The translations under genes were made by a program, and so were the position numbers. This document shows positions 1 to 64,000 of a stretch of 64,000 nucleotides of DNA, piece after piece (the first letter of the stretch is position 1; the number at the start of each line of letters is the position of its first letter). Location: positions 1 through 64,000 of the forward strand of contig CAVYSE010000027.1 of assembly GCA_963771075.1 (NCBI GenBank), given 5' to 3'. The notes beneath the pieces were generated by a model. That model was not told the DNA's origin, made no database searches, and was given only the letters and a program-made list of their open reading frames with translations. The DNA comes from a candidate division FCPU426 bacterium (GTDB lineage Bacteria; Oederibacteriota; Muellerivitia; Muellerivitales; Muellerivitaceae).

Positions 1-99
1 ATTTGAAGATGGTTTTACTACAGGCAGTAGCTTAAACGTTTCGGAGCACAAGATAGCGAAAGGCAAGATGAAGGTAATAAAGAGTTCCAACAACGGTAA

Positions 100-129
100 T
101 TGACGCTGTCCTTAAGCCTAAGATATTAT
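100..129 (+). promoter_or_regulatory. Putative sigma-70 promoter for the rpmH operon
   Basis: TTGACG (100-105), 18-bp spacer, TATTAT (124-129), upstream of rpmH. Confidence 0.45.
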
Positions 130-224
130 GTGGCACTTTTCCCAGCTTTGATAAAAAGCTTCGTCCAAGGCCTTTCGTTTGAAGAAAGGTTGAGAAAATT
201 ACCAATCAAGGAAAGAAATATTAA

Positions 225-362
225 ATGAAGAGAACTTTTCAACCGAATAAGCGTAAAAGACAGAAAGTCCACGGATTTCGAAGCCGCATGAAAACGGTAG
301 GTGGACGCAGGGTATTGAGTTCGCGCCGCAAGAAAGGTCGTTTGCGGGTTAGCGTACAGTAA
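225..362 (+). CDS. rpmH: 50S ribosomal protein L34
   Basis: Not in the ORF track; translated by hand as [45 protein letters not shown]; canonical position before rnpA. Confidence 0.97.
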
Positions 363-382
363 GAATTGATTGAAGGGTTTTC

Positions 383-739
383 ATGCCGCGTTTTGAAAAA
401 TCGGAGCGGCTAAAAAGCTCGAAGGAATTCAAGTCGGTTTTCCAGCAGTGCCGGAAATTGGAGGACCGAAATTATTTGTTTTATGTGCAATTCAGCGAAG
501 ACCCCAAAGTTCGGAAATTTGGAGTTTCGTTGGGACGGGCCCTCGGCAAGGCCCACCAGCGCAATCTCCTCAAGAGGCGTCTTCGTGAAATTTACCGGGT
601 GGAAAAAGAGCGGTTCCGCGGGGGTTTTCAGGTTGTCCTGATACCTAGGCGGGGAAGCACCGATCGGACCTATGAAGAGTTAAAGCGATCATTTCTCGAA
701 CTCTCAAAAAGGGCCGGATTGCTCTACCGGATGAGTTAG
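383..739 (+). CDS. rnpA: Ribonuclease P protein component
   Basis: ERLKSSKEF and GKAHQRNLLKRRLREI (RNR motif); synteny. Confidence 0.95.
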   Translation: MPRFEKSERLKSSKEFKSVFQQCRKLEDRNYLFYVQFSEDPKVRKFGVSLGRALGKAHQRNLLKRRLREIYRVEKERFRGGFQVVLIPRRGSTDRTYEELKRSFLELSKRAGLLYRMS

Positions 740-755
740 ATTAGGGATTCTGAAA

Positions 756-977
756 ATGGACAAACTTTTGAAGCAGGGGCTCTTGCTTTTAATCAAGGGG
801 TATCAATGGTTGATCTCGCCATATCTTCCCCCCTCGTGCCGTTTTACGCCCACTTGCTCCGAATATACCCGTCAAGCCATAGAACGTTATGGTGTTCTAA
901 AGGGCACTACCATGGGGTTTAAGCGTTTGAGCCGTTGCCATCCCGCCTCATCCGGAGGGTTCCACCCGGTTTCTTAA
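756..977 (+). CDS. yidD: Membrane protein insertion efficiency factor
   Basis: CRFTPTCSEY...RCHP...GGFHPV motif; synteny. Confidence 0.95.
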   Translation: MDKLLKQGLLLLIKGYQWLISPYLPPSCRFTPTCSEYTRQAIERYGVLKGTTMGFKRLSRCHPASSGGFHPVS

Positions 978-995
978 AAAAACCGGGGGCATTCT

Positions 996-2723
996 TTGGA
1001 AAATCAAGGCCGTCTTGTTTTGTTCTTAGTCTTATCGATGCTAATTTTATTTGCATCGACTTATTTTATGCCAACGCCCCTTCCCCCGCCGTCCCAGGCT
1101 TCCGCAACCCCGGGAAAATCTTCCACTTCGCCCGTGCAGGTCGCTCCAGCGGGTTCGACCATAGCTCCGGACCTTTCCAATTCCAAAGTGTCGATTTCTG
1201 TTTCGAAAATGTCCCAGGTGCCTGTTGCCACTTGGACAGTGGAAACGGACGAATATACAGCGACCTTTACCAACCAAGGCGCGTTAATGACCGGTTTTAC
1301 ACTCAAGAAATATAAGAATCGACAAACCCAAAAGCCAATTCAATTGGTGGATTCCGAGTCTGGAAGACCCAAACCCTTCCAAGTGGATTATGCGGCGGTT
1401 CCCGACGCAGACCAAAGGGTCTTTCGCGTTGAGGGGGTTTCATACTCAAAAATTTTAAAACCTGGCGAGGGTTCAAGCCTTTGTTTTACCACCATCAATG
1501 AAGCAGGCACCCAACTGACTAAAACTTTTCATTTTAAAAATGGAAGTTATCTGATTGATTTCGAAGTTTCGGTTTCTCAATTAGGACGTTCTGCTTTAGC
1601 TGCATCCCCTTTGGCCATCCAATGGTCCGACACATTGGGTCTTGAGGAAATTACCGGTACCCAATCCAGGGTGCGCGGATATCGTGTGGCGACCCTTGCG
1701 GGGGATCGTGTCAGTTCGGAGACTTTGAAGAAAAGCCAGGAGAGTACCGAAATTCCAGCGCCGGTGGAGTGGACGGCCCTCGCAAACCAGTTTTTCGTGG
1801 CCGCCTTGATACCGGACCCGACGACGGGTGGAGCATCCGTAAGAATAGTTCGGGATACCCATGCATTTAAAAGCCCAACCGAAGAGAATCCAAACCCTGG
1901 CTTAGATCCCAATTCCTATAATCCAAGGCCTGTTCTCTTGTTCCCTGGACAGGCTCTTCAAAAAGGCCAATCCTTCTTAAGAAAAGGTGAGATTTTCTTT
2001 GGGCCCCAAGATTATTCCCTGCTGAAAAGCCTGCACTTGCAACTAGAAAGCGTGGTGGATTTTGGGATGTTCGGCTTCATCAGCGTTTATATGCTCGCCT
2101 TATTAAAATGGTTTTTCACTTTTTCTCATAATTGGGGATTAGCCATTTTATTGTTGTCGGTTTTAATCAAGCTTGTTCTGTGGTTTCCGACTCATTCCAG
2201 TTACAAGAATATGTCGACCACCCAGCAAAAAATGAAAGAAATCCAGCCCAAACTGGAAGCCCTCAAGCGGAAGTATCCGGATGACAAGCAAAAGCAACAA
2301 GAAGAAACCATGAAGCTTTATTCCCAGGCGGGAATCAATCCGCTGGGTGGATGCCTGCCAATGTTGTTTCAAATGCCGGTTTTCTTCGCCCTTTACGCGA
2401 CCTTGGGCCATTGCATCGAACTAAGAGGGGCCCCCTTCCTGTGGCTTTCCGACCTAACGTTAAGGGACCCGATATATGTGCTGCCTCTTCTGATGGGCGC
2501 GTCCATGATTGTCCAACAGAGGATGTCGGGCCAGGCCGCCAACATGGCGACCGGCCAACAAAAATTTATGATGTGGTTTTTCCCGGTGTTCCTGACCATT
2601 ATTTCCTTGCAATGGCCCTCAGGACTCTTGTTGTACTGGATGATCACGAACGTTTTGTCGATCATTCAGCAGAAGATCGTGAACCGGGAAATTAAAAATG
2701 CCAGGAAGAAAGCAGAGGTTTGA
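996..2723 (+). CDS. yidC: Membrane protein insertase YidC with large periplasmic domain
   Basis: N-terminal TM, periplasmic domain, NPLGGCLPMLFQMPVF motif; TTG start. Confidence 0.96.
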   Translation: MENQGRLVLFLVLSMLILFASTYFMPTPLPPPSQASATPGKSSTSPVQVAPAGSTIAPDLSNSKVSISVSKMSQVPVATWTVETDEYTATFTNQGALMTGFTLKKYKNRQTQKPIQLVDSESGRPKPFQVDYAAVPDADQRVFRVEGVSYSKILKPGEGSSLCFTTINEAGTQLTKTFHFKNGSYLIDFEVSVSQLGRSALAASPLAIQWSDTLGLEEITGTQSRVRGYRVATLAGDRVSSETLKKSQESTEIPAPVEWTALANQFFVAALIPDPTTGGASVRIVRDTHAFKSPTEENPNPGLDPNSYNPRPVLLFPGQALQKGQSFLRKGEIFFGPQDYSLLKSLHLQLESVVDFGMFGFISVYMLALLKWFFTFSHNWGLAILLLSVLIKLVLWFPTHSSYKNMSTTQQKMKEIQPKLEALKRKYPDDKQKQQEETMKLYSQAGINPLGGCLPMLFQMPVFFALYATLGHCIELRGAPFLWLSDLTLRDPIYVLPLLMGASMIVQQRMSGQAANMATGQQKFMMWFFPVFLTIISLQWPSGLLLYWMITNVLSIIQQKIVNREIKNARKKAEV

Positions 2724-2727
2724 GACT

Positions 2728-3795
2728 ATGAGAAATTATTCGAATCAACCAACCGGAAAGCCAGGAACTTCCAGACCGGGCTCTGGTGCGCCTTATTCCA
2801 AGGACAACCGGGGACCCCATTCCCGGCCTGATCGCAACCCAAACCGGCCGGAACGGCGATCACAGGGTGGTCCCTCCCGATACCAGGGGTCAAAGCCTCC
2901 ATATAATTCATATAATAAACAGAATCGATTTGAACGTCCGGCCCCTCAAGGCGAACGAAATTCCCAACATCGTTCGAACGGAGCTTGGTTGGAAGTCGAG
3001 GGAAAATCAACGGAAGTGGCTTTGCAAGAAGCTTCCAAGAGGTTTGGTTTGAATGTAGCCGATTTTCGCTCTGAAACGGTGGATGAAGGGGCGAAGGGTT
3101 TTTTAGGCATTGGCTCCAAACCCGCCAAGATCAGGATTGCCTTGAAATCCACGGCTATACCGGCTTATGCCGAAGCTTCTCTCGCTCGTTTATTAAAAGG
3201 GATGGACCTACCTGATACGGTCAAGGTTTTGAAAGACTCAGACGGGAATACGGTTTTGAACATTATCGGGCCTTCGGGCGGAACTCTCATCGGGCGTCAT
3301 GGGCATACTTTGGAAGCTTTGCAATATCTGGTCAATAAAATGGTGCAAAGATTGACGGGGGACGAGAGAACTTTGGTGATCGTTGATGTGGAAAGCTACC
3401 TCGAACGCCAAAAGGATAAATTGAGAGAAATGGCGATGAATTTAGCTCAAAAAGCAAAGGAAACTGGGGCGGAAGTTCCCTTAAGGCCAATGAGCTCTAA
3501 GGATCGCCGTGTTGTGCATTTGACCTTAAAAGATCATGAACATGTCACGACTGAAAGCCGTGGTGAGGGGCTACGGAGAAAAGTGGTTATCGTTCCGAAG
3601 ATAAAAGCCGAAATAAAAGCGGAAGTGAAGGAAACCGGGCAGGTTTCTGATTCACTGCCGATGGAGACGCTTTCTCCCGCTTTAGAAGCGGATAGGGGAG
3701 AAGAAAAACCACCGTTTGTTTCCAGTCAACCCGAACCTGGAAATGTAATTACCCCGGAGCCGGAATTAGATGACAACATCGGAAATCGCGCTTAA
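2728..3795 (+). CDS. jag: RNA-binding protein Jag/KhpB (Jag_N-KH-R3H) with low-complexity extensions
   Basis: KGFLGIGSKPA, GTLIGRHGHTLEALQ (KH), RRVVH (R3H); start taken as ATG 2728. Confidence 0.9.
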   Translation: MRNYSNQPTGKPGTSRPGSGAPYSKDNRGPHSRPDRNPNRPERRSQGGPSRYQGSKPPYNSYNKQNRFERPAPQGERNSQHRSNGAWLEVEGKSTEVALQEASKRFGLNVADFRSETVDEGAKGFLGIGSKPAKIRIALKSTAIPAYAEASLARLLKGMDLPDTVKVLKDSDGNTVLNIIGPSGGTLIGRHGHTLEALQYLVNKMVQRLTGDERTLVIVDVESYLERQKDKLREMAMNLAQKAKETGAEVPLRPMSSKDRRVVHLTLKDHEHVTTESRGEGLRRKVVIVPKIKAEIKAEVKETGQVSDSLPMETLSPALEADRGEEKPPFVSSQPEPGNVITPEPELDDNIGNRA

Positions 3796-3808
3796 GGGTC
3801 TTTTTTTT

Positions 3809-3841
3809 AAAGCTCTTCCCTTAATGGGAAGAGCTTTTTTT
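3809..3841 (+). terminator. Rho-independent terminator after jag
   Basis: AAAGCTCTTCCC/GGGAAGAGCTTT 12-bp stem followed by a T-run. Confidence 0.8.
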
Positions 3842-3894
3842 GTTTCTACGAAATTAAAGAGGGTTCCTCATTACGTATTTTAAAGTGAATCATC

Positions 3895-5259
3895 ATGTAT
3901 GAGATGGGTGACACAATTGCGGCTGTCGCTACCCCTTCGGGGGTAGGAGGAATAGGCATCATACGGGTGTCGGGGCCAAAGGCTCTTTCGGTGGCGCAGG
4001 TGTTATTTAAAACGAAAAAACCAATTGAGAGAAAAAGGCAAATCCTGTTGGGAAAAATTCAGGATCCTGAAACGGGAGAAGCTTTGGATGAAGGGCTTCT
4101 CTTAGTAATGCCCAAGCCCAAAAGTTTTACCGCAGAAGATGTGGTGGAGTTTCATGTACACGGTAGCCCTTCCCTTCTTCAAGCTGTCATGAATCTATTC
4201 GGGAAACAGGGAGTTCGTACGGCCTATCCAGGAGAATTTACCTATCGTGCGTACCAAAATGGACGGTTGGATTTAACCCAGGCAGAAGCGGTGGAAGCCC
4301 TTGTTTCATCTCAGGGAGAAGCCTCACGGAGACAAGCAGTGCGACATTTGACGGGTGGGTTGGCGGCCTATTTGGAACCAGTTGAAGAAGCGCTTAAATC
4401 CCTTTATCTCAACATTGAAGCCAGAATGGAATTTTCAGAAGAAGGAATTGGGCTTTTGGATTTAAAGAAGTTCTTGTCCGATGTTCAAACCTGTTCTGAG
4501 AGCTTAAATAAACTTATAGAAAGTTATAAACAAGGAAAAGTCTTGCAGGATGGGTTGGTCATGGCCTTGGTGGGTCCGCCGAATTCAGGAAAATCCAGCC
4601 TGTTAAATGCTCTTTTGGGGCGGCAAAGGTCCATAGTTACTTCCGAACCAGGAACCACACGCGATGTTATTGAGGGTGAGATATGGATCAAAGGAACAAA
4701 ATTCCGATTTTTTGACACGGCCGGATTAAGAGAATCCACAAACCCGATTGAAATGGAAGGAATACGAAGAAGCAAAGCTTTAATTGAAGAGGCGGATATC
4801 CTTTTATGGATCGTAGATACGTGCATTAAAGAAGAATCCCTTGAACTGTTAAGCAGAACGAACCTGGCCAAGGAAAAAACATGGATTGTTTTTAATAAGA
4901 TCGATTTGCTTCCAGGGTTCAACTTGCAAAATGTTGTTGACCTTAAAATGAAGTGCTTTGCAGTTTCCTGTTTAACGGGTGAAGGGTTGAATCAAGTGAT
5001 GAATGCGATGGAAACTGTCCTAGATAAACCCCTTGCGGGTGAAAATATCCTGGTGACAAGCGCGAGACATCACCTTGAACTTGTCAAAACAGGAGGTTGT
5101 TTGGAACGACTCCGGCAATTGATTCAATCGGGAACATCATCTGAATTATGGGCAGAGGAATTGCGAGAGGCGCTCATTGCATTAGGAAGAATAAGAGGAA
5201 GAAATCTATCGTCCTCGGCAATTGAAGAAATATTTAGCCGGTTTTGTATTGGTAAGTAA
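3895..5259 (+). CDS. mnmE: tRNA modification GTPase MnmE
   Basis: DTIAAVAT, GPPNSGKSS, PGTTRD, DTAG, NKID, C-terminal FCIGK. Confidence 0.97.
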   Translation: MYEMGDTIAAVATPSGVGGIGIIRVSGPKALSVAQVLFKTKKPIERKRQILLGKIQDPETGEALDEGLLLVMPKPKSFTAEDVVEFHVHGSPSLLQAVMNLFGKQGVRTAYPGEFTYRAYQNGRLDLTQAEAVEALVSSQGEASRRQAVRHLTGGLAAYLEPVEEALKSLYLNIEARMEFSEEGIGLLDLKKFLSDVQTCSESLNKLIESYKQGKVLQDGLVMALVGPPNSGKSSLLNALLGRQRSIVTSEPGTTRDVIEGEIWIKGTKFRFFDTAGLRESTNPIEMEGIRRSKALIEEADILLWIVDTCIKEESLELLSRTNLAKEKTWIVFNKIDLLPGFNLQNVVDLKMKCFAVSCLTGEGLNQVMNAMETVLDKPLAGENILVTSARHHLELVKTGGCLERLRQLIQSGTSSELWAEELREALIALGRIRGRNLSSSAIEEIFSRFCIGK

Positions 5260-5521
5260 AAGGTATACATATGTATTCAATCTATCAAATAATTAATGGT
5301 AACCGCAATATAATTTCACCGGGTTAAGAGAATTCAATTTCGCAGATTAATAACTGACCATTTGTACTTCTCAAGAACTCGAGTTATTTAACTGGAAATG
5401 TCTTTCATTGGTATAGATGGATTTTCAAATCATTAAATAACTCTGTTCATCCAAAATGAATTTTATGTAATAGTCTTTTAAAATATTTTTTACACCAGTT
5501 CCATAATTATTGAAATTTAGG

Positions 5522-5537
5522 TGTTCCACGTGGAACA
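5522..5537. promoter_or_regulatory. parS site
   Basis: Perfect palindrome TGTTCCACGTGGAACA matching the bacterial parS consensus. Confidence 0.92.
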
Positions 5538-5671
5538 AAATTTGAAGATGTAATGTTATTTCTCGAGAGATGAATAAATCTTTTTCTAAATCAAACGCAA
5601 TTCAATCCACCTTTGTTGTACCTATTTAGCGAATATGTTATAAACCTGAAACTTTTGGTTCGAGGTGATTT

Positions 5672-7585
5672 TTGCCGGTTCAACCGTCTTTAAAATATGA
5701 TGTGATTGTGGTAGGAGCTGGTCATGCGGGTTGTGAAGCTGCTTTGGCATGTGCGCGAATGGGCCTTGACACCGCACTTGTGTCAATGAACCTGGACACT
5801 ATTGCGAAGATGAGTTGTAACCCTGCCATTGGGGGTTTGGCGAAAGGTCACTTGGTTCGAGAAATTGATGCCCTTGGCGGCGAAATGGCAAAGGCCACTG
5901 ATGAAACATCCATCCAATCTCGGATTCTTAATCGAACGCAAGGTCCAGCGGTTTGGGGTTATAGGGCTCAATGTGATAAAGATCTTTATAACCAAAGAAT
6001 GCGTCAAACCATTCTTCGTCAAACTGGATTAACCTTACGTCAGGCAATGGTTGAAAGGCTAATTATAGAATCCGGAACCGTTCAGGGAGTTTTTACACAA
6101 TTCGGTGAAGAAATATTTAGTAAAACGGTGATCATTACCACCGGAACCTTCCTTAACGGTCTGATGCACGTCGGGGAAATAAAAATAGAAGGTGGAAGAA
6201 CTGGTGAATTGGCCTCCAAAGGCCTGTCAGAACATCTTATAGAATTGGGTTTTGAGGTTGCTAGATTAAAAACGGGCACCAATCCACGGGTTCATAAAGA
6301 CTCGATTGATTTTTCAAAAACAGAAAAACAATTAGGGGATGAGAATCCACAACCAATATCACATTTTACGACTGAGTTCCCTATCCAACCCCAGGTTGCC
6401 TGTTACATCACTTATACCAACGATCAAACCCATCAGGCAATACGAAACAACCTGAGTCGTTCCCCTCTTTATTCTGGGACCATCAAAGGGATTGGACCTC
6501 GATATTGCCCATCGATTGAAGATAAGGTTGTTAAATTCCCAGACAAAATAAGACATCAAATCTTCCTTGAACCAGAAGGACTCACAACGAGTGAGTATTA
6601 TTTAAACGGCCTGTCCACTTCCCTGCCTTTGGACGTCCAATACGCTTTTCTTCATACCGTACCCGGTTTGGAAAAAGCAGAAATCGTCCGTCCAGGTTAC
6701 GCAGTTGAGTATGATTTTGTTCCGCCAACTCAAGTTTCTCCGTCGTTAGAAACTTATCGAGTAAAAAATCTATTTTTGGCAGGACAAATTAATGGAACTT
6801 CTGGATACGAAGAAGCTGCGGCACAGGGTCTTTGGGCTGGGATTAATTCGGCCCTGGTGGTCAAGGGTCTTCCCCCTTTCCTTTTAACCCGCAACGAAGC
6901 TTACATGGGGGTTTTAGTCGATGATTTAGTGACAAAAGGAACAGAAGAACCCTATCGGTTATTTACTTCTAAGGCTGAATATAGGTTGTTATTAAGACCC
7001 GATAATGCGGACTTACGTTTAATGGAACGGGGTTTTCAATTGGGCCTTATCCCTGGTTGGGCTCGAGAAGCTGTAATAGAAAAGAAAGCGAAAATTGAAA
7101 AGGGTTTAAAAGCCTTTAGAACTATATCCTTACCTCCCGAAACACTTCCTTTTGAACCCTTAAACCTCACAAACCAGGATAAAAATCTAAAGATTGATGA
7201 AATTTTAAGAAGGCCGTGGGTCACTTACGAGGCCTTGAAGACCTTATTACCAGAGCCATTTCATTGGGATCCGGAAGTAGCCTTTCAGATTGAAGTGGAA
7301 ATAAAATACGAAGGTTATTTGCGAAAACAACTTCAAGAGATCCTACGCCAAAGTCGAAATGAGAACCAACCTATACCTCAAGAGTTTTCCTATTTGGATG
7401 TCTATGGATTATCAAGGGAAGCTAGAGAAAAGCTCATTAAGATTAAGCCGGCTACTTTTGGCCAAGCCACACGCATTCAAGGGGTAACGCAAGCCGATTT
7501 AGCGGTTTTATTGTTAGCTTTAAGCCGATATTCAAAAACTCAAATTGCCTTGTTGGGTAGTTTTAAAGCTGGGGAAACCCATTGA
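5672..7585 (+). CDS. mnmG: tRNA uridine-5-carboxymethylaminomethyl modification enzyme MnmG (GidA)
   Basis: GAGHAGCEAA, MSCNPAIGG, GPRYCPSIEDK, AGQINGTSGYEEAAAQG. Confidence 0.97.
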   Translation: MPVQPSLKYDVIVVGAGHAGCEAALACARMGLDTALVSMNLDTIAKMSCNPAIGGLAKGHLVREIDALGGEMAKATDETSIQSRILNRTQGPAVWGYRAQCDKDLYNQRMRQTILRQTGLTLRQAMVERLIIESGTVQGVFTQFGEEIFSKTVIITTGTFLNGLMHVGEIKIEGGRTGELASKGLSEHLIELGFEVARLKTGTNPRVHKDSIDFSKTEKQLGDENPQPISHFTTEFPIQPQVACYITYTNDQTHQAIRNNLSRSPLYSGTIKGIGPRYCPSIEDKVVKFPDKIRHQIFLEPEGLTTSEYYLNGLSTSLPLDVQYAFLHTVPGLEKAEIVRPGYAVEYDFVPPTQVSPSLETYRVKNLFLAGQINGTSGYEEAAAQGLWAGINSALVVKGLPPFLLTRNEAYMGVLVDDLVTKGTEEPYRLFTSKAEYRLLLRPDNADLRLMERGFQLGLIPGWAREAVIEKKAKIEKGLKAFRTISLPPETLPFEPLNLTNQDKNLKIDEILRRPWVTYEALKTLLPEPFHWDPEVAFQIEVEIKYEGYLRKQLQEILRQSRNENQPIPQEFSYLDVYGLSREAREKLIKIKPATFGQATRIQGVTQADLAVLLLALSRYSKTQIALLGSFKAGETH

Positions 7586-8325
7586 TTTTAACTCCTGACC
7601 GAATTCAGGAATATTTACAAAAAGCCCATCTTATTGATTATTTTTCCAATGATTCCCTTATGTCATTGGTGATTTTCACACAAAAAATGCTCGAATTAAA
7701 TCAAACTCTGAATTTAACAAGGTGGATCACAGAAGAGGAGGTTTTAACTTTTCATATTCTTGATTCAGCCCAATGTTTACCCGTATTACAGGAAATTCAA
7801 CCCCTCCCTGCTCCCCATTCCTATCGTTGGATGGATTTAGGAAGCGGATGTGGATTTCCGGGAGCGATTTTGGCTGCAGTTCACCCTCATTGGGAAGTCA
7901 CTTTTTTAGACTCTGTTACAAAAAAAATAAAGGCATTGAATGAATGCGTTAAGCCGGTGGGTTGGAATACGTCACTTTTGGCTTGTCGCGCGGAGGAGTT
8001 GGGAAAAAATCCAAATTATAGATCTAGTTGGAATGGAATAACGGCTAGAGCAGTTGCTGATTTTAGGGTTGTTTTGGAATATGCCATTCCCTTGTTAATA
8101 AAAGGTGGATTCTTAGTAAATTGGTTAACTGATGATCAGATAAAAATAGTGGATAAATCAGAAAGGGTATTGACCGAATTAAGATCCAAAGTCTTAAAAA
8201 GTGTAAGTTATAAGCTTCCGAACCAGGAAAATAGGCGGTGGATTGTGATTGTGGAAAAGTTGGGGACAACTCCTGAAATCTATCCTCGCTCAATTGGAAA
8301 AGCCTTAAAAAAGCCTTTAATTTGA
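7582..8325 (+). CDS. rsmG: 16S rRNA m7G527 methyltransferase RsmG (GidB)
   Basis: HILDS, DLGSGCGFPG, RAEE, ARAVA; follows mnmG. Confidence 0.93.
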   Translation: MILTPDRIQEYLQKAHLIDYFSNDSLMSLVIFTQKMLELNQTLNLTRWITEEEVLTFHILDSAQCLPVLQEIQPLPAPHSYRWMDLGSGCGFPGAILAAVHPHWEVTFLDSVTKKIKALNECVKPVGWNTSLLACRAEELGKNPNYRSSWNGITARAVADFRVVLEYAIPLLIKGGFLVNWLTDDQIKIVDKSERVLTELRSKVLKSVSYKLPNQENRRWIVIVEKLGTTPEIYPRSIGKALKKPLI

Positions 8326-8340
8326 AAGTTTTATTAGCTT

Positions 8341-8356
8341 TGTTCCACGTGGAACA
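8341..8356. promoter_or_regulatory. parS site
   Basis: TGTTCCACGTGGAACA inside a 22-bp perfect palindrome (8338-8359). Confidence 0.92.
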
Positions 8357-8684
8357 AAGGAAAGACATCCAAATCCAATTTAAAAATATGCACAATATAT
8401 TAAACATATTATTCAAACCTTACTTAAAATTCAAAGGAAAGTATTGAATTTTAAAATGAATTTGAACAATTAAAGGTTTATAATAAACTCGGTTTTTGAT
8501 TAAATTCCTATGAGTTGCGCTATTTTTTTCTTCTATATAAACCAATCCCTTTAGATGAGTTCGGGGAGTAAAACCACTTAAGCCCCCGAAATAAAAGGGG
8601 TTTTGCATTTTAAAGAAGCCTGAGAGCCCTTTTTTTAGGTTTTGAAGTAATAGGCAATCGCCATGAAAAGAGAGGGGTCGCAAG

Positions 8685-9787
8685 GTGCGTGTTGATTCAT
8701 TGCGACTGTCTCAATTCCGATCCTACCAAACCCTGGAGGTGGGTTTCGATCCTCAACTAAATCTTCTCATTGGGCCCAACGCCCAGGGAAAAACAAACAT
8801 ACTTGAGGCACTTTATTGCCTTTCTACCGCCCGGTCCTTACGTGGAGCCTCAGATGAAGAGATGATTCGCTTTGACAAGGAAGAGGGAGCCGTGGAGGGA
8901 AAAGTTCAACGAGAGGACGGGCCTGAGATTCTTCGTCTTGAGTTTCGGCGTAAAAAGCCGAAAACCCTTTTTTTGAACGGGAAAAAAGAAAAAAAGCTTT
9001 CTTCCCTTTTAGGCAGGCTTCCTTCGGTTGTTTTTTCGCCCGATGATTTGTTTCTGGTGAAGGGAACACCTTTACTCCGGCGCAGATATTTAGATGTAAC
9101 CATTTTGCAAATGGATCAAGGCTATTTAGCTCATCTTCAAGCTTACGAAAGGGTTCTAAAGCAAAGAAACAGTCTTTTAAAGCAACAGATTTCAGGTTTG
9201 GAAAATCAATTGATGGTTTGGGACTTACCTTTGTCTCAGCATGGGGCAGCTCTCATGGAACGACGCCGTGAAATTACTCAAAAACTGGGTGACTTTGCTG
9301 GACGAGCCCTGAGGGATTTAACGGGAGAGGCGGAAATATTTGAGGTCCGTTATGATCCCCAAATTAAATCCACCTCAGTGGGGGGGAGCTTTCAACCCAG
9401 ATAATGGAAGCCCTTAAAAAGACTCGAAGGGAAGATATGGCCCGGTCAATGACGGGTGTGGGGCCCCATCGGGATGATTTGGGACTTTTCGTCAATGGGA
9501 AGCCGTTGAGAAAATATGGAAGCCAAGGACAACAACGAACTGGCGCCTTGGCTCTCAAATTAGCCCAACTTTCCCTACTAACGGAGGGGTGCGGTAAAGC
9601 GCCCTTGATTTTATTCGACGATGTCATGGCCGAACTGGATGAAAAAAGGCGGGCATTTTTTTTAAATAGACTCCAAGAAGGAGGGCAGGCTTTTCTAACG
9701 GGAACTTCCCGGAATGATTTTCAACAAACTGGTTCCCGCGTTCGAGTTTTTCATGTCGAGTCAGGAAAGGTTGAAATCGCCTCGTGA
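8685..9787 (+). CDS. recF: DNA replication/repair protein RecF, frameshifted at a G7 run (9380-9386), probably a sequencing error
   Basis: GPNAQGKTN in the first ORF; GPHRDDL, SQGQQR, LFDDVMAELD in the second ORF; the two join across the G-run. Confidence 0.92.
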
Positions 9788-10116
9788 AACGACCCCAACG
9801 AAGAAAAAATTCCGAAGGATTGATTGAAATTTCGGCTCTTTTAGAAGGTGCATTAAAAACACTCGGGGTAAAAGACGATTATGATCGTAGTCGGCTGGAT
9901 AAACGATGCCGTCTCTTTTTAGGGGAAAAACTTTCTAAAGCCCTCGTGAGAGTCGAACAGAAGGGAACAGTTCTGAAGATGGAATTTAACCATCCCATCT
10001 ATATGCAGGAGATGAATTTTCGTAAGAATGAATTATTTACAAGGCTCAAAACCGATCTTCCTGATTTAGAGTTTAAAAACATTGTTTTTTCTCTTGCGAG
10101 AGCAGCCAGACTGTAA
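9784..10116 (+). CDS. DciA/DUF721 family protein
   Basis: Size and position between recF and gyrB; HPIYMQEMNF resembles the DUF721 motif. Confidence 0.7.
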   Translation: MKRPQRRKNSEGLIEISALLEGALKTLGVKDDYDRSRLDKRCRLFLGEKLSKALVRVEQKGTVLKMEFNHPIYMQEMNFRKNELFTRLKTDLPDLEFKNIVFSLARAARL

Positions 10117-12762
<2,646 letters not shown>

Positions 12763-12819
12763 AAAAAGAGACGAAGGATTTTTTGAGCGTCCAACTCTTT
12801 TTGTCATAAAAGGAACCAA

Positions 12820-15390
12820 ATGGCTAGGCCTAAAAAACGTAAGGATAATGAAACGGAAATTCCGGAACTTCCGGTTGAAGGGGAATTAGGAACTCCCCCG
12901 CCCGCCAAAGTTGAGAAGGCCGCATTGGGAGGGGACGGCGGGGATGAGAACAGGGGCCATATCGTTTCTACCGACATTGAAGATGAAATGAAAGATTCAT
13001 ACCTCGATTACGCCATGAGCGTGATCGTGGGTCGGGCGCTTCCGGATGTAAGAGACGGCCTGAAACCGGTCCATCGCCGCATTTTCATGGGGATGCACGA
13101 CTTAAGCCTGACTTCCCGCAAACCTTACCGCAAATCCGCCAAAGTCACTGGTGATGTCACCGGCAATTATCATCCCCACGGCACGGCCTCTGTTTATGAC
13201 ACGATGGTACGTCTGGCGCAGGATTTTTCAATGCGGTATCCCCTCGTAGACGGTCAGGGAAACTTTGGATCCATCGATGGTGATCCTCCGGCTGCCGAAC
13301 GTTATACCGAAGTACGTATGTCCCCCCTAGCGGAAGAACTCCTCAAAGATATAGACAAAAACACAGTGGATTTTGTCCCCAACTATGACGGAACCCGCGA
13401 AGAACCTCTTGTTCTTCCCTGTGCATTCCCCAATTTTTTAGTCAACGGGGCCCAGGGCATTGCGGTCGGAATGGCCACAAATGTTCCCCCACACAATCTT
13501 GGTGAAGTGATCGATGGATTGCTGCATTTGATCGACAATCCCCAGGCTACAGTGAAGGACTTGATTCATTTCATCAAGGGGCCTGATTTTCCCACGGGCG
13601 GGTTCATTTTAGGACGGGAAGGAATCCATGAGGCCTATAACACGGGCCGTGGAAGTGTGCGAATGCAGGCCAAGGCCGGCATTGAGACGGATAAAAAAGA
13701 ACGTGAACGAATCATCATCACGGAAATTCCATTTCAGGTAAATAAAGCCCAACTCATTGAAAAAATCGCTGAATTGGTGCGTGATAAGAAAATCGAAGGA
13801 ATCACCGATCTTCGAGACGAGTCTGACCGGGACGGCATGCGGATCGTGATTGAAGTTTCGAAAAACATGAACGGTCAGGTGGTTCTTAACAACCTGCTCC
13901 AGCAAACATCCCTTCGCACCTCTTTCGGAATCATCATGTTGGCTTTGGTCAACGGTCAGCCCCGTGTATTAAACCTCAAGGGGCTTCTCCACCATTATTT
14001 GGAGCACCGCAAAGATGTGGTCATTCGCCGGACCCGATTTGATTTGGATAAGGCCGAAAAGCGCGCTCATATTCTCGAAGGATTGCGTATCGCTCTCGAC
14101 AATCTGGACAAGGTCATCAAAACGATTCGCTCTTCCAAAACTACCGAGGATGCCAAAACCGCCTTGATTGCAAATTTCGATCTCTCCCCCATTCAAGCCC
14201 AGGCGATCCTCGAGATGCAATTGAGGCAGTTAACCAACCTGGAAATCAAGAAGATCGAGGATGAATACAAGGAGCTTTTGAAAACCATCGAGGTCTTGAA
14301 AGGTATCCTAACCTCAGAGAAAAAACTTTGGCAGGTCATTAAGGATGAGTTAACTGAGATAAAAACCAAGTATGCAGATGCCCGCCGGTCGGAAATTATT
14401 GGCAAGGCCGAGGACTTGAAAATCGAGGACTTGATAGAGGACGAGCAATGCGTCATTACCCTGTCGCATGGGGGATATATCAAGCGCCTGCCCATCGACA
14501 CGTATCAAAAACAACGCCGGGGCGGAAAGGGAGTTACGGGTTCTGGTATCAAAGAGGAAGATTTCGTCGAGAGGATGTATACAGCATCCACCCATGATTA
14601 CCTGCTTATCTTCACTAATTTTGGAAAGGCTCATTGGCTCAAGGTCTATGAGATTCCCGAGGCTTCCCGCTATGCCCGAGGAACGGCTTTGGCGAACGTT
14701 CTTAAGCTGGGGGAGGAAGAAAAAATCTCAGCCGTCAAGCCGGTAAAGGAATTTAACGAAAAGTTCAGCATATTAATGGCCACGGCCAATGGTTTGATCA
14801 AAAACACCAGTCTTTCGGCTTTTGATAAGCCCAGGGCTGGTGGAATCATTGCCATTACACTCGATAAAGGTGATATTTTAGTTTCAGCTGAAATTACCGA
14901 CGGTAAAAGGGATGTGTTTTTGGCAACCCGTTCGGGGCTTTCCATCCGGTTTCCAGAAAAAATGGTCAGGGAAGTGGGCCGGGCCGGTAAAGGCGTTCGG
15001 GGAATGAGATTAGGTAAAAACGACCGCGTGATTGGCATGGAAGTGGTTCAAGAGGGCATGTCGCTGCTCACTGCCACCGAAAAGGGGTTTGGTAAACGCA
15101 CCAACTTCTCCGCCTACCGTCGGCAGGGGCGGGGCGGGAAGGGCATCCTCAATATCAAGACGACGGCCAAAAATGGGTTAGCGGTTTCTATCGTATCGGT
15201 GGGAGACCAAGACGAAATTATTGTCATGACCGCCACAGGCAAGGTCATTCGACAGCGTGTAAAAGAAATCAAGTCTACGGGAAGGTTGGCCCAGGGAGTT
15301 CGATTGATTAAAATGGCTGAAGATGATCGTCTGGTGGCGGTTGTCAACGTGCCCAAAGATGTTGAGGGAGGCGAATCGAGTGAAGGGTAA
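12820..15390 (+). CDS. gyrA: DNA gyrase subunit A
   Basis: RALPDVRDGLKPVHRR, AERYTE active-site Tyr, GyrA box QRRGGKG. Confidence 0.98.
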   Translation: MARPKKRKDNETEIPELPVEGELGTPPPAKVEKAALGGDGGDENRGHIVSTDIEDEMKDSYLDYAMSVIVGRALPDVRDGLKPVHRRIFMGMHDLSLTSRKPYRKSAKVTGDVTGNYHPHGTASVYDTMVRLAQDFSMRYPLVDGQGNFGSIDGDPPAAERYTEVRMSPLAEELLKDIDKNTVDFVPNYDGTREEPLVLPCAFPNFLVNGAQGIAVGMATNVPPHNLGEVIDGLLHLIDNPQATVKDLIHFIKGPDFPTGGFILGREGIHEAYNTGRGSVRMQAKAGIETDKKERERIIITEIPFQVNKAQLIEKIAELVRDKKIEGITDLRDESDRDGMRIVIEVSKNMNGQVVLNNLLQQTSLRTSFGIIMLALVNGQPRVLNLKGLLHHYLEHRKDVVIRRTRFDLDKAEKRAHILEGLRIALDNLDKVIKTIRSSKTTEDAKTALIANFDLSPIQAQAILEMQLRQLTNLEIKKIEDEYKELLKTIEVLKGILTSEKKLWQVIKDELTEIKTKYADARRSEIIGKAEDLKIEDLIEDEQCVITLSHGGYIKRLPIDTYQKQRRGGKGVTGSGIKEEDFVERMYTASTHDYLLIFTNFGKAHWLKVYEIPEASRYARGTALANVLKLGEEEKISAVKPVKEFNEKFSILMATANGLIKNTSLSAFDKPRAGGIIAITLDKGDILVSAEITDGKRDVFLATRSGLSIRFPEKMVREVGRAGKGVRGMRLGKNDRVIGMEVVQEGMSLLTATEKGFGKRTNFSAYRRQGRGGKGILNIKTTAKNGLAVSIVSVGDQDEIIVMTATGKVIRQRVKEIKSTGRLAQGVRLIKMAEDDRLVAVVNVPKDVEGGESSEG

Positions 15391-18300
15391 ATATTTTCAA
15401 GCGCTCCTTCTTGTGGGTGTTTTACCTATTGCTATACTTGCGGTGGTTTATTCTTTTGTGAGATTTACTGATGTGCCCCCTGTTGTTCCCTCCCCCCCCC
15501 TTCTGCTTCGGAAGCCAATTACACTCCGATCAATATTCTTCAAAGCCAAATCGGGACCATTGCCTCCACCCTTTTTAGCAACATCATGAAAACGCATGAT
15601 GACATTCCAAATCTGACCATGGTGCATGGAGATTCAGATCTGACCAATTTTAAGGCTTCCCACCCGGGGGTGCAGGGCGTGGTGGTCATTTCCTCCGCTG
15701 GAAAGATCCTGAAAAATGTTCCCGCGGTCCCGCCCTTGGCAGATCCCCAGCAATACGGAAGTTCGGATGAGTTTAAAACAATTCAAGATCGACTTCAGGC
15801 CAATCCGGGAAAAACCTACCAATTTTATACCCAGCGTTTGGGCTATCCCGCATTCTTGTTTGCTCAACCTTTGAATGACAAATCGATCGCCATCATTATT
15901 TTCAACTTGGGTTATATTTTCTCTTCCCTTGATCCGAGAGATACCAAAAGCGGGGTCTATTTCATACTGGACGCGGTTTCAGGGCGTTATTTTTATCATA
16001 CCAACCCCTCAAAACTTTCTGAAACCTTCAATCCCAATAATGAACCTTGGCTGACTAAAGTCACGACCGATTTAACTAACCAACAGTCTGGTTCATCACT
16101 TAATCCAGGTGTAGGGGCCGTCATTTACGCCCCCTTGGGTTTCGCCAAATTGGGAGTAGTCAACCAAGTTCCCTACAGCACCGTGATTCCGGCTATGCCT
16201 CAGCCTAAAGCTGCGCCCAAGCCCACATTGGATAATTTTCCACTATTGTTCCAAAAATGGTTTTATAACGCTTTTGGCCTTTCTTTATTGATTCTTCTCG
16301 CGTGGGTTTTCCTTGTTGGTTTCAGCATTCTCAAAAGTATTCTTACCCCCCTTCAAAAGGCCAGTACGGTGGTCTTAAAAGCGGCCCAGGGACAAGGAAT
16401 CATCACTCCCGAAGTCCTTAAAGCCTTTGGAAACGATGAAGTGGGCCAAATGGTCCAGGCTGCCGCGGTGCTCATACAAAACCTTGAGAGGGATAAACAG
16501 CAAATTCAACAGGAAAAAGATGAAACCGTTCGTCAAATCCGCACCCTAATGGAAGAAAAAACACGCGATGCGGCGGCCCAAGTCACTTCGGCCCAACAAT
16601 TAGCCCAGGGAGCTAAGAGCGATCTTGCCGAGAAAACCCAGGTCTTGAATGACAAGCTCAAGGAATTGGACGCCCTGAAAGCAATGTCGGAAGGCTTACG
16701 AAACCAATCGGAGCAAGCCAAAACTGAAAACGCGCAGCTCAAGGGCCAACTGACTGCCGCCGAAAAGACTCAGGCAGACTCCATGGCGAAAATCCAGCAA
16801 ACCGAAATGAAATTGAAAGACATGGAAGCCAAACTATTGAATGCGGTTTCCGCTGCTTCCGCCATTCAAGTTTCCCAGGTCCGGGCTGCGGCCATCCGTA
16901 CCATGAGCGAGGAGCTTAAGACCACCCTAGGCATCATCAAGGGATATGTTTCCTCGGCTTTGGGAACGGTCCAGGGGGGCATCAGTGAGAAGCAACAGGA
17001 ATTCTTGGGAATGGTCATCAATCGCTCCGCCCGACTTGAAAAATTCATCAATGATCTTTTGGATATTTACCAAGTGGAAATCGAGTCCGAGGAAGCAAAA
17101 CGGGAAGATGTCAATCTTGGATCCGAAATTGAGGGATTAGCTTTCAACTTCCAAGCCCAGGCTGAGGTGAAGAGCATCAAGTTAAGGGTTGAACCAAAGC
17201 CTAATTTACCCAAAGTGCCGATCATCCGTAGGCGCTTTAACCAACTATGGAACATCCTCTATCTCCAAATTATTAAGGACGCGCCGCGGGGATCTGCCAT
17301 TCCCATTCTAGTGGAAGCGGTGGGAGAAAATGTCAAGGTCACAGTTGAAGATCCGGGGCTCAACGTCAAAACCGAAAGCCTGCCCCACTTATACGATGAA
17401 TTTTACGATCCCAAACATACCGCATCCGCCCAATTAGCTGGAACAGGTCTCAAGTTTGCGCTCGTGAAAACCATTTTAGCGGGGCATGGCGGAGGGGCAG
17501 TGGCCGAAAAATCTGATCCGGGTACCAGGTTAATATTGACCTTCCCCACGAAATATAAAAAACCCAGTGAAATAACGGCGGCCGCGACAGCGGCGGAAAT
17601 TAATCCGCAGGCAACGACACCTTCCATGAAATCACCCGCTTTGGGGGTTGGAAAACCCATCCCTGCCACCTCGGGTCCTGCGCCTTTGGGTGTTACGAAA
17701 CCTCCCGCATTAGGTGCGCCTCCCCCAGCAGGGAAGCCAGTCCAGGAAAATTCCGGAATGTTGGATGCACTCATCGCAGGTAAAGTTCCTCCGATAATGG
17801 CTTCTCCTCAAAAAATTTCTCCATCAACACCCCCTTCTACCTCTCCCAAACCACCGATTGCGCAGGGTATGCCCGGTGGCACGACAATTCCACCTGGATC
17901 ATTGGGAACAATGCCTAAACCGGGAATACCGCCTCTAGGTGCGCCTCCCCTAGGTTCAAAAATTCCATCTGCCCCGGGGGTGGGTCCCATTCCTGTAAAA
18001 GCACCTGTACCTTCTCCTGGACTTTTGGACGCACTTCTCGATAAAAAATCACCCAGTTCTTCATCCGCTGATTCGAACAAGGCTTCAGTTCCTCCGGCCG
18101 CTCCTCCCCCCCTCCCAAGCCAATCCCATTAGGGGTTCCAGGGGCTTTGGACTCTTTGCTTGCCAATAAACCCGCTCCTCCTCCTCTGGTTCCTACCATT
18201 CCGAAAGTTCCATCGAACCCATCTCAACCCGGTGTTCCTAACCTCGGGGTCGCCTCTCCCAAGCCACCGGTTAACCCACCTACTCCATTAGGATCAATTA

Positions 18301-18596
18301 ATGCGAAACCGATGGGTTCAGCCCATTCGCCTACCGTTGGGGCGGGACCCACGCCCCCCCCAGTACCCAAAGTGATTCCTACCTCATTAAAGCCCACCGC
18401 CCCCCCGAACGGGGTATTTGACCTGGATAACCTGGACACGGTCAAAACCGAGGAAGGCACTTCCAAGTTAATGTCTCCTCCAGCGCCACCCCTGTCCTCG
18501 AAAGCGGCTCCCGGTGTTCCACCCGGCGGGTTGGACGTCCAAAAATCCCTAAACAGGGATTCAATCAAGGAAAACGACGGAGAACTCATCGAGTAG
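15380..18596 (+). CDS. Membrane sensor histidine-kinase-like protein (degenerate) with coiled coil and Pro-rich tail; split by two frameshifts
   Basis: Three ORFs join across a C9 run (15492-15500) and a C7 run (18106-18112); TM, extracytoplasmic domain, TM, HAMP-like NDEVGQM, coiled coil, HisKA-like SEELKTTL, HATPase-like GTGLKFA. Confidence 0.7.
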
Positions 18597-18625
18597 GTAT
18601 CACATGGCGGGGAGTTAAATTGAGC

Positions 18626-18652
18626 AAGCCCTGGTTTCCTCAGGGCTTTTTT
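18626..18652 (+). terminator. Rho-independent terminator
   Basis: AAGCCCTG...CAGGGCTT followed by a T-run. Confidence 0.7.
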
Positions 18653-18701
18653 ATTTTCAATTAGGATTCTACTTTAATCCATTTATTGCCAGGAGAATGG
18701 A

Positions 18702-19772
18702 TTGGCTCAGACCAATAAAAAAGTCTTTATGGTGGTGTCCCTTTTTATTTTGGGAATAATGATCTTGGGCCTTTTCACCACCGCCAAGAGCGATCTTCCT
18801 AAATTAGCCAATACCTTTCATCATCTGCACATCCAATACATGATCTTCGCTTTAATTTGCACAGCGGTCGCTTATCTAGCTTTTACCCTGTCCTTCAATG
18901 GTTTGTTCGAATTGACCCCCTATCAAATTCCATTCATTCAATTTTTCCCAATCATGTTTATTTCTGCCACCATCAATTTTATTATTTCGTCGGGTGGCTG
19001 GGCCGGTGTGGCGATTCGGTCGTATCTTTTAAAACAGCATAAAGTTCCCTATTCCGTGACAATTCCTTTGTCGTTCGCGCAAAACATGATTTTCAACCTG
19101 GTTTTGGCCGGGGTTAGTTTCGGGGGACTTATTTTCTTACGGGAACATCCTGAATTCATCGGTGGGGCGAAGGAGACCGTTGTTCTGGGGTTTATGGTGG
19201 GGTTAGCGGCCTTGGTTTTACTCATGTTGCTTGTCTTTTTTCATGGAAATTTTCGGAGATGGTTTTTCAAACTCGCGGTCAAAACGGGTAATTGGTTGGG
19301 AAATATTTTCTTAAGGCGCAAGACGTCCATTCAACGTTTGGCGGAAATCCGCGAGAATCTTGACGCGACTATCCGTTTTTTTCATAAAGGAAAGATCCAA
19401 TTATTGGTGGTTCTATTTTGGGTCTCGATGGACTGGTGTTTTACGGCGTTGACCCTTTACTTTTGTTTCAACGCCGTGGGGGTGGAACTTCCTTTGGGAC
19501 TTTTAATGGTTGGATTTACAGTCTTCTTTTTAACTTCCAACATTAACCCTATTCCGGCTGGTTTAGGGGTCAGCGAATCAGCCTTAGCTTTCGTTTTCAG
19601 CCTTTTGGGAGTAGATATAAACTTAACGATTCCGGCAGCCTTGCTCTTCCGGTTCGCTTTCTTCATTTTGCCCATGGGGGTCTCAACTGCCCTTTACCTA
19701 GATACAATGCGTCAATTCTTAAAATACCAGGACAAAGAAAATCCAACGGGTTTTGCCTCTAAGATTCGTTAA
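18702..19772 (+). CDS. Lysylphosphatidylglycerol synthase TM-domain (flippase-like) membrane protein
   Basis: Multi-TM protein with PIPAGLGVSE and ALLFRF motifs. Confidence 0.75.
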   Translation: MAQTNKKVFMVVSLFILGIMILGLFTTAKSDLPKLANTFHHLHIQYMIFALICTAVAYLAFTLSFNGLFELTPYQIPFIQFFPIMFISATINFIISSGGWAGVAIRSYLLKQHKVPYSVTIPLSFAQNMIFNLVLAGVSFGGLIFLREHPEFIGGAKETVVLGFMVGLAALVLLMLLVFFHGNFRRWFFKLAVKTGNWLGNIFLRRKTSIQRLAEIRENLDATIRFFHKGKIQLLVVLFWVSMDWCFTALTLYFCFNAVGVELPLGLLMVGFTVFFLTSNINPIPAGLGVSESALAFVFSLLGVDINLTIPAALLFRFAFFILPMGVSTALYLDTMRQFLKYQDKENPTGFASKIR

Positions 19773-19864
19773 AATTAGTGATGCTTCTTGTTTAATTTTC
19801 AGTAAACCCTAAAAACTACTTAAATATATGATTTTTTGAATATAAGCTAAGTCTAATTTTTTTA

Positions 19865-19893
19865 TTGACATGAGTCAATCAGACTCATATTTT
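19865..19893 (+). promoter_or_regulatory. Sigma-70 promoter with an overlapping HAIR-like HspR operator
   Basis: TTGACA (19865-70), 17 bp, TATTTT (19888-93); CATGAGT-N7-ACTCATA (19869-89) compared with HAIR consensus CTTGAGT-N7-ACTCAAG. Confidence 0.8.
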
Positions 19894-19962
19894 ATATTTA
19901 TAAATAACTGATTATCTATGTATAAATAATCAGTTAATTTTAGTAGTTAAGGGGATGCTATT

Positions 19963-20814
19963 ATGGAAAAAATACCTTTCGTTAGCGAAGAAAAATCATT
20001 AGGCACCTATCTTCGGGAAATAGCTAGGGTTCCACTTTTAACCCCAGAGGAAGAAAAAATTATTGCCCGGCAAGCCAGACTTGGCGATGAAATCGCGCTC
20101 AATCAAATGATCGAGGCGAATCTTCGATTTGTTGTATCGGTCGCCAAGGGGTTCCGAAACAGAGGTCTGTCTTTTCTCGATCTGATCAACGAGGGAAACC
20201 TGGGGCTTATCAAGGCAGCCAATACTTTTGATCCAGAAAGAGGAGTAAGGTTTGTTTCCTACGCGGTCTGGTGGATTCGTCAATCGATATTGGCGGCTAT
20301 CATGGATAAGGCCGATATGGTCCGGATACCGCAGAGCCAAACAAAAAAGATCCGTAAAATAACAAAGCAAGTAGCCGCCCTTGAGGTTAAAAAAGGCGAG
20401 CCGATGACGGACTCGGAAGTAATGAAAAAAGCCGACATCAACCGCGAAACTTGGGATGAAGTCCAAAAATTTTCCCATGGTTATTTAAGTTTGGATACAA
20501 CCCACGTGGGAGAAGGGGAAACGCCGTTAATCGAGTTTTTGAAGGACCCAAAGGGGTTGGATTCCTTCGAAAAAGAATTGATGAACCAGGACTTATCCGA
20601 AAAGGTAAGGGGAGCCTTAAAAGGTTTGGATGATCGGGATAGTAAGATCCTGACATGGAGGTATGGTTTGGATGGAACGGGTTCTCAAACCTTGGATGAG
20701 ATCGGGCAACGCCTCGGTATTTCCAAGGAAAGGGTACGCCAGATTGAGGAACGCGCCATGCGCAAAATCCGTGGATCGAAAAACGTTGAACTCCTGAGGG
20801 ATTATTTTAGTTAA
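19963..20814 (+). CDS. RNA polymerase sigma-70 family factor (RpoD/RpoS/RpoH-like, lacking region 1.1)
   Basis: ANLRFVVSVAK, DLINEGNLGL, SYAVWWIRQ, SKERVRQIE. Confidence 0.93.
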   Translation: MEKIPFVSEEKSLGTYLREIARVPLLTPEEEKIIARQARLGDEIALNQMIEANLRFVVSVAKGFRNRGLSFLDLINEGNLGLIKAANTFDPERGVRFVSYAVWWIRQSILAAIMDKADMVRIPQSQTKKIRKITKQVAALEVKKGEPMTDSEVMKKADINRETWDEVQKFSHGYLSLDTTHVGEGETPLIEFLKDPKGLDSFEKELMNQDLSEKVRGALKGLDDRDSKILTWRYGLDGTGSQTLDEIGQRLGISKERVRQIEERAMRKIRGSKNVELLRDYFS

Positions 20815-20829
20815 GGCGGGGCGGGAAAT

Positions 20830-21183
20830 ATGGAAGTTTCGCGCGAATATCCAATCTACACGATCAGCGTGGTGGCGCAGCTGTTAAACCTGCACGAACA
20901 GACCATTCGACAATATGAACGAATGGGGCTTATTTCACCCTGTCGAACCTTGAAGAAAACCAGGCTTTATTCGCAGGTGGACGTGGAACGGCTCGAATGC
21001 ATCGTCTACCTCGTCAAAACCTGCGGAGTGAATCTTTCGGGTGTGCAAATCGTCATTACCTTGTCGGCGCAACACCCTGAAATTAATGAGTTGTTGAAAT
21101 CCAAGCGGATTATTCCTCGAGACATGGGGAATTCCGTACAATCCAACTTATCGGAGGAATCCACTCATGAACCTAACCTTTAA
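20830..21183 (+). CDS. hspR: MerR-family heat-shock repressor HspR
   Basis: PIYTISVVAQLLNLHEQTIRQYERMGLISP...RLYSQ...GVNLSGV. Confidence 0.82.
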   Translation: MEVSREYPIYTISVVAQLLNLHEQTIRQYERMGLISPCRTLKKTRLYSQVDVERLECIVYLVKTCGVNLSGVQIVITLSAQHPEINELLKSKRIIPRDMGNSVQSNLSEESTHEPNL

Positions 21184-22690
21184 GCGTTATAAATGGATTA
21201 ATCTTGTGGCCGGTATGGCTTTTCTTTTAGGGCCACTTGCTCCAACAGCAGCCTTAGCGGTGGAACTTCACCTAGGCCAGGAACCACCTCCCGTCACCCT
21301 ACCTGCCACAAGCGCGGCTTTGGCGCTTCAAAAGGCATTCATTGATGTGGCCGCAGCCGTGAGCCCGGGTGTGGTTAATATCAGTTCCGAATGGACCGAA
21401 AATATCCGTGGTTTGGACAATTTTGGCGGAATGGACGATTTTTTCAATTTCTGGTTTTATGGGCCTCATGGTCAAAGAACACCCCAGCGTATTTTCAAAC
21501 AAAAACAGCATAGCTTGGGTTCTGGTTTTCTGATCACTTCCGACGGTTACATCCTTACCAACGCCCATGTGCTTGGGAAAGCCGACAAGGTCACTGTCAC
21601 CTTGAAGGATGGAACCACTTATCCTGGGAAAATAGTGGGTAAGGACGAGAAAGTGGATATCGGTATCGTGAAAATATCCGGCAATTCCTTTCCCCATCTT
21701 GTTTTGGGCGATTCGGATTCCCTACAGGTTGGGGAGTGGGCTATCGCTGTGGGTAATCCATTCGCATTGGACCATACCGTTACGACGGGGGTCATTTCGG
21801 CCAAGGGACGCAGTGTGGAAATCAGCCAGGACCAGGGATACCAAAGTTATATCCAAACCGACGCCTCGATCAATCCGGGAAATTCAGGGGGACCTCTTTG
21901 TAATATTGAGGGACAGGTGGTCGGGATCAATAGCGCTATTTACAGCCAATCGGGAGGTTCGGTGGGAATTGGATTCGCCATACCCGTTAATATCGCCCGC
22001 AAGGCGGCCGAAGACCTCGTGAATAATGGAAAAATCATTCGGGCGGGTTTGGGCGCTATCGTCCAATCACTTGATCCCAAAATGGCCAGGAGTTTCGGTC
22101 TGACCTCTCCCGAGGGGGCGCTCATTTCGAACATTAATCCAGGAAGCGCGGCTGAGAAAGCGGGCTTAAAACCCGGGGATATTATTCTTTCCGTGGACGG
22201 GGTGAAGGTCCATGACTCGGCCGATTTGGTAGCCAAGTTATATACCTACCAGCCGGGCCAGACGGTTCAAATGACACTCTTGCGCGGGGGGAAGGAAACC
22301 ATCTTTCCGGTTATTTTGCAAAAACTGGATGAGGCATTCTTGAATAAGGGAGAAAAGGATGAAAATAACGAAGGGAACTCCCCGCTAGGACAGGGGGAAA
22401 ATGACAACTTGGGTTTGACTTACCAGGATCAAACCTCCGATTTAAAAAGCCAGCTTCCCTCGAACGCTCCCAAGGGTCCCGTGGTCACACAGGTTGAACA
22501 ACAAAGTCCAGCGGCGCAGGCCGGTCTACAAGCGGGAGACATTATCTTGAGGGTGGACGACAAGGTCATTGTTTCCGCCAACCAACTCACCGTGATATTG
22601 AAAAAGAGCGATCTAAAAAATGGTGTTCGTCTTTTTGTTTGGCGGGATGGGGTAACCCTTTATTCATTCCTCCAGACGGGGGATGAATAA
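21167..22690 (+). CDS. degP: DegP/Do-family periplasmic serine protease with two PDZ domains
   Basis: Signal peptide, LTNAHV, IQTDASINPGNSGG, two PDZ domains. Confidence 0.9.
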   Translation: MNLTFKRYKWINLVAGMAFLLGPLAPTAALAVELHLGQEPPPVTLPATSAALALQKAFIDVAAAVSPGVVNISSEWTENIRGLDNFGGMDDFFNFWFYGPHGQRTPQRIFKQKQHSLGSGFLITSDGYILTNAHVLGKADKVTVTLKDGTTYPGKIVGKDEKVDIGIVKISGNSFPHLVLGDSDSLQVGEWAIAVGNPFALDHTVTTGVISAKGRSVEISQDQGYQSYIQTDASINPGNSGGPLCNIEGQVVGINSAIYSQSGGSVGIGFAIPVNIARKAAEDLVNNGKIIRAGLGAIVQSLDPKMARSFGLTSPEGALISNINPGSAAEKAGLKPGDIILSVDGVKVHDSADLVAKLYTYQPGQTVQMTLLRGGKETIFPVILQKLDEAFLNKGEKDENNEGNSPLGQGENDNLGLTYQDQTSDLKSQLPSNAPKGPVVTQVEQQSPAAQAGLQAGDIILRVDDKVIVSANQLTVILKKSDLKNGVRLFVWRDGVTLYSFLQTGDE

Positions 22691-22717
22691 CGTTCGGTAA
22701 ACGAACTTAAGGGGACC

Positions 22718-22750
22718 AAAGCCTTGGGACTTCGGTTTCAAGGCTTTTTC
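22718..22750 (+). terminator. Rho-independent terminator after degP
   Basis: AAAGCCTTG...CAAGGCTTT followed by a T-run. Confidence 0.75.
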
Positions 22751-22818
22751 ATTTTCCCACTTTGGACACGGCTTTAAAATGGACTTAATTCATTAACTTC
22801 TTTTTTCAAGGATAGAAT

Positions 22819-23952
22819 TTGCCAACTTTTCAAGAGGATATTGAGCCCGTTCAAAAACACACGAAAATATTATTTTTATCGGATGGCAAGGGCCGTGAGG
22901 TAGCGGTCGCCCCACTATTACAGGGAAGAGTCTTGACCAGTACCTTTGGGGGCCCTCAAGGTCTCAGCCATGGTTGGGTGAACCGGGACTATATTTGTTC
23001 TGGTAAGTTCAATCACAAATTTAATGCCTATGGGGGTGAGGACAGGTTTTGGCTAGGGCCGGAAGGCGGTCAGTTTGGCCTCTATTTCGCCCCAGGTGTC
23101 CCGTTTGATTTAGAACATTCTTATGTGCCAGCCCCTTTTGACCGCGAACCTTTTGAAGTCTTAAGCCATGACGCTCAATCCATTCAATTACGGAAATTAG
23201 CGAGCCTTAAAAATTACTCCAATTTCCAATTTGACGTGGAGGTAAGGCGGGAAATCCGGCTTTTGGGATTGGATGAGACTGAGTTGAACTTAATGGGGTT
23301 GAAATGGGTTGCTTTTGAATCCATCAACACACTCACCAACCGGGGTCCATTGGCCTGGAAGACCGAGACGGGACTGCTATCCATCTGGATTTTAGGCATG
23401 TTTCAGCCTTCGTCCAAAGCCATCATTGTTCTCCCTATTCTAGAAGGGCCGGATGATATCTTGGGTCCCAAGGTGAATGATTCCTATTTTGGCAAGGTAC
23501 CCCCAAGACGGTTAAAAGTTGGAACACGTTCGGTCTTTTTCAAGGGGGATGGGCAGTTAAGGTCTAAAATCGGGATTTCTCCATTGAGAGCCAAGCCCTG
23601 CCTGGGATCTTGGGATGCTGAAAATAGCGTTCTTACCCTGGTTAAATATAGCCTGCCCCATCCGGTGGGCCGCTATGTCAATTCTATGTGGGAATTTCAG
23701 GACGAACCTTTTGATGGGGATGTCGTGAACAGTTATAACGACGGACCTCCTAGCCCGGGACAAAAGCCGGAAGGCCCCTTTTTTGAATTGGAAACCTCCT
23801 CACCCGCCGCTTCTCTTGCTCCGGGAAAATCATTGACCCATCGTCATCAAACCATTCACCTTTCCGGAGATAGAGCCTTGTTGGAGAGTGTAAGCCGAAC
23901 TTGGCTTCAATCTTCCTTATCGGAGATTGAGGGGGCTTTACCGTTGGGGTAA
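22819..23952 (+). CDS. Conserved protein, probably DUF6786 family
   Basis: GGEDRFWLGPEGGQF and ELETSSPA motifs recalled from this family; not verified. Confidence 0.55.
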   Translation: MPTFQEDIEPVQKHTKILFLSDGKGREVAVAPLLQGRVLTSTFGGPQGLSHGWVNRDYICSGKFNHKFNAYGGEDRFWLGPEGGQFGLYFAPGVPFDLEHSYVPAPFDREPFEVLSHDAQSIQLRKLASLKNYSNFQFDVEVRREIRLLGLDETELNLMGLKWVAFESINTLTNRGPLAWKTETGLLSIWILGMFQPSSKAIIVLPILEGPDDILGPKVNDSYFGKVPPRRLKVGTRSVFFKGDGQLRSKIGISPLRAKPCLGSWDAENSVLTLVKYSLPHPVGRYVNSMWEFQDEPFDGDVVNSYNDGPPSPGQKPEGPFFELETSSPAASLAPGKSLTHRHQTIHLSGDRALLESVSRTWLQSSLSEIEGALPLG

Positions 23953-24188
23953 GTATTTATAATGTTTAGAAGCTGTTACAAAAATTTGTTTTTCTTCGCG
24001 GTCTTCGCGGTGAAGGTTTGAGGTTTTGTTAACGATTTTTGGTTCCAATTCTATTTAAGCCCGGGCGATCAATCTGACATCAATCGAGGTATATTTTTAA
24101 GAATTCTTTTTGTTCATTTTCAAACACGGACAGTTGTAATAAACACTTTTTGTGGGAATAATCGCTTATATGAACGGGGGAGAAACAT

Positions 24189-24680
24189 TTGGACCGCAAT
24201 GAACGCAATCAGTTGATCGAGACCTATTCCCGCAAGCCATATGCCCTTACGGAGCATTTACGGAAGTTTCCAAGGGAGATGTGGTTGTTTAAGCCGGAGG
24301 CCGACCATTGGAACATTCGTGAGATTCTTTGGCATGTACTGGACGTTGAAATACACGGTTACTTACGCATGCGCGTTGCGGTTGCCACCCCCGATCAAAA
24401 GGTCTTAGCCTTCGACCAGAATGTTTGGTCCCAAAAATTGAATTACGGCGGAATGGATATCGATGACGCCATCGAAGGTTTGATTTGGGTAATTAAGGCG
24501 AATGCGAAATATTTAAAGGCCCGCCCTGGGGAGGATTTTTCCAAGGGGGTCATTCATCCCGAAAAGGGGGTGTTGAGCTTGGAGGATCTACTGGCGGGAC
24601 ACAACCGGCATATCGAGCACCACATGGATCAAATGACCAAGCGTTTCACCGAGTGGAAAAGGGGAAAGGAAGCTTCATGA
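24189..24680 (+). CDS. DinB-family metalloprotein (copy 1)
   Basis: WNIREILWH...HIEHH motif. Confidence 0.8.
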   Translation: MDRNERNQLIETYSRKPYALTEHLRKFPREMWLFKPEADHWNIREILWHVLDVEIHGYLRMRVAVATPDQKVLAFDQNVWSQKLNYGGMDIDDAIEGLIWVIKANAKYLKARPGEDFSKGVIHPEKGVLSLEDLLAGHNRHIEHHMDQMTKRFTEWKRGKEAS

Positions 24681-25162
24681 CCACCGAAGAACGAATCAAA
24701 AAGATCGAAGAGTTCGGGGGATTTGCCATGGCTTTGCCCCAGGTCCTCAAGGAATTTCCCCGTTCCATGTGGCACACCAAGCCCGACCCGGACCATTGGT
24801 GCATCCAGGAGGTGATCTTTCATCTTCTTGACACCGAGATCAACCTCTATACGCGGTACCGGGCCGCGGTGGCCGAGCCTGGAAAAACCATCATGCCATT
24901 CAACCAGGATATCTGGGCTTCCCAGCTGCGTTATAAGGACCGGGATGTGGACCAGGCCTTGGCAGGTCTGGTCTGGGTGATCCGGGCCAACCATGATTTC
25001 CTGATATCCCTTCCTGAGGAGGATTTCGCGAAGAGCGTCACCCATCCCGAAAGAGGCGTTTTAACCCTGGACCGGATGGTGGAGGCCTATTTAGGGCATA
25101 TTCCCCACCACATCGGACAAATGCGAAAACGTCATACCGAATGGACCGGACTCTCGAAATAA
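24677..25162 (+). CDS. DinB-family metalloprotein (copy 2)
   Basis: WCIQEVIFH...HIPHH; ATG 24677 overlaps the stop of copy 1. Confidence 0.8.
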   Translation: MTTEERIKKIEEFGGFAMALPQVLKEFPRSMWHTKPDPDHWCIQEVIFHLLDTEINLYTRYRAAVAEPGKTIMPFNQDIWASQLRYKDRDVDQALAGLVWVIRANHDFLISLPEEDFAKSVTHPERGVLTLDRMVEAYLGHIPHHIGQMRKRHTEWTGLSK

Positions 25163-25164
25163 GC

Positions 25165-25827
25165 CTAGTCCTCCAGTCGGAAGCAGCCGAGAAAGCGGCG
25201 GATGGATGGCTTGCGCGGGTCCTTAAAATCCTTAAACTCAAGGGTCTTTAAGCCTGAATCCTGAAAAAGCCGCAATTCCTTTTCGGTCAAGGGCCAGGGA
25301 GGACCCTGAGTGATTTCATCGTTTTCTTTGCCCCGTGTGACGATCAGAAGAACCCCTTGGGAGGCGACCCAATTGGATATTTTCCGAACGGCTTCTTCCC
25401 TCATGGGGGAAAGAAGGGATTGGAGGGTGTAAGCCTCCCAGACAAAATCATAGGACCGGTTCCACGAAAGAGGGGCTTTGTAAAGATCCATAACCTCATA
25501 ATGGACACGGCTTTTCGGAAAGCGCTGGCGGCTCCATTGGATGGCGGTTGGGGAAATATCAAAAGCGGTAACTATAAAACCCCTCCGGTCGAGGTCCTCC
25601 GCGTCATCCCCCAGGCCGCATCCAACGACAAGAGCCCTTTTACCCCGGGGAAAGGGATGTTCATCTAGCCAATCCCGCATGAAAGAGTTGGGGGATAAAC
25701 TGGCCCAGGGGATAATCAATTCGTTTCCCCCCGCGGAGGCGTATACATCCTCAAACCATCCAAGGGGGTTGTTATTCTTGATATGTGCCTCGGCTTTCTG
25801 TTGAACCAATTTCCGGGCAATTCCCAA
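25165..25827 (-). CDS. Class I SAM-dependent methyltransferase (TPMT-like)
   Basis: ALVVGCGLGDDAE, FDISPTAI, GPPWPL. Confidence 0.85.
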   Translation of the reverse strand: MGIARKLVQQKAEAHIKNNNPLGWFEDVYASAGGNELIIPWASLSPNSFMRDWLDEHPFPRGKRALVVGCGLGDDAEDLDRRGFIVTAFDISPTAIQWSRQRFPKSRVHYEVMDLYKAPLSWNRSYDFVWEAYTLQSLLSPMREEAVRKISNWVASQGVLLIVTRGKENDEITQGPPWPLTEKELRLFQDSGLKTLEFKDFKDPRKPSIRRFLGCFRLED

Positions 25828-26018
25828 GACACACCTCTCCTTAGCAGCGGGTTAAGGCATGAAAAGCAAGGAAAGTGCCATTTGAAATCGTTTAAATCGG
25901 CCCTTTCCAGCCCATCCCCTACCCGCTATTTTGTAGAATCGAAACCAATTCAGACGTTTTTGTAGGAAGGCCGTGACGCCTTTGTTAAAAATCTCCGGCA
26001 CGAGGTAAAGTCCTCTCC

Positions 26019-26495
26019 ATGAAAATCCTACATGTCCTAAGCGGGGATTTTGTCACAGGCGCTGAAACTTCCACGGCGGCCCTGATCCGGCGTCAAAAAG
26101 CCCATGGACACCAGGTTTTCGTCGCGGCAGGGCGTTTTGACCACCCCGTTGGGGCCGAAATAATCTCCATCCCGATTTTTGACCGGGGTTGGTATAGGCG
26201 CGGCTTGAATATTCTCGCTTTAAGGCGGCTCATTCAAAAAGAGAAAATCGACCTGGTCCACGCCCACTCCCGTGCCGCCAGTTGGGTCAGTTATTGGGCT
26301 TGTCATTGGACCCAAACCCCCTACCTTTCGACCTTACATGGACGGCAGCATCTTCATTTTTCAAACCGCCGGTTCAATATATATGGCGATACGGCCCTAA
26401 CCATGTGTGAGAACATTCGCGAACAAATGCTGGGCCAAACCCAAGTTTTCCGACAGGAGCAATTAATTGTCTTTAGAAACGGACTCAATCTCTGA
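26019..26495 (+). CDS. GT4 glycosyltransferase, N-terminal domain only
   Basis: MKILHVLS..TGAE, DLVHAHSR, STLHG; stops just after RNG. Confidence 0.75.
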   Translation: MKILHVLSGDFVTGAETSTAALIRRQKAHGHQVFVAAGRFDHPVGAEIISIPIFDRGWYRRGLNILALRRLIQKEKIDLVHAHSRAASWVSYWACHWTQTPYLSTLHGRQHLHFSNRRFNIYGDTALTMCENIREQMLGQTQVFRQEQLIVFRNGLNL

Positions 26496-27786
26496 GCCGC
26501 TGATTCTCATCGTGGGCCGTTTATCCGGACCCAAGAACCAGGTGATCCTTCACTTGGCGCGGACGGTCGCGCCCAAGGTACTTTCGGCCGTGCCCAACGC
26601 CCGGTTCGAATTCGTTGGGGGGCCCATAGGCGCGGAACACCAGGCGATCCAAGCTGGAAATCCCCGCTTGAACTTCGTCGGGTTCCAAACCCCGCTGGAG
26701 CCGTTTTATGAGAAAGCCTCGGTGGTCGTCGGGGCTGGCCGGGTGGCCCTGGAAGCCATGCAGGCCCTAAGACCGGTGGTCGCGTTGGGCGAACAAAAAT
26801 ATATCGGACCCATTCTTCCACCTGTTATTGAGGAAGCCAAAGCTACCAATTTCGGGGATTGTTACGAGGGAGAGGCTTTTGATTGGGAAAAAACGGCGGC
26901 CGACCTGATCGCCCTTTTGAAAGACCCCGCCTTGAGGTTGTTCGTGGCCAAAACGGGCCAGGATCTTTTGAGGAAGGAATATAACCTTAATATTCTCTAC
27001 CCCAAGCTGGAGTCCATTTACCAATCGGTGATCCTTCAAAGCAATTTAAGCCGGTACCATGAGATTCCCGTCTTGATGTACCACCGGGTCACGGACGAGC
27101 CGGTAAAGGGTTCCAAATATAATGTTTTTATCACCAAAGATAATCTAAGAAACCACTTGGTTTTTCTCCGGAACCAGGGGTTTGAGACGGTAACGTTCGG
27201 TGATTTTCTTCAGCGAAAACTTCCGAAAAAGCCCATCGTACTCACGTTTGACGATGGCTATGAGGATATGGACCGGAACCTTCTTCCCCTGCTTCGGGAG
27301 TTCCAAATGAAAGCGGTGGTTTATGTGCTGGGGGACCGCAAGCACAGGATCAATTTTTGGGACACCTCGAAGGGGGAGCCCGAGGCCACGCTCCTGAGCG
27401 CGGAACAAATCAGGGAATTGTCGGAAAGCGGCTGGGTTGAGATCGGGGCCCATTCCCTCAGCCACCGCAAATTGACCGAACTTCCAATCGTCGAAATGGA
27501 AAAAGAAGTCAAGGAATCCAAAAAAAATTTGGAAGAGCTCTTGGACAAACCGGTTCATTCTTTCGCCTATCCTTACGGGGACCTGAACGGGGAAGTCAAA
27601 AGAGCGGTCCGGGAGGCGGGCTATTCTTTCGGCATCGCCGTGGGCACCGGCCCCACCCGCATCGGGGCCGACTTGATGGAAATCAGGCGGGTGCACATGT
27701 TTCCCGATACGGCGGGGTTTGATTTCCTGAAAAAGACCAGCGGCTTTTACCTCCGTTACCGCCAATTTCTTGGAAATAAAAGCTGA
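26467..27786 (+). CDS. GT4 C-terminal domain fused to a polysaccharide deacetylase (NodB)
   Basis: IVGRL, GAGRVALEAM, then PVLMYHRV, LTFDDGY, HSLSH, FAYPYG. Confidence 0.8.
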   Translation: MSLETDSISEPLILIVGRLSGPKNQVILHLARTVAPKVLSAVPNARFEFVGGPIGAEHQAIQAGNPRLNFVGFQTPLEPFYEKASVVVGAGRVALEAMQALRPVVALGEQKYIGPILPPVIEEAKATNFGDCYEGEAFDWEKTAADLIALLKDPALRLFVAKTGQDLLRKEYNLNILYPKLESIYQSVILQSNLSRYHEIPVLMYHRVTDEPVKGSKYNVFITKDNLRNHLVFLRNQGFETVTFGDFLQRKLPKKPIVLTFDDGYEDMDRNLLPLLREFQMKAVVYVLGDRKHRINFWDTSKGEPEATLLSAEQIRELSESGWVEIGAHSLSHRKLTELPIVEMEKEVKESKKNLEELLDKPVHSFAYPYGDLNGEVKRAVREAGYSFGIAVGTGPTRIGADLMEIRRVHMFPDTAGFDFLKKTSGFYLRYRQFLGNKS

Positions 27787-28615
27787 TGCCAAGAGTAAGA
27801 AGGATCATTGGATGAACAGCCATAAAAACAAACCTCTCTTATCCGTGGTCATCATCACCCTCAATGAGGAGCGCAACATCGCGCGCTGTCTCAAGAGCCT
27901 CCAATTCTCCAAAAAGGCCTTTCGCAACTTGGAAATTTTGGTGGTGGACGGCCAAAGCCGGGACAAGACCGTGATGGTCGCGAAATCCCTGGGAGCCAAG
28001 GTATTAAAACGCGCTTGGAAAGGTTTTTCCGACCAGAAAAATTGGGCCTTTTCCCGTTGTTCCGGGCAATGGATACTCTCCCTCGACGCGGACGAGGAAT
28101 TAACTCCCGCTCTTATCGCCGAAATTGAGGAACAGGTACCCTTGACTCCGGGAGAAGTGGATGGGTATTACTTGAAAAGGAAGGCGTTCTTTTTAGGCAA
28201 ATGGATCAGGCATTGCGGTTGGTGGCCCGATTCCCAGCTTCGCTTAGTGCGAAAAGGCGCAGGTTCCTTCACTCATAAGCCGGTTCATGAAGGGCTGGAA
28301 GTGACTGGCCAAACGTTGGAACTCAAGGAACCCATGGTTCATTACACCTATGATTCCATCCGGCAATACGTGGAAAAGATGAACCGATATTCCGAATTGG
28401 CGGTCCAGGACGTCAAACCCAAGAAGGTCCGCTTTTGGTGGTTTTACGGGACGGTCATACCCTTTCTGACCTTCTTCAGGATGTTCCTCCTCAAACGAGG
28501 GTTTTTGGACGGCTGGCATGGTTTGGCGGTGTGCGGGCTTTCGGCTTTCCATGATTTCGCCAAGTACGCCAAGCTATGGGAAAAGGAAATTCTTAAAAGA
28601 ACGGGGGAGTCCTGA
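27770..28615 (+). CDS. GT2 glycosyltransferase (WaaE/KdtX-like, LPS related)
   Basis: LSVVIITLNEE, SLDADE, VHE, GFLDGWHG; start may be 27812. Confidence 0.85.
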   Translation: MEIKADAKSKKDHWMNSHKNKPLLSVVIITLNEERNIARCLKSLQFSKKAFRNLEILVVDGQSRDKTVMVAKSLGAKVLKRAWKGFSDQKNWAFSRCSGQWILSLDADEELTPALIAEIEEQVPLTPGEVDGYYLKRKAFFLGKWIRHCGWWPDSQLRLVRKGAGSFTHKPVHEGLEVTGQTLELKEPMVHYTYDSIRQYVEKMNRYSELAVQDVKPKKVRFWWFYGTVIPFLTFFRMFLLKRGFLDGWHGLAVCGLSAFHDFAKYAKLWEKEILKRTGES

Positions 28616-28929
28616 TGGAAAGCTTCAAGGAAATCTCGGTGGAACAAGCCTCCCAAATGCACCAGGAGGGAAAAGCCCTTTTCGTGGATGTGCGGGACCC
28701 TGGTTCCTTCGCGGCCGCCCATGTTCCGGGGGCCCTCCATTTGAATGACGGTAATGTCCAGGATTTTGTGACTAAAACCGAGAAGACAAGGCCTGTCGTG
28801 TGCTACTGCTACCACGGGAATACTAGCCAGGGCGCGGCAGCCTACCTTATGGACCAGGGTTTCAAGGAAGTCTATAGCGTTGCCGGCGGGTTCGAGTTGT
28901 GGCGCACGACGGAAAAAATTGAGAAATAA
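28615..28929 (+). CDS. glpE: Thiosulfate sulfurtransferase (single-domain rhodanese)
   Basis: VDVRDP, CYCYHGNTSQGAA, GGFELW. Confidence 0.85.
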   Translation: MESFKEISVEQASQMHQEGKALFVDVRDPGSFAAAHVPGALHLNDGNVQDFVTKTEKTRPVVCYCYHGNTSQGAAAYLMDQGFKEVYSVAGGFELWRTTEKIEK

Positions 28930-28932
28930 CTT

Positions 28933-28957
28933 GGAACCGAGGGTTCCGCAAAGGGGA
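28933..28957 (+). repeat. 25-bp direct repeat, left island boundary
   Basis: GGAACCGAGGGTTCCGCAAAGGGGA, identical to 44386-44410. Confidence 0.9.
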
Positions 28958-29312
28958 CAGAGTAAACCCGGAAAATGGGTTTAAGATTCCTTGAATGAAG
29001 AAAGTTTTTTTCTGGGCCTCTGTCTCTTTGGCCTTTAGGGCCAAAGAGCGCTGGACATACCGACCTCCTTATGGGTTTATGGAAGGTCGGCCTGTGGTGA
29101 AATTAGGTATCGTTATAGTCTCTTAGGAAATGTTGAGCGGCCCGGCGACTGGGTTCCGAAATCCGATTTTTTGCACAATCGCAGTCCGGTTTACCGTCCA
29201 ACCGGAAAAAAATTCCCGCCCGAAGAATTTCCCATTTGACCATGCGTTCTATTTCGGTTTATAAAAATTAAGTTGTTACGGGGAGACAAACTATGAAGCT
29301 GGAGGTCTCCCT

Positions 29313-31841
29313 GTGCCCGTTGAAACCAAATCCGTTACCGTCTTGTCGATCCCACTTGAAGAGCTTTATGTCCCCGATTGGAACCCCCGAAAGATCATTG
29401 AACGGTCGGCCTTAGTCAGCCTAATTGAGTTCATGCGGTTGGGTGGGCCGATCCCCCGCATCGTCGTCTTGCGGGGCCAGGAAAAGGGGCTTTGGGCGAT
29501 CATCGAAGGCCAGATGCGCTTCTTGGCCGCCCAGAGTTTGGGTTGGACCCACCTGGATGCCGAGGAGTTTGAAGGAACCCTGGAACAAGCCAAGGACCGG
29601 GCTAATACCTCCAACAATCACAACCCACCCTACTGGCTGGATAAGTACGAGGGATGGAATTCCCGGTTTAAGGACCACCCCGAATGGGACAGCCAAGCCA
29701 AGAAGGCCACCGGGTTAGGGATATCGGATGATTGGGTTAACCGGTGTGTCAACCTCTTGGATGTTTTGAACGAAGCTTCAAGGAAGTTGATTAGGGAATC
29801 AAAGGGTGGAATAGGTATTAAGACGGGTCTTAATTTGTCGGATAAGGATATATCTCCCGAACAGTTCGGGAATAATATGAACGATGACAATTATTCAGGG
29901 TTCGAAAATCGAACCGATTGGGAATTAACCGAACGAGTTGCTTTTGAACTCACCCGGCTTTTGCCCAATCGGGTTTTGGAACCGGCGCAGAGGGTCCCGA
30001 TCCAGGATCAGGCGTTCAAGATTCTCCAAACCGTCATCGCACGGCGAATGACCTCGGCCCAGGTAGCCGCCCATGTAAAGTCGGTTAAGGCTGGCAACGA
30101 CCCGGCCAGGGTCGAAGACAAAGCATTTGCCACCCCTGTCCCGAACTTTCAAGGTGAGGGCCGCGGTTTGATTGCACCCGGTTCTAAAAAAGAACCGGGT
30201 GAAGTTTCCGTGTTTTGGGGCACCATGGCCGGCATCCCCTGGATCAAGGCCATTCGGGCCAAGATCAAGGCAAGTCAAGACCCCACCCTCTGGGAAAAGC
30301 TGTTCCTGGTGGCGGCCTTCTTTGGCCGGATCTTGCATTGGACCTGGCATAAGATATGGCCTCTGACCAAGAAGTCCATCGGCTGGGTTGGGCGACTTCT
30401 AAAAAAGGCTTTGAACGGCACCCTAAGATTCTTGGGGGAGATGGTGGGCAAGCCCGCCAAGAAAATAGCCCAGGGCGTTGTGGGAATCGCCTTGGTGGTG
30501 GGCCTAGCCTATGGACTCTATCTATTCTTCTTCCACCCCGCGGGGATAAGGGGCTTGTTGGGCCGGGCCACCTCTGGGGTAATCCATTGGGTGGGATCTT
30601 GGGTAAACCCGTGGGACGGTGATAATAAATCCATTCCTCAACCACTACCCACGACAATTCCAACCCCGGGAACTTCAAATCCAACACAAAGACACGAAGA
30701 CACAAAGGAAGGCGCGAATGTTGGTTCCAGTGAAACCCAAAACCCAACAACGGCTCGAAAAACTCCTAACTCCTCACTCCCCCCTGGCCCGAAACCTCAG
30801 GATGAGGGCCGAGGTTTGGGCGGCCCAGACCATTCAGGGTCTGGGCTAACTCCTAACTCTCCAGCTGCAACTCCTAACGGCGAAGCCGCCCTGAGGGGCT
30901 CGAAGAGCCGCTCGAAGGGCTCCTTACTCCAATCATCAGTGGTCGCACCAGCTTCTTCCTCTAGCTCTGTTCTCCAATCCGCACCTGGAGCACCCGCCAC
31001 GGGAGAAGAGGCGGCGTGGGTGGCCGAACTCATCCCCGCTTTTCCCCCGCCCTTCCTGGTGAAGCCTTTGGATATTCAGCCCGACCCAACCATTTCCCCC
31101 CTCATGGTCCAGAAAAGGCTTTACGAAATCCAGGACCCCGAAAGAATCCGCGTTTACGTGGGGCATGACCGTCAAGGGGTGAAATCCATGAACGTGGACG
31201 ATGGGGGAATGGACCTTTTCTTCAACGGCTCTTTTGGAGGTCTGCTGGGCGATTCATCCAGCTTTCGGTTCTTCTGGGAAGACGTGCAGGGCATCCGCCT
31301 GGCGACAGTGGAGGTTTCGGGCGACAAGCCGCAAACGCTCTGCTTTTGCGCCCTGGAAGTGAAGACCAAGAAAAAAATGGCGGCCTTCGAGTGCGAGCCG
31401 GGGGACATGACCCATTTGGTGTCGGCCCTGGCGGCGCAGTTTAAAAGCTCCACGAAAAGGGAGCTTTCGGTGGCGCCCCTGCCTTACCTGAACCAGGGTT
31501 TGTGGCTGGGCGAGCAGAACCAGGTAGATGGGCTGTGGAATGAAAGCCCGGCGGGGCGGTCGCAAGAGGTGAAACTGCACTATTCGCTGACGGACTGGAA
31601 AAGACCCTCGACCGGCGGGGGAATCCATCTGGGCGATTATCTTTGGGGCCTGGGTGTGAACAAGGACGAGCAAACCCGGAAGGAAGTATTGCTCAGGCAG
31701 TTGGGCGGGGCGGCCTCGGGGCCGGCGACCCTATTCGTGGTTGGCCCGTTCGATTGGCGCAAGGCCCAGGAAGCCGCGACCGGATCCGGCAACGACCCCT
31801 TCAACCCGCCCCGCAGGGCGGTACGGCTGGTGGCGCCGTGA
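29313..31841 (+). CDS. ParB/Srx N-terminal domain and HTH fused to TM segment(s), a Pro/Ser/Thr linker and a C-terminal globular domain
   Basis: NPRK, IIEGQMRFLAA, SQAKKATGLGISDDWV, hydrophobic VVGIALVVGLAYGLYLFFF; GGAGG before the GTG start. Confidence 0.65.
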   Translation: MPVETKSVTVLSIPLEELYVPDWNPRKIIERSALVSLIEFMRLGGPIPRIVVLRGQEKGLWAIIEGQMRFLAAQSLGWTHLDAEEFEGTLEQAKDRANTSNNHNPPYWLDKYEGWNSRFKDHPEWDSQAKKATGLGISDDWVNRCVNLLDVLNEASRKLIRESKGGIGIKTGLNLSDKDISPEQFGNNMNDDNYSGFENRTDWELTERVAFELTRLLPNRVLEPAQRVPIQDQAFKILQTVIARRMTSAQVAAHVKSVKAGNDPARVEDKAFATPVPNFQGEGRGLIAPGSKKEPGEVSVFWGTMAGIPWIKAIRAKIKASQDPTLWEKLFLVAAFFGRILHWTWHKIWPLTKKSIGWVGRLLKKALNGTLRFLGEMVGKPAKKIAQGVVGIALVVGLAYGLYLFFFHPAGIRGLLGRATSGVIHWVGSWVNPWDGDNKSIPQPLPTTIPTPGTSNPTQRHEDTKEGANVGSSETQNPTTARKTPNSSLPPGPKPQDEGRGLGGPDHSGSGLTPNSPAATPNGEAALRGSKSRSKGSLLQSSVVAPASSSSSVLQSAPGAPATGEEAAWVAELIPAFPPPFLVKPLDIQPDPTISPLMVQKRLYEIQDPERIRVYVGHDRQGVKSMNVDDGGMDLFFNGSFGGLLGDSSSFRFFWEDVQGIRLATVEVSGDKPQTLCFCALEVKTKKKMAAFECEPGDMTHLVSALAAQFKSSTKRELSVAPLPYLNQGLWLGEQNQVDGLWNESPAGRSQEVKLHYSLTDWKRPSTGGGIHLGDYLWGLGVNKDEQTRKEVLLRQLGGAASGPATLFVVGPFDWRKAQEAATGSGNDPFNPPRRAVRLVAP

Positions 31842-31887
31842 GGGGGGCGGCTGTTATTTGGTTTGAATAATTCGGAGGAGGGAGAAC

Positions 31888-32427
31888 ATGGGCGAAATGA
31901 TCGCGGGGTATAAAATCGAGGACAAAATCCTATTTCTTCGGGGCTTCAAGGTGATGCTTTCAAGCGATTTGGCCTAGCTTTATGGGGTCGAAGTCAAGGC
32001 CTTGAACCGCGCTGTCAAACGGAACCGGGACCGGTTTCCGGTCGACTTCATGTTCCAACTGAACGCGAAGGAAGCGCAAAATTTGAAGCGCCATTTTGGC
32101 ACTTCAAGTTGGGGTGGTGCGCGTAGGGATCTGCCCTATGCCTTCACCGAACTCGGCGTGGCGATGCTTTCCAGTGTATTGAGAAGTAAAAAAGCAGTTC
32201 GTGTAAACATTGAAATCATGCGGGTTTTCTCCAGGGTGAGGGAAATGCTGGCCGCGAATAAGGATTTTGCCCGATGGCTGGAAGACCTGGAACGCAAATT
32301 CAACGCACATGACCACCAATTCCAAGCTGTGTTTGAGGCTATCCGCGAGATTATTCGGGTCCCGGAAAAAACCAAAAGGCGGATCGGGTTTTTGGAAGAA
32401 AAATCCGCAGCTTATCGGATCCGTTGA
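31888..32427 (+). pseudogene. ORF6N-domain DNA-binding protein with an in-frame amber codon
   Basis: IEDKILFLRGFKVMLSSDLA*LYGVEVKALNRAVKRN..RFPVDFMFQL..PYAFTELG; TAG at 31975-31977. Confidence 0.85.
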
Positions 32428-32686
32428 TAGATAATATAAAATAAAGAACTGACCCCGTTATTCTTCAAAAGAACGGGACAAACTCGAGAAAGAATTCAAG
32501 GGGACATTCGCAAAGAAGACCGAGAAGTATTTTGTCAGTACGCTCTGCCGGTCATGCTTTGAAGATTCGGTTTTCAGTGATACGCTAAGTTCTGTGAAAG
32601 ATGATGTTGACATTGAATCTGCATTTGAGCTTATCCAAATCTCGACGAATTCGGCGGAACGTTGAAAAATCCAATAATTACAGGCT

Positions 32687-32723
32687 CCTGCACATGGCTG
32701 TTTCAAAAAGGATGGTGTGCAAC
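32687..32723 (+). repeat. 37-bp dispersed repeat, copy A
   Basis: CCTGCACATGGCTGTTTCAAAAAGGATGGTGTGCAAC. Confidence 0.9.
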
Positions 32724-32820
32724 GTAATTTTGTTCGAAACGACGAAAAGCCCAATTCCTAGCAAGAAAAATGGATTTAAATATTTTTATACTACGGCTAA
32801 AAAACCAGAAAATATTTCTT

Positions 32821-33057
32821 TTAAGGCCGGAGCTTTAGTGCTTCAGTGTCTTTGGGCGATGTCGGAGAACTCAAACAGAAATTTTTATAGGGTTCCTTAA
32901 AATAGAGATCCAATGCCGCCCTCACGATTTGTGATTTGGTTTTCCTCACGCCGCTTTTGCCTGCGTTAACGACTTCTTCGGAAATTTGTTGGATATGGGT
33001 TTTGGATACCATGAAATCAGCGCGAATCAATTTATATAGGGAATGCTCCTCACTCAT
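32821..33057 (-). CDS. Small ribbon-helix-helix-like protein, 3' end probably disrupted
   Basis: TKSQIVRAALDLYF; GAGG RBS upstream. Confidence 0.45.
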   Translation of the reverse strand: MSEEHSLYKLIRADFMVSKTHIQQISEEVVNAGKSGVRKTKSQIVRAALDLYFKEPYKNFCLSSPTSPKDTEALKLRP

Positions 33058-33431
33058 AGAGTTACCTCACGTGAGATTTGATTATAAAGATAACTTACTT
33101 GTTTATATGTTTTTGGCAATCCACTTTATATGTGTACGTCAAAAATAGTGCAAAAAATGGGCGATTAATTGCTTGGAATTGATTCGTTTTTAAGGAACGA
33201 CTGAAGATCCGAAATTTTCGCGGTAAACCAAAGAGTGGAAAGAAAGCAAACTGTTTTTTTTAATCGATTCCTTCTTCATCCAGGATGAGTCGTAGGGTTC
33301 TAAAGCGCGTTTCCAAGATACCATCTATAAGCACCGCTATCCAGTTAATGGTCGATGAATCCCTGGCAAGCCCAGTGCGATTGCAGACGGTTTGTGAAGC
33401 AAAGCACGCCAACGACTAATGGAAAGAATGA

Positions 33432-33466
33432 AGCCGGAGTGGCATGAAAACCCCGCCACTCCGGCT
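33432..33466 (-). terminator. Hairpin after the S53 protease gene
   Basis: AGCCGGAGTGGC/GCCACTCCGGCT 12-bp stem. Confidence 0.6.
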
Positions 33467-33479
33467 CCGCCAGACGCCC

Positions 33480-36400
33480 TCAATGGATGACGATGATTTT
33501 TCCGGTCCGAGTTTTAAAGCCGGTACCGTCATTCGCTTGGAGGGTATAGATATAAAGCCCGCTTGCCACCAACGAGCCCATTTGGTTCTCCAGCGGCCAT
33601 TCCAGGGTATTCAAACCGGGATTACCGGCTACGCTTGCCTGATAGACCAATTCACCCATCACGGTGTAAATCGCGAGGCGTAACTGGACCGATTTCCCGA
33701 GTTCCACCTGCAACTTCACCGGAACCCCGTTCCGGGAGATGTTCGGCACCGCCGTCACGTCCAGGCCTGCGCCTGAGGTATCCGGAACCGGAACAACGGT
33801 CAGGCTAGGACTGGGGGTTGGGGTGGGTGTGATGCCCTCTTCCGACATGCGCATGGCGTCGGACATGACCGCACCATGTGGGGTGGGGGTTTTCGTCGGC
33901 GTGGACGTTCGCGTCGGTGTACGGGTGAAGGTAGAGGTCCTCGTAAAGGTCGGTGTATTGGTGTGGGTATAGGTGGGCACAGGCGGGTTGAGTTGGCAAG
34001 TCACCCCGCACTGACCGTAGACCCTTACGTTGTGTGAGGAGGCTCCGCTGTCCCCCTGGTAGAGGTTGCCGCAAATGTCGAAAGCGATTCCCATTGAATC
34101 CTGCGACTTGCCCGAGCCCGTACCGGAGGCCCCCCCGATTGTCATTAGAGCGGAACCGGTGTTGTTATCAACGATGATCTGGCTGGTCACAGGGCTGGAT
34201 GCTATGACCTCGCTTTGGTACACGTTGTTATCCAGACCGACGGCTAGTCCGGTCGCGGTTACGCCCGTCGCACTCGTCCCGTTGGGATACCACATGCCGA
34301 GCCATGGGTCGCCAAAATGAGGCCCTAGGATATAACTCGATACCCTTGGATAGGAATTAAGGACGGTTGTGGGGTAATCCGTCACGAATAGGTAGTTTCC
34401 TTCCCGGTCGACAGCGACCTGTACGGGGTCCACGTATGTACCTGAGAAGGTGTTGACGTAACTGATCCCACCCGAGTTGGGGTTTAGGTTCATTTCCACC
34501 ACCCGGTTGTTGCCAGTATCCGCAACATAGAAGTCGTAGTTGGAATCAGTTGCGATGCCACGCGGCGAACTGAAATTAATGGAGTTTGCCGACCCCACGG
34601 AAACCCATTGCCCGGCACCTTCGAAGAAGTAGAGAATATCTACCCGGTTATGTCCGGTGTCAGTGACGAAGATGTCTCCATTGGTGTCGGTGGCGATACC
34701 GGAGGGATTGCTGAACGCCCATGCTGGGTTGAAGTACCAAGTCGACGCGCCGCTCCCCGTGGAAAGGATCATGTAATCCACCCGCGTTGAGTCTAAGACG
34801 AACATCGTGGCACCCACAATGGCCTCGGCGATAGGCTTCGTGAATGAGAACCCCGTGGGAGTGATAGTCGCCTTCGGCGCGTAACAGGGTGTCGGAAGGG
34901 AGGTCGGCGTCGGGGTCGCCGCATCGGAGCAAGGCGCGATCCAGGTGTCGCCGTACGGCCCGCTTATCCCCGAACAATTTGTACCGTTACCGCCGAAAAC
35001 ATAAGGGTTTCCGTTGAACGAAAGCGCCCCGAAATAGGACCGGACTGGGAAGGCGTTCGCATTCGCCTCGGTCCAAGTGGAGCCGTTGGTCGAGGTCCAA
35101 ACGTCGCCGTGGAAACCGCAACCTCCGCCGCTATATCCTCCGGTCAGCCACATCTGGCCACAGTAGACGAACGCCTGTGACCCTTGCCTGGCAGCGAAAG
35201 CCGCTGCGGAGGTGGCCACAGACCAATTTGCACCGTCGGACGAAGAATATACGTCGGTCAGGGGGCCGCTATTGTAGCCAGCGATCACCCACATTTCCGA
35301 GTTATAGACCAGGCAGCTTTCACCACTGCGGGCAGGAAACGGAGTTACCTGGTTCACTTGCGTCCAAGTCACCCCGTTGGAGGAATTCCACACATCGTTT
35401 TGCGTGCTATCTACGCCGATCAGCCACATCTGGTTGTTGTACACGACTAATCCAAAGCCAGTCACCGCTGTAAAGATTGAAGTTCCCGAGGAGGGTACCG
35501 GCGTGACCTGGGACCAGTGAATCCCGTCGAAAGAATAGTTAACGTATTTATTGACGGTTCCTACTGTGTTGTCATTGGATTCCCCGCCGATTTCCCACAT
35601 CCGTGACCCCTTGCCGTCACCCGGATCAAAAGTCACCGCAGCCCCACCACACTCGGTGTAAGGCGCTGAGGAAGTCGTCCGGTACCATTGCATTCCATTG
35701 GCCGAACTCCAGACCTGTGGAATGGCGTTGCCAATAATGCTGTTTCCCGGAACTCCACCGATGGCCCACATCTTGTTCTGATAAACAAGACTCTGGAACG
35801 ATTCAATGGGTGGAAAATTGGACTTCAATTGGTCCCAGGAGGTCCCGTCCGCGCAGCAGGAAGGAGTCGGCGTGGGCGTGGGGGTGGGAGTTTCGTTCAA
35901 AAGACCCAGAATGTTATTGATGAGAGTGTAGCCGCTTGCGTTGGGGCTTCCCAGCCCGGTCGCCAGATCATACCCGGTGACCGCCGGGTACCCGTTGTTG
36001 CCGGTCGTAATGTCGTGGAAGTTGCTGGCGGGGTCGTAGTTTGTTGCTGTCCCTGCGATCCCATAAAGAAGTGGGTTCGCGAAGCCGACCGGTGGCTGGG
36101 CGTTCAACAGAGCCTGCTGGTTGGTCATGGCCATGACAGAGGCCCAAAGCGGCGTGGCCGCGCTTGTTCCTCCGATCAGCCCGATGGCCGCGCCGTCGAA
36201 GCTGATGTTGAAAATGGCGTCTCCCACCATGGAAACGTCCGGCAGGTTCCGGTAGCTCGTGGAACCCTTGCATGCGGTGGTGATGAAGGGCGATTGGTAG
36301 GTAGGAATAGTGATTCCCGGCAACGTGACGGGCACCGAGTAACCTTTCAAGATCCCACCCCCACTGGTTCCAATAGCGTATTGCCTCATCCACACTGTTT

Positions 36401-37730
36401 CAGAGCTGTAGTAAGGGTTAGAGCCCACCGCATTGGTAGACAACTCGGTGGCTCCCACGACCGTCATGTTATTCTCGTCGCGGATGTCCCCTGGATCGAC
36501 GGGATAGGCCCCCGAATCACCTGAGGCCTGGAAAAATGACTGGCCTTGTAGCGCCATCTCGGCCAGGGAAGCGGTCATGGAGGGATCGGTGTAGGAGATG
36601 AAGTCGGTCCAGGAACTACTCAACTGCTGGCAGAAGGGTGTACCCGGTGAGGGATTCGCCATATCAGCGAGGACGTCGTCGCCATAGGCTCCCTCGAACA
36701 CAATCACCTGGGCGCCCGGCGCCATGCACAGCACCATGTCGATGTCCAAAGCCACCTCGTCGTTCCCATATCCCGGCGCAACATCGAAATTGGAGTTGCT
36801 GTTCACGTAAACGCTTTGGACGATGGAGCCGATCGTGGACGAGTTAATCCCGTTTAAACCGGCTCCCGAAGCAACGCAGGTCGCGGCGTAGCTCAAAATG
36901 TCGTTTAGATAAAAACCGTCAAGCTCGAAAAGCCCTATCGCCTGGCCCGACCCGTCCAAGGTGCAACCTTGGGCGTAGGCATTGCGGAAATTATTCCCCA
37001 AGTATGTCGCGACCCCGTCATAGGTGGGTCCTGATCCAATATTGGCAACGCCCTTCGTCAACTTGGCCTGTGGTCCAGGAACGCCATGAGGCCCATGAAC
37101 TATGTTTGTTTTTGGCACGTTATAGTTTTCCAAGCCTGTCACATGGAGCAATTGCACATCCAAATCAACTGATGGCTCCCGGTCGGGAGAACGGAACTGA
37201 GTACCATCCGACCTCTTGTAATTACCCATCTTCACGTGGAATGCCTTCTCGATGTCAGCGACGTTACCACTCACGTCCAGAACAGCCCGGTTGCCGTAGT
37301 TTTGGATGACGGCGAGTTTGTGGTTTTTGGCGTAGGCAATAACGGCCTGGTAATCTTCCTCGGTCGGGCCGAACATTTGCGTGAATTTTTCCGGTGACAG
37401 GAACTGACGGTACCGGGGGCTTTTCTTGTCGTAACGGTCCTTGAGGAGATACTGCATGGCTTCGGAGTTTCGCAGGGGCAGGCTGATGGCCAAGTCGAGG
37501 TGGTCGGTGGACGCCATGTCCCCGATCCTTGTAGCCGTTGTAGCCTGTGGAGGGACGTGGCCTTTCATCGACTGACGGCCTGCGACTTGGGCCAGTGCCT
37601 CGGCTGGCGGACACACGAGCAAAAGAGCTAGCATGACCGACCCTAGGGTAGTTTTCCCTGCCAATCGCACCCAGGGGTGGAAAGCCCCGAAAAGTTTTAA
37701 TCCTCCGAACGTTTTTTTCGAACGTGTCAT
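33480..37730 (-). CDS. Secreted S53 (sedolisin/kumamolisin) peptidase with prodomain, Kelch-like and NHL propellers, PT linkers and a C-terminal FlgD-Ig-like domain
   Basis: EVALD, SGDSGA, GGTSAATP, GYDLATGLGSP; likely start ATG 37730 with GGAGG. Confidence 0.88.
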   Translation of the reverse strand: MTRSKKTFGGLKLFGAFHPWVRLAGKTTLGSVMLALLLVCPPAEALAQVAGRQSMKGHVPPQATTATRIGDMASTDHLDLAISLPLRNSEAMQYLLKDRYDKKSPRYRQFLSPEKFTQMFGPTEEDYQAVIAYAKNHKLAVIQNYGNRAVLDVSGNVADIEKAFHVKMGNYKRSDGTQFRSPDREPSVDLDVQLLHVTGLENYNVPKTNIVHGPHGVPGPQAKLTKGVANIGSGPTYDGVATYLGNNFRNAYAQGCTLDGSGQAIGLFELDGFYLNDILSYAATCVASGAGLNGINSSTIGSIVQSVYVNSNSNFDVAPGYGNDEVALDIDMVLCMAPGAQVIVFEGAYGDDVLADMANPSPGTPFCQQLSSSWTDFISYTDPSMTASLAEMALQGQSFFQASGDSGAYPVDPGDIRDENNMTVVGATELSTNAVGSNPYYSSETVWMRQYAIGTSGGGILKGYSVPVTLPGITIPTYQSPFITTACKGSTSYRNLPDVSMVGDAIFNISFDGAAIGLIGGTSAATPLWASVMAMTNQQALLNAQPPVGFANPLLYGIAGTATNYDPASNFHDITTGNNGYPAVTGYDLATGLGSPNASGYTLINNILGLLNETPTPTPTPTPSCCADGTSWDQLKSNFPPIESFQSLVYQNKMWAIGGVPGNSIIGNAIPQVWSSANGMQWYRTTSSAPYTECGGAAVTFDPGDGKGSRMWEIGGESNDNTVGTVNKYVNYSFDGIHWSQVTPVPSSGTSIFTAVTGFGLVVYNNQMWLIGVDSTQNDVWNSSNGVTWTQVNQVTPFPARSGESCLVYNSEMWVIAGYNSGPLTDVYSSSDGANWSVATSAAAFAARQGSQAFVYCGQMWLTGGYSGGGCGFHGDVWTSTNGSTWTEANANAFPVRSYFGALSFNGNPYVFGGNGTNCSGISGPYGDTWIAPCSDAATPTPTSLPTPCYAPKATITPTGFSFTKPIAEAIVGATMFVLDSTRVDYMILSTGSGASTWYFNPAWAFSNPSGIATDTNGDIFVTDTGHNRVDILYFFEGAGQWVSVGSANSINFSSPRGIATDSNYDFYVADTGNNRVVEMNLNPNSGGISYVNTFSGTYVDPVQVAVDREGNYLFVTDYPTTVLNSYPRVSSYILGPHFGDPWLGMWYPNGTSATGVTATGLAVGLDNNVYQSEVIASSPVTSQIIVDNNTGSALMTIGGASGTGSGKSQDSMGIAFDICGNLYQGDSGASSHNVRVYGQCGVTCQLNPPVPTYTHTNTPTFTRTSTFTRTPTRTSTPTKTPTPHGAVMSDAMRMSEEGITPTPTPSPSLTVVPVPDTSGAGLDVTAVPNISRNGVPVKLQVELGKSVQLRLAIYTVMGELVYQASVAGNPGLNTLEWPLENQMGSLVASGLYIYTLQANDGTGFKTRTGKIIVIH

Positions 37731-38174
37731 GCAATCCTCCGTGAATTCAAAAAAAGAAACGATCCAAAGAAAATGAAATCGGCATGGGTGTCGGTATTTC
37801 AAACTTGAACCAGGAAAATTTTACGGAAAAACCGGACGGGAAATTTTCTATGTGCTGTGTATGTGTATGCTTTTGGTGCAAGAAAGGAAAAGGAAAAACC
37901 CGTGCTTCCGTCGACCACGCTCAACCCTTCATCACGGTTTGGATACTGACTTATCCGCCTTTACCCCGAAGTGATTTAGGCGATTGTGTTAATATATTTT
38001 TGACGGGACGCTGTAGGCCTGTTGCAAGGTTGTCCGCGAATAGGTACCCGCCGTGGACAAGGAAAAGGGCGGAAAGTACTACACCCTAGCGAATAGAAGA
38101 AAGCATGAAAAAAATAATATCCGATGTATGTGCTTTTAAACCTCGTTTAAGCCTATCCAATCTGTTGACCCTTC

Positions 38175-40247
38175 ATGGGCAAGTCCGGAAATCCTATGGA
38201 CTCGTTTAAAGGGGCGGTTCTCCCCGCCGCCAACCGTCGCCTGTTTTGGGTCCTGGCGCTCCTACCCGTCCTTTTGACAATCTTGTTCTACCTCCCCGTT
38301 CTGAGGAATGGATTTGTATATTCCTGGGATGACAGCGAGGTTATTTCAAACAACATTCATATCCGGTCATTCCGTTTTTCAAATCTCTATTGGATGTTCA
38401 CCGACATCACCACGGGGTACTGGATGCCGCTGACCTGGCTATCTCTTGCCCTGGATTACCAATGGGGCGGTCTCAACCCCATGGTCTACCATGGAACAAA
38501 TCTTCTATTACATAGCCTCAACACCCTGGTGGTTTTTTTCCTAGGCTATCGGCTGATTCCCCTGACCAACTTTATAGCTGGCACTCCGGGGGAAAATTCG
38601 CCTCGGAAAGGGGCTGTATCCGCAGCCTCCCTGACTGCGCTTTTGTTCGGGCTCCACCCCATTCACGTGGAAGCAGTCGCCTGGGCTACGGAAAGAAAGG
38701 ATATGCTATGCGGTTTATTTTTCCTCCTGAGCCTCTTGGCTTACCTGGGTTACGTCTCCGCCAAGGGAAAAAAACCGTTTCAATACGCCGCGTCACTGGG
38801 TTGCTTCTTATTGTCTCTTATGGCTAAACCCATGGCTGTGACGCTTCCGCTGGTTTTCCTTTTATTGGATGCGTGGCCGCTCAAGAGATTAAGGCTGGGT
38901 TGGGCCAAGGTTTTCTTGGAGAAAACGCCGTTTTTCCTCCTGTCCATCCTATCCGGCTGGCTGGCGGTCGCGGGCCAGACCCAAATGGAGGCGCTCCCAA
39001 GCCTTCAACAATTGAGCCTTCCTTACAGACTCATGAACGCTTGCCATTCACTGATTTTCTACTTGTCGGAGGTATTCGCGCCCGTCCATTTAGCCGCTTT
39101 CTATCCATTGCCATCGGAAGCGCAAGTTTATTCCCCCGGATACATCTTCTCGGGTATGGCCGTGGTCCTCCTCTCCATCGTTTGTTTTGTTTACCGTCAC
39201 AAGCGCCCTTATCTGGCGGTGGTTTGGCTGTTTTATATGGTGACCCTTACCCCGGTCATGGGCCTTTTTCAATCGGGAACACAAGCCGCCGCAGTCCGCT
39301 ATGCCTATCTCCCCCTTTTGGGATTCTTCTTTCTGATCGGTTCGTGCGTTTCCTTTACGTTTTCAAAGTACCGGCTGGTGCTAGGCCTTTTGTCTCTCCT
39401 CCTGGCGGTTTTCATGGGCTTTGGGACAGTCCGTCAAATTGAAGTTTGGAGGGATTCCCTGTCACTATGGGAAAACGCGGCAAGTGTGTATCCAGGTATT
39501 TCCGTGAAGATCCAATTGAACCTGGGTGAAAGTTATGCGTGGGCGGGACGTTTGGATGATGCCCTCCGGGCTTATGACTTGGCCGTCAATTTGCAACCGC
39601 CATTGTCCGGCCTCCATAACGGGCGGGGTGTCGTATTGAGCGCGATGGGCCGGATGGACGAGGCGGAAAAGGAATTCAAGTATGCCATTTCAGTAGACCC
39701 CCTCGATCCGCCCCCCCACCAGAACCTTTGGAAACTCTATGAACGGGAGGGGAAGCGGAATGCGGCCCTGGTGGAAATTCAGGAAGCGGTCCGATTGAAG
39801 CCGGATTCCGCCGTGTATCTCAGTGACCTAGGGGATGTCTATACCCAACTGAACAAGAAGAAGGAAGCCCAGGAGGCCTTTCTCCATGCCGTCCAATTGG
39901 ATCCATCCAATGCGCGATACCTGGTCGAACTGGCGGGTTCCTGGGAAAGTCTCGGAAAGATGGACGAGGCGGGTGCCTGTTACAAGCATGGAATGGTCCT
40001 CCATCCCCAAGAGCCGGTTTTTTACCTGAATTTGGGGGAAATGTATTTAAGCCGGGGCATGTTTTCCCAAGCCGTGGAAGTGTTGTCGAGGGCCATCCAA
40101 CTTTGGCCTGGAAATGCGGAAGCGGCCAAGTTATTGGGGGAAGCCTACCAAAAATCCGGGCAGTCCGGCTTGGCGGAGCAATATTTCGAAAAGGTCCAGG
40201 CCTTAAATGGCGGAACCGCGAATCATGTAAGGGATGATCGACCGTAA
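38175..40247 (+). CDS. TMTC-like multi-TM glycosyltransferase with C-terminal TPRs
   Basis: WDD, YWMPLTWLS, HPIHVEAVAWATERKD, KPMAVTLP, RYAYLP, TPR repeats. Confidence 0.8.
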   Translation: MGKSGNPMDSFKGAVLPAANRRLFWVLALLPVLLTILFYLPVLRNGFVYSWDDSEVISNNIHIRSFRFSNLYWMFTDITTGYWMPLTWLSLALDYQWGGLNPMVYHGTNLLLHSLNTLVVFFLGYRLIPLTNFIAGTPGENSPRKGAVSAASLTALLFGLHPIHVEAVAWATERKDMLCGLFFLLSLLAYLGYVSAKGKKPFQYAASLGCFLLSLMAKPMAVTLPLVFLLLDAWPLKRLRLGWAKVFLEKTPFFLLSILSGWLAVAGQTQMEALPSLQQLSLPYRLMNACHSLIFYLSEVFAPVHLAAFYPLPSEAQVYSPGYIFSGMAVVLLSIVCFVYRHKRPYLAVVWLFYMVTLTPVMGLFQSGTQAAAVRYAYLPLLGFFFLIGSCVSFTFSKYRLVLGLLSLLLAVFMGFGTVRQIEVWRDSLSLWENAASVYPGISVKIQLNLGESYAWAGRLDDALRAYDLAVNLQPPLSGLHNGRGVVLSAMGRMDEAEKEFKYAISVDPLDPPPHQNLWKLYEREGKRNAALVEIQEAVRLKPDSAVYLSDLGDVYTQLNKKKEAQEAFLHAVQLDPSNARYLVELAGSWESLGKMDEAGACYKHGMVLHPQEPVFYLNLGEMYLSRGMFSQAVEVLSRAIQLWPGNAEAAKLLGEAYQKSGQSGLAEQYFEKVQALNGGTANHVRDDRP

Positions 40248-40250
40248 TAA

Positions 40251-40287
40251 TAACAATGGGGCCAGGCCTACATATTACACTATATAA
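40251..40287 (+). repeat. Orphan copy of the RAYT left-end sequence
   Basis: 37 nt identical to 43325-43361. Confidence 0.9.
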
Positions 40288-40297
40288 TGAAAACAAA

Positions 40298-40380
40298 GGG
40301 GTCGGGCCAACACATTACACTTTAGAGACGATAATGGGCTGGTACGGAAATTCTAAAATGTAAAATGTAAGCCAGACCCC
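40298..40380. repeat. 83-bp REPIN/MITE-like inverted pair related to the RAYT ends
   Basis: GGGGTCGGGCCAACACATTACACTTTAGA ... TCTAAAATGTAAAATGTAAGCCAGACCCC, 23/29 inverted match. Confidence 0.8.
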
Positions 40381-40456
40381 TTCTTGTTTTTGGTTCACAA
40401 GGCGAGTTAAAACGAAATAGAGGCCAAAAGTAGTTATAATCACAAAGTCTTCCAAC

Positions 40457-40485
40457 TTGACAATGTGCAAAAAGTTGCATATCCT
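40457..40485 (+). promoter_or_regulatory. TA promoter with a palindromic operator
   Basis: TTGACA, 17 bp, TATCCT; ATGTGCAA-N4-TTGCATAT (40463-40482) spans the spacer and overlaps the -10. Confidence 0.7.
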
Positions 40486-40503
40486 AATAGGGAGCCTGAA
40501 TTC

Positions 40504-40806
40504 ATGCGTTATTTTGAAATGCCGCATTTCCAAAGGTTTAGCAGGAACCATTTAGGGGCCAGGGAATATGTGGCGTATCAATTGCAGATTAAGAAGATTT
40601 TCCTGGAGGTTAAGGAAAAGGGCCGGTTGGAAAAAGTCTTAAGGACCAAGGACGGGGAAGCCAGCATCACTTATTACTACTACGACCCCGCTGAAAAAAT
40701 CCTTTACGTCTTGGCGGGACATTTAACCCGGCCAGGAGAGCCAAGACCGGATGAAATAAAGGCCATTGAAGGCTATATCCGGCAGATTGAAGGGGGTAGG
40801 CCATGA
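40504..40806 (+). CDS. Putative RelE/HigB-like toxin (divergent)
   Basis: 100 aa, ITYYYY...ILYVLAG beta pattern, toxin-first overlap with an XRE gene. Confidence 0.55.
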   Translation: MRYFEMPHFQRFSRNHLGAREYVAYQLQIKKIFLEVKEKGRLEKVLRTKDGEASITYYYYDPAEKILYVLAGHLTRPGEPRPDEIKAIEGYIRQIEGGRP

Positions 40807-41150
40807 AAACTTTAAACAGGAAAGCGCCTTACGTTAAGGGCATGATTTCACACGAAGAAAGCATGAAACAATTGAAGAAGACTAGGCCGGAAGTCTACAA
40901 AGCTTTGAAAGACCCGGAACCAAGGGCTTGCTTGGCCTGGAACTTGATGGAATACCGGCATGAGAAAGGGTTAACCCAAAAATCCTTGGCTGATAAGGCC
41001 GGTGTCAGCCTTCGAACGGTGGCCTACATCGAGGACTATGAGGAAAAATTCAGCCCCAATATCAAGATTGTTCAGGCAATAGCTAAAGCATTGGGAGTGA
41101 AATTCACTGACCTTTTCGAAACGGTGGACATAACTAAAGCTCATAGTTAG
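40803..41150 (+). CDS. XRE-family HTH protein, putative HigA-like antitoxin
   Basis: RHEKGLTQKSLADKAGVSLRTVAYIE...PNIKIVQAIAKALGV. Confidence 0.85.
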   Translation: MKTLNRKAPYVKGMISHEESMKQLKKTRPEVYKALKDPEPRACLAWNLMEYRHEKGLTQKSLADKAGVSLRTVAYIEDYEEKFSPNIKIVQAIAKALGVKFTDLFETVDITKAHS

Positions 41151-41238
41151 GCCGGGTGCACCTATGACGGAACAGAAAAACTAAGTAAAAAAAGATCACT
41201 TTAACAATTTAATAAGAAAAAAAAGGGGTCGGGCCCTT

Positions 41239-41275
41239 CTTGTGCATGGCCCTCGCAAAAAGGATGGTGTGCAAC
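41239..41275 (+). repeat. 37-bp dispersed repeat, copy B
   Basis: CTTGTGCATGGCCCTCGCAAAAAGGATGGTGTGCAAC. Confidence 0.88.
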
Positions 41276-41711
41276 TGATTTAGCCAAGACTGCTCTTAAG
41301 GTTGATTCAGATACTGCGAAACTATCTGACATTTGGAAAGCTGCTCAAGCCGTCTACGGCAAATACGCTCCAGAAGTATTGCCTTTTGTGCAAAAGCAAC
41401 TCGAAGATGTTGGGCTTTCAGATTTTTAAGGAGATTTATGTATTTTGCTTTGATGAAAGGAAGGGGCGTTGTTGTGGGTTACCCCTATCCAGATAATAGT
41501 TATTTAGCTGAAATCTATGACATGAAAAAAATGTGTGGGTACTGTGGTCGAAATAAAATTCAATTAAGAGACATTTGTTTAACAAAAGGATTTTCAGACA
41601 ATTATGATTTCTTTAGAACGAATGGGATAAGTGAGTTGTTTTGCAAGGAGGAAGTTGCAAAAAAAATTGAAGCTGCAAAATTATCCGGTGTTTTCTTTCA
41701 AGATATTTATT

Positions 41712-42766
41712 CCCGAGTTCCATAAGTAAGTGCAACACTCAGTGCAAGAAGAAAGCCGCCTCCATAGGATAGGCGGCCATGAAAAAAAACTACAAGCATT
41801 TAAGCGTTGAAGAAAGAGATCACTTGGCCGTTTTGAAGGGGAAAGGTCATGGGGTCCGGGATATCGCCAGAATCCTCAAGCGTTCCCCATCCACCATCTC
41901 CCGCGAACTCAAGCGCAACGCCCCAACCATCCGCACGGGTTATTACTTAGCCCACCGTGCCCACCTACGATATATCGTCCGTAACCAGCAACGGGCACGC
42001 CGTTTACGCCTGAAAACAAAGCGAATTCGTGCCTACGTCCGCCGTCAATTGAAACGAGGTTGGTCTCCTGAACTCATTTCGGGTCGTTGGAGCTGCCTAC
42101 ATCCCAAGCAAACCATTGGCCCCGAAGCCATCTACCAGTGGATTTACATTGAGGCCACTGATTTGATCTCTTACCTCGTTCGACACCACCGGCAACGTCT
42201 CTCTTTCGGCCACAGCCGTAAGCACGCCAAAAACCATATTCCAGGCCGTGTTTCCATCGACAAAAGGCCCAAGGCCGTCAACCAACGCAAGCAGTTCGGC
42301 CATTGGGAAACCGACACCATGGTCTCCCGTGAAAGCAAAGTCGCCATGCGGGCTCTCGTCGAACGTCAAAGCCGTTTTTCCAAGTTGGGAAAGCTCAAAC
42401 GAAAAACAGCTGCCCAAATGAGTCACAGCCTCAATCGTACTTTAGGCCGCTTCCCTCAAGAAGCTCGTCTGAGTTTGACCTACGACAATGGAACCGAAAA
42501 CACCAACCACCTGGAAACCAACCGCGTGCTTGGTACAAAATCCTTTTTCTGTGCGCCTTTCCACAGTTGGGAAAAAGGCACTGTAGAAAATACCATTGGT
42601 CTTGTTCGCCGTTATTTGCCCAAAAAGACTGACCTTGCTAAAGTATCTCTCAAAGAATTCAAAGCCATCGAAAGATGGCTCAATCACAGGCCCAGAAAAT
42701 GTTTGGGTTTTAAAACTCCGGCGGAAGTCTTCCGGCGAAGTGTTGCACTTACTCCGTGAATTCAGC
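41712..42766 (+). mobile_element. IS30-family insertion sequence
   Basis: Imperfect 28-bp terminal IRs with a perfect AGTAAGTGCAACACT core; flanking ATT 3-bp duplication (41709-11 and 42767-69). Confidence 0.88.
41779..42759 (+). CDS. IS30-family transposase
   Basis: RSPSTISRELKRN, WSPELI, GHWETD, TYDNGTE, WEKGTVEN, NHRPRKCLG. Confidence 0.95.
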   Translation: MKKNYKHLSVEERDHLAVLKGKGHGVRDIARILKRSPSTISRELKRNAPTIRTGYYLAHRAHLRYIVRNQQRARRLRLKTKRIRAYVRRQLKRGWSPELISGRWSCLHPKQTIGPEAIYQWIYIEATDLISYLVRHHRQRLSFGHSRKHAKNHIPGRVSIDKRPKAVNQRKQFGHWETDTMVSRESKVAMRALVERQSRFSKLGKLKRKTAAQMSHSLNRTLGRFPQEARLSLTYDNGTENTNHLETNRVLGTKSFFCAPFHSWEKGTVENTIGLVRRYLPKKTDLAKVSLKEFKAIERWLNHRPRKCLGFKTPAEVFRRSVALTP

Positions 42767-43166
42767 ATTATAGAAAAGAGCGATCAAAAGAATTAATGCG
42801 TGGTTTTTTGCAGATGAGGATCGAGAAAAAAATTTCCATGGGGTTAGAAAATCTTTCAAAATTACAACGGATAAATTGTCCTGTTCTAAAAGTTCCTATT
42901 TATGGTTGTTTGGAAAAACCTTGTGGGAAGTATATATTTTCATTTCCGGACGATTTGAACGCAACGAATCTTAAGTCGGGATCGGATTTCGTTTTGGCTG
43001 ATGAATGGTTGGGGGATGGCGGGTTAGCTTTTAATCAAATTCTTGTTTCTGAAAAATTCAAAGAATTGTACGAAATAGAGGGCTGGAGGGGTTTGGAAAT
43101 CAATTCTGTTTGGAAAATAAGAGGGGGTAAGGAGAGTGCTAATTAGAAGTTTAGCAGGAATTTTTA

Positions 43167-43203
43167 CCTGCACATGGCCCTCGCAAAAAGGATGGTGCGC
43201 AAC
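43167..43203 (+). repeat. 37-bp dispersed repeat, copy C
   Basis: CCTGCACATGGCCCTCGCAAAAAGGATGGTGCGCAAC. Confidence 0.9.
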
Positions 43204-43270
43204 ATTTATCCATACGCTCCAAGAGTTGATCGGGGGTCAGATCGTAGCCGGTTTCAGTTTGGAAGGGTTC

Positions 43271-43307
43271 CCTGCACATGGCTGTTTCAAAAAAGATGGT
43301 GTGCAAC
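43271..43307 (+). repeat. 37-bp dispersed repeat, copy D
   Basis: CCTGCACATGGCTGTTTCAAAAAAGATGGTGTGCAAC. Confidence 0.9.
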
Positions 43308-43331
43308 AGCCTAAGGGGGATTTGTAACAAT

Positions 43332-44346
43332 GGGGCCAGGCCTACATATTACACTATATAAAATGGAGAAAACATTTAAACTGTAGCCATGCCAAGGCCT
43401 AAACGGATTCATTACGAGGGAGCGGTGTACCACGTCACCTCGCGCGGGAACGAGCGGCGCAAGATCGTCATGGACGACACGGACCGCTGGATGTTCGTGA
43501 GGCTCCTGGGGGAAATGGTCGGGGAAAACGGGGTGGTTTGCCACGCCTGGGTACTCATGGACAACCATTACCACCTGTTGCTGGAAACGCCAGGGGCGAA
43601 CCTTTCCCTGGCCATGAAGCATTTGAACGCCCTCTACACACAAAAGTTCAACAAGAAGCACCACCGCAACGGACATCTGTTCCAAGGCCGATTCAAGGCC
43701 ATCGTGGTTGAGAAAGAAAGTTATTTGAAGGAATTGTGCCGGTACCTGGTCTTGAACCCGGTGAGGGCCCGGATGGTCAAACACCCGAAAGCGTGGAAAT
43801 GGAGCAGTTACAGGGCGACGGTGGGGCTGGAAAGGCCTGAAAAATGGCTGGAAACGGATTGGATTTTAGGCCAGTTCAGGAAAGAGAAGAAAGAAGCCCA
43901 AAAAGCCTTTGTGTCATTCGTGGCGGAGGGGATGGGAAAAAAGGAATCCCCCTGGGAGAACTTGTCTAACCGGGTCTACCTGGGCGGGGAAGGTTTTTTA
44001 AGTCACGTGCACGAGGTAGGCCAAAAACACAAGCATTTGGATGTGCCGAAATATCAAAAACACGTGTTGAAACAGGATCCGGAGGCGGTTCTGAAAAAGG
44101 TGGCGAAGGTTTATGGGGAAAAGCCGGAAGAGGTATTGCGTGCGGGGCGAAGAAGGAGCGAGGCGCGGGCAGTGGCGATTTACCTGCTCAAGAAAGAATC
44201 GGGCTTAAGCCTGGGGGAAATCGGGAAAAGAATGGGGGTCGGTTTTTCGGCGGTGGGGAACCAATGGTCGAAGGTCAAAAGAAGGCTGGCCGAGGACCCC
44301 AAGTTCGGCCGGATGATTATATTGTGTAAAATGTAGGCCTGGCCCC
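43332..44346 (+). mobile_element. RAYT-like Y1 transposase unit bounded by 30-bp inverted repeats
   Basis: GGGGCCAGGCCTACATATTACACTATATAA (43332-61) matches the reverse complement of 44317-46 at 28/30. Confidence 0.85.
43389..44336 (+). CDS. REP-associated tyrosine (HUH Y1) transposase with a C-terminal DnaA-C-like HTH
   Basis: YHVTSRGN, LMDNHYHLL (HUH), GHLFQGRF, RYLVLNPVRA, WSSY; C-terminal ARAVAIYL..LSLGEIG. Confidence 0.9.
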   Translation: MPRPKRIHYEGAVYHVTSRGNERRKIVMDDTDRWMFVRLLGEMVGENGVVCHAWVLMDNHYHLLLETPGANLSLAMKHLNALYTQKFNKKHHRNGHLFQGRFKAIVVEKESYLKELCRYLVLNPVRARMVKHPKAWKWSSYRATVGLERPEKWLETDWILGQFRKEKKEAQKAFVSFVAEGMGKKESPWENLSNRVYLGGEGFLSHVHEVGQKHKHLDVPKYQKHVLKQDPEAVLKKVAKVYGEKPEEVLRAGRRRSEARAVAIYLLKKESGLSLGEIGKRMGVGFSAVGNQWSKVKRRLAEDPKFGRMIILCKM

Positions 44347-44385
44347 TGACATGCGCAGAATCGCCAAAGTCGAGTAAGTAACATG

Positions 44386-44410
44386 GGAACCGAGGGTTCC
44401 GCAAAGGGGA
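44386..44410 (+). repeat. 25-bp direct repeat, right island boundary; includes the RBS of the EVE gene
   Basis: Identical to 28933-28957. Confidence 0.9.
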
Positions 44411-44414
44411 AAAA

Positions 44415-44897
44415 ATGGGCGTGTGGGACAAGGAATACAGACACTGGTTGATGAAAGCTGAGCCCGACGTTTATCCGGTCGAACAGTGGAAGAAAGACAA
44501 GATCACCTTTTGGGACGGGGTGCGAAATTACACCGCCCGGAATTTCATGCGGGACAAGATGAAAAAGGGCGATGGGATGCTTTTCTATTATTCAGGAGGC
44601 AAACCCTCAGGCATAGCCGGGGTGGGGGAGATTGTGAAGGAAGGCTACCCCGACCACACGGCCTTTGATGCCAAAGATGTGCATTACGACCCCAAGAGTG
44701 ACCCCGCGAAACCCTCCTGGTACATGGTGGATGTAAAGTACGTCAGGGCCTGCAAGCAGATTATTCCCCTCGATTTTTTAAAGAAGGTCCCGGGGCTCAA
44801 GAATATGGCTCTCTTTAAATATTCCAGGCTTTCCGTCCAGCCGGTCACGGCCAAGGAGTGGGAAATTATCCAGGGCCTCATCGACGCCCAGGAATAG
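44415..44897 (+). CDS. EVE domain-containing protein
   Basis: WLMKAEP, WDGVRNYTARN, YDPKS, SRLSVQPV. Confidence 0.92.
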   Translation: MGVWDKEYRHWLMKAEPDVYPVEQWKKDKITFWDGVRNYTARNFMRDKMKKGDGMLFYYSGGKPSGIAGVGEIVKEGYPDHTAFDAKDVHYDPKSDPAKPSWYMVDVKYVRACKQIIPLDFLKKVPGLKNMALFKYSRLSVQPVTAKEWEIIQGLIDAQE

Positions 44898-44899
44898 TA

Positions 44900-46027
44900 T
44901 TATTTCATTTCCGCTTTTAACTTATCCCATTCGATGTGGGTGAAGGGCCGCTCTTTTTCCATCTTTAATTCCTTGGCGAGGGCCTCCAGCTTTTCCATGC
45001 GCTCCGTGTTGGAAGGATGATCCGAGAGAAAACTCTTGAAGGGCGAATCGGCGGTGGAGTTTTCGGCCTGCATTTTCTTGAAAAATCCGATGAAGGGTTC
45101 GATCGGGAGTTGGGCCCTGGAAAGAATCTGGGCGGCCCCCTGGTCGGCTTCCTCTTCTTGTTTGCGGCTGAAGGAGAGTTCACCCAGTTGGCCTAGGCCC
45201 TCGGCGGCCTTGGAAAGATCCCCACTCCCTAAAAACAGCCCCACCCATATTCTCCAACCCAATTTGTGTACCACTTGCCGGATCACGTGTCGTTTTAAAA
45301 CATGGGTCATCTCGTGCCCCAAGACCCCGGCCACCTCCTCGGGGGAGTCGGCCTGGCCCAAAAGTCCGGTCAAGACGATCACCGTTCCCCCGGGCAGCGC
45401 CATGGCGTTTGCTTGCTTGTTCTTGATGACGTAAAGCTTGAAGGGATAGCCCGGATTGTCGGGGATGGCGCTTTTAAGCCGGTCCAGGATGGCCTGGACG
45501 GCCTGGACGGCCGGATCGGTCGCAGGCAGGGGGCTGCCGAATTGGCCCCAGCCGGGCGGCATCTTGGCAGACCATTCCACTTCCTGCTTCACCGAAAAAT
45601 GCCTCAAGACCCAGGCGGTGGCGCCTTCCGTAAAGCCCCAATAAATTCCCCCGCAAATGAAAAGGGTCAGGGTCCCGGCGAGGGCGAGATTCAGCCATTT
45701 TCGCCTCACGTTGGTTTGAAACCGGTCGCCGAAATGGATCAAAAATTCGCGCTTGTCCGGCGGGACCCTCACCGAAAGGGCCATCCGAAATTCGGTTTCC
45801 TTTACCGTCAAACTGCCAATTCCCTTGGCCGGTTTGCCGGGGGTGATGAGAAGCAACTCCCCGTTCTCGCCCGCGTGGTCAAACTCCAGGGACCGGTATT
45901 CCCATTCGACTGCCGGTTTATCGTCTTGAAGAATTTGAAGAACCCTGGTTCCCAGCTTGAGGCGGCAGGCTTTGGGCCCGCCGCTCCCATCCGGGGAAAA
46001 GGCGGCCGCCGGATACTCCAGCATCAA
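44900..46027 (-). CDS. M48-family Zn metallopeptidase
   Basis: NAMALPGG, HEMTH, EEEAD, SDHP. Confidence 0.88.
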   Translation of the reverse strand: MMLEYPAAAFSPDGSGGPKACRLKLGTRVLQILQDDKPAVEWEYRSLEFDHAGENGELLLITPGKPAKGIGSLTVKETEFRMALSVRVPPDKREFLIHFGDRFQTNVRRKWLNLALAGTLTLFICGGIYWGFTEGATAWVLRHFSVKQEVEWSAKMPPGWGQFGSPLPATDPAVQAVQAILDRLKSAIPDNPGYPFKLYVIKNKQANAMALPGGTVIVLTGLLGQADSPEEVAGVLGHEMTHVLKRHVIRQVVHKLGWRIWVGLFLGSGDLSKAAEGLGQLGELSFSRKQEEEADQGAAQILSRAQLPIEPFIGFFKKMQAENSTADSPFKSFLSDHPSNTERMEKLEALAKELKMEKERPFTHIEWDKLKAEMK

Positions 46028-46725
46028 CCCCGCCTGGGCATATACCGCGTGAGCCAGTGGGCCAGGGCCTGGGGGCTTCGGCTTTGGGTGTAAACCGTGC
46101 CGGGGCCTTTAAATAAGCAGACAAAGCCCTGTCCCGAGGTGAAGGAAGTGACCAGGCCCTTGGAAGCCAGCCGGGTTTTGTAGGCGGTGGAGGCCGTCCA
46201 AGCCACCAAGTGGTGGTTGCTGACCACGTATTCTTCTTGTGCTGCCAGCTCGTGCTTGCGAATGGCGCCGTAGGAAGTCAAAACCATGGTGCCCTTGCCG
46301 GAAATGCGGGCGACGAAGAAACCCGCCCCGGAGAAAAGCCCCTGGGAGAGGTTTTGCATTTTGGGGCTGAGCTTCACGTCCTCCGTCGCCGCCAGGAAAC
46401 CGCCTTTTTGAACCATATAATCCACGCTTCCGTCCATATCCACTAATTCCACTTCTCCCGGGGGGGCTGGCGCCAATATCACCTCGCCGGGTCCGTTTTC
46501 GGCGGTCAATTTCTCGAAGAAAAAAGTCTCGCCCGTAAGCAGCTTGCGCAAAAAGGACTGTCCCAAGCCTCCCCGCATCTGGCCCCGAATGTCGATGTTG
46601 GGGCTCATGCTCACCAAGGAACCGGATTCGGCGTAGACGGTATGCCCTTGCGGTAGGTCAGCGTGAACAACGGGGAACTCACCCGAGAACATGACTTTAA
46701 ATTGGATATTGGAAGAAGACGGCAT
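46024..46725 (-). CDS. TIGR00266/AIM24 family protein
   Basis: AESGSLVSM, GETFF, GPGTVYTQSR. Confidence 0.85.
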   Translation of the reverse strand: MPSSSNIQFKVMFSGEFPVVHADLPQGHTVYAESGSLVSMSPNIDIRGQMRGGLGQSFLRKLLTGETFFFEKLTAENGPGEVILAPAPPGEVELVDMDGSVDYMVQKGGFLAATEDVKLSPKMQNLSQGLFSGAGFFVARISGKGTMVLTSYGAIRKHELAAQEEYVVSNHHLVAWTASTAYKTRLASKGLVTSFTSGQGFVCLFKGPGTVYTQSRSPQALAHWLTRYMPRRG

Positions 46726-46950
46726 GGATGCCTCCCGAAACGGATGATCAACCTAAAAACAAAAGGAGTATAAACCCGTACTGGTAAGCTTGATTTTTAT
46801 TTATCATGAAAGGATTGGGTTAAAAGGATTCAAAAGTGATAATTTACCGGCAGGAAACCTGGGAAAAATTCAGGACCAATAACAAAACTTCAATATTTCA
46901 CCGCGAAGACGCAAGGATTGCGAAGAAAAACAAAGTTTTGGTACAGGGTC

Positions 46951-47271
46951 TTAATAACCCTTGGGATTGTCCTTGGTTGTAATGGATATCTTGTAGGTCC
47001 GGCTTTCCCCGCTGACCCGGCAAAGGGCCAGGAAGGGATGGCCCAAGGCCCATTGTTTTCTCAAGTCTTCCGATTCCTTCATCAATTCCTTGATATAGAC
47101 ATCCAACATTTCCTGTGCGTACTCCCGGACCCTTTCCAAACTGCGGTTATTAGGCCTTTGGAAACCGAAATGCTCATCCACATTGGCTTGAATGACAGCA
47201 GTCAATTGGGTGATGATTTTGAGTTCTTTTTCCATGGTCGAATCCCAAAGGTTCATTAAATTCCGTGACAC
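46951..47271 (-). CDS. Hypothetical protein
   Basis: Fills the gap co-directionally with its neighbours; start uncertain. Confidence 0.45.
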   Translation of the reverse strand: MSRNLMNLWDSTMEKELKIITQLTAVIQANVDEHFGFQRPNNRSLERVREYAQEMLDVYIKELMKESEDLRKQWALGHPFLALCRVSGESRTYKISITTKDNPKGY

Positions 47272-47317
47272 CTATTATACCTGACAGTTTTTTTTTCGCA
47301 CAACCCACGCGGGATTC

Positions 47318-48949
47318 CTAAAAAACGCTCACACTGTTGATGCGAGATGAAGAATCAGGCTGGGGTACGCCGGGAATCTCAAAATAAATCCAGGTATCAC
47401 CTACTCGGCCAGAGGGAGGGGTGGACATGACCCAACTTTGCGCAATAGGTTTTAAAGAGGGTAGGAAAAGAGGCCCCAACTGTAGCAGAAACAGATTGAC
47501 CGCATAGACTTGCCCCGGTTGGGGGCCAGTTAAATCCTTCTGAGTCCAATAGTCCCAATCCATACCATAAACTCTGGGATCGATGGCCCCGCCAAACTGG
47601 GCCAAGCGGACCGGGCCCCAGTGTTTTTCCCGGGCGGTCTCGGCTAGCCGTTTTAAGTCTTGGCCCATATCCAAGTTGGAATCACCCAAAAAATAGATTT
47701 TCCTTTCTTGCGGGATCAGATCATTGAAATAACTAATCATGTTGGGTTCGTTAGTTAGCGAGCTAGCGGCATGCCAGGCCAGCAACCCTGCCAGAGCGAT
47801 CCGTTGGGGTGCCCTTCCGTCCACGGTCGTCCATGCCCAAACCTGGCCCATCCATCGCACGACCCAAATGATCAAGAAGGGATAGGCGGGCAGCAGGTAC
47901 CGGACCCCGAGGTTCTGGACAGGAAGGATGGAGAGGAAGATGAGGAGGGGGGCCGCCCATATCCAGGATTCGACACGTGACTTCCACGCAAGGGTCCACC
48001 CTGCGGTGCAAAGGATCATAATAAAAAAGGGCAGGGTGGTCTTTAGCGCAAAAGTCACCGGGAAATAGAGCCAATGGTTTTGACGGGATGCCAGTCCCAG
48101 AAAATAAGTAGGATGATGGAAATCCGAGTAGTGTGCCATATCCATCAAACCATTCCAGAAATAGGCCCAAGGGGGCGAATGTTTTGGTTCCAAGAGCGTA
48201 CCGGGTAAGTAGATAAGGCAAAGGCAAGCACCAAAACCAGCTAAGCCGGCTATCCACCCCTTCACCCGAAAAGATGGCTCTGGATTGTCTTTCTGGAAAC
48301 ATTGAAATATTTGCAAAAGGACAAATAAGGGAACCAAAACCAAGGCCGAGAATTTACAGCAAACCGCAGCGGCAGCCAGAGCCCCGGCCCGGAAGCCCCT
48401 CCAGGGACCGGGATTTTCAAGATAGTATTCAAATGCCAATACTGCGGAGAAAAAGAAGAAGGTCACGGGAATATCAGCCAAGGCCACTCCGGAATAAGCC
48501 AATATCGTGGGTTCAAAGACCCAAAGAATCATGACCCCCAGAAGCACTATGGCTGAGTCTTGTTGAACTTTCCAAAACAAGAGTAAGCCGATACCCAGTC
48601 CGAAGAGGAGGCTAGCCAACCTGCCCAAGAGAACCATCCGTTCAAATTGATCCCGGTTGAGTTGGAAGAAAAAAGAATAAGCGCGTAACTGGGTTTCCCG
48701 CATTCCGAGTGGAACGGATCGATTTAAACTCAGAAATTTAAGGGGAACGGCCGCCAAGGCCTTAGGCAGGGGAGGATGATAATCGTGCGTTACGACGTCG
48801 CCCGACCAATAGAAAAATCCGTTGGTTAATTCAATCGGTTCATCGTCAGTGGGAGAATTTTCTAAAAGGTTTGGAAAAATTTGGAGGCAAAAAATTAGGC
48901 CGAAAAGGCAAAACCAGGGCCATAAAACTTCACCATTAAAAAAGCGCAT
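47318..48949 (-). CDS. GT39/ArnT-like membrane glycosyltransferase
   Basis: TDDEP, HPPLPK, KFSAL, RYLLP, DSNLDMGQDL. Confidence 0.78.
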   Translation of the reverse strand: MRFFNGEVLWPWFCLFGLIFCLQIFPNLLENSPTDDEPIELTNGFFYWSGDVVTHDYHPPLPKALAAVPLKFLSLNRSVPLGMRETQLRAYSFFFQLNRDQFERMVLLGRLASLLFGLGIGLLLFWKVQQDSAIVLLGVMILWVFEPTILAYSGVALADIPVTFFFFSAVLAFEYYLENPGPWRGFRAGALAAAAVCCKFSALVLVPLFVLLQIFQCFQKDNPEPSFRVKGWIAGLAGFGACLCLIYLPGTLLEPKHSPPWAYFWNGLMDMAHYSDFHHPTYFLGLASRQNHWLYFPVTFALKTTLPFFIMILCTAGWTLAWKSRVESWIWAAPLLIFLSILPVQNLGVRYLLPAYPFLIIWVVRWMGQVWAWTTVDGRAPQRIALAGLLAWHAASSLTNEPNMISYFNDLIPQERKIYFLGDSNLDMGQDLKRLAETAREKHWGPVRLAQFGGAIDPRVYGMDWDYWTQKDLTGPQPGQVYAVNLFLLQLGPLFLPSLKPIAQSWVMSTPPSGRVGDTWIYFEIPGVPQPDSSSRINSVSVF

Positions 48950-49010
48950 GATTCTATTTTAAATCGTCCCATTCCCAAGCTGACAAATTATTAGCGGGTA
49001 ATAGCTCATT

Positions 49011-49180
49011 TTAAAACCCGGTGACGTAAAGAAGTTTTTTCGCGGATTCGGAGGTTTTGGTAGCGTCGGCCAAGGGCGGTCCGATGGAGTCCCAGGTGCC
49101 GTTAACCAAGGCGTTGGGCTCGGACTCGTGGATGTTAAACTTTGCCGCTTCTTTTCCGTCGTAAAGGAGGACCTTTTCCA
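49011..49180 (-). pseudogene. Decayed duplicate of the leuD 3' end
   Basis: KVLLYDGKEAAKFNIHESEPNALVNGTWDS... aligns with the LeuD C-terminus at 50127-50295. Confidence 0.85.
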
Positions 49181-49248
49181 CGCATCGAGGCAAGGGAAAG
49201 GGCTATTAACATAAAACTTTTCAGCTGTCATTTGATTAAGAGTAGAAA

Positions 49249-49911
49249 CTAAAAATGGATAAAGGCGCCGGGTAATTCAGAAAAATGGTGAAGGATCCTT
49301 TTCGCGCCAGCCCTGCGCAATTCTTCCTCGGTGCCAAAGCCCCAGGTAACTCCCACGGGCTCGATATGGTTGTTAAGGGCGGCGATGACGTCATGTTCCC
49401 GGTCCCCGACCATGAAGATGGGCGTTTGGGGTTTTTCGATTTTCAGGAGATGATTGATTAACTCGGCCTTGTCCGAATGAGTCCCATCCGCCTCGCACCC
49501 GTAAATACCCCCAAAAAATCCGTCCAATTTGAAATGCTCGATGATCCTTTGGGCATAGGGCTGGAGTTTGGAAGTCGCCACGTAGAGTTTGAAGAAAGGC
49601 TGGAGGGCGGCGAGACCTTCCGGGATGCCCTCATAAACTTGGTTTTCGAACAGGCCCGATCGACCGTACTCCTCACGGTAAATCCTTAATGCTTTCATCC
49701 CGAGTGAGGCATCGCCGCCCGCCAGTTTCGCGAGGGAATCTTGAAGGGGCGGGCCCACGCACCAGTGTAAATTCACCGATGGGTCGAGGGGCATCCCCAG
49801 CTCCCTCATCGTGTAATGGATGCACTTGAAAATGCCCACTTGCGGGTCCGTCAGGGTCCCATCCAGGTCGAAAAGGATGGTGCCTTTTTGTTGGGAAGGC
49901 ATAAAAAACAC
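49249..49911 (-). CDS. HAD-family hydrolase (phosphatase)
   Basis: FDLDGTLTD, VATSK, MVGDREHD. Confidence 0.88.
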   Translation of the reverse strand: MFFMPSQQKGTILFDLDGTLTDPQVGIFKCIHYTMRELGMPLDPSVNLHWCVGPPLQDSLAKLAGGDASLGMKALRIYREEYGRSGLFENQVYEGIPEGLAALQPFFKLYVATSKLQPYAQRIIEHFKLDGFFGGIYGCEADGTHSDKAELINHLLKIEKPQTPIFMVGDREHDVIAALNNHIEPVGVTWGFGTEEELRRAGAKRILHHFSELPGAFIHF

Positions 49912-50126
49912 CTACTTCTAACGCAAAGCCGCCCCGCTGGCATGATTTGATTTCTAATCATGCGGGGCAGTACCGCCTTCAATTTAACTATTAATTGATA
50001 GGCGGCACGCCAAGAAAGACTCAAGTTTAGAAAAAAACCAAAACCCTGGATTTTAGGATTTCAGGTTTTTACCCCAATCCTTATGTTCCCTTTGCGTCTT
50101 GGCGACTTTGCGTTGGCTGTTGGTTC

Positions 50127-50729
50127 TTAGAATCCGGAGACGTAGGGCAACTTTTTCGCGATCCCGGCGGTTTTGCCGGCGTTGGCCAGGAGAAGACCGG
50201 TCGAATCCCATGTGCCGTTCACTAGGGCGTTTCGCTTGGACTCGTGGATGTCGAACTTGGCGGCTTCCTTGCCGTCACACAAGAGAACTTTTTTCTCCAA
50301 ATCCACTACGAAAGTGGCCTGCGGATTGTCCTTCACCATCTTCTGGAGCCTTTGGATTTCGGCCTGGGGCGCGGTCATGGTGGGGATGCCCAGCATGGTG
50401 CAGTTGCCGGCGAAGATTTCCGCGAAAGACTCGCCCAGGATGGCCTTGATGCCCCAGCGTAGGAGGGCCTGGGGCGCGTGCTCGCGCGAGGAACCGCATC
50501 CAAAATTCTGATTCACCAACAGCAGGCAGGCCCCCTGATACTGGGGCATGTCAAAGGGATGGCCCTTGGATTTCCCCTGGGAATCGACGCGTTCGTCCAT
50601 GAAGGGGTACTTACCCATGTTGGTAAAGGTGATTTCCTTCAGGTAGCGGGCCGGAATGATGCGGTCCGTATCTATATCATTTCCCTCAACGGGTATGGCC
50701 TTGCCGGTGATTTGGGTGATCTTGCTCAT
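50127..50729 (-). CDS. leuD: 3-isopropylmalate dehydratase small subunit
   Basis: DIDTDRIIPARYL, NFGCGSSREHAP, SFAEIF. Confidence 0.95.
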   Translation of the reverse strand: MSKITQITGKAIPVEGNDIDTDRIIPARYLKEITFTNMGKYPFMDERVDSQGKSKGHPFDMPQYQGACLLLVNQNFGCGSSREHAPQALLRWGIKAILGESFAEIFAGNCTMLGIPTMTAPQAEIQRLQKMVKDNPQATFVVDLEKKVLLCDGKEAAKFDIHESKRNALVNGTWDSTGLLLANAGKTAGIAKKLPYVSGF

Positions 50730-50780
50730 TTGTTATTCTCCTTAAAACCGAGATGAACCACGGATTAAAGCCCTAAGGCA

Positions 50781-50898
50781 CCCCTCACCCCAACCCTCTC
50801 CCTCAAGGGGCGAGGGAGACAACCTATCAACCCACTTCCCGGTCGTGAATGACTGAACCACTCCTTCTCCCCTTGAGGGTGAAGGCCGGGATGAGGGG
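50781..50898. repeat. Inverted pair of CCCCTCACCCCAACCCTCTCCC-type extragenic palindromic repeats
   Basis: CCCCTCACCCCAACCCTCTCCCTCAAGGGGCGAGGGAG ... CTCCTTCTCCCCTTGAGGGTGAAGGCCGGGATGAGGGG between leuC and leuD. Confidence 0.75.
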
Positions 50899-50908
50899 TG
50901 GGGTTTCT

Positions 50909-52319
50909 TTATTTCATCAGTTCTCGGACGTCCGCCACCTTGCCCGCGATTGCGGCGGCGGCCACCATGGCGGGGCTCATCAGCATGGTGCGCCCCTCCT
51001 TGCTTCCCTGGCGGCCGATGAAATTGCGGTTGGACGAGGAAGCGGAAATTTCCTTGCCCTTCAGCTTGTCGGGGTTCATGGCCAGGCACATGGAACAACC
51101 CGCCTCGCGCCACTCGAAACCCGGCCTCGGTAAAGATCTTGTGAAGCCCTTCCTTCTCGGCCTCCAGCTTCACCTTTTGGGAGCCGGGAACCACGAAGGC
51201 CCGCACGCTTTTGGCTACCCGGCGGCCCTTGGCCACCTTGGCCGCTTCCCGCAGGTCACTGATGCGCCCGTTGGTGCAGCTTCCGATGAAGGCCACGTCG
51301 ATGGGCGTGCCCTTGATGGGTTGCCCAGGCTTCAGGTCCATATGCTGGTAGGCCAGCTCGACCGTCTTGACCTCATCGGCTGAAAACTTGCCGACCTCGG
51401 GCAGTTTGTCGTTCACGCCCACCGATTGGTCGGGGGTGATGCCCCAGGTCACGATGGGCTCGATGTCGGCGGCGTCGAAGTTGACCACGTCGTCGTATAC
51501 CGCGTCCTTATCCGATGCCACGGACTTCCAATAGGCCAGGGCCTTTGTCCCATTTGTCCCCGACCGGGGCTTGGGACCGTGCCCTTCAGGTAATCGAAGG
51601 TGGTCTGGTCCGGGTTGACGTAGCCTACCCGGGCGCCGCCCTCGATGGCCATGTTGCAAACCGTCATGCGTTCTTCCATGGTCATGGCGTCAAACACGCT
51701 GCCGCCATACTCGTAGGCGTAGCCGATGCCGCCCTTGACCCCCAGCTTCTGGATGACATAGAGGGTGACGTCCTTGGCGGTGACCCCGGGCTTCAACTTG
51801 CCGTTCACGTTGACACGGCGAACCTTCAAGGCGTCCATCGCCAGGCACTGGGTGGCCAGAACATCCCGCACCTGGGAGGTGCCGATGCCGAAGGCCAGGG
51901 TGCCGAAGGCCCCGTGGGTGGAGGTGTGGGAATCCCCGCAGGCGATGGTCATGCCCGGCTGGGTGAGCCCCATTTCGGGCCCCACGATATGCACGATGCC
52001 CTGGTTGCCCGACTTGAAATCGAAGAAGTTAACGCCGAACTTGCCGACGTTTTTCTCGATGGCCCCCATCATTTGCTCGGCCTCAGCGTCCGCGAAGGGC
52101 CTGGCCTGGCTTTGGGTGGGCACGATGTGGTCCACGGTGGCGAAGGTGCGGGTCGGGGTAGGCCACCTTCAGGCCCTTCTCCCCGATCATGTCGAAGGCC
52201 TGGGGGCTGGTGACCTCGTGGATCAGGTGCAGGCCGATGAAGAGCTGGTACTGGCCGGTGGGGAGCTTGTCCACCACGTGGGAATCCCAGATTTTGTTGT
52301 ATAGAGTGCCTTTAGCCAT
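50909..52319 (-). CDS. leuC: 3-isopropylmalate dehydratase large subunit with several single-base frameshifts
   Basis: [41 protein letters not shown] spread over four ORFs. Confidence 0.92.
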
Positions 52320-52422
52320 TTGAAAACCCCTAAATCGAATTTCACCGCCAAGACGCCAAGAAGGATTTAAAAACTATAGGTTGGAAGATTAAATATGTAA
52401 AAGATATATTATTTATAATTAT

Positions 52423-52439
52423 TATAGTTAAAGACTATA
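52423..52439. promoter_or_regulatory. LysR-type binding palindrome
   Basis: TATAG-N7-CTATA (contains T-N11-A) between divergent leuC and LysR. Confidence 0.6.
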
Positions 52440-52489
52440 CATGATTAATAGCCGTCCTTGGCGTCTTGGCGGTGGATAAGGTTTGTTGA

Positions 52490-53358
52490 ATGGAAACTCA
52501 CCAGTTCGTTACTTTCTGGCGGTGGCCCAGACGGGTCGGTTCACGGCCGCGGCCAAATCTTGCAACGTGTCCCAGCCTTCGTTAAGCATCCAGATCGCCA
52601 AACTGGAGGATGAGCTGGGCGGGCCCCTTTTTGAGCGAACGAGAAAGGGGGGCAAGCTCACGGCCCGGGGCGAGACTTTTTTACCCAGGGCAAAGACGAT
52701 TCTCGACCAAATGGAATCGGCCCGGGAAGACGCCAAGGCCTTGTCCGGCCTGACCCTCGGCAAGGTCAGCTTGGGCTGCATGCCCACCACGGGGGCCCAC
52801 CTGCTTCCGCCGATCCTCACCGCGTTCAAGAGGGCCTACCCGAAGATCCAGGTCCATTTGAAGGAGGAATCATCCCCCAACCTGGCTTTGGCCCTCGATC
52901 AGGGGGAAGTGGAACTGGCCATCATGGACGAGGCGGGACTTCGTCCCTCTTTGGAACACCTGACCATCCTGACCGAGGAATTGGTCCTAGCCCTGCCGTT
53001 GAAACACTCTCTGGCGGGAAAGGGGCCCTTGAGCCTAAAACAGGTGGGGGAAGAACCCTTTATTTTGATGAAAACGGGACAGGGTTTCCGCCAGATCACC
53101 CTGGATTTGTACCGAAAGGCGGGCCTGGAACCCAAGGTGGTTTTCGAGAGCGGGGGCATCGAGACGGTGCAGGCACTGGTGGCGGCAGGCCTAGGCATCA
53201 GCCTGGTGCCCCGGATGGTGGCCAAGTTCCCCGGCGTGGCCTACGCCCGGATTTCGCAGTCCAAGGCCATCCGCACCCTTTCCCTGGCCTGGCGCAAGAA
53301 AGCCCCCTTATCGAGTGCGGCGGAAGCGCTGAAAAAAGTGATATCAAGCACTATTTAA
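52490..53358 (+). CDS. LysR-family transcriptional regulator
   Basis: RYFLAVA..FTAAA..VSQPSLS; a natural start ATG 52490 (METHQ) needs one extra base near 52504. Confidence 0.88.
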
Positions 53359-53449
53359 AATTGATTCCTGTAAACCCCTTGCTTTATTTTCAAGCCCCTT
53401 CTTAGCATTGGCCGGAAATGAAATTTTCAGTTTCATAAAGGGGGCGTGG

Positions 53450-54118
53450 ATGAAAATCGGCCTGATCGGTTCGGGAGTCGTCGCGCAAACATTGGGAAAG
53501 AAGCTGGTGGAGCTGGGCCATGAGGTTTACCTGGGGACCCGCGACCCCAAGAAGCTGGATGAGAAAAAGAACATGGCGGGAACCTTGAACGAGTGGCTGG
53601 CCAGCGTGAACCACAAAGCCAAGGTCGTCACCTTCAAGGAAACCGCGGCCCAGGGGGAAATCCTCATCAACGCCACCCACGGCCAGGCCTCGGTGGAGGC
53701 GCTCCACTTGGCCGAGGCGGATAAGGTGGGGCCGAAGGTCTTGATCGACACGGCCAATGAGCTGGATTTCAGCAAAGGCAAGCCCCAGGCCCTGGCCAGT
53801 TCCGCGCGTTCGGTGGCGGGCAATATCCAGTCGGCCTTTCCCAACCTGAAGGTGGTGAAGACCCTCAACACCATCGCCGCGCCCATCATGGTGAACCCCC
53901 AGATCGTCAAGGGCGGCGACCACACGATCTTCATGGCGGGCAACGACAAGGACGCCAAGGCCAAGGTGGCCGACCTTTTAAAGTCTTTCGGCTGGACGGA
54001 CATCATGGATTTGGGGGATATTTCCGCCGCCCATGGACCCGAGATGTACATGGGGATGTGGGTTTCCCTTTATGCGTCCCTGCAGAACGGAATGATCAAC
54101 ATCAAGGTCCAAAGGTAA
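53450..54118 (+). CDS. NADP-dependent (F420-reductase-like) oxidoreductase
   Basis: KIGLIGSGVVA, VVKTLNT, FMAGND..AK. Confidence 0.82.
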   Translation: MKIGLIGSGVVAQTLGKKLVELGHEVYLGTRDPKKLDEKKNMAGTLNEWLASVNHKAKVVTFKETAAQGEILINATHGQASVEALHLAEADKVGPKVLIDTANELDFSKGKPQALASSARSVAGNIQSAFPNLKVVKTLNTIAAPIMVNPQIVKGGDHTIFMAGNDKDAKAKVADLLKSFGWTDIMDLGDISAAHGPEMYMGMWVSLYASLQNGMINIKVQR

Positions 54119-54130
54119 AAAGGATCAATC

Positions 54131-54988
54131 ATGCAGGAACAACAAACCGGGGCGCCCGACAGCACGGCGGTGCGGGTCGCCTTGTGGCGCGCCCTGCACG
54201 TCCAGGCCGATCCGCCGCCGCATGTGCTTGAGGACGAAATCGGGCTGAAACTGGCGGCCCCCGACGAGGGCTGGCGCAACCGCCCCGACATGAACCTGGA
54301 ATTCACGCGGCTGTTCCGCTCCTCCATCGTGGCCCGTGCCCGCTTCATCGAGGACCTGGTCGGGGAAGAAGGTGGCCGGGGCGTCCGCCAATACGTGATC
54401 CTCGGAGCCGGCCTGGACACCTTCGCCCAGCGCAGGCCCGAGACCGCGTCCAAGATGCGGATCTTCGAGGTGGACAAGCCGGGCGCGCAGGCCTGGAAGC
54501 GCCAGCGCCTGGTGGATCTCGGCTTCGGCATTCCGGAATGGCTGCGGTTCGTGCCGGTCGATTTCGAGGCGGGTGGTTCCTGGTGGGAACGGCTCAAGGC
54601 CGCCGGTTTCGACGCCGGCCAGCCTGCGGTCCTGGCCTCCACCGGCGTCAGCATGTACCTCACGAAAGACGCGATCGCGGCCACCTTGGGCCAGATCGCG
54701 GCGCTCGCCCCGGGCTCCACGCTGGCCATGACCTTCCTCCTGCCGGTTGAAATGGCCGAACCCGAGGAGCGAATGGTGTTTGAGGCGGCGAAGAAAGGGG
54801 CGGGAGCCAGCGGGACGCCTTTTATCAGTTTCTTTGCCCCGCCGGAGATGCTGGCCCTGGCCCGCGGGGCCGGTTTTAAGGAAGTCCGGCACGTGTCGGC
54901 CGCCGCCCTTACCCAGCGCTACTTCACCGGAAGGGCCGATGGCCTCCGGCCGGGAAGCTCGGAGGCGATTCTGGTGGCGAGTACTTAG
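54131..54988 (+). CDS. SAM-dependent methyltransferase (leucine carboxyl methyltransferase-like)
   Basis: QYVILGAGLDTFA, FEVD, GVSMYL; noticeably high GC. Confidence 0.85.
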   Translation: MQEQQTGAPDSTAVRVALWRALHVQADPPPHVLEDEIGLKLAAPDEGWRNRPDMNLEFTRLFRSSIVARARFIEDLVGEEGGRGVRQYVILGAGLDTFAQRRPETASKMRIFEVDKPGAQAWKRQRLVDLGFGIPEWLRFVPVDFEAGGSWWERLKAAGFDAGQPAVLASTGVSMYLTKDAIAATLGQIAALAPGSTLAMTFLLPVEMAEPEERMVFEAAKKGAGASGTPFISFFAPPEMLALARGAGFKEVRHVSAAALTQRYFTGRADGLRPGSSEAILVAST

Positions 54989-55174
54989 AAAGTTAATGTC
55001 TGAGAAGGAAAAAATTATGGAGGAGAGAGAGCTCAGGTCGAAAAGAAAATTTATTTTACAATTTAATTCTTTTTGGAATTTTTGACCCGCCGCTATGGGC
55101 GGTGGCGAACCTAGGTTCGAATCCACCCCATCAACATTAAAACCCAGCCCCCCTAACGGGGAACTGGGCTTTAA

Positions 55175-55264
55175 TGGCGGAGAGAGAGGGATTCGAACCC
55201 CCGTTACGATTGCTCGTAAATCTGATTTCGAGTCAGACGCATTCGACCACTCTGCCATCTCTCC
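55175..55264 (-). tRNA. tRNA-Ser(CGA)
   Basis: GGAGAGA acceptor stem, TCTGA-CT-CGA-AA-TCAGA anticodon arm, long variable arm, GGTTCGAATCC, encoded CCA. Confidence 0.96.
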
Positions 55265-55310
55265 GGGTCGTGCCAAACCCTTTTTTAAAAGGGTTTTACT
55301 ACTTTTCACT

Positions 55311-56411
55311 TTAGGCCTGAACCTTCTGGTTCGTGCCCTGTGTCATATACGTGTCATTCAAACTCTCTACCCGGCCTAAAGCGGCTTTCCGGTCCTCACG
55401 GTCCACCCGGTCATAGCGCCTGAAGACCGCATAGGTCTTGTGGCCCGAAATGGACATGATCACCGTATCGCTGACCCCCGCCTTGCGGAAGTTCGTCACC
55501 GCGCAATGCCTCAAGTCGTGAAACCTGAAGTCCTCGATTCCCGCCTTTCGGCACGCAGTCGCAAAGCCGTTCCTAGGGTCTTTAACGCGCCTTCCCTGGA
55601 AGAAAAACACGTAAGGGCTTCCCAGAGTCCTGGGTATCCGTTGAAATAGGGCTATTAGCCTTTCGTTCAACGGTATTTCCCGCTTTTCCTGGGTCTTGGT
55701 GTCGGCGGCTTCAAGGGTGATGACCCCGTTTTTAAAATCCACCTGATCCCAACGCAAACCCAAGATTTCCCCTCGCCTCATCGCGGTCCAATAAGCCAGT
55801 TCCACGATCCTCTGCAAGTGGGGAGGACAGCAGGCCAGCAAAGCCTGGTACTCCTCGGGGGTCAAAGTCCTGTCCCTGGATTGTTCCTTAAAGCGTTGAA
55901 TCCCTACAATCGGGTCGCGGTCCAACTGCCTGTTTAAAACCGCCCGGCTCACGATGGTTTTCAGGCAGGCCACGTCCCGGTTAAGGGTCGCATTCCTTAA
56001 GGTTTTGCCAGACTTAACTTGGTTTCCTTGTTGCCGCCTTTGAATCAGGTAGGCGTCCACCAAGTCCACCGTTAAGCTTTCCAAGGGCCGGGTTCCAAAA
56101 TAGGTTTTCAGCCTTTCCACGATCTGAGCGTCGTTCCTAAAAGTTTTTTTCCGGGCCTTGGAATAGGCCAGGAAAGAATCCGCCGCCTCTAGGAATGTGG
56201 TTTGGGGCTTGTCGCTGTCAAAATACTTTTGCTCAACGATAGCCTGCATTTTTTGGGCTAGAACCCTCTTTGCCTGGACCGCTGGAATCTGTCCCAAACG
56301 GACCCTTTTGCGCTTCCTTAATCCTCCTTCCCGGATGAAATAATCCAAAAAATACCCCTTATCGTCCTTGCGGAGATGTTGGGGCAATCCATGGACATTA
56401 GGTTTACTCAT
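55311..56411 (-). CDS. Tyrosine integrase
   Basis: TAMRRGEI, K, FHDLRH, SGH, RRY catalytic residues. Confidence 0.95.
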   Translation of the reverse strand: MSKPNVHGLPQHLRKDDKGYFLDYFIREGGLRKRKRVRLGQIPAVQAKRVLAQKMQAIVEQKYFDSDKPQTTFLEAADSFLAYSKARKKTFRNDAQIVERLKTYFGTRPLESLTVDLVDAYLIQRRQQGNQVKSGKTLRNATLNRDVACLKTIVSRAVLNRQLDRDPIVGIQRFKEQSRDRTLTPEEYQALLACCPPHLQRIVELAYWTAMRRGEILGLRWDQVDFKNGVITLEAADTKTQEKREIPLNERLIALFQRIPRTLGSPYVFFFQGRRVKDPRNGFATACRKAGIEDFRFHDLRHCAVTNFRKAGVSDTVIMSISGHKTYAVFRRYDRVDREDRKAALGRVESLNDTYMTQGTNQKVQA

Positions 56412-56668
56412 GACTGCCTCCTAATGTCCCCATCAGCAAGAGGTATTGTATCAGCGACACCCGCCAAATGTGGACTGGCTTTTTGAAAAACTTGAAGGAG
56501 CACGGAATACCAAACCCTGGGGTACTTGCCGACCTTCTCGAAAGGCAAGAGGCCCGTTTGCCGCCAATAGCGGACCGTATTAGGGGAAACCCCGGCCCAT
56601 TCAGCGATATCCTTGTCCGACATTAAATAATTCCGCCGTTCTATATTATTCTTCCTACGATCTACCAT
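56408..56668 (-). CDS. Excisionase-like HTH protein
   Basis: LMSDKDIAEWAGVSPNTVRYWRQTGLLP; overlaps the integrase start. Confidence 0.75.
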   Translation of the reverse strand: MVDRRKNNIERRNYLMSDKDIAEWAGVSPNTVRYWRQTGLLPFEKVGKYPRVWYSVLLQVFQKASPHLAGVADTIPLADGDIRRQS

Positions 56669-56703
56669 TGTTTACCTCCGCTTATATGGTTAAAAAAATA
56701 ACA

Positions 56704-56796
56704 GGCCCCAAAGGGGCCACCTTCGGGGAAAGGTGTGGAAAACCCCGCGTCCATAACCTGTTTCATTACCAACAGGTTGTTCGGGGGGTTTTCCAC
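56704..56796. other. Hairpin cluster, candidate oriT or replication origin
   Basis: GTGGAAAACCCC/GGGGTTTTCCAC enclosing AACCTGTT/AACAGGTT; GGCCCC-AAA-GGGGCC nearby. Confidence 0.45.
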
Positions 56797-57053
56797 GGTG
56801 TTTGTGTTGCCGTTGCTTTTGACTTTGCCTTTCGCTTTAATCCTTAAATTCTTTAATTCTTCTTCCTTCACGCCCGCGCTTTTAGGGGTGAGTCTGTCTA
56901 AGAGGCCAGACCCCACTATCGAATTCCAGCCATCATGTAATGATGCTGGGAGAGTGGGGTCTGGCGTCGCAAGACAGGCGAACCCCTGCACTTTGCGGGC
57001 GTTTCCGTGTTTTTTGGGGTAAAGCTGTTTTACCTTCCGCTGGAAATTCCGGT

Positions 57054-57950
57054 TCACGCTTGCACCCCTTCCGGCTTGGCTTGGTTTGTGGCCTGGATCG
57101 CCTTCAGGATGGGGTCTTTCACGAAGGGGAGGTATTCGCCTTCCAGGTTGACCCAAGGCACTCGGATAAAGGGTAGGCCGGCCACCTTTCCGAAAAAGGA
57201 AAAGCCCCAAAGGTCTTTCTGCCGGGGATCGCCCTTTAAGTAAGCTGCCAAACCCTCCAAGAGCCTTACGGCCTGTCCTTTGTCCCGGCTGACCACCAAT
57301 CGCAAAGCCTGGGGGAAGTCCTGGTTCAGGTTTAACACCATGCCCGCCATCTGTTGCCGGTTGTAGGGGCTGTGCTCGTATTCCAGGACAAAGGCGTAGG
57401 GTTGCCCTTCCAGGGTGGCCTTGAAAAAGCCGTCCGGGGTGCGCCGGTTAAGCCTTTGAAGCTTAGTCCCGGCCAGCTCCCAGCCCCGGCCTTCTTCCAA
57501 AGCCCTCTTCCAGGACATCTTCAAGCCGCATCTCATTTCGTAGTCCGAAAGCCAGGTCAAGCCTTCCAAAGCGGGGTCCGCCTCAAAATGGATTCGCATT
57601 TCGAGTAAGCGGCGGTCATGCTCCTTTTCAAAAGTATTGATGCGGGGGGAGCGGACTTCCGGGGAAATGAGGATTCGCGCCAAGCCCGAAAGCTGGTGTA
57701 AGGCAGGCCGGGAAAGGTAGTAGTAGGTGTCCTCGTTGGGCAGGTTTTGGGTCTTTAACAGTAGGCCCCTTTCTTCCAAGCCGCGCAAACGAAGGTAAGC
57801 CGTTTTATAGGATTGAGTGGGGTGGAACTTCTTGTGGAAAAGCTTGGTCGTGATGAACTTGTTGGAGTGGATATAGGCCAGGACTTGAATGTCCTGGGTT
57901 TCCAATTCCTGGGCCTGCTGGTTGAGAAAGGGATGGGCGGGTTCGGTCAT
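57054..57950 (-). CDS. Replication-relaxation (MOBC-type) relaxase
   Basis: N-terminal wHTH, HD, TPDG...VLEYE (D-E-E motif); coupled to the T4CP gene. Confidence 0.72.
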   Translation of the reverse strand: MTEPAHPFLNQQAQELETQDIQVLAYIHSNKFITTKLFHKKFHPTQSYKTAYLRLRGLEERGLLLKTQNLPNEDTYYYLSRPALHQLSGLARILISPEVRSPRINTFEKEHDRRLLEMRIHFEADPALEGLTWLSDYEMRCGLKMSWKRALEEGRGWELAGTKLQRLNRRTPDGFFKATLEGQPYAFVLEYEHSPYNRQQMAGMVLNLNQDFPQALRLVVSRDKGQAVRLLEGLAAYLKGDPRQKDLWGFSFFGKVAGLPFIRVPWVNLEGEYLPFVKDPILKAIQATNQAKPEGVQA

Positions 57951-59731
57951 TGATTATCCCCCATCCGGCTACCGAGTTTCATCGGCTCTTTGGCCTCATT
58001 GGGGTTATTGACCAGGGAACTTTCGTTCTCCCTCTCCCGGTATTGCCTAGGAGCAATAACCCATTCGGGGTTGAAGTCCTCCGGGGCGGTGGTCGCCATC
58101 CGTAAGTCACTCTGGAAGACATAGACCCCGCCCTCTGCCACTACCTTGACAATGGCTTGCCCGGTCTTTAGCTCTTTGATGCGGTTTGGGTGAAACCGGA
58201 ACTTTTCCGTGATGGGAACGCTGTACCCGGCCACCGTATGGTCCGCCTTGTAGGAAGTCACCTTGGCTTCCTGGTCGAGTTCGGTTCCGAATTGCCGGGC
58301 GAAGGATTCCGCCGTGTCTGGGTCGTTTACTCTCAGGATTATTTTATTGCTGGCCGTGTTCATGACCTGTTCCTGGAACTCAGGGGAAACGCCTTTCAAG
58401 TCTCCAAGTGACTGATGGGCCAGGAAGAGGTTCACCTGGGCTTCCCGGCACTTGTTGATGAAATCAATAAACCGGGGATAGGCCAAGTTGTAGAACTCAT
58501 CCAGGAAAACCCGGAAGGGTTTTTCCGGCGGTTCCATATACCGGTCGGCCAACTGCTCGGACAAGTCCATCATGGCAAGAATGGACAGAGCTTTCGCGTC
58601 CTCGGGGTACCGGGCGAAGTTCGGGGAGAAGAGGAAGACTTCTCCCTTTGCCACAACATCCGCCATGCGGATATCCGGGTTCTTGACATTCAAGAGATGG
58701 GACCATGCACTGTTGCAGAACCTTTGGAGTTTGTTGACTAACCCGGTTAATTCCATCCTGCGGTCCTTGGGGGACTTGCCAAGCCATTGCTCCTTGAAAT
58801 ACCAAGCGTAGGAACTTTGGGGGTGTCTGTTGCAGTAGGAACCGATGATCTTGAAGCTATCGGCTTCCTGGGTGGCAAAAAGCAAGTCTTGGAAGGTTAT
58901 GGTGTCCAGCTCTTCTTTTAAGAGGCCAATGAGGTTGTGAAGGAAGGCATCGGCCAGTTCAACGTAATAGGTTTCGGTGTTCTTGGTGTTGGAGTAGAGG
59001 GCGGTGAAGACCCGGTTGGCGATGGCGTCCGCGTTGTTCCCATAGAGTGGGTTGTAGTAATGGGAGTGTCTTGGGTTGAGCAAGGTGAAGTGTTTGAGGG
59101 TACGGCCACTTGCTTGGCTGACGTAAAAGGCAACATCACGAAGCATGTTGCCTTTTACGTCGCTGATGAAACACCCCAAACCCTGATTTATGGTTTGCTG
59201 GATGAAAGGCTTGATGACGAAATGAGTCTTGCCGGTGCCTGTACCTCCGATTATTTGAACATTTTCGTGGAGGGAAGACGTTGGAAAGCCAAACCCCTTT
59301 TTGGGGGCTATGAGCAAGGGGTACTTGCCGTAATCAACGTGGTTTATCTTGACGGGCTTCCAGTAAAGGCCATACATGGCCCCGGCGGCCAATAGCACCG
59401 CCAAGACGAGGTAAAGCCGGTTGTAATAAGTGGTGAAGGGGTCAAGAAGGGAAATCGCCAATGTGACGGAAACAATTAATTTGGTGGGAATGAAAATGTT
59501 CTCGTCGTTTCGCAGAAGGAAAGCTATTCCGTAAGGAAGAGTAAAAAGTAAAGTCCAAAAGCCTATGATGTGATGGTTATAAAAGTCCGCGTCTGGGAAG
59601 GTGCCGTCCAGGTTCATGTAGTTTATTAAGCCGAAAAAAGGGTAAAGAAGATTGACGCCGGTGAAGATAAAGGGGGCACAACAAGGAACCAAGATGATCT
59701 GGTTGATGGTAACTGCTGAGTCTTTCGTCAT
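57947..59731 (-). CDS. VirD4/TraD-like type IV coupling protein
   Basis: N-terminal TMs, GGTGTGKT, DVKG, FLDEF, LAHQSLGDL. Confidence 0.88.
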   Translation of the reverse strand: MTKDSAVTINQIILVPCCAPFIFTGVNLLYPFFGLINYMNLDGTFPDADFYNHHIIGFWTLLFTLPYGIAFLLRNDENIFIPTKLIVSVTLAISLLDPFTTYYNRLYLVLAVLLAAGAMYGLYWKPVKINHVDYGKYPLLIAPKKGFGFPTSSLHENVQIIGGTGTGKTHFVIKPFIQQTINQGLGCFISDVKGNMLRDVAFYVSQASGRTLKHFTLLNPRHSHYYNPLYGNNADAIANRVFTALYSNTKNTETYYVELADAFLHNLIGLLKEELDTITFQDLLFATQEADSFKIIGSYCNRHPQSSYAWYFKEQWLGKSPKDRRMELTGLVNKLQRFCNSAWSHLLNVKNPDIRMADVVAKGEVFLFSPNFARYPEDAKALSILAMMDLSEQLADRYMEPPEKPFRVFLDEFYNLAYPRFIDFINKCREAQVNLFLAHQSLGDLKGVSPEFQEQVMNTASNKIILRVNDPDTAESFARQFGTELDQEAKVTSYKADHTVAGYSVPITEKFRFHPNRIKELKTGQAIVKVVAEGGVYVFQSDLRMATTAPEDFNPEWVIAPRQYRERENESSLVNNPNEAKEPMKLGSRMGDNQ

Positions 59732-59791
59732 CCCGCACCTAGATTTCTAGGGAACCGCCCTATCCACTTCACCCGGCGGTTTCCCGCCAGG

Positions 59792-60028
59792 TCATTGTTC
59801 GGGCCGTTTCTCCCTATCGGATTCGCGGCGCTTCCTGAAGTACTGGGCGTCGATGGCCCGTCGGATTAACTCCGCTCGACTGCCACCTGTTTTCTTCCGA
59901 TCTTCGTCCAAGGCCAAAATCTGTTGGGGCCAAAGATGAAGAATGATTCGGATTCCACCTTTTCCTTTAGGTCCGCGTTTTTTCTTCAACATGTCCATGA
60001 ATGTATTCCTCCTTGGAAAATTCGTCAA
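59792..60028 (-). CDS. Ribbon-helix-helix (CopG-like) protein
   Basis: SRAELIRRAID; true start probably the internal ATG near 59998 after AGGAGG. Confidence 0.72.
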   Translation of the reverse strand: MTNFPRRNTFMDMLKKKRGPKGKGGIRIILHLWPQQILALDEDRKKTGGSRAELIRRAIDAQYFRKRRESDREKRPEQ

Positions 60029-60182
60029 TTTAATAAGTATGCTATACCTACATACCTATTTATGACAGAAAAATCTATATGGGTGGGTTTCCCCTTGAAA
60101 TTTGTCAGTATTTAATCGTTGAGAAAGCCAAAGAACGAAACCCTGGCATACAAGTTAAAGATTTTTTGCGGGTGGAGGGAAG

Positions 60183-63100
60183 TTAAACCTTAAAAGTTAT
60201 TTTTTCGTCTTTAATCAAAATTTTATCATCTGCCAATAACTCTGATATTCCGAGAGATAGCCGTTTTTCAACATTCGAGCCGATCCTTTCATATCCAAAG
60301 GCGGTTCCAACTTGATTGACCAATGTCTTAATATTCATGGCGCCGTTAGATTCCAAAACTTTCAATATTCCATATTTAATTTCTATTACAGGAATATGTT
60401 CAACATTTCTAATGTCCAATGATTTTGTTTTTCCACGTGGCACTATTGGACTATTGCTAGCAACAACTATGACGTCTCCATTTTCCAGTAATCTAATTTT
60501 CCGCTCCTTGACCATCATTTTAAGGACAATATTTACTATCCCTTTGATCGTATCCCCTGTTTTAGCAAATCCGTAAACTTCGCCTAATCTTTCACATAGC
60601 AAATCTAGATGAATTGGGGTTTCTTTTATCAGTATTTTGAATATTTCGCTATTAAGTTCGTACTGTTCAGGACCGGGTTTATCGGCTTTGTATAAATTGT
60701 TTAACTCCTTTTTTTCTCTAACTAGAGTCTTTAAGTAAATGTTAAACACCATTTTTTGATTGGAAAAAGTGGATGAAGAAAGATTGAAATTGGGATCAGT
60801 TAATTTTAGAGATGATGACATTAAAGAAATATCGGGTTTAGAGTTTTGTTTGGGATCGTATTTCGATATGGGTTCGTTAACAGTTTGGTGAATTACTTCC
60901 GAAACGGTCGATGCTTCTTTTTTTTGGTAAGTGACATCCATGAACGAACGGCTTCTAAAAGTCGCTCCTCCTGTCTTTTTCGATCATGAAACCAATCGGT
61001 TGACCAAACACGATATATATTCCAACCAAGTGAAACCAATATTTCTTCCCTCAAACGATCACGATCTCTAGCGGATCGAATCGAATGATAAGAAGCGCCA
61101 TCGCATTCCACACCTCCAAGAATTTTATCGGGATTACTGGGATCTTTTACGGCTATATCGATAAAAAATCCAGAGACTCCAAATTGTGGAATGCACTCAA
61201 AGCCTTCATTAGTTAATACTTCCATTACCATTTCTTCGAATTCATTTGCAGGCGGTCTGGATTCACGGTCATTTATAATTGCGGGTAATCTACCTGTGCT
61301 TGCGTATTGCAAATATTCCTTCAAAACTTTCATCCCTCGTCCAGAGCTTGTTATTTTCTCCGGAATAATTGAAGTTACCAAAATTGTAGAGTATCGAGAC
61401 CGAGTAAAAAGAACATTGAGTCTTCGATGACCTGATTGGCCAGTTATTGGACCGAAACGTTGAAAGAAATTGCCTTCTGAATCATTTCCATAAACTGTGG
61501 AAATAATAATGTAATCACGTTCATCGCCCTGAACATTTTCAAGATTTTTAATGAAAAACGGTTCACCTTTTTTTTCGTGATATTCTAAAAATCTCCTAAA
61601 GTGTGGATTTTCGTTTTCAAATTCCTGTAGAAGATCATCGAGTAAAATACGCTGTTCGTGGTTTATTGAAACGAGCCCCAACGATTTTTCAAATCTTTTA
61701 TTTAAGTGTTCAATTACTTGCCCGATTACTATGTTCGCTTCAGCGCTATTTTTGCGACCAGCGTAAACATGGTCTTTAACGTATATATGTTTTATTCCTA
61801 GGTCTTCAAAAGACGTAGTGGTGTAGGGCGATGGGGGAAGTATTAAATTGTTTCTGTAAAATTCACGATTTGAATATGCAATTAAAGAATGGTGTTTAGA
61901 TCGATAATGCCAGAGTAAGGTTCTATTTCTTTTTACCCGTGGACGTGAGAATTCTAGTATTGAGCCAAATCCATCAGTTTCGTCGATCTCATCCGAGTCA
62001 TCGCCTGCTTCGTTTTGATTACCGCCAAGCCAAAAAAATGAAGTGGGGGGCAACTGATTTTCATCACCGACAACAACAAGTTGTTTCCCGCGTAATATAG
62101 CGCCCAAAGCATCTTCAACTTTTACCTGAGAAGCTTCGTCCATTATTACGACATCAAATTCCATATTTTCTGATGGCAAGTAGGTTGCTACAGACATGGG
62201 GCTCATCATAAAACAAGGCCGAATGGCAAGAATGGATTTACCAGCCCGTGTCATCAATTCTCGTATCTCAACATGTCTCCTTTGTAAGTTAGCCTGATGT
62301 TCTAAAAGTCTAAATTGAGTTTTATCTTTAACACTTGGTCCGGGATTGCCGCCTAAAACTTCATTCTTTCTAATCCGTGATAACAATATTTGAACAAATG
62401 ATTTTCTGGATTCATCATCTAAATGTTTAAGGCTTTTTAAAGTTTCCTGAACGTAGCCAACTGAAAGGACATTTGTGCTTGATAGTTCCGAGTACAGTTC
62501 TGAACGAAACCAAAGGTGGTCCAATGTTTCGGGGATAAGATCAAATAATTTGGGGACAACTTCAAACGCCTTAATTGAGCTTGGGCCGAAATTATTTTCA
62601 AAAGTTTCAACCTTTTCCGAATAATTTTTAACATTTGGTATATCAATCGCGGGTTCAGCTAAGTTTTGAAATTTGACAATTAATTTTGATAATTCCAAAT
62701 CTTTGAAATCTTTTGAATGTTCAACAAAAGTTAATTGGTAATCAGAAACTAACAATTCTATTTTTGTAATAAATTTTATTTGTGATAAAAAATAATCTCT
62801 AAGGGAATTGAAACTTGATGGCCCATCAACAGTTAAGAGATAATGACGACGACTTGGACTAATTTTTAATATCTCAATGCATTTTGCATACGCCAAAAAC
62901 GAATCAATTAATTTAGGATCACTTGCTTCTTCGGAAGAAACTTTTTCCTTTTCACAAAGGGCCATCCATTTAGATTTTTGTGCTTTTAACTCATTATTTT
63001 CATGTACTTGATCTAAGAATTTATTAAGTTGCTGAAATTCCATTTCAATCGGAAAGGGAATCGCTGCCATTTGTTCTTGAATTTTTGAAACGATTTCAAG

Positions 63101-64000
63101 TTTGCTTTTTAAGGAATCTTGCAGTTCATATAAATTAGGTAAAGTTGATGATCCTTCAGATTCTAAAAATCCATAAACGGTCATTAGTTTCTTGAAATTT
63201 ATATTTTTGGCAAGTTCTGCAAATTGGTGCATACGGTTGCGATCTTTTCCTAGTAGTACATTAAGTGCCTTTTTGCCTAAGTCTGTTGACGGTACCGATT
63301 CTCTTGCCTTTGTAGCGGCTTCAGAAGCCTTTTCTATAGCGCCAAAATCAGTTTCTAAACCATCCCAATAATCGCCTGCAAAGGTATTTAATGATTCGTC
63401 ATTTAACACAGTGTCAAGTTCTTCGAGAAATTCAGCGAGGTTCCTTAAATTAAGAATTGTTTTATTAGGGTTTAAAAAAGATTTTCCGTAAGAAAAACTT
63501 TTGATTTTATGGGCAGCGGTTCTGGCATTTTTGTTAAGCCACCAAAACCAACCGGTTTCAGTTAAAACCTTCGCAATACCTAAAATTTCCTCCCTTGGAT
63601 AAGCCAATTTTAAATCGAATATCAGCTTTAAATCAGATTTTAAATTTCGAAGTCTTTTAAACTTGTTATCAGCCGTCCTTATTTTTTTTAAAGCTCCTGG
63701 TTCCGAAAGAATTTCTAGGGAATAACCAGTACCTAAATTTTCTTTCACCAGAATCTCGGCTGAATTAACAATTTGAGTTAAAGAGAAAAGCTCATTTGCG
63801 GAACCGGAAAAATTATCTAAGCCTAAAAGATTTTGTGTTAAAAAAAGCAGGGATTTACAATCGTTTATTTCGGATACTTTCTTGTCCAATTCATTCCGAA
63901 ATCCCCCTAATTTTTCTCTATTTAAATTTCCCCAACCCTTGGCTCCTATTATTCTTGCTGTTTCGCGATAAGTTTCGTAATTGATTTCTGCTAATGATTC
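60183..64000 (-). CDS. Large SF1 helicase-Vsr-like nuclease-DUF3320-like protein (Hhe-like); 5'-truncated by the window; frameshift at an A-run near 60920
   Basis: MMSPMSVA, MDEASQ, GDENQLPP, HYRS, QGDERD, RRLNVLFTR, FIDIAV..VECDG..YH..RDRDR..RVWSTDW; frame open to 64000. Confidence 0.85.

Follow-up and report, generated by a model that had tools for sequence, protein, structure and literature searches.

What assembled the mosaic at positions 32427-44346 of a 64,000-nucleotide stretch of DNA from a candidate division FCPU426 bacterium (the window; genome G000)? Here, ends of a Y1/HUH transposase gene are interleaved with copies of a 37-bp repeat, and the first-pass annotation suggested that the transposase, or a partner, captures and stacks foreign conflict-related DNA in an integron-like way without IntI or attC. 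Our sequence comparisons support the stacking and the partner. Given the cas1-cas2-leader-repeat anatomy and the arbitrary points at which DNA between the repeats is cut, gene capture is likely, with Cas1-Cas2 and not the HUH enzyme as the probable agent and the 37-mer as its site.

The 37-bp repeat and the Cas1-Cas2 unit

The four copies of the 37-mer in the window (32687, 41239, 43167, and 43271) are real, as the reversed control gave none at the same mismatch level, and G000 carries 30 copies. The 37-mer, which is a CRISPR-type repeat, has sharp borders and an imperfect terminal palindrome, and also occurs as dispersed single copies. It was considered as an end of TIRYT subfamily D, IS30, or IS1380 and rejected, as it bounds no element. 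Several contigs end at it.

The window itself has no cas1. On contig C1 of the same genome, we found an intact cas1-cas2-leader-repeat unit of ∼1.4-1.5 kb with no other gene. The C1 cas1 matches TIGR00287 at 242 bits, and Cas1 residues E162, H222, D234, and E237 are invariant in all 40 aligned sequences. Cas2 matches Cas2 models (Pfam Cas2 was found for 22 of 34 aligned homologues), and in a fold comparison of the C1 protein the top ten PDB matches were all Cas2 or Cas2-type proteins; this variant carries W-E/Q/R-T/S at the position of YDI in cas4-linked proteins. Wherever the unit is intact, the repeat adjoins cas2 via the leader, and homology between intact copies extends no farther than the final one or two bases of the repeat. 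The upstream border of intact units was rejected as a transposon left end: it is a 26-bp palindrome dispersed over 77 sites in G000 (none in the window), and therefore not an element end.

No Cas4, Cas12f/TnpB, or IntI scored over the cut-off in G000 (96.7% complete); in particular, none of 11 tyrosine-recombinase matches passed TIGR02249. Contig C3 carries an unrelated cas1, of type I-E, with a normal array, and an Rfam search of the C1 array region gave nothing near the gathering score.

Among 61 genomes searched, this Cas1 was found in five, from four genera, at 96-100% identity, with 10-27 repeats in each. The repeat pattern occurs in 9 of 31 family genomes (control, 0); G002 (13 copies, 90% complete), G003, G018, and G025 have repeats, while this cas1 was not found in them. 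Viral contigs searched for the pattern gave no matches. In a metagenome scan, 15 rows were listed, corresponding to 14 loci of which several overlap; the window's inserts appear in none of those listed.

Related Cas1 loci

In a quick tree, which does not fix the placement of cas4/Cas12f-linked Cas1s, the protein nests among Patescibacteria. Outside the family, we examined 27 related Cas1 loci of 3-21 kb each, none with a Cas4, Cas12f, or TIRYT match. A repeat follows cas2 in 20 of them; 8 have at least two repeats and 12 a single one within the 3-21 kb available, while by the rule used the remaining 7 have none. All 27 gaps between their repeats are 140-4,007 bp long. The cas4-bearing archaeal loci all differ (5/5), three of them having 37-nt repeats with 35-40-bp spacers. 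Close cas4-bearing relatives have normal 35-40-bp spacers, two of them with Cas12f; their repeat is similar, with 19 of 37 positions identical.

The transposase and its ends

The transposase belongs to a class of mobile gene that is known but has been little studied. Its ORF (43389-44336) matches Y1_Tnp (E 1.7e-11) and NCBIfam REP_Tyr_transpos (85 bits, cut-off 80), the translation shows HYH, YxxxNP, and SS motifs, and a C-terminal Bac_DnaA_C domain falls just below its cut-off (E 3e-7, 30.8 bits against 31.5). The 30-nt inverted ends (43332-43361/44317-44346), which are 93% complementary, and the profile matches bear out the initial description of a Y1/HUH gene with such ends. It is not an IS200/IS605 transposase: those are short (∼150 aa), use subterminal hairpins, and often come with tnpB, whereas this one has 315 aa and an IS200 score of 18 bits against a cut-off of 55, and no TnpB was found in G000. 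By its Y1 core, DnaA_C domain, and terminal inverted repeats (TIRs), the predicted element 43332-44346 (+) is a TIRYT/TIRtron, a class described in 2013 (Di Nocera, PMC3733652) and equated in 10.1101/2020.03.09.984088 with TnpA-Y1 subclass 2.1.2 (Quentin 2018, PMC6006769) and RAYT group 1. Shared with TIRYTs are the Y1 HUH core, the C-terminal DnaA_C helix-turn-helix, dispersed TIR families, and TIRs of the GGGGWSAS type: the window TIR begins GGGGCCAG, one base off this consensus, and the ends of subfamilies B-D fit GGGGTCAG. TIR-flanked Y1 genes had already been described, as TIRYTs.

No target duplication was seen at 43332-44346. Several TIRYT subfamilies in G000 have copies that are 98.6-100% identical at unrelated sites, and hence transposed recently, unlike the mean intragenomic identity of ∼49% given for subclass 2.1.2 in Quentin's table (PMC6006769). 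We found 80 TIRYT ends in G000 (control, 0 matches), 45 on transposase genes and 30 solo. In the window, the TIR copies at 32427-32456 (-), 40258, 40298, and 40351-40380 (-) are real. The motif at 41225 is TIR-derived, but it is only a remnant of 11-12 nt; the one reported at 43232 (43233) lacks a TIR tail and is a bare 8-mer expected 4.0 times per 11.9 kb.

Several observations would fit a TIRYT enzyme that captures cassettes and stacks them both at the 37-mer and at the enzyme's end motifs. TIR ends lie within 300 bp of the repeat in 6 of 30 G000 cases, at four loci (random mean 0.28, low-GC mean 0.71), and they mark 3-5 of 12 distinct decapitated cas2/leader units, with the cut lying 6-7 nt outside a full TIR in three and beyond short or degenerate TIR-like remnants in two others. 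To this one can add the 30 solo ends and an ORF6N unit that ends in a TIR and is duplicated at 97.9% identity (31900-32462 and C11:544430-544992). However, 18 of the 30 repeats are more than 49 kb from any TIR end or on a contig without one, the largest arrays tested (C3 and C8 of G000, the G027 and G004 loci) contain no TIR, and 11 of 19 family genomes carrying the transposase lack the 37-mer. Moreover, none of the 27 related Cas1 loci has a TIRYT match, ORF6N homologues in five of six relatives' loci lack a TIR matching that of the window, and the repeat comes after cas2 wherever the unit is intact. The ends are scattered genome-wide, mostly on transposase genes, though nearer to repeats than by chance and found at several cas2 truncation points. 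Given this scatter, the remote repeats, the transposase-bearing genomes without the 37-mer, and the related loci, the role of capturing enzyme first suggested for the HUH transposase is very unlikely.

The DNA between repeats

In six family genomes, we measured 60 gaps between repeats, from 30 bp to 26 kb (median 1,832 bp). Of these, 56 exceed 70 bp and two (30 and 38 bp) have ordinary CRISPR size. As IS30 and TIRYT elements were inserted later inside long gaps, the lengths are upper bounds. The DNA lies in either orientation, with arbitrary cut points: among 44 gaps of 0.2-4.3 kb, 28 have an ORF of at least 75 codons that runs into a repeat. Judged by these sequences, the Cas1-Cas2 pair appears to store gene-sized DNA and not the usual ∼35-base snippets. 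The cargo is not mainly conflict-related, contrary to the initial proposal, and IS pieces are common.

We traced 23 distinct junctions to a source at 92-100% identity; none was collinear across the repeat. Some sources are themselves inserts, and at six positions beyond the traced ends no base preference indicative of a PAM was seen. The gap ends share one bias on both sides: G occupies position 3 in only 4 of 90 ends on one side and 3 of 76 on the other. One gap, of 559 bp, comes from the interior of an IS1380 and is matched by three resident copies at 99.75-100%, and an 885-bp gap of G027 lies within a 971-bp gap of G004 at 100% identity in the opposite orientation. A 7,247-bp gap of G001 is 99.96% identical to G000 DNA, although that G001 contig could be mis-binned; all genomes are MAGs, on which the cross-genome identities rest.

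The mixture of repeat variants within arrays, the abundance of IS pieces, and the normal arrays of a similar repeat (19/37 positions) in cas4-bearing relatives might point to conventional CRISPR arrays whose effector disappeared and which afterwards filled up with mobile elements or were reordered as their repeats recombined. We regard this as very improbable, since only 2 of 60 family gaps and none of the 27 at related loci have normal size, and the IS pieces derive from element interiors, with a repeat at either cut and the IS ends absent. Besides, inter-repeat recombination reshuffles junctions but cannot place a repeat inside a repeat-less gene.

The 37-mer could also be a tiny MITE-like element dropped into existing island DNA, perhaps by Cas1, as its sharp borders, imperfect terminal palindrome, and dispersed single copies would allow. 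The collinearity test largely refutes this, as none of the 23 traced sources resumes beyond the repeat; repeats are co-oriented in nearly all arrays, and no target duplication was seen, making such an origin highly improbable.

As all genomes are MAGs with several contigs ending at the repeat, unrelated pieces might have been mis-joined at this multi-copy sequence. Yet the R1 junction of the window recurs in contigs of public run X4 and the R2 5' junction (TIR remnant/R2) in X1; these come from different studies, and either could be the sample from which the window derives. Many assemblies show the layout, and a mis-join leaves unexplained the repeat inside genes whose other copies lack it, so that an artefact seems extremely unlikely.

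Structure of the island in the window

The island is bordered by a 25-bp direct repeat (28933..28957 and, identical to it, 44386..44410, both +), a duplicated stretch of the rhodanese-EVE intergenic region with only these two copies in G000. The junction is empty in G002, G003, G004, and G014. An ORF6N-family gene (31900..32427, +; Pfam ORF6N E 2e-18) ends at a solo subfamily C TIRYT end (32427..32456, -; two mismatches against the C-type TIR), whose tip points towards a cas2 tail and lies 6 nt from where cas2 homology begins. Only the 3' part of the variant cas2 is left (32464..32665, +; 94% identity to the C1 cas2), the 5' part and cas1 being missing. It is followed by a short leader of 21 nt from the cas2 stop to the first repeat (32666..32686, +), which is kept in all intact copies examined and in related loci, and by repeat R1 (32687..32723, +), a rare variant common in G000 to R1 and R4 only and also present on an intact cas1-3'/cas2/leader piece in locus L156.

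The 8.5-kb R1-R2 insert (32724..41238) comprises an AT-rich short piece, two long genes, TIR debris, and a toxin-antitoxin-like pair; no close source was found in the available DNA, and no window insert was traced to a source. The long genes encode an S53 peptidase/NHL/FlgD protein (33480-37802, -) and a TPR membrane protein (38175-40247, +), and as both are intact, the stretch does not consist wholly of cassettes. The debris includes a solo left-TIR copy (40258..40287, +; 40251-40287 is identical to 43325-43361) and a MITE-like 83-bp pair of TIRYT ends (40298..40380). The HigBA/RelE-like candidate pair (40465..41150, +) has an antitoxin supported by HTH_3 (E 2e-11), whereas the toxin is only a Gp49/RelE-type lead. 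Its annotated promoter is present as a promoter-like site, TTGACA-17-TATCCT (40457-40485), of which the scan gave two against 1.6 expected.

The sequence of the TIR remnant (41225..41236, +) abuts the damaged 5' end of R2 (41239..41275, +), a variant of the C1 locus with its first 6 nt altered. The Imm11-like gene of ∼216 codons by frame arithmetic (41438..43146, +; Imm11 E 0.0025, below cut-off) is not intact, as first thought; it is split by an IS30-family element missed earlier (41712..42766, +; NCBIfam IS30 243 bits, 3-bp target duplication), with a 99.9% copy at C3:183946-185000. Then follow R3 (43167..43203, +), a 67-bp insert (43204..43270) with the 43233 8-mer, R4 (43271..43307, +), which is the R1 variant with one difference, and the TIRYT.

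Two supposed ORF fragments found no support: 32724-32900 has no Pfam match over the cut-off, and 41276-41429 has a single unconvincing HEAT-repeat match. Within the latter, 41277-41426 was rejected as a gene fragment, its one weak match being to an unrelated repeat protein. PADLOC gave generic HTH matches for the window's small genes and otherwise no defence call.

Comparison with known systems

The nearest CRISPR adaptation modules are cas1-cas2-cas4(-cas12f) type V-F loci of DPANN-type archaea (L093, L096-L098, L116). Shared features are the Cas1 active-site residues, the Cas2 fold, a 37-nt repeat ending TGCAAC, a leader between cas2 and the first repeat, and a repeat on both sides of inserts. 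As in canonical V-F-like systems, cas1-cas2 adjoins a leader-repeat at C1, while in the window only the cas2 tail is left. By contrast, the C1-type system lacks uniform 35-40-bp spacers (inserts are 30 bp-26 kb), a detectable Cas4 or Cas12f effector, a PAM, and the YD motif of Cas2, and it has a leader of ∼21-25 nt and many satellite arrays. Canonical integrases set spacer length by an internal ruler (10.1101/2023.01.23.522648).

Like casposons, as outlined in a review (PMC9939771), the system has a Cas1 homologue that would put kilobase DNA at a fixed site with duplication of the target. Casposases need donor TIRs, mobilise their own PolB-carrying element, and, according to that review, have no Cas2. 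The C1-type system, unlike these, has cas2, shows no donor TIRs, and takes in arbitrary DNA; its intact unit carries no gene, such as one for PolB, besides cas1 and cas2.

Foreign DNA is also arrayed at a repeated site beside an integrase gene in integrons, which comprise IntI, attI, and attC. Similarly, foreign pieces here are parted by a repeated site with an integrase gene adjacent. Unlike integrons, the system shows no IntI over the cut-off, and its pieces are cut mid-gene (28/44 gaps) and lie in both orientations, where integron cassettes hold whole genes in a single orientation. In place of a folded attC, its site is a duplicated 37-mer.

We found no description of a kilobase-spacer Cas1-Cas2 system in the openly accessible literature searched. 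PMC8860600, considered as a long-spacer precedent, was a false match.

Proposed mechanism and implications

Cas1-Cas2 would hold a double-stranded fragment, whatever its length, by its two free ends, without Cas4, PAM, or a length ruler, and join these ends to the two repeat borders as in CRISPR adaptation. Repair would duplicate the repeat, and each further round would add a fragment to the stack. The loss of cas1 and half of cas2 in the window would have taken place at a TIRYT end. R1 and R4 probably arose as a duplicate pair flanking a single 10.5-kb piece, in which R2 and R3 were already present from another array; alternatively, the array may have been mixed by recombination. The R2 and R3 variants differ from R1, and therefore plain duplication of R1 cannot give them. 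The TIRYT would move itself (multi-copy, no target duplication), leaving solo ends and MITEs and cutting up the neighbourhood, and would not have built the 37-mer arrays. We consider it likely that the window holds what is left, after decay, of a satellite copy of a Cas1-Cas2 module that has no effector, together with its very-long-spacer array, overprinted by an IS-like TIRYT and its debris.

A broader reading, somewhat short of probable and offered tentatively, is a stand-alone gene-capture machine derived from a CRISPR integrase, an "integron made from Cas1-Cas2", which would place arbitrary DNA, up to many kilobases in length, at one fixed 37-bp site and capture its own genes and other arrays. 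It may have crossed from Patescibacteria into a free-standing bacterial family with 4-5-Mb genomes, where it would be passing from genus to genus (96-99% identity) as a cassette belonging to another palindromic-repeat system, with TIRYT elements homing to its sites and supplying or pruning captured ends.

A fixed spacer length is regarded as an inherent property of Cas1-Cas2. If our reading is true, the ruler question would become directly testable by comparing the variant Cas2 with its cas4-linked relatives, CRISPR adaptation would be linked back to casposon-like transposition, and the pair could be considered as a tool for inserting long DNA site-specifically and for molecular recording. The multi-copy TIRYTs with defined ends provide material for the first tests of that enzyme class. 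The family supplies a non-CPR host, traced insert sources, and satellite arrays, and a two-gene system that inserts kilobase DNA at a short site without donor motifs would give horizontal gene transfer a new route.

Anatomy of the island

The window is C27:1–64000 of the source genome. The repeats and transposase ends discussed here occupy the right part of an island at 28958–44410, whose borders are marked by a 25-bp direct repeat. The island junction is empty in four related genomes (G002, G003, G004, and G014) and holds another gene in a fifth (G001). Two long intact genes together occupy 33480–40247. All four 37-bp repeats of the first-pass annotation are present (R1–R4, at 32687, 41239, 43167, and 43271), as are copies of the transposase's 30-nt inverted end (TIR) at 32427–32456, 40258, 40298, and 40351–40380. 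The end motif assigned to 41225 is there as a short remnant only, while the one at 43233 is an 8-mer lacking the TIR tail, of which 4.0 are expected by chance in a stretch of such size. The immunity-like gene is split by an IS30 element (41712–42766; 3-bp target duplication; a 99.9% copy on contig C3). The start-less ORF at 32457–32665, listed among the modules between the motifs, is a fragment as stated, namely a cas2 tail (32464–32665) that is 94% identical to cas2 on contig C1.

At the left edge of the island (28950–29126) lies one of the ∼25 copies of a ∼175-bp hairpin repeat that is dispersed in the source genome. A gene at 29313–31841 encodes an 842-aa ParB-like protein, whose family has many whole and broken copies in this genome, several of them adjoining truncated cas2/leader units or TIRYT transposase ends. 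At 31929–31978, an ORF6N gene has an apparent in-frame stop near its 5′ end.

The cas1–cas2 module and its repeat

The source genome carries 29 copies of the 37-mer plus one at a contig edge (reversed control, 0), often arranged in runs that share one orientation. The copy at C1:44261–44297 is preceded by a cas1 gene and a 111-aa ORF. The Cas1 scores 242 bits on TIGR00287, below every subtype cut-off, and residues E162, H222, D234, and E237 are kept in 40 of 40 aligned sequences. The 111-aa ORF is Cas2: it has weak Pfam and PADLOC matches to Cas2, 22 of its 34 aligned homologues match the Pfam Cas2 family, and the top structural matches of its predicted model (pLDDT 83) are Cas2. The sole other cas1 is type I-E-like, with a normal array; no Cas4, Cas12f/TnpB, or IntI was found in the source genome (4.39 Mb in 28 contigs, 96.7% complete).

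In the window, the cas2 tail is followed by the leader and then by R1. The repeat variant of R1 and R4 has no further copy in the source genome, and locus L156 carries it on an intact unit; the most fitting reading of the window is therefore a module of independent origin that has since decayed, R2 and R3 having arrived as cargo or via recombination.

A deletion derivative at C12:18930–19193 consists of the remnant of a palindrome, a 148-bp stretch of cas2 tail and leader, and a repeat. It recurs at different sites in the source genome and in metagenome contigs L155, L160, L163, and L166, where, as a mobile, non-coding array seed, it heads small arrays. A 26-bp near-perfect palindrome has 77 sites in the source genome (control, 0), with runs spaced 0.3–3 kb at C2:54785–68376, C3:166947–175160, C5:72467–90332, C21:2854–13617, and C26:133641–143695; it borders intact cas1–cas2 units in relatives G004, G014, and G027 as well as several truncated units, and a group II intron apparently starts on some copies.

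Arrays in related genomes

This Cas1 (96–100% identity) was found in five of 61 genomes searched, representing four genera; G027 has three full-length cas1 copies, one with a stop, and one partial copy. Mutual homology of intact units ends where the repeat ends. Nine of 31 family genomes contain the 37-mer pattern, among them all five with this Cas1; in the other four, this cas1 was not found. Co-oriented repeats less than 30 kb apart, in fetched regions of five relatives and the whole source genome, delimit 60 gaps of 30 bp to 26 kb (median 1,832 bp), and in G027 (contig C3) 11 repeats span 53 kb behind cas1–cas2. An ORF runs into the repeat in 28 of the 44 gaps of 0.2–4.3 kb. Most of the 93 gap ORFs (of 100 called) that were run against Pfam had no match; those that matched were outer-membrane barrels, NHL proteins, TPR proteins, glycosyltransferases, IS pieces, TA toxins, one Rhs, one GmrSD, and one RadC piece. 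The first insert on C1 of the source genome contains a dnaX piece just 74% identical to the resident dnaX.

The gltB region beside cas1 on C1 (L001:9963–14001) is 95% identical to G001, versus ∼75% for the surroundings of the window island, possibly due to recent exchange of a chromosomal block or to a binning effect.

Junctions of the inserts

For 23 distinct junctions, we located a second copy of the DNA; this source was collinear across the repeat in none of them, and no PAM was found at these 23. Three gaps have both ends accounted for by a single source that lies outside the array. The first, of 559 bp, is an internal piece of a resident IS1380; the ends of a 379-bp gap in G002 are identical to an element of the source genome; and a 7,247-bp gap in G001 is 99.96% identical to DNA on C3 of the source genome, with a caveat as to binning. 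G004 has a 971-bp gap that contains the whole of an 885-bp gap of G027, identical and inverted. G027 also holds pieces of a single source that overlap yet end at different points, as well as a piece of its own cas1–cas2. Inserts in arrays of this anatomy have arbitrary breakpoints and lie in both orientations, with no effector detected. Two window junctions were found in contigs of public sequencing runs X1 and X4, where several different sequences follow the repeat.

Both gap ends share a bias: of 166 ends, 7 have G at position 3, and positions 4–5 are A/T-rich. Processing of the ends by a pair of equivalent active sites would be expected to give this pattern. In the mechanism that we propose, Cas1–Cas2 would attach both ends of a long DNA to the borders of the repeat, which would then be duplicated by repair.

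The TIRYT transposase

The first-pass annotation had proposed a Y1 HUH transposase, or a partner of it, as the possible capture enzyme. Its gene is present at 43389–44336 with 30-nt inverted ends and encodes a Y1 core with a DnaA_C-like tail. It is an already known kind of element: the names TIRYT (gene) and TIRtron (unit), the TIR consensus GGGGWSAS, and dispersed TIR families are described by Di Nocera et al. (2013; PMC3733652), and TIRYTs are subclass 2.1, with DnaA_C in 2.1.2, in Quentin et al. (2018; PMC6006769). Group 1 RAYTs are among the most IS-like RAYTs (Bertels et al., 2017; PMC5581495); their link to diversifying loci in cyanobacteria was proposed and then softened by its own authors (10.1101/2020.03.09.984088).

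The 14 near-full copies compared in the source genome fall into subfamilies, each with its own TIRs. Copies at unrelated sites are 98.6–100% identical within subfamilies B (three of four copies), C, and D (four of five), and no target duplication was found at these near-identical copies. The window's TIRYT has one full sibling, 75% identical. TIR ends are scattered genome-wide: a scan of the source genome with nine TIR seeds yielded 80 of them, against 0 in the control. Of these, 45 lie at transposase genes and 5 in MITE-like pairs, and 30 are solo. The transposase protein occurs in 19 of 31 family genomes, 11 of which lack the repeat. The transposase acts like a common IS that has moved recently and leaves debris.

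TIRYT ends of the source genome resemble one another in the 5–9 nt beyond the GGGG tip (AAC, then 0–3 bases, sometimes tandemly duplicated), so the true cleavage site may be outside the TIR. One element is inserted at the same position in the right TIR of two TIRYT subfamilies (C26:∼76300 and C19:∼78930); its transposase start resembles that of IS110.

Six of 30 repeats in the source genome (four loci) are at most 300 bp from a TIR end (random mean, 0.28; low-GC mean, 0.71), and 18 are far from any. Twelve distinct cas2/leader units are truncated. In three, the window's among them, the cut lies 6–7 nt beyond a complete TIR, and in another two it lies beyond TIR-like remnants that are short or degenerate. 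Three more begin at a separate palindromic repeat and the remaining four at other places. With TIR ends or remnants at five of 12 truncations, TIRYTs often decapitate these modules, which may reflect targeting of the modules or selection against an active capture machine.

Relation to known systems and origin

Spacer length in canonical integrases is set by an internal ruler (10.1101/2023.01.23.522648), and casposase inserts kilobase DNA, needs TIRs, and acts without Cas2 (PMC9939771). The long-gap system resembles CRISPR adaptation in how it works and an integron in how it looks, yet falls outside both classes as they are delimited. No description of kilobase-spacer Cas1–Cas2 arrays was found in open-access papers and preprints.

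The best 120 of 215 homologues share 56–97% identity, and all of them that carry a taxon name belong to the Patescibacteria. We compared 27 related loci, 25 at 39–71% identity and two archaeal. By the rule used, 20 have a repeat after cas2: at least two repeats in eight loci (27 gaps of 140–4,007 bp) and a single one in 12. No Cas4, Cas12f, or TIRYT match was found in the 27 loci. Two archaeal loci, L090 and L091, have the variant Cas2 and a 37-nt repeat, with gaps of 1,545 and 429 bp in L090. Five archaeal loci bear cas4; Cas12f is present in two of them, and three have 37-nt repeats with 35–40-bp spacers. The YD motif is absent from Cas2 of the long-gap group and present in that of the cas4-bearing group. 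A quick 43-row tree supports the long-gap group (98), leaving its link to the cas4-bearing group unsettled. Because the source genome is nested inside Patescibacteria rows of this tree (SH-aLRT 97–99), the module appears to have been transferred from Patescibacteria into the family.

What the first reader, a model, noticed from the sequence alone, without database searches (positions are those of the whole stretch)
32687..43307. Unclassified 37-bp repeat family marking gene-fragment junctions
Seen: four same-orientation copies (32687, 41239, 43167, 43271) with consensus CCTGCACATGGC-(TGTTTC or CCTCGC)-AAAAAGGATGGTGTGCAAC. They have TGCACA/TGTGCA inverted arms and a 6-nt core with two alleles in order A,B,B,A. 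Copies A and C start about 20 nt after a stop codon (32665, 43146). Copies A and B are followed immediately by ORF fragments with no start of their own, in different frames relative to the repeat. Spacing is 67 bp to 8.5 kb, so this is not a CRISPR array, and the geometry does not fit attC. Inference: a recombination or insertion site; the two core alleles could define which sites pair.
Basis: partly seen in the sequence, partly recalled or inferred. Interest (0 to 1): 0.8.

Follow-up and report, generated by a model that had tools for sequence, protein, structure and literature searches.

The report
Scattered Cas1-Cas2 repeats flanking kilobase DNA
The four repeats are pieces of a CRISPR-type array whose DNA-inserting enzymes (Cas1-Cas2, encoded elsewhere in the genome with no killing enzyme beside them) appear to store pieces of DNA tens to thousands of bases long instead of the usual ~35, which would make it a natural machine for capturing gene-sized DNA.

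Summary
The four copies are real and are 4 of 29 in the genome. They are CRISPR-type repeats. On another contig an intact cas1-cas2 pair ends 22 nt before a copy, and copy A follows a truncated cas2. In 9 related genomes, 69 of 71 neighbouring pairs point the same way, with gaps of 30 bp to 26 kb (median 1.8 kb). Two whole inserts (559 and 386 bp) are slices of DNA found elsewhere in the same genome, cut exactly at both repeats. The Cas1 lies in an effector-less, mostly Patescibacteria clade with the same layout, while outgroup Cas1s have ordinary arrays. The core alleles cluster by array, so they read as lineage marks rather than pairing codes. Truncated copies abut REP-like hairpins, which explains the scattering. 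Best reading: a Cas1-Cas2 integrase without length control. This is inferred from genomes only. The scan found this system before in other genomes; I found no paper describing it. Added here: a large non-CPR host, self-capture of the cas module, and REP-linked dispersal.

The parts
32449..32456 (-). REP-like motif 7 nt before the point where the cas2 fragment is cut off
   Evidence: same junction in a contig of run X3; the REP label is my inference
32464..32665 (+). 3' fragment of cas2, ending at its stop codon; no cas1 in the window
   Evidence: 94% identical to G000:C1:44521-44298; intact protein has the Cas2 fold
32666..32686 (+). 21-nt leader ending in GCT
   Evidence: sequence; GCT precedes the first repeat in 22 of 28 clade loci
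32687..32723 (+). repeat copy A, leader-proximal, core TGTTTC
32724..41238 (.). 8.5-kb A-to-B segment, probably composite: start-less 58-aa ORF end, kumamolisin-type peptidase (33480-37802 -), TPR protein (38175-40247 +), REP-like motifs (40258, 40298, 41225), small ORF plus HTH_3 pair (40465-41150)
   Evidence: the TPR gene has an 83% homologue in G066, a genome without the repeat
41239..41275 (+). repeat copy B, core CCTCGC, first 6 nt replaced at a REP-like junction
   Evidence: same junction in a contig of run X1
41276..43166 (+). 1891-bp B-to-C insert: start-less 50-aa ORF end, Imm11-like gene (from 41438) interrupted by an insertion sequence (about 41712-42766), and a 116-aa ORF; 36% GC outside the IS
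   Evidence: Imm11 18.7 bits, below cut-off; IS 99.9% identical to G000:C3:183946-185000; GC
43167..43203 (+). repeat copy C, core CCTCGC
43204..43270 (+). 67-bp insert; source not found in the genome
43271..43307 (+). repeat copy D, core TGTTTC (same as A), one substitution in the A-rich block
43332..44346 (+). Y1 (HUH) transposase gene 43389-44336 between REP-like motifs; RAYT-like; candidate for cutting and moving array pieces
   Evidence: Pfam Y1_Tnp 44.8 bits and Bac_DnaA_C; motifs; RAYT label and role are inferred

Best explanation
The 37-mer is the repeat of an effector-less Cas1-Cas2 module. The intact copy is at G000:C1:45662-44320, followed by a 22-nt leader and the first repeat. SHOWN: gene-leader-repeat linkage, clade-wide layout, direct orientation, exact junctions, and no Cas4 or effector at the loci examined. 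INFERRED: the integrase joins the two ends of a DNA fragment to the two borders of the leader-proximal repeat and duplicates the repeat, as in CRISPR adaptation, but without a length ruler, trimming or PAM. Inserts therefore run from 30 bp to several kb and cut through genes. Substrates include the host's own DNA and DNA of relatives, and sometimes the cas module or another strain's array, which seeds new leader-repeat sites and nests foreign alleles (one reading of A,B,B,A). A second process, joining at REP-like hairpins (probably by the RAYT-like Y1 transposases) or at a 28-bp cassette palindrome, truncates and scatters the pieces. The window is such a patchwork, which the cas1-cas2 on another contig would have to serve in trans. 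Most likely consequence: uptake and storage of gene-sized DNA rather than RNA-guided immunity.
For: cas1 passes Pfam and TIGR00287 cut-offs, fits no subtype model, and keeps E162, H222 and E237 in 8 of 8 aligned homologues (catalytic assignment recalled). The next ORF folds like Cas2: 15 of the 16 chains listed down to rank 20 are Cas2 by title or by my recall. A repeat lies 333-372 nt after cas1 in 28 of 35 clade loci; none has a ~73-bp period, against 31 of 65 outgroup loci. The clade has SH-aLRT 100. 69 of 71 adjacent pairs within 30 kb are direct; 2 gaps are of canonical size (30, 38 bp) and 44 exceed 1 kb. A 559-bp insert is an internal slice of a 1.7-kb multicopy element, with 0-1 mismatches in 3 source copies, both ends exact and no repeat at the source. 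A 386-bp insert in complete chromosome G099 is 383/386 identical to part of its own ndk gene, both ends exact. A 1081-bp insert in G067 is its own cas1 3' part, cas2 and leader at 100%. There is no flanking duplication (0 of 29) and no fixed flanking base. All 112 sequences after repeats differ. Loose ends pile up at the repeat borders in 4 runs of 4 studies. This cas1 (at least 96% identical) is in 5 of 9 repeat-bearing genomes of the family and 0 of 22 without the repeat.
Against: No biochemistry or expression data. Only two inserts, plus the cas self-copy, are matched to a source at both ends. In G000 only 15 of 58 flanks have any homologue reaching the repeat edge; 4 of those 15 are leader copies, and only 5 are at least 97% identical non-leader matches. 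Gaps above about 8 kb hold secondary insertions and REP junctions and need not be single events. No insert is shared between genomes, so leader-end polarity could not be tested. 4 of 9 repeat-bearing genomes lack this cas1 in their assemblies. Several clade loci with at least 8 kb of sequence show only one repeat (L040, L041, L045, L049, L140). A xerC-like gene is next to cas1 in 3 of 21 loci and a serine recombinase in 1. G000 also has a complete-looking type I-E system with a different repeat. Two of 71 pairs are inverted.
Confidence: 0.8

Rival explanations
1. An ordinary adaptation module that lost its effector. The long gaps come from later invasion by IS elements, cassettes and illegitimate recombination inside a normal short-spacer array.
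For: Stand-alone adaptation modules are published (PMC5704561, passages). Two canonical-size gaps exist. IS elements and REP junctions do occur inside gaps.
Against: Only 2 of 69 gaps are 45 bp or less. Matched inserts begin and end exactly at repeat borders with no short spacer remnant, and are internal IS or gene slices without ends. The layout holds across the clade, while 31 of 65 outgroup loci have normal arrays.
Confidence: 0.08
2. The repeat is a site for a site-specific recombinase. Cassettes carry one site each, the core sets partner choice, and cas1-cas2 is a passenger.
For: Inverted arms and a variable centre; 2 of 8 predicted pairs covary. xerC lies beside cas1 in 3 of 21 loci. The genome has a real cassette system on another palindrome.
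Against: Inserts are cut mid-gene and their sources carry no site. The first copy has a fixed position behind cas2 across phyla. Alleles track arrays. No recombinase is conserved at the loci, and none was annotated next to the modules of this family. At 37 bp and without GTTRRRY it does not fit attC (definition recalled).
Confidence: 0.06
3. Cas1-dependent one-ended (half-site) integration: the enzyme joins one DNA end to a repeat border and host repair or recombination resolves the rest, giving rearrangements and duplications rather than true two-ended spacers.
For: Many junctions match a source on one side only, such as G000:C8:90555 with flanks from two different loci. The cas locus itself is over-represented among the pieces. 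Repeats are scattered and two pairs are inverted.
Against: Two inserts have both ends exact between full direct repeats. Compact arrays of 8-10 repeats sit behind a single cas2 in Patescibacteria.
Confidence: 0.15
4. A non-autonomous mobile repeat (MITE or REP-like) or an assembly artefact.
For: 29 dispersed copies; several lie near contig ends.
Against: No target duplication (0 of 29). No pair of flanks maps to one uninterrupted locus in the genome. Copies are co-oriented and linked to cas2. The layout also occurs on contigs of 0.4-2 Mb and on a complete chromosome. Window junctions recur in separate assemblies, though these may be the same strain or sample.
Confidence: 0.02

Closest known systems
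CRISPR adaptation module (Cas1-Cas2, leader, 37-nt repeat), including stand-alone modules
   Same: cas1-cas2 operon, leader, direct repeats and unique inserts. In Pyrococcus furiosus, specificity comes from the leader-repeat junction and an A-rich mid-repeat block (PMC6698737, passages). Here GCT at the junction and an A-rich block are the conserved parts. Effector-less modules are known (PMC5704561, passages).
   Different: Inserts are 30 bp to over 10 kb instead of ~35 bp. There is no cas4, which sets spacer length in P. furiosus, in 4 of 5 genomes tested. The leader is only about 20 nt. Cas2 is divergent (below the Pfam cut-off; invariant W-E-T-R where SSO1404 has Y-D-I). Copies are scattered and the module copies itself.
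Casposons (casposase, a Cas1 homologue)
   Same: A Cas1-family enzyme integrates long DNA site-specifically and duplicates the target (14-15 bp; PMC6977970, passages). A casposase can integrate TIR-less DNA, including a gene, in vitro (PMC7786333, abstract).
   Different: Here the enzyme is a CRISPR-type Cas1 with Cas2, encoded outside the inserts. The duplication is 37 bp, inserts are arbitrary and cumulative, and no polB was found among the 77 upstream ORFs.
Integrons and cassette arrays
   Same: A fixed enzyme gene followed by a growing array of foreign DNA separated by repeats.
   Different: No IntI and no attC geometry. Inserts are not whole-gene cassettes and carry no site at their source (integron features recalled).
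REP/RAYT systems
   Same: A Y1 transposase between short hairpins lies next to copy D, and such hairpins mark the truncation points.
   Different: They explain the truncation and scattering, not the repeat itself. I saw RAYT papers only as a search listing, and subfamily membership was not tested.

Membership tests
CRISPR adaptation module | Cas1 with intact catalytic residues | tested here: met
   PF01867 225 bits; TIGR00287 241.9 against cut-off 71.7; E162, H222, E237 invariant in 8 of 8
CRISPR adaptation module | Cas2 encoded directly after cas1 | tested here: met
   PF09827 17.2 bits, below cut-off 23.8, but the model (pLDDT 72) matches Cas2 structures first
CRISPR adaptation module | Leader followed by direct repeats with unique inserts | tested here: met
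CRISPR adaptation module | Spacers of fixed short length (regular interspacing) | tested here: not met
   2 of 69 gaps at 45 bp or less; median 1792 bp
CRISPR adaptation module | New inserts added at the leader end | tested here: inconclusive
   no shared inserts among 112; different leader copies are followed by different DNA
CRISPR adaptation module | Cas1-Cas2 catalyses the insertion | not testable with these tools
   needs an in vitro or heterologous assay
CRISPR-Cas immune system | Cognate effector module | tested here: not met
   0 of 77 upstream ORFs (up to 4 per locus, 21 loci) hit a cas family, though many hit nothing. Complete chromosome G099 has no Cas4, Cas12f-TNB, RAMP, Cas5, Cas9 or Cas12a-RuvC match. 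The Cas9 and Cas12a controls had no over-cut-off positive, and Cas13 and Cas10 were not searched. G000 has a separate type I-E system.
CRISPR-Cas immune system | Array transcribed and processed to crRNA | not testable with these tools
CRISPR-Cas immune system | PAM beside protospacers | tested here: inconclusive
   too few sourced inserts; no shared flank seen and no fixed base at insert ends
Casposon | Casposase with polB inside a TIR-bounded element | tested here: not met
   Cas1 groups with CRISPR Cas1 hits, has Cas2, and no polB among neighbours; no casposase was in the tree
Integron | IntI integrase and attC sites | tested here: not met
   no conserved tyrosine recombinase at the loci (xerC-like in 3 of 21); length and end motif do not fit attC (recalled); no Rfam match in 30000-46000
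MITE or IS end | Target-site duplication and empty sites | tested here: not met
   0 of 29 duplications; no joined flanks

The most novel reading that the evidence does not exclude
A CRISPR-derived, self-spreading gene-capture system. A Cas1-Cas2 integrase that needs no ends, PAM or fixed length inserts arbitrary kilobase DNA at a ~60-bp leader-repeat site. It captures its own genes to found new sites, has jumped from Patescibacteria into a large-genome soil lineage, and builds accessory islands of tens of kilobases there. It would be a new class of horizontal-transfer platform beside integrons, and a natural two-protein tool for site-specific insertion of long DNA.
Probability: 0.4. Interest if true: 0.93.

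Novelty: new variant of a known kind. Interest (0 to 1): 0.8.

Why it matters
Fixed spacer length is a basic rule of CRISPR adaptation. A natural Cas1-Cas2 that breaks it would show what enforces the ruler (Cas2 geometry, Cas4 trimming). It would make the proposed link between casposon transposition and spacer acquisition directly testable with two small proteins and a short target. It would also explain patchwork accessory regions that CRISPR finders miss because the spacing is irregular, and it could be a compact, site-specific integrase for gene-sized DNA.

Tried and rejected
Rfam over 30000-46000: no match at E up to 1. Viral contigs: no cas1 relative and no repeat. Single-sequence fold of Cas2: pLDDT 38, unusable; the alignment-based fold was used instead. 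Search for a longer relative of the 50-aa piece after copy B: none among 76 candidates, which is weak evidence, so its reading as the end of an interbacterial toxin gene rests only on the neighbouring Imm11-like gene. Promoter and terminator scan of the cas locus: at chance level. RNA runs held too small a share to use. The careful tree did not finish; the quick tree has SH-aLRT only, 42 rows picked from the fetched loci, with L063, L083, L093 and L124 dropped for stop codons. The source alignment printed for G099 failed because of a mismatch in the seed and was redone. A G067 insert that begins with 23 nt like cas1 has no further cas1 match and is not counted as self-capture. The claim that this Cas2 lacks the acidic residue was not adopted: E13 aligns with the Asp of SSO1404. 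No complex prediction was run. Literature searches that found no description: (judged from listings). Most subscription papers are outside the library and I read no supplements, so a mention in a CRISPR census table cannot be excluded.
Full report
Observation. The four copies are at the stated places, on one strand, with gaps of 8515, 1891 and 67 bp; shuffles give none. The genome G000 (4.39 Mb, 28 contigs; the window is C27) holds 29 copies with at most 3 mismatches outside the core, and the next best match has 9. One more copy is cut by the end of C13. Copies cluster and point the same way within a cluster: seven on C8, seven within 3.4 kb on C3 (gaps 94-899 bp), four here. Rfam has no match.

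What the repeat belongs to. A Cas1 search of the genome found two genes. One is part of a type I-E locus with its own 29-nt repeat. The other (C1:45662-44652, 336 aa) passes the general Cas1 models but no subtype model. It is followed by a 111-aa ORF, 22 nt, and a copy of the repeat. That ORF scores below the Cas2 cut-off, but its alignment-based model (pLDDT 72, residues 78-111 unreliable) matches Cas2 structures first. Window 32464-32686 is a 94% copy of the end of this cas2 and its leader.

Relatives. The repeat occurs in 9 of 99 genomes of the phylum, all in the window's family (8 of 30 others), and the reversed control pattern found none. The same cas1, 96-100% identical across four genera, is in 5 of those 9 and in none of the 22 without the repeat. 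Kin are not independent and several assemblies are fragmented. Homologues at 57-72% come mostly from Patescibacteria. In a quick tree of 42 rows they form one clade with the G000 protein nested inside (SH-aLRT 100, long stem), which suggests transfer from Patescibacteria; no rooting test was done. In 28 of 35 clade loci (some redundant, many short) a related 37-mer lies 333-372 nt after cas1. Eight of them show further direct copies, 140-8291 bp apart, and none has a ~73-bp period, while 31 of 65 outgroup loci do. The complete chromosome G099 has 8 repeats, all behind cas2, and a Taylorbacteria contig has 10, 254-5947 bp apart. None of 77 upstream ORFs from 21 loci hit a cas family, and G099 gave no match to six cas families.

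The inserts. In arrays pooled from G000, eight relatives and locus L038, 69 of 71 neighbouring pairs within 30 kb are direct. The gaps are: 2 up to 45 bp, 5 of 46-200 bp, 18 of 201-1000 bp, 31 of 1-5 kb and 13 above 5 kb. Three inserts can be traced whole. A 559-bp insert on C3 is an internal slice of a 1.7-kb element present three times elsewhere (family not tested); both ends meet the repeats exactly and the sources have no repeat. A 386-bp insert in G099 is part of its own ndk gene, 383 of 386 identical, with both ends exact. A 1081-bp insert in G067 is that genome's own cas1 from about codon 92 through cas2 and the leader. One-sided junctions add to this: at C8:90555 the left flank is 100% identical to C16 and the right flank 98.8% to C12, each ending at the repeat, and a dnaX-like piece (label from reading the translation), 74% identical to a gene on C11, is cut near its start. 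Overall 15 of 58 G000 flanks have a homologue reaching the repeat edge, 4 of them leader copies; the rest have no source in the genome. There is no target duplication and no fixed flanking base. All 112 sequences following a repeat differ, and contigs from four studies break off into unlike sequence at the repeat borders.

Alleles. G000 alone has 8 types. Neighbours share a type in 51 of 62 pairs in the five polymorphic genomes with multi-copy arrays, against 31.5 after shuffling within genomes. Minority types sit inside majority arrays, for example two G000-type copies inside a G067 array. This is what duplication at each insertion predicts, with foreign array pieces arriving by capture or recombination. 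For the window, A and D may flank one composite segment that holds a foreign B-C piece. That is an inference I could not test. Across the clade the ends and an A-rich block are conserved and positions 7-14 vary.

Why the copies are scattered. Copies with a truncated cas2 or leader have a REP-like or palindrome motif within 45 nt upstream in 8 of 11 cases (two are one duplicated event and one row is probably a chance leader match). Two further cases lacked the motif as defined. The four 5'-truncated repeats all have it, against 2 of 74 intact leaderless copies and 1.6% of random sites. The motif set was drawn up after viewing G000 junctions. Outside G000 it is present in 6 of 8 such rows, or 6 of 10. 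In the window these motifs cut off the cas2 fragment, replace the start of copy B, and bracket a Y1 transposase 24 bp after copy D. In five full modules of relatives, homology starts sharply at a 28-bp palindrome about 100 bp before cas1, so the module also travels as a cassette of another system.

Mechanism. Established for CRISPR adaptation: the two 3' ends of the incoming DNA attack the two borders of the first repeat, Cas4 sets spacer length in P. furiosus, and Cas1-Cas2 alone still integrates accurately (PMC6698737, passages). Casposases integrate long DNA with target duplication (PMC6977970, passages), including TIR-less genes in vitro (PMC7786333, abstract). I infer that this clade keeps the targeting but has lost length control. 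Absence of Cas4 (4 of 5 genomes) and a divergent Cas2 are candidate causes; neither was tested. With no effector and with self-derived inserts tolerated, immunity is unlikely. Whether the stored DNA is useful or only tolerated is open: many inserts are broken genes, while some hold whole genes or small operons.

Limits. Everything is genomic inference. The longest gaps are composite, polarity is untested, and a half-site mechanism could produce part of the pattern. The window itself has no cas1.

Known or new. Stand-alone adaptation modules are in print (PMC5704561, passages). Six searches showed no paper on kilobase spacers; PMC5294841 (passages) covers isolated cas loci and false CRISPRs, and I saw nothing on this in those passages. 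The scan's own notes describe the same system in other, mostly Patescibacteria, genomes. I had reached this reading before opening them, and they are not independent support. It works like CRISPR spacer acquisition, fails the fixed-length and effector tests for a CRISPR-Cas immune system, and is best filed as a new variant of the adaptation module, with a fair chance of being a distinct gene-capture system.

Noticed in passing
G000 C5:72466-95991, C2:54811-68402, C3:166-175 kb and others (91 sites; none in the window): A second repeat family: a 28-bp palindrome spaced 0.3-2 kb apart, apparently separating gene cassettes. The cas1-cas2 module of several relatives starts right after one. The scan noted it before (e1-6961481).
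   Followed up: partly
window 41712-42766 and G000:C3:183946-185000: The same IS (IS30-like by recall; Pfam HTH_38 and rve) interrupts an insert here and the type I-E CRISPR array, 99.9% identical.
   Followed up: partly
window 29313-32462: An 842-aa ParB-N protein and an ORF6N gene with many diverged copies in the genome; several cas2-leader fragments lie next to such copies.
   Followed up: partly
G000 C3:1-3100 and C13:1-1536: Near-identical (97.8%) duplicated stretches ending in the same truncated cas2-leader-repeat; duplication or strain mixture.
   Followed up: no
L208, L211, L213, L219: Single clade-type repeats in four Alphaproteobacteria-labelled genomes, with no cas1 or cas2 in the fetched flanks (up to 5 kb).
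   Followed up: partly
L056 and L128: A Verrucomicrobiota-labelled clade member with a diverged repeat and a second copy in inverted orientation.
   Followed up: no
L072: An outgroup cas1 locus with an 18-mer repeated three times about 2 kb apart; not examined.
   Followed up: no
L049, L054, L130: A xerC-like gene lies divergently next to cas1 in three loci.
   Followed up: no
window 33480-37802 (-): A 1440-aa kumamolisin-type peptidase with beta-propeller and NHL regions and Pro-Thr linkers inside the A-to-B segment.
   Followed up: no
L172 and L177 (G067): Two cas1 copies carry an internal TAG according to the genome search: inactivated copies or sequencing errors.
   Followed up: no
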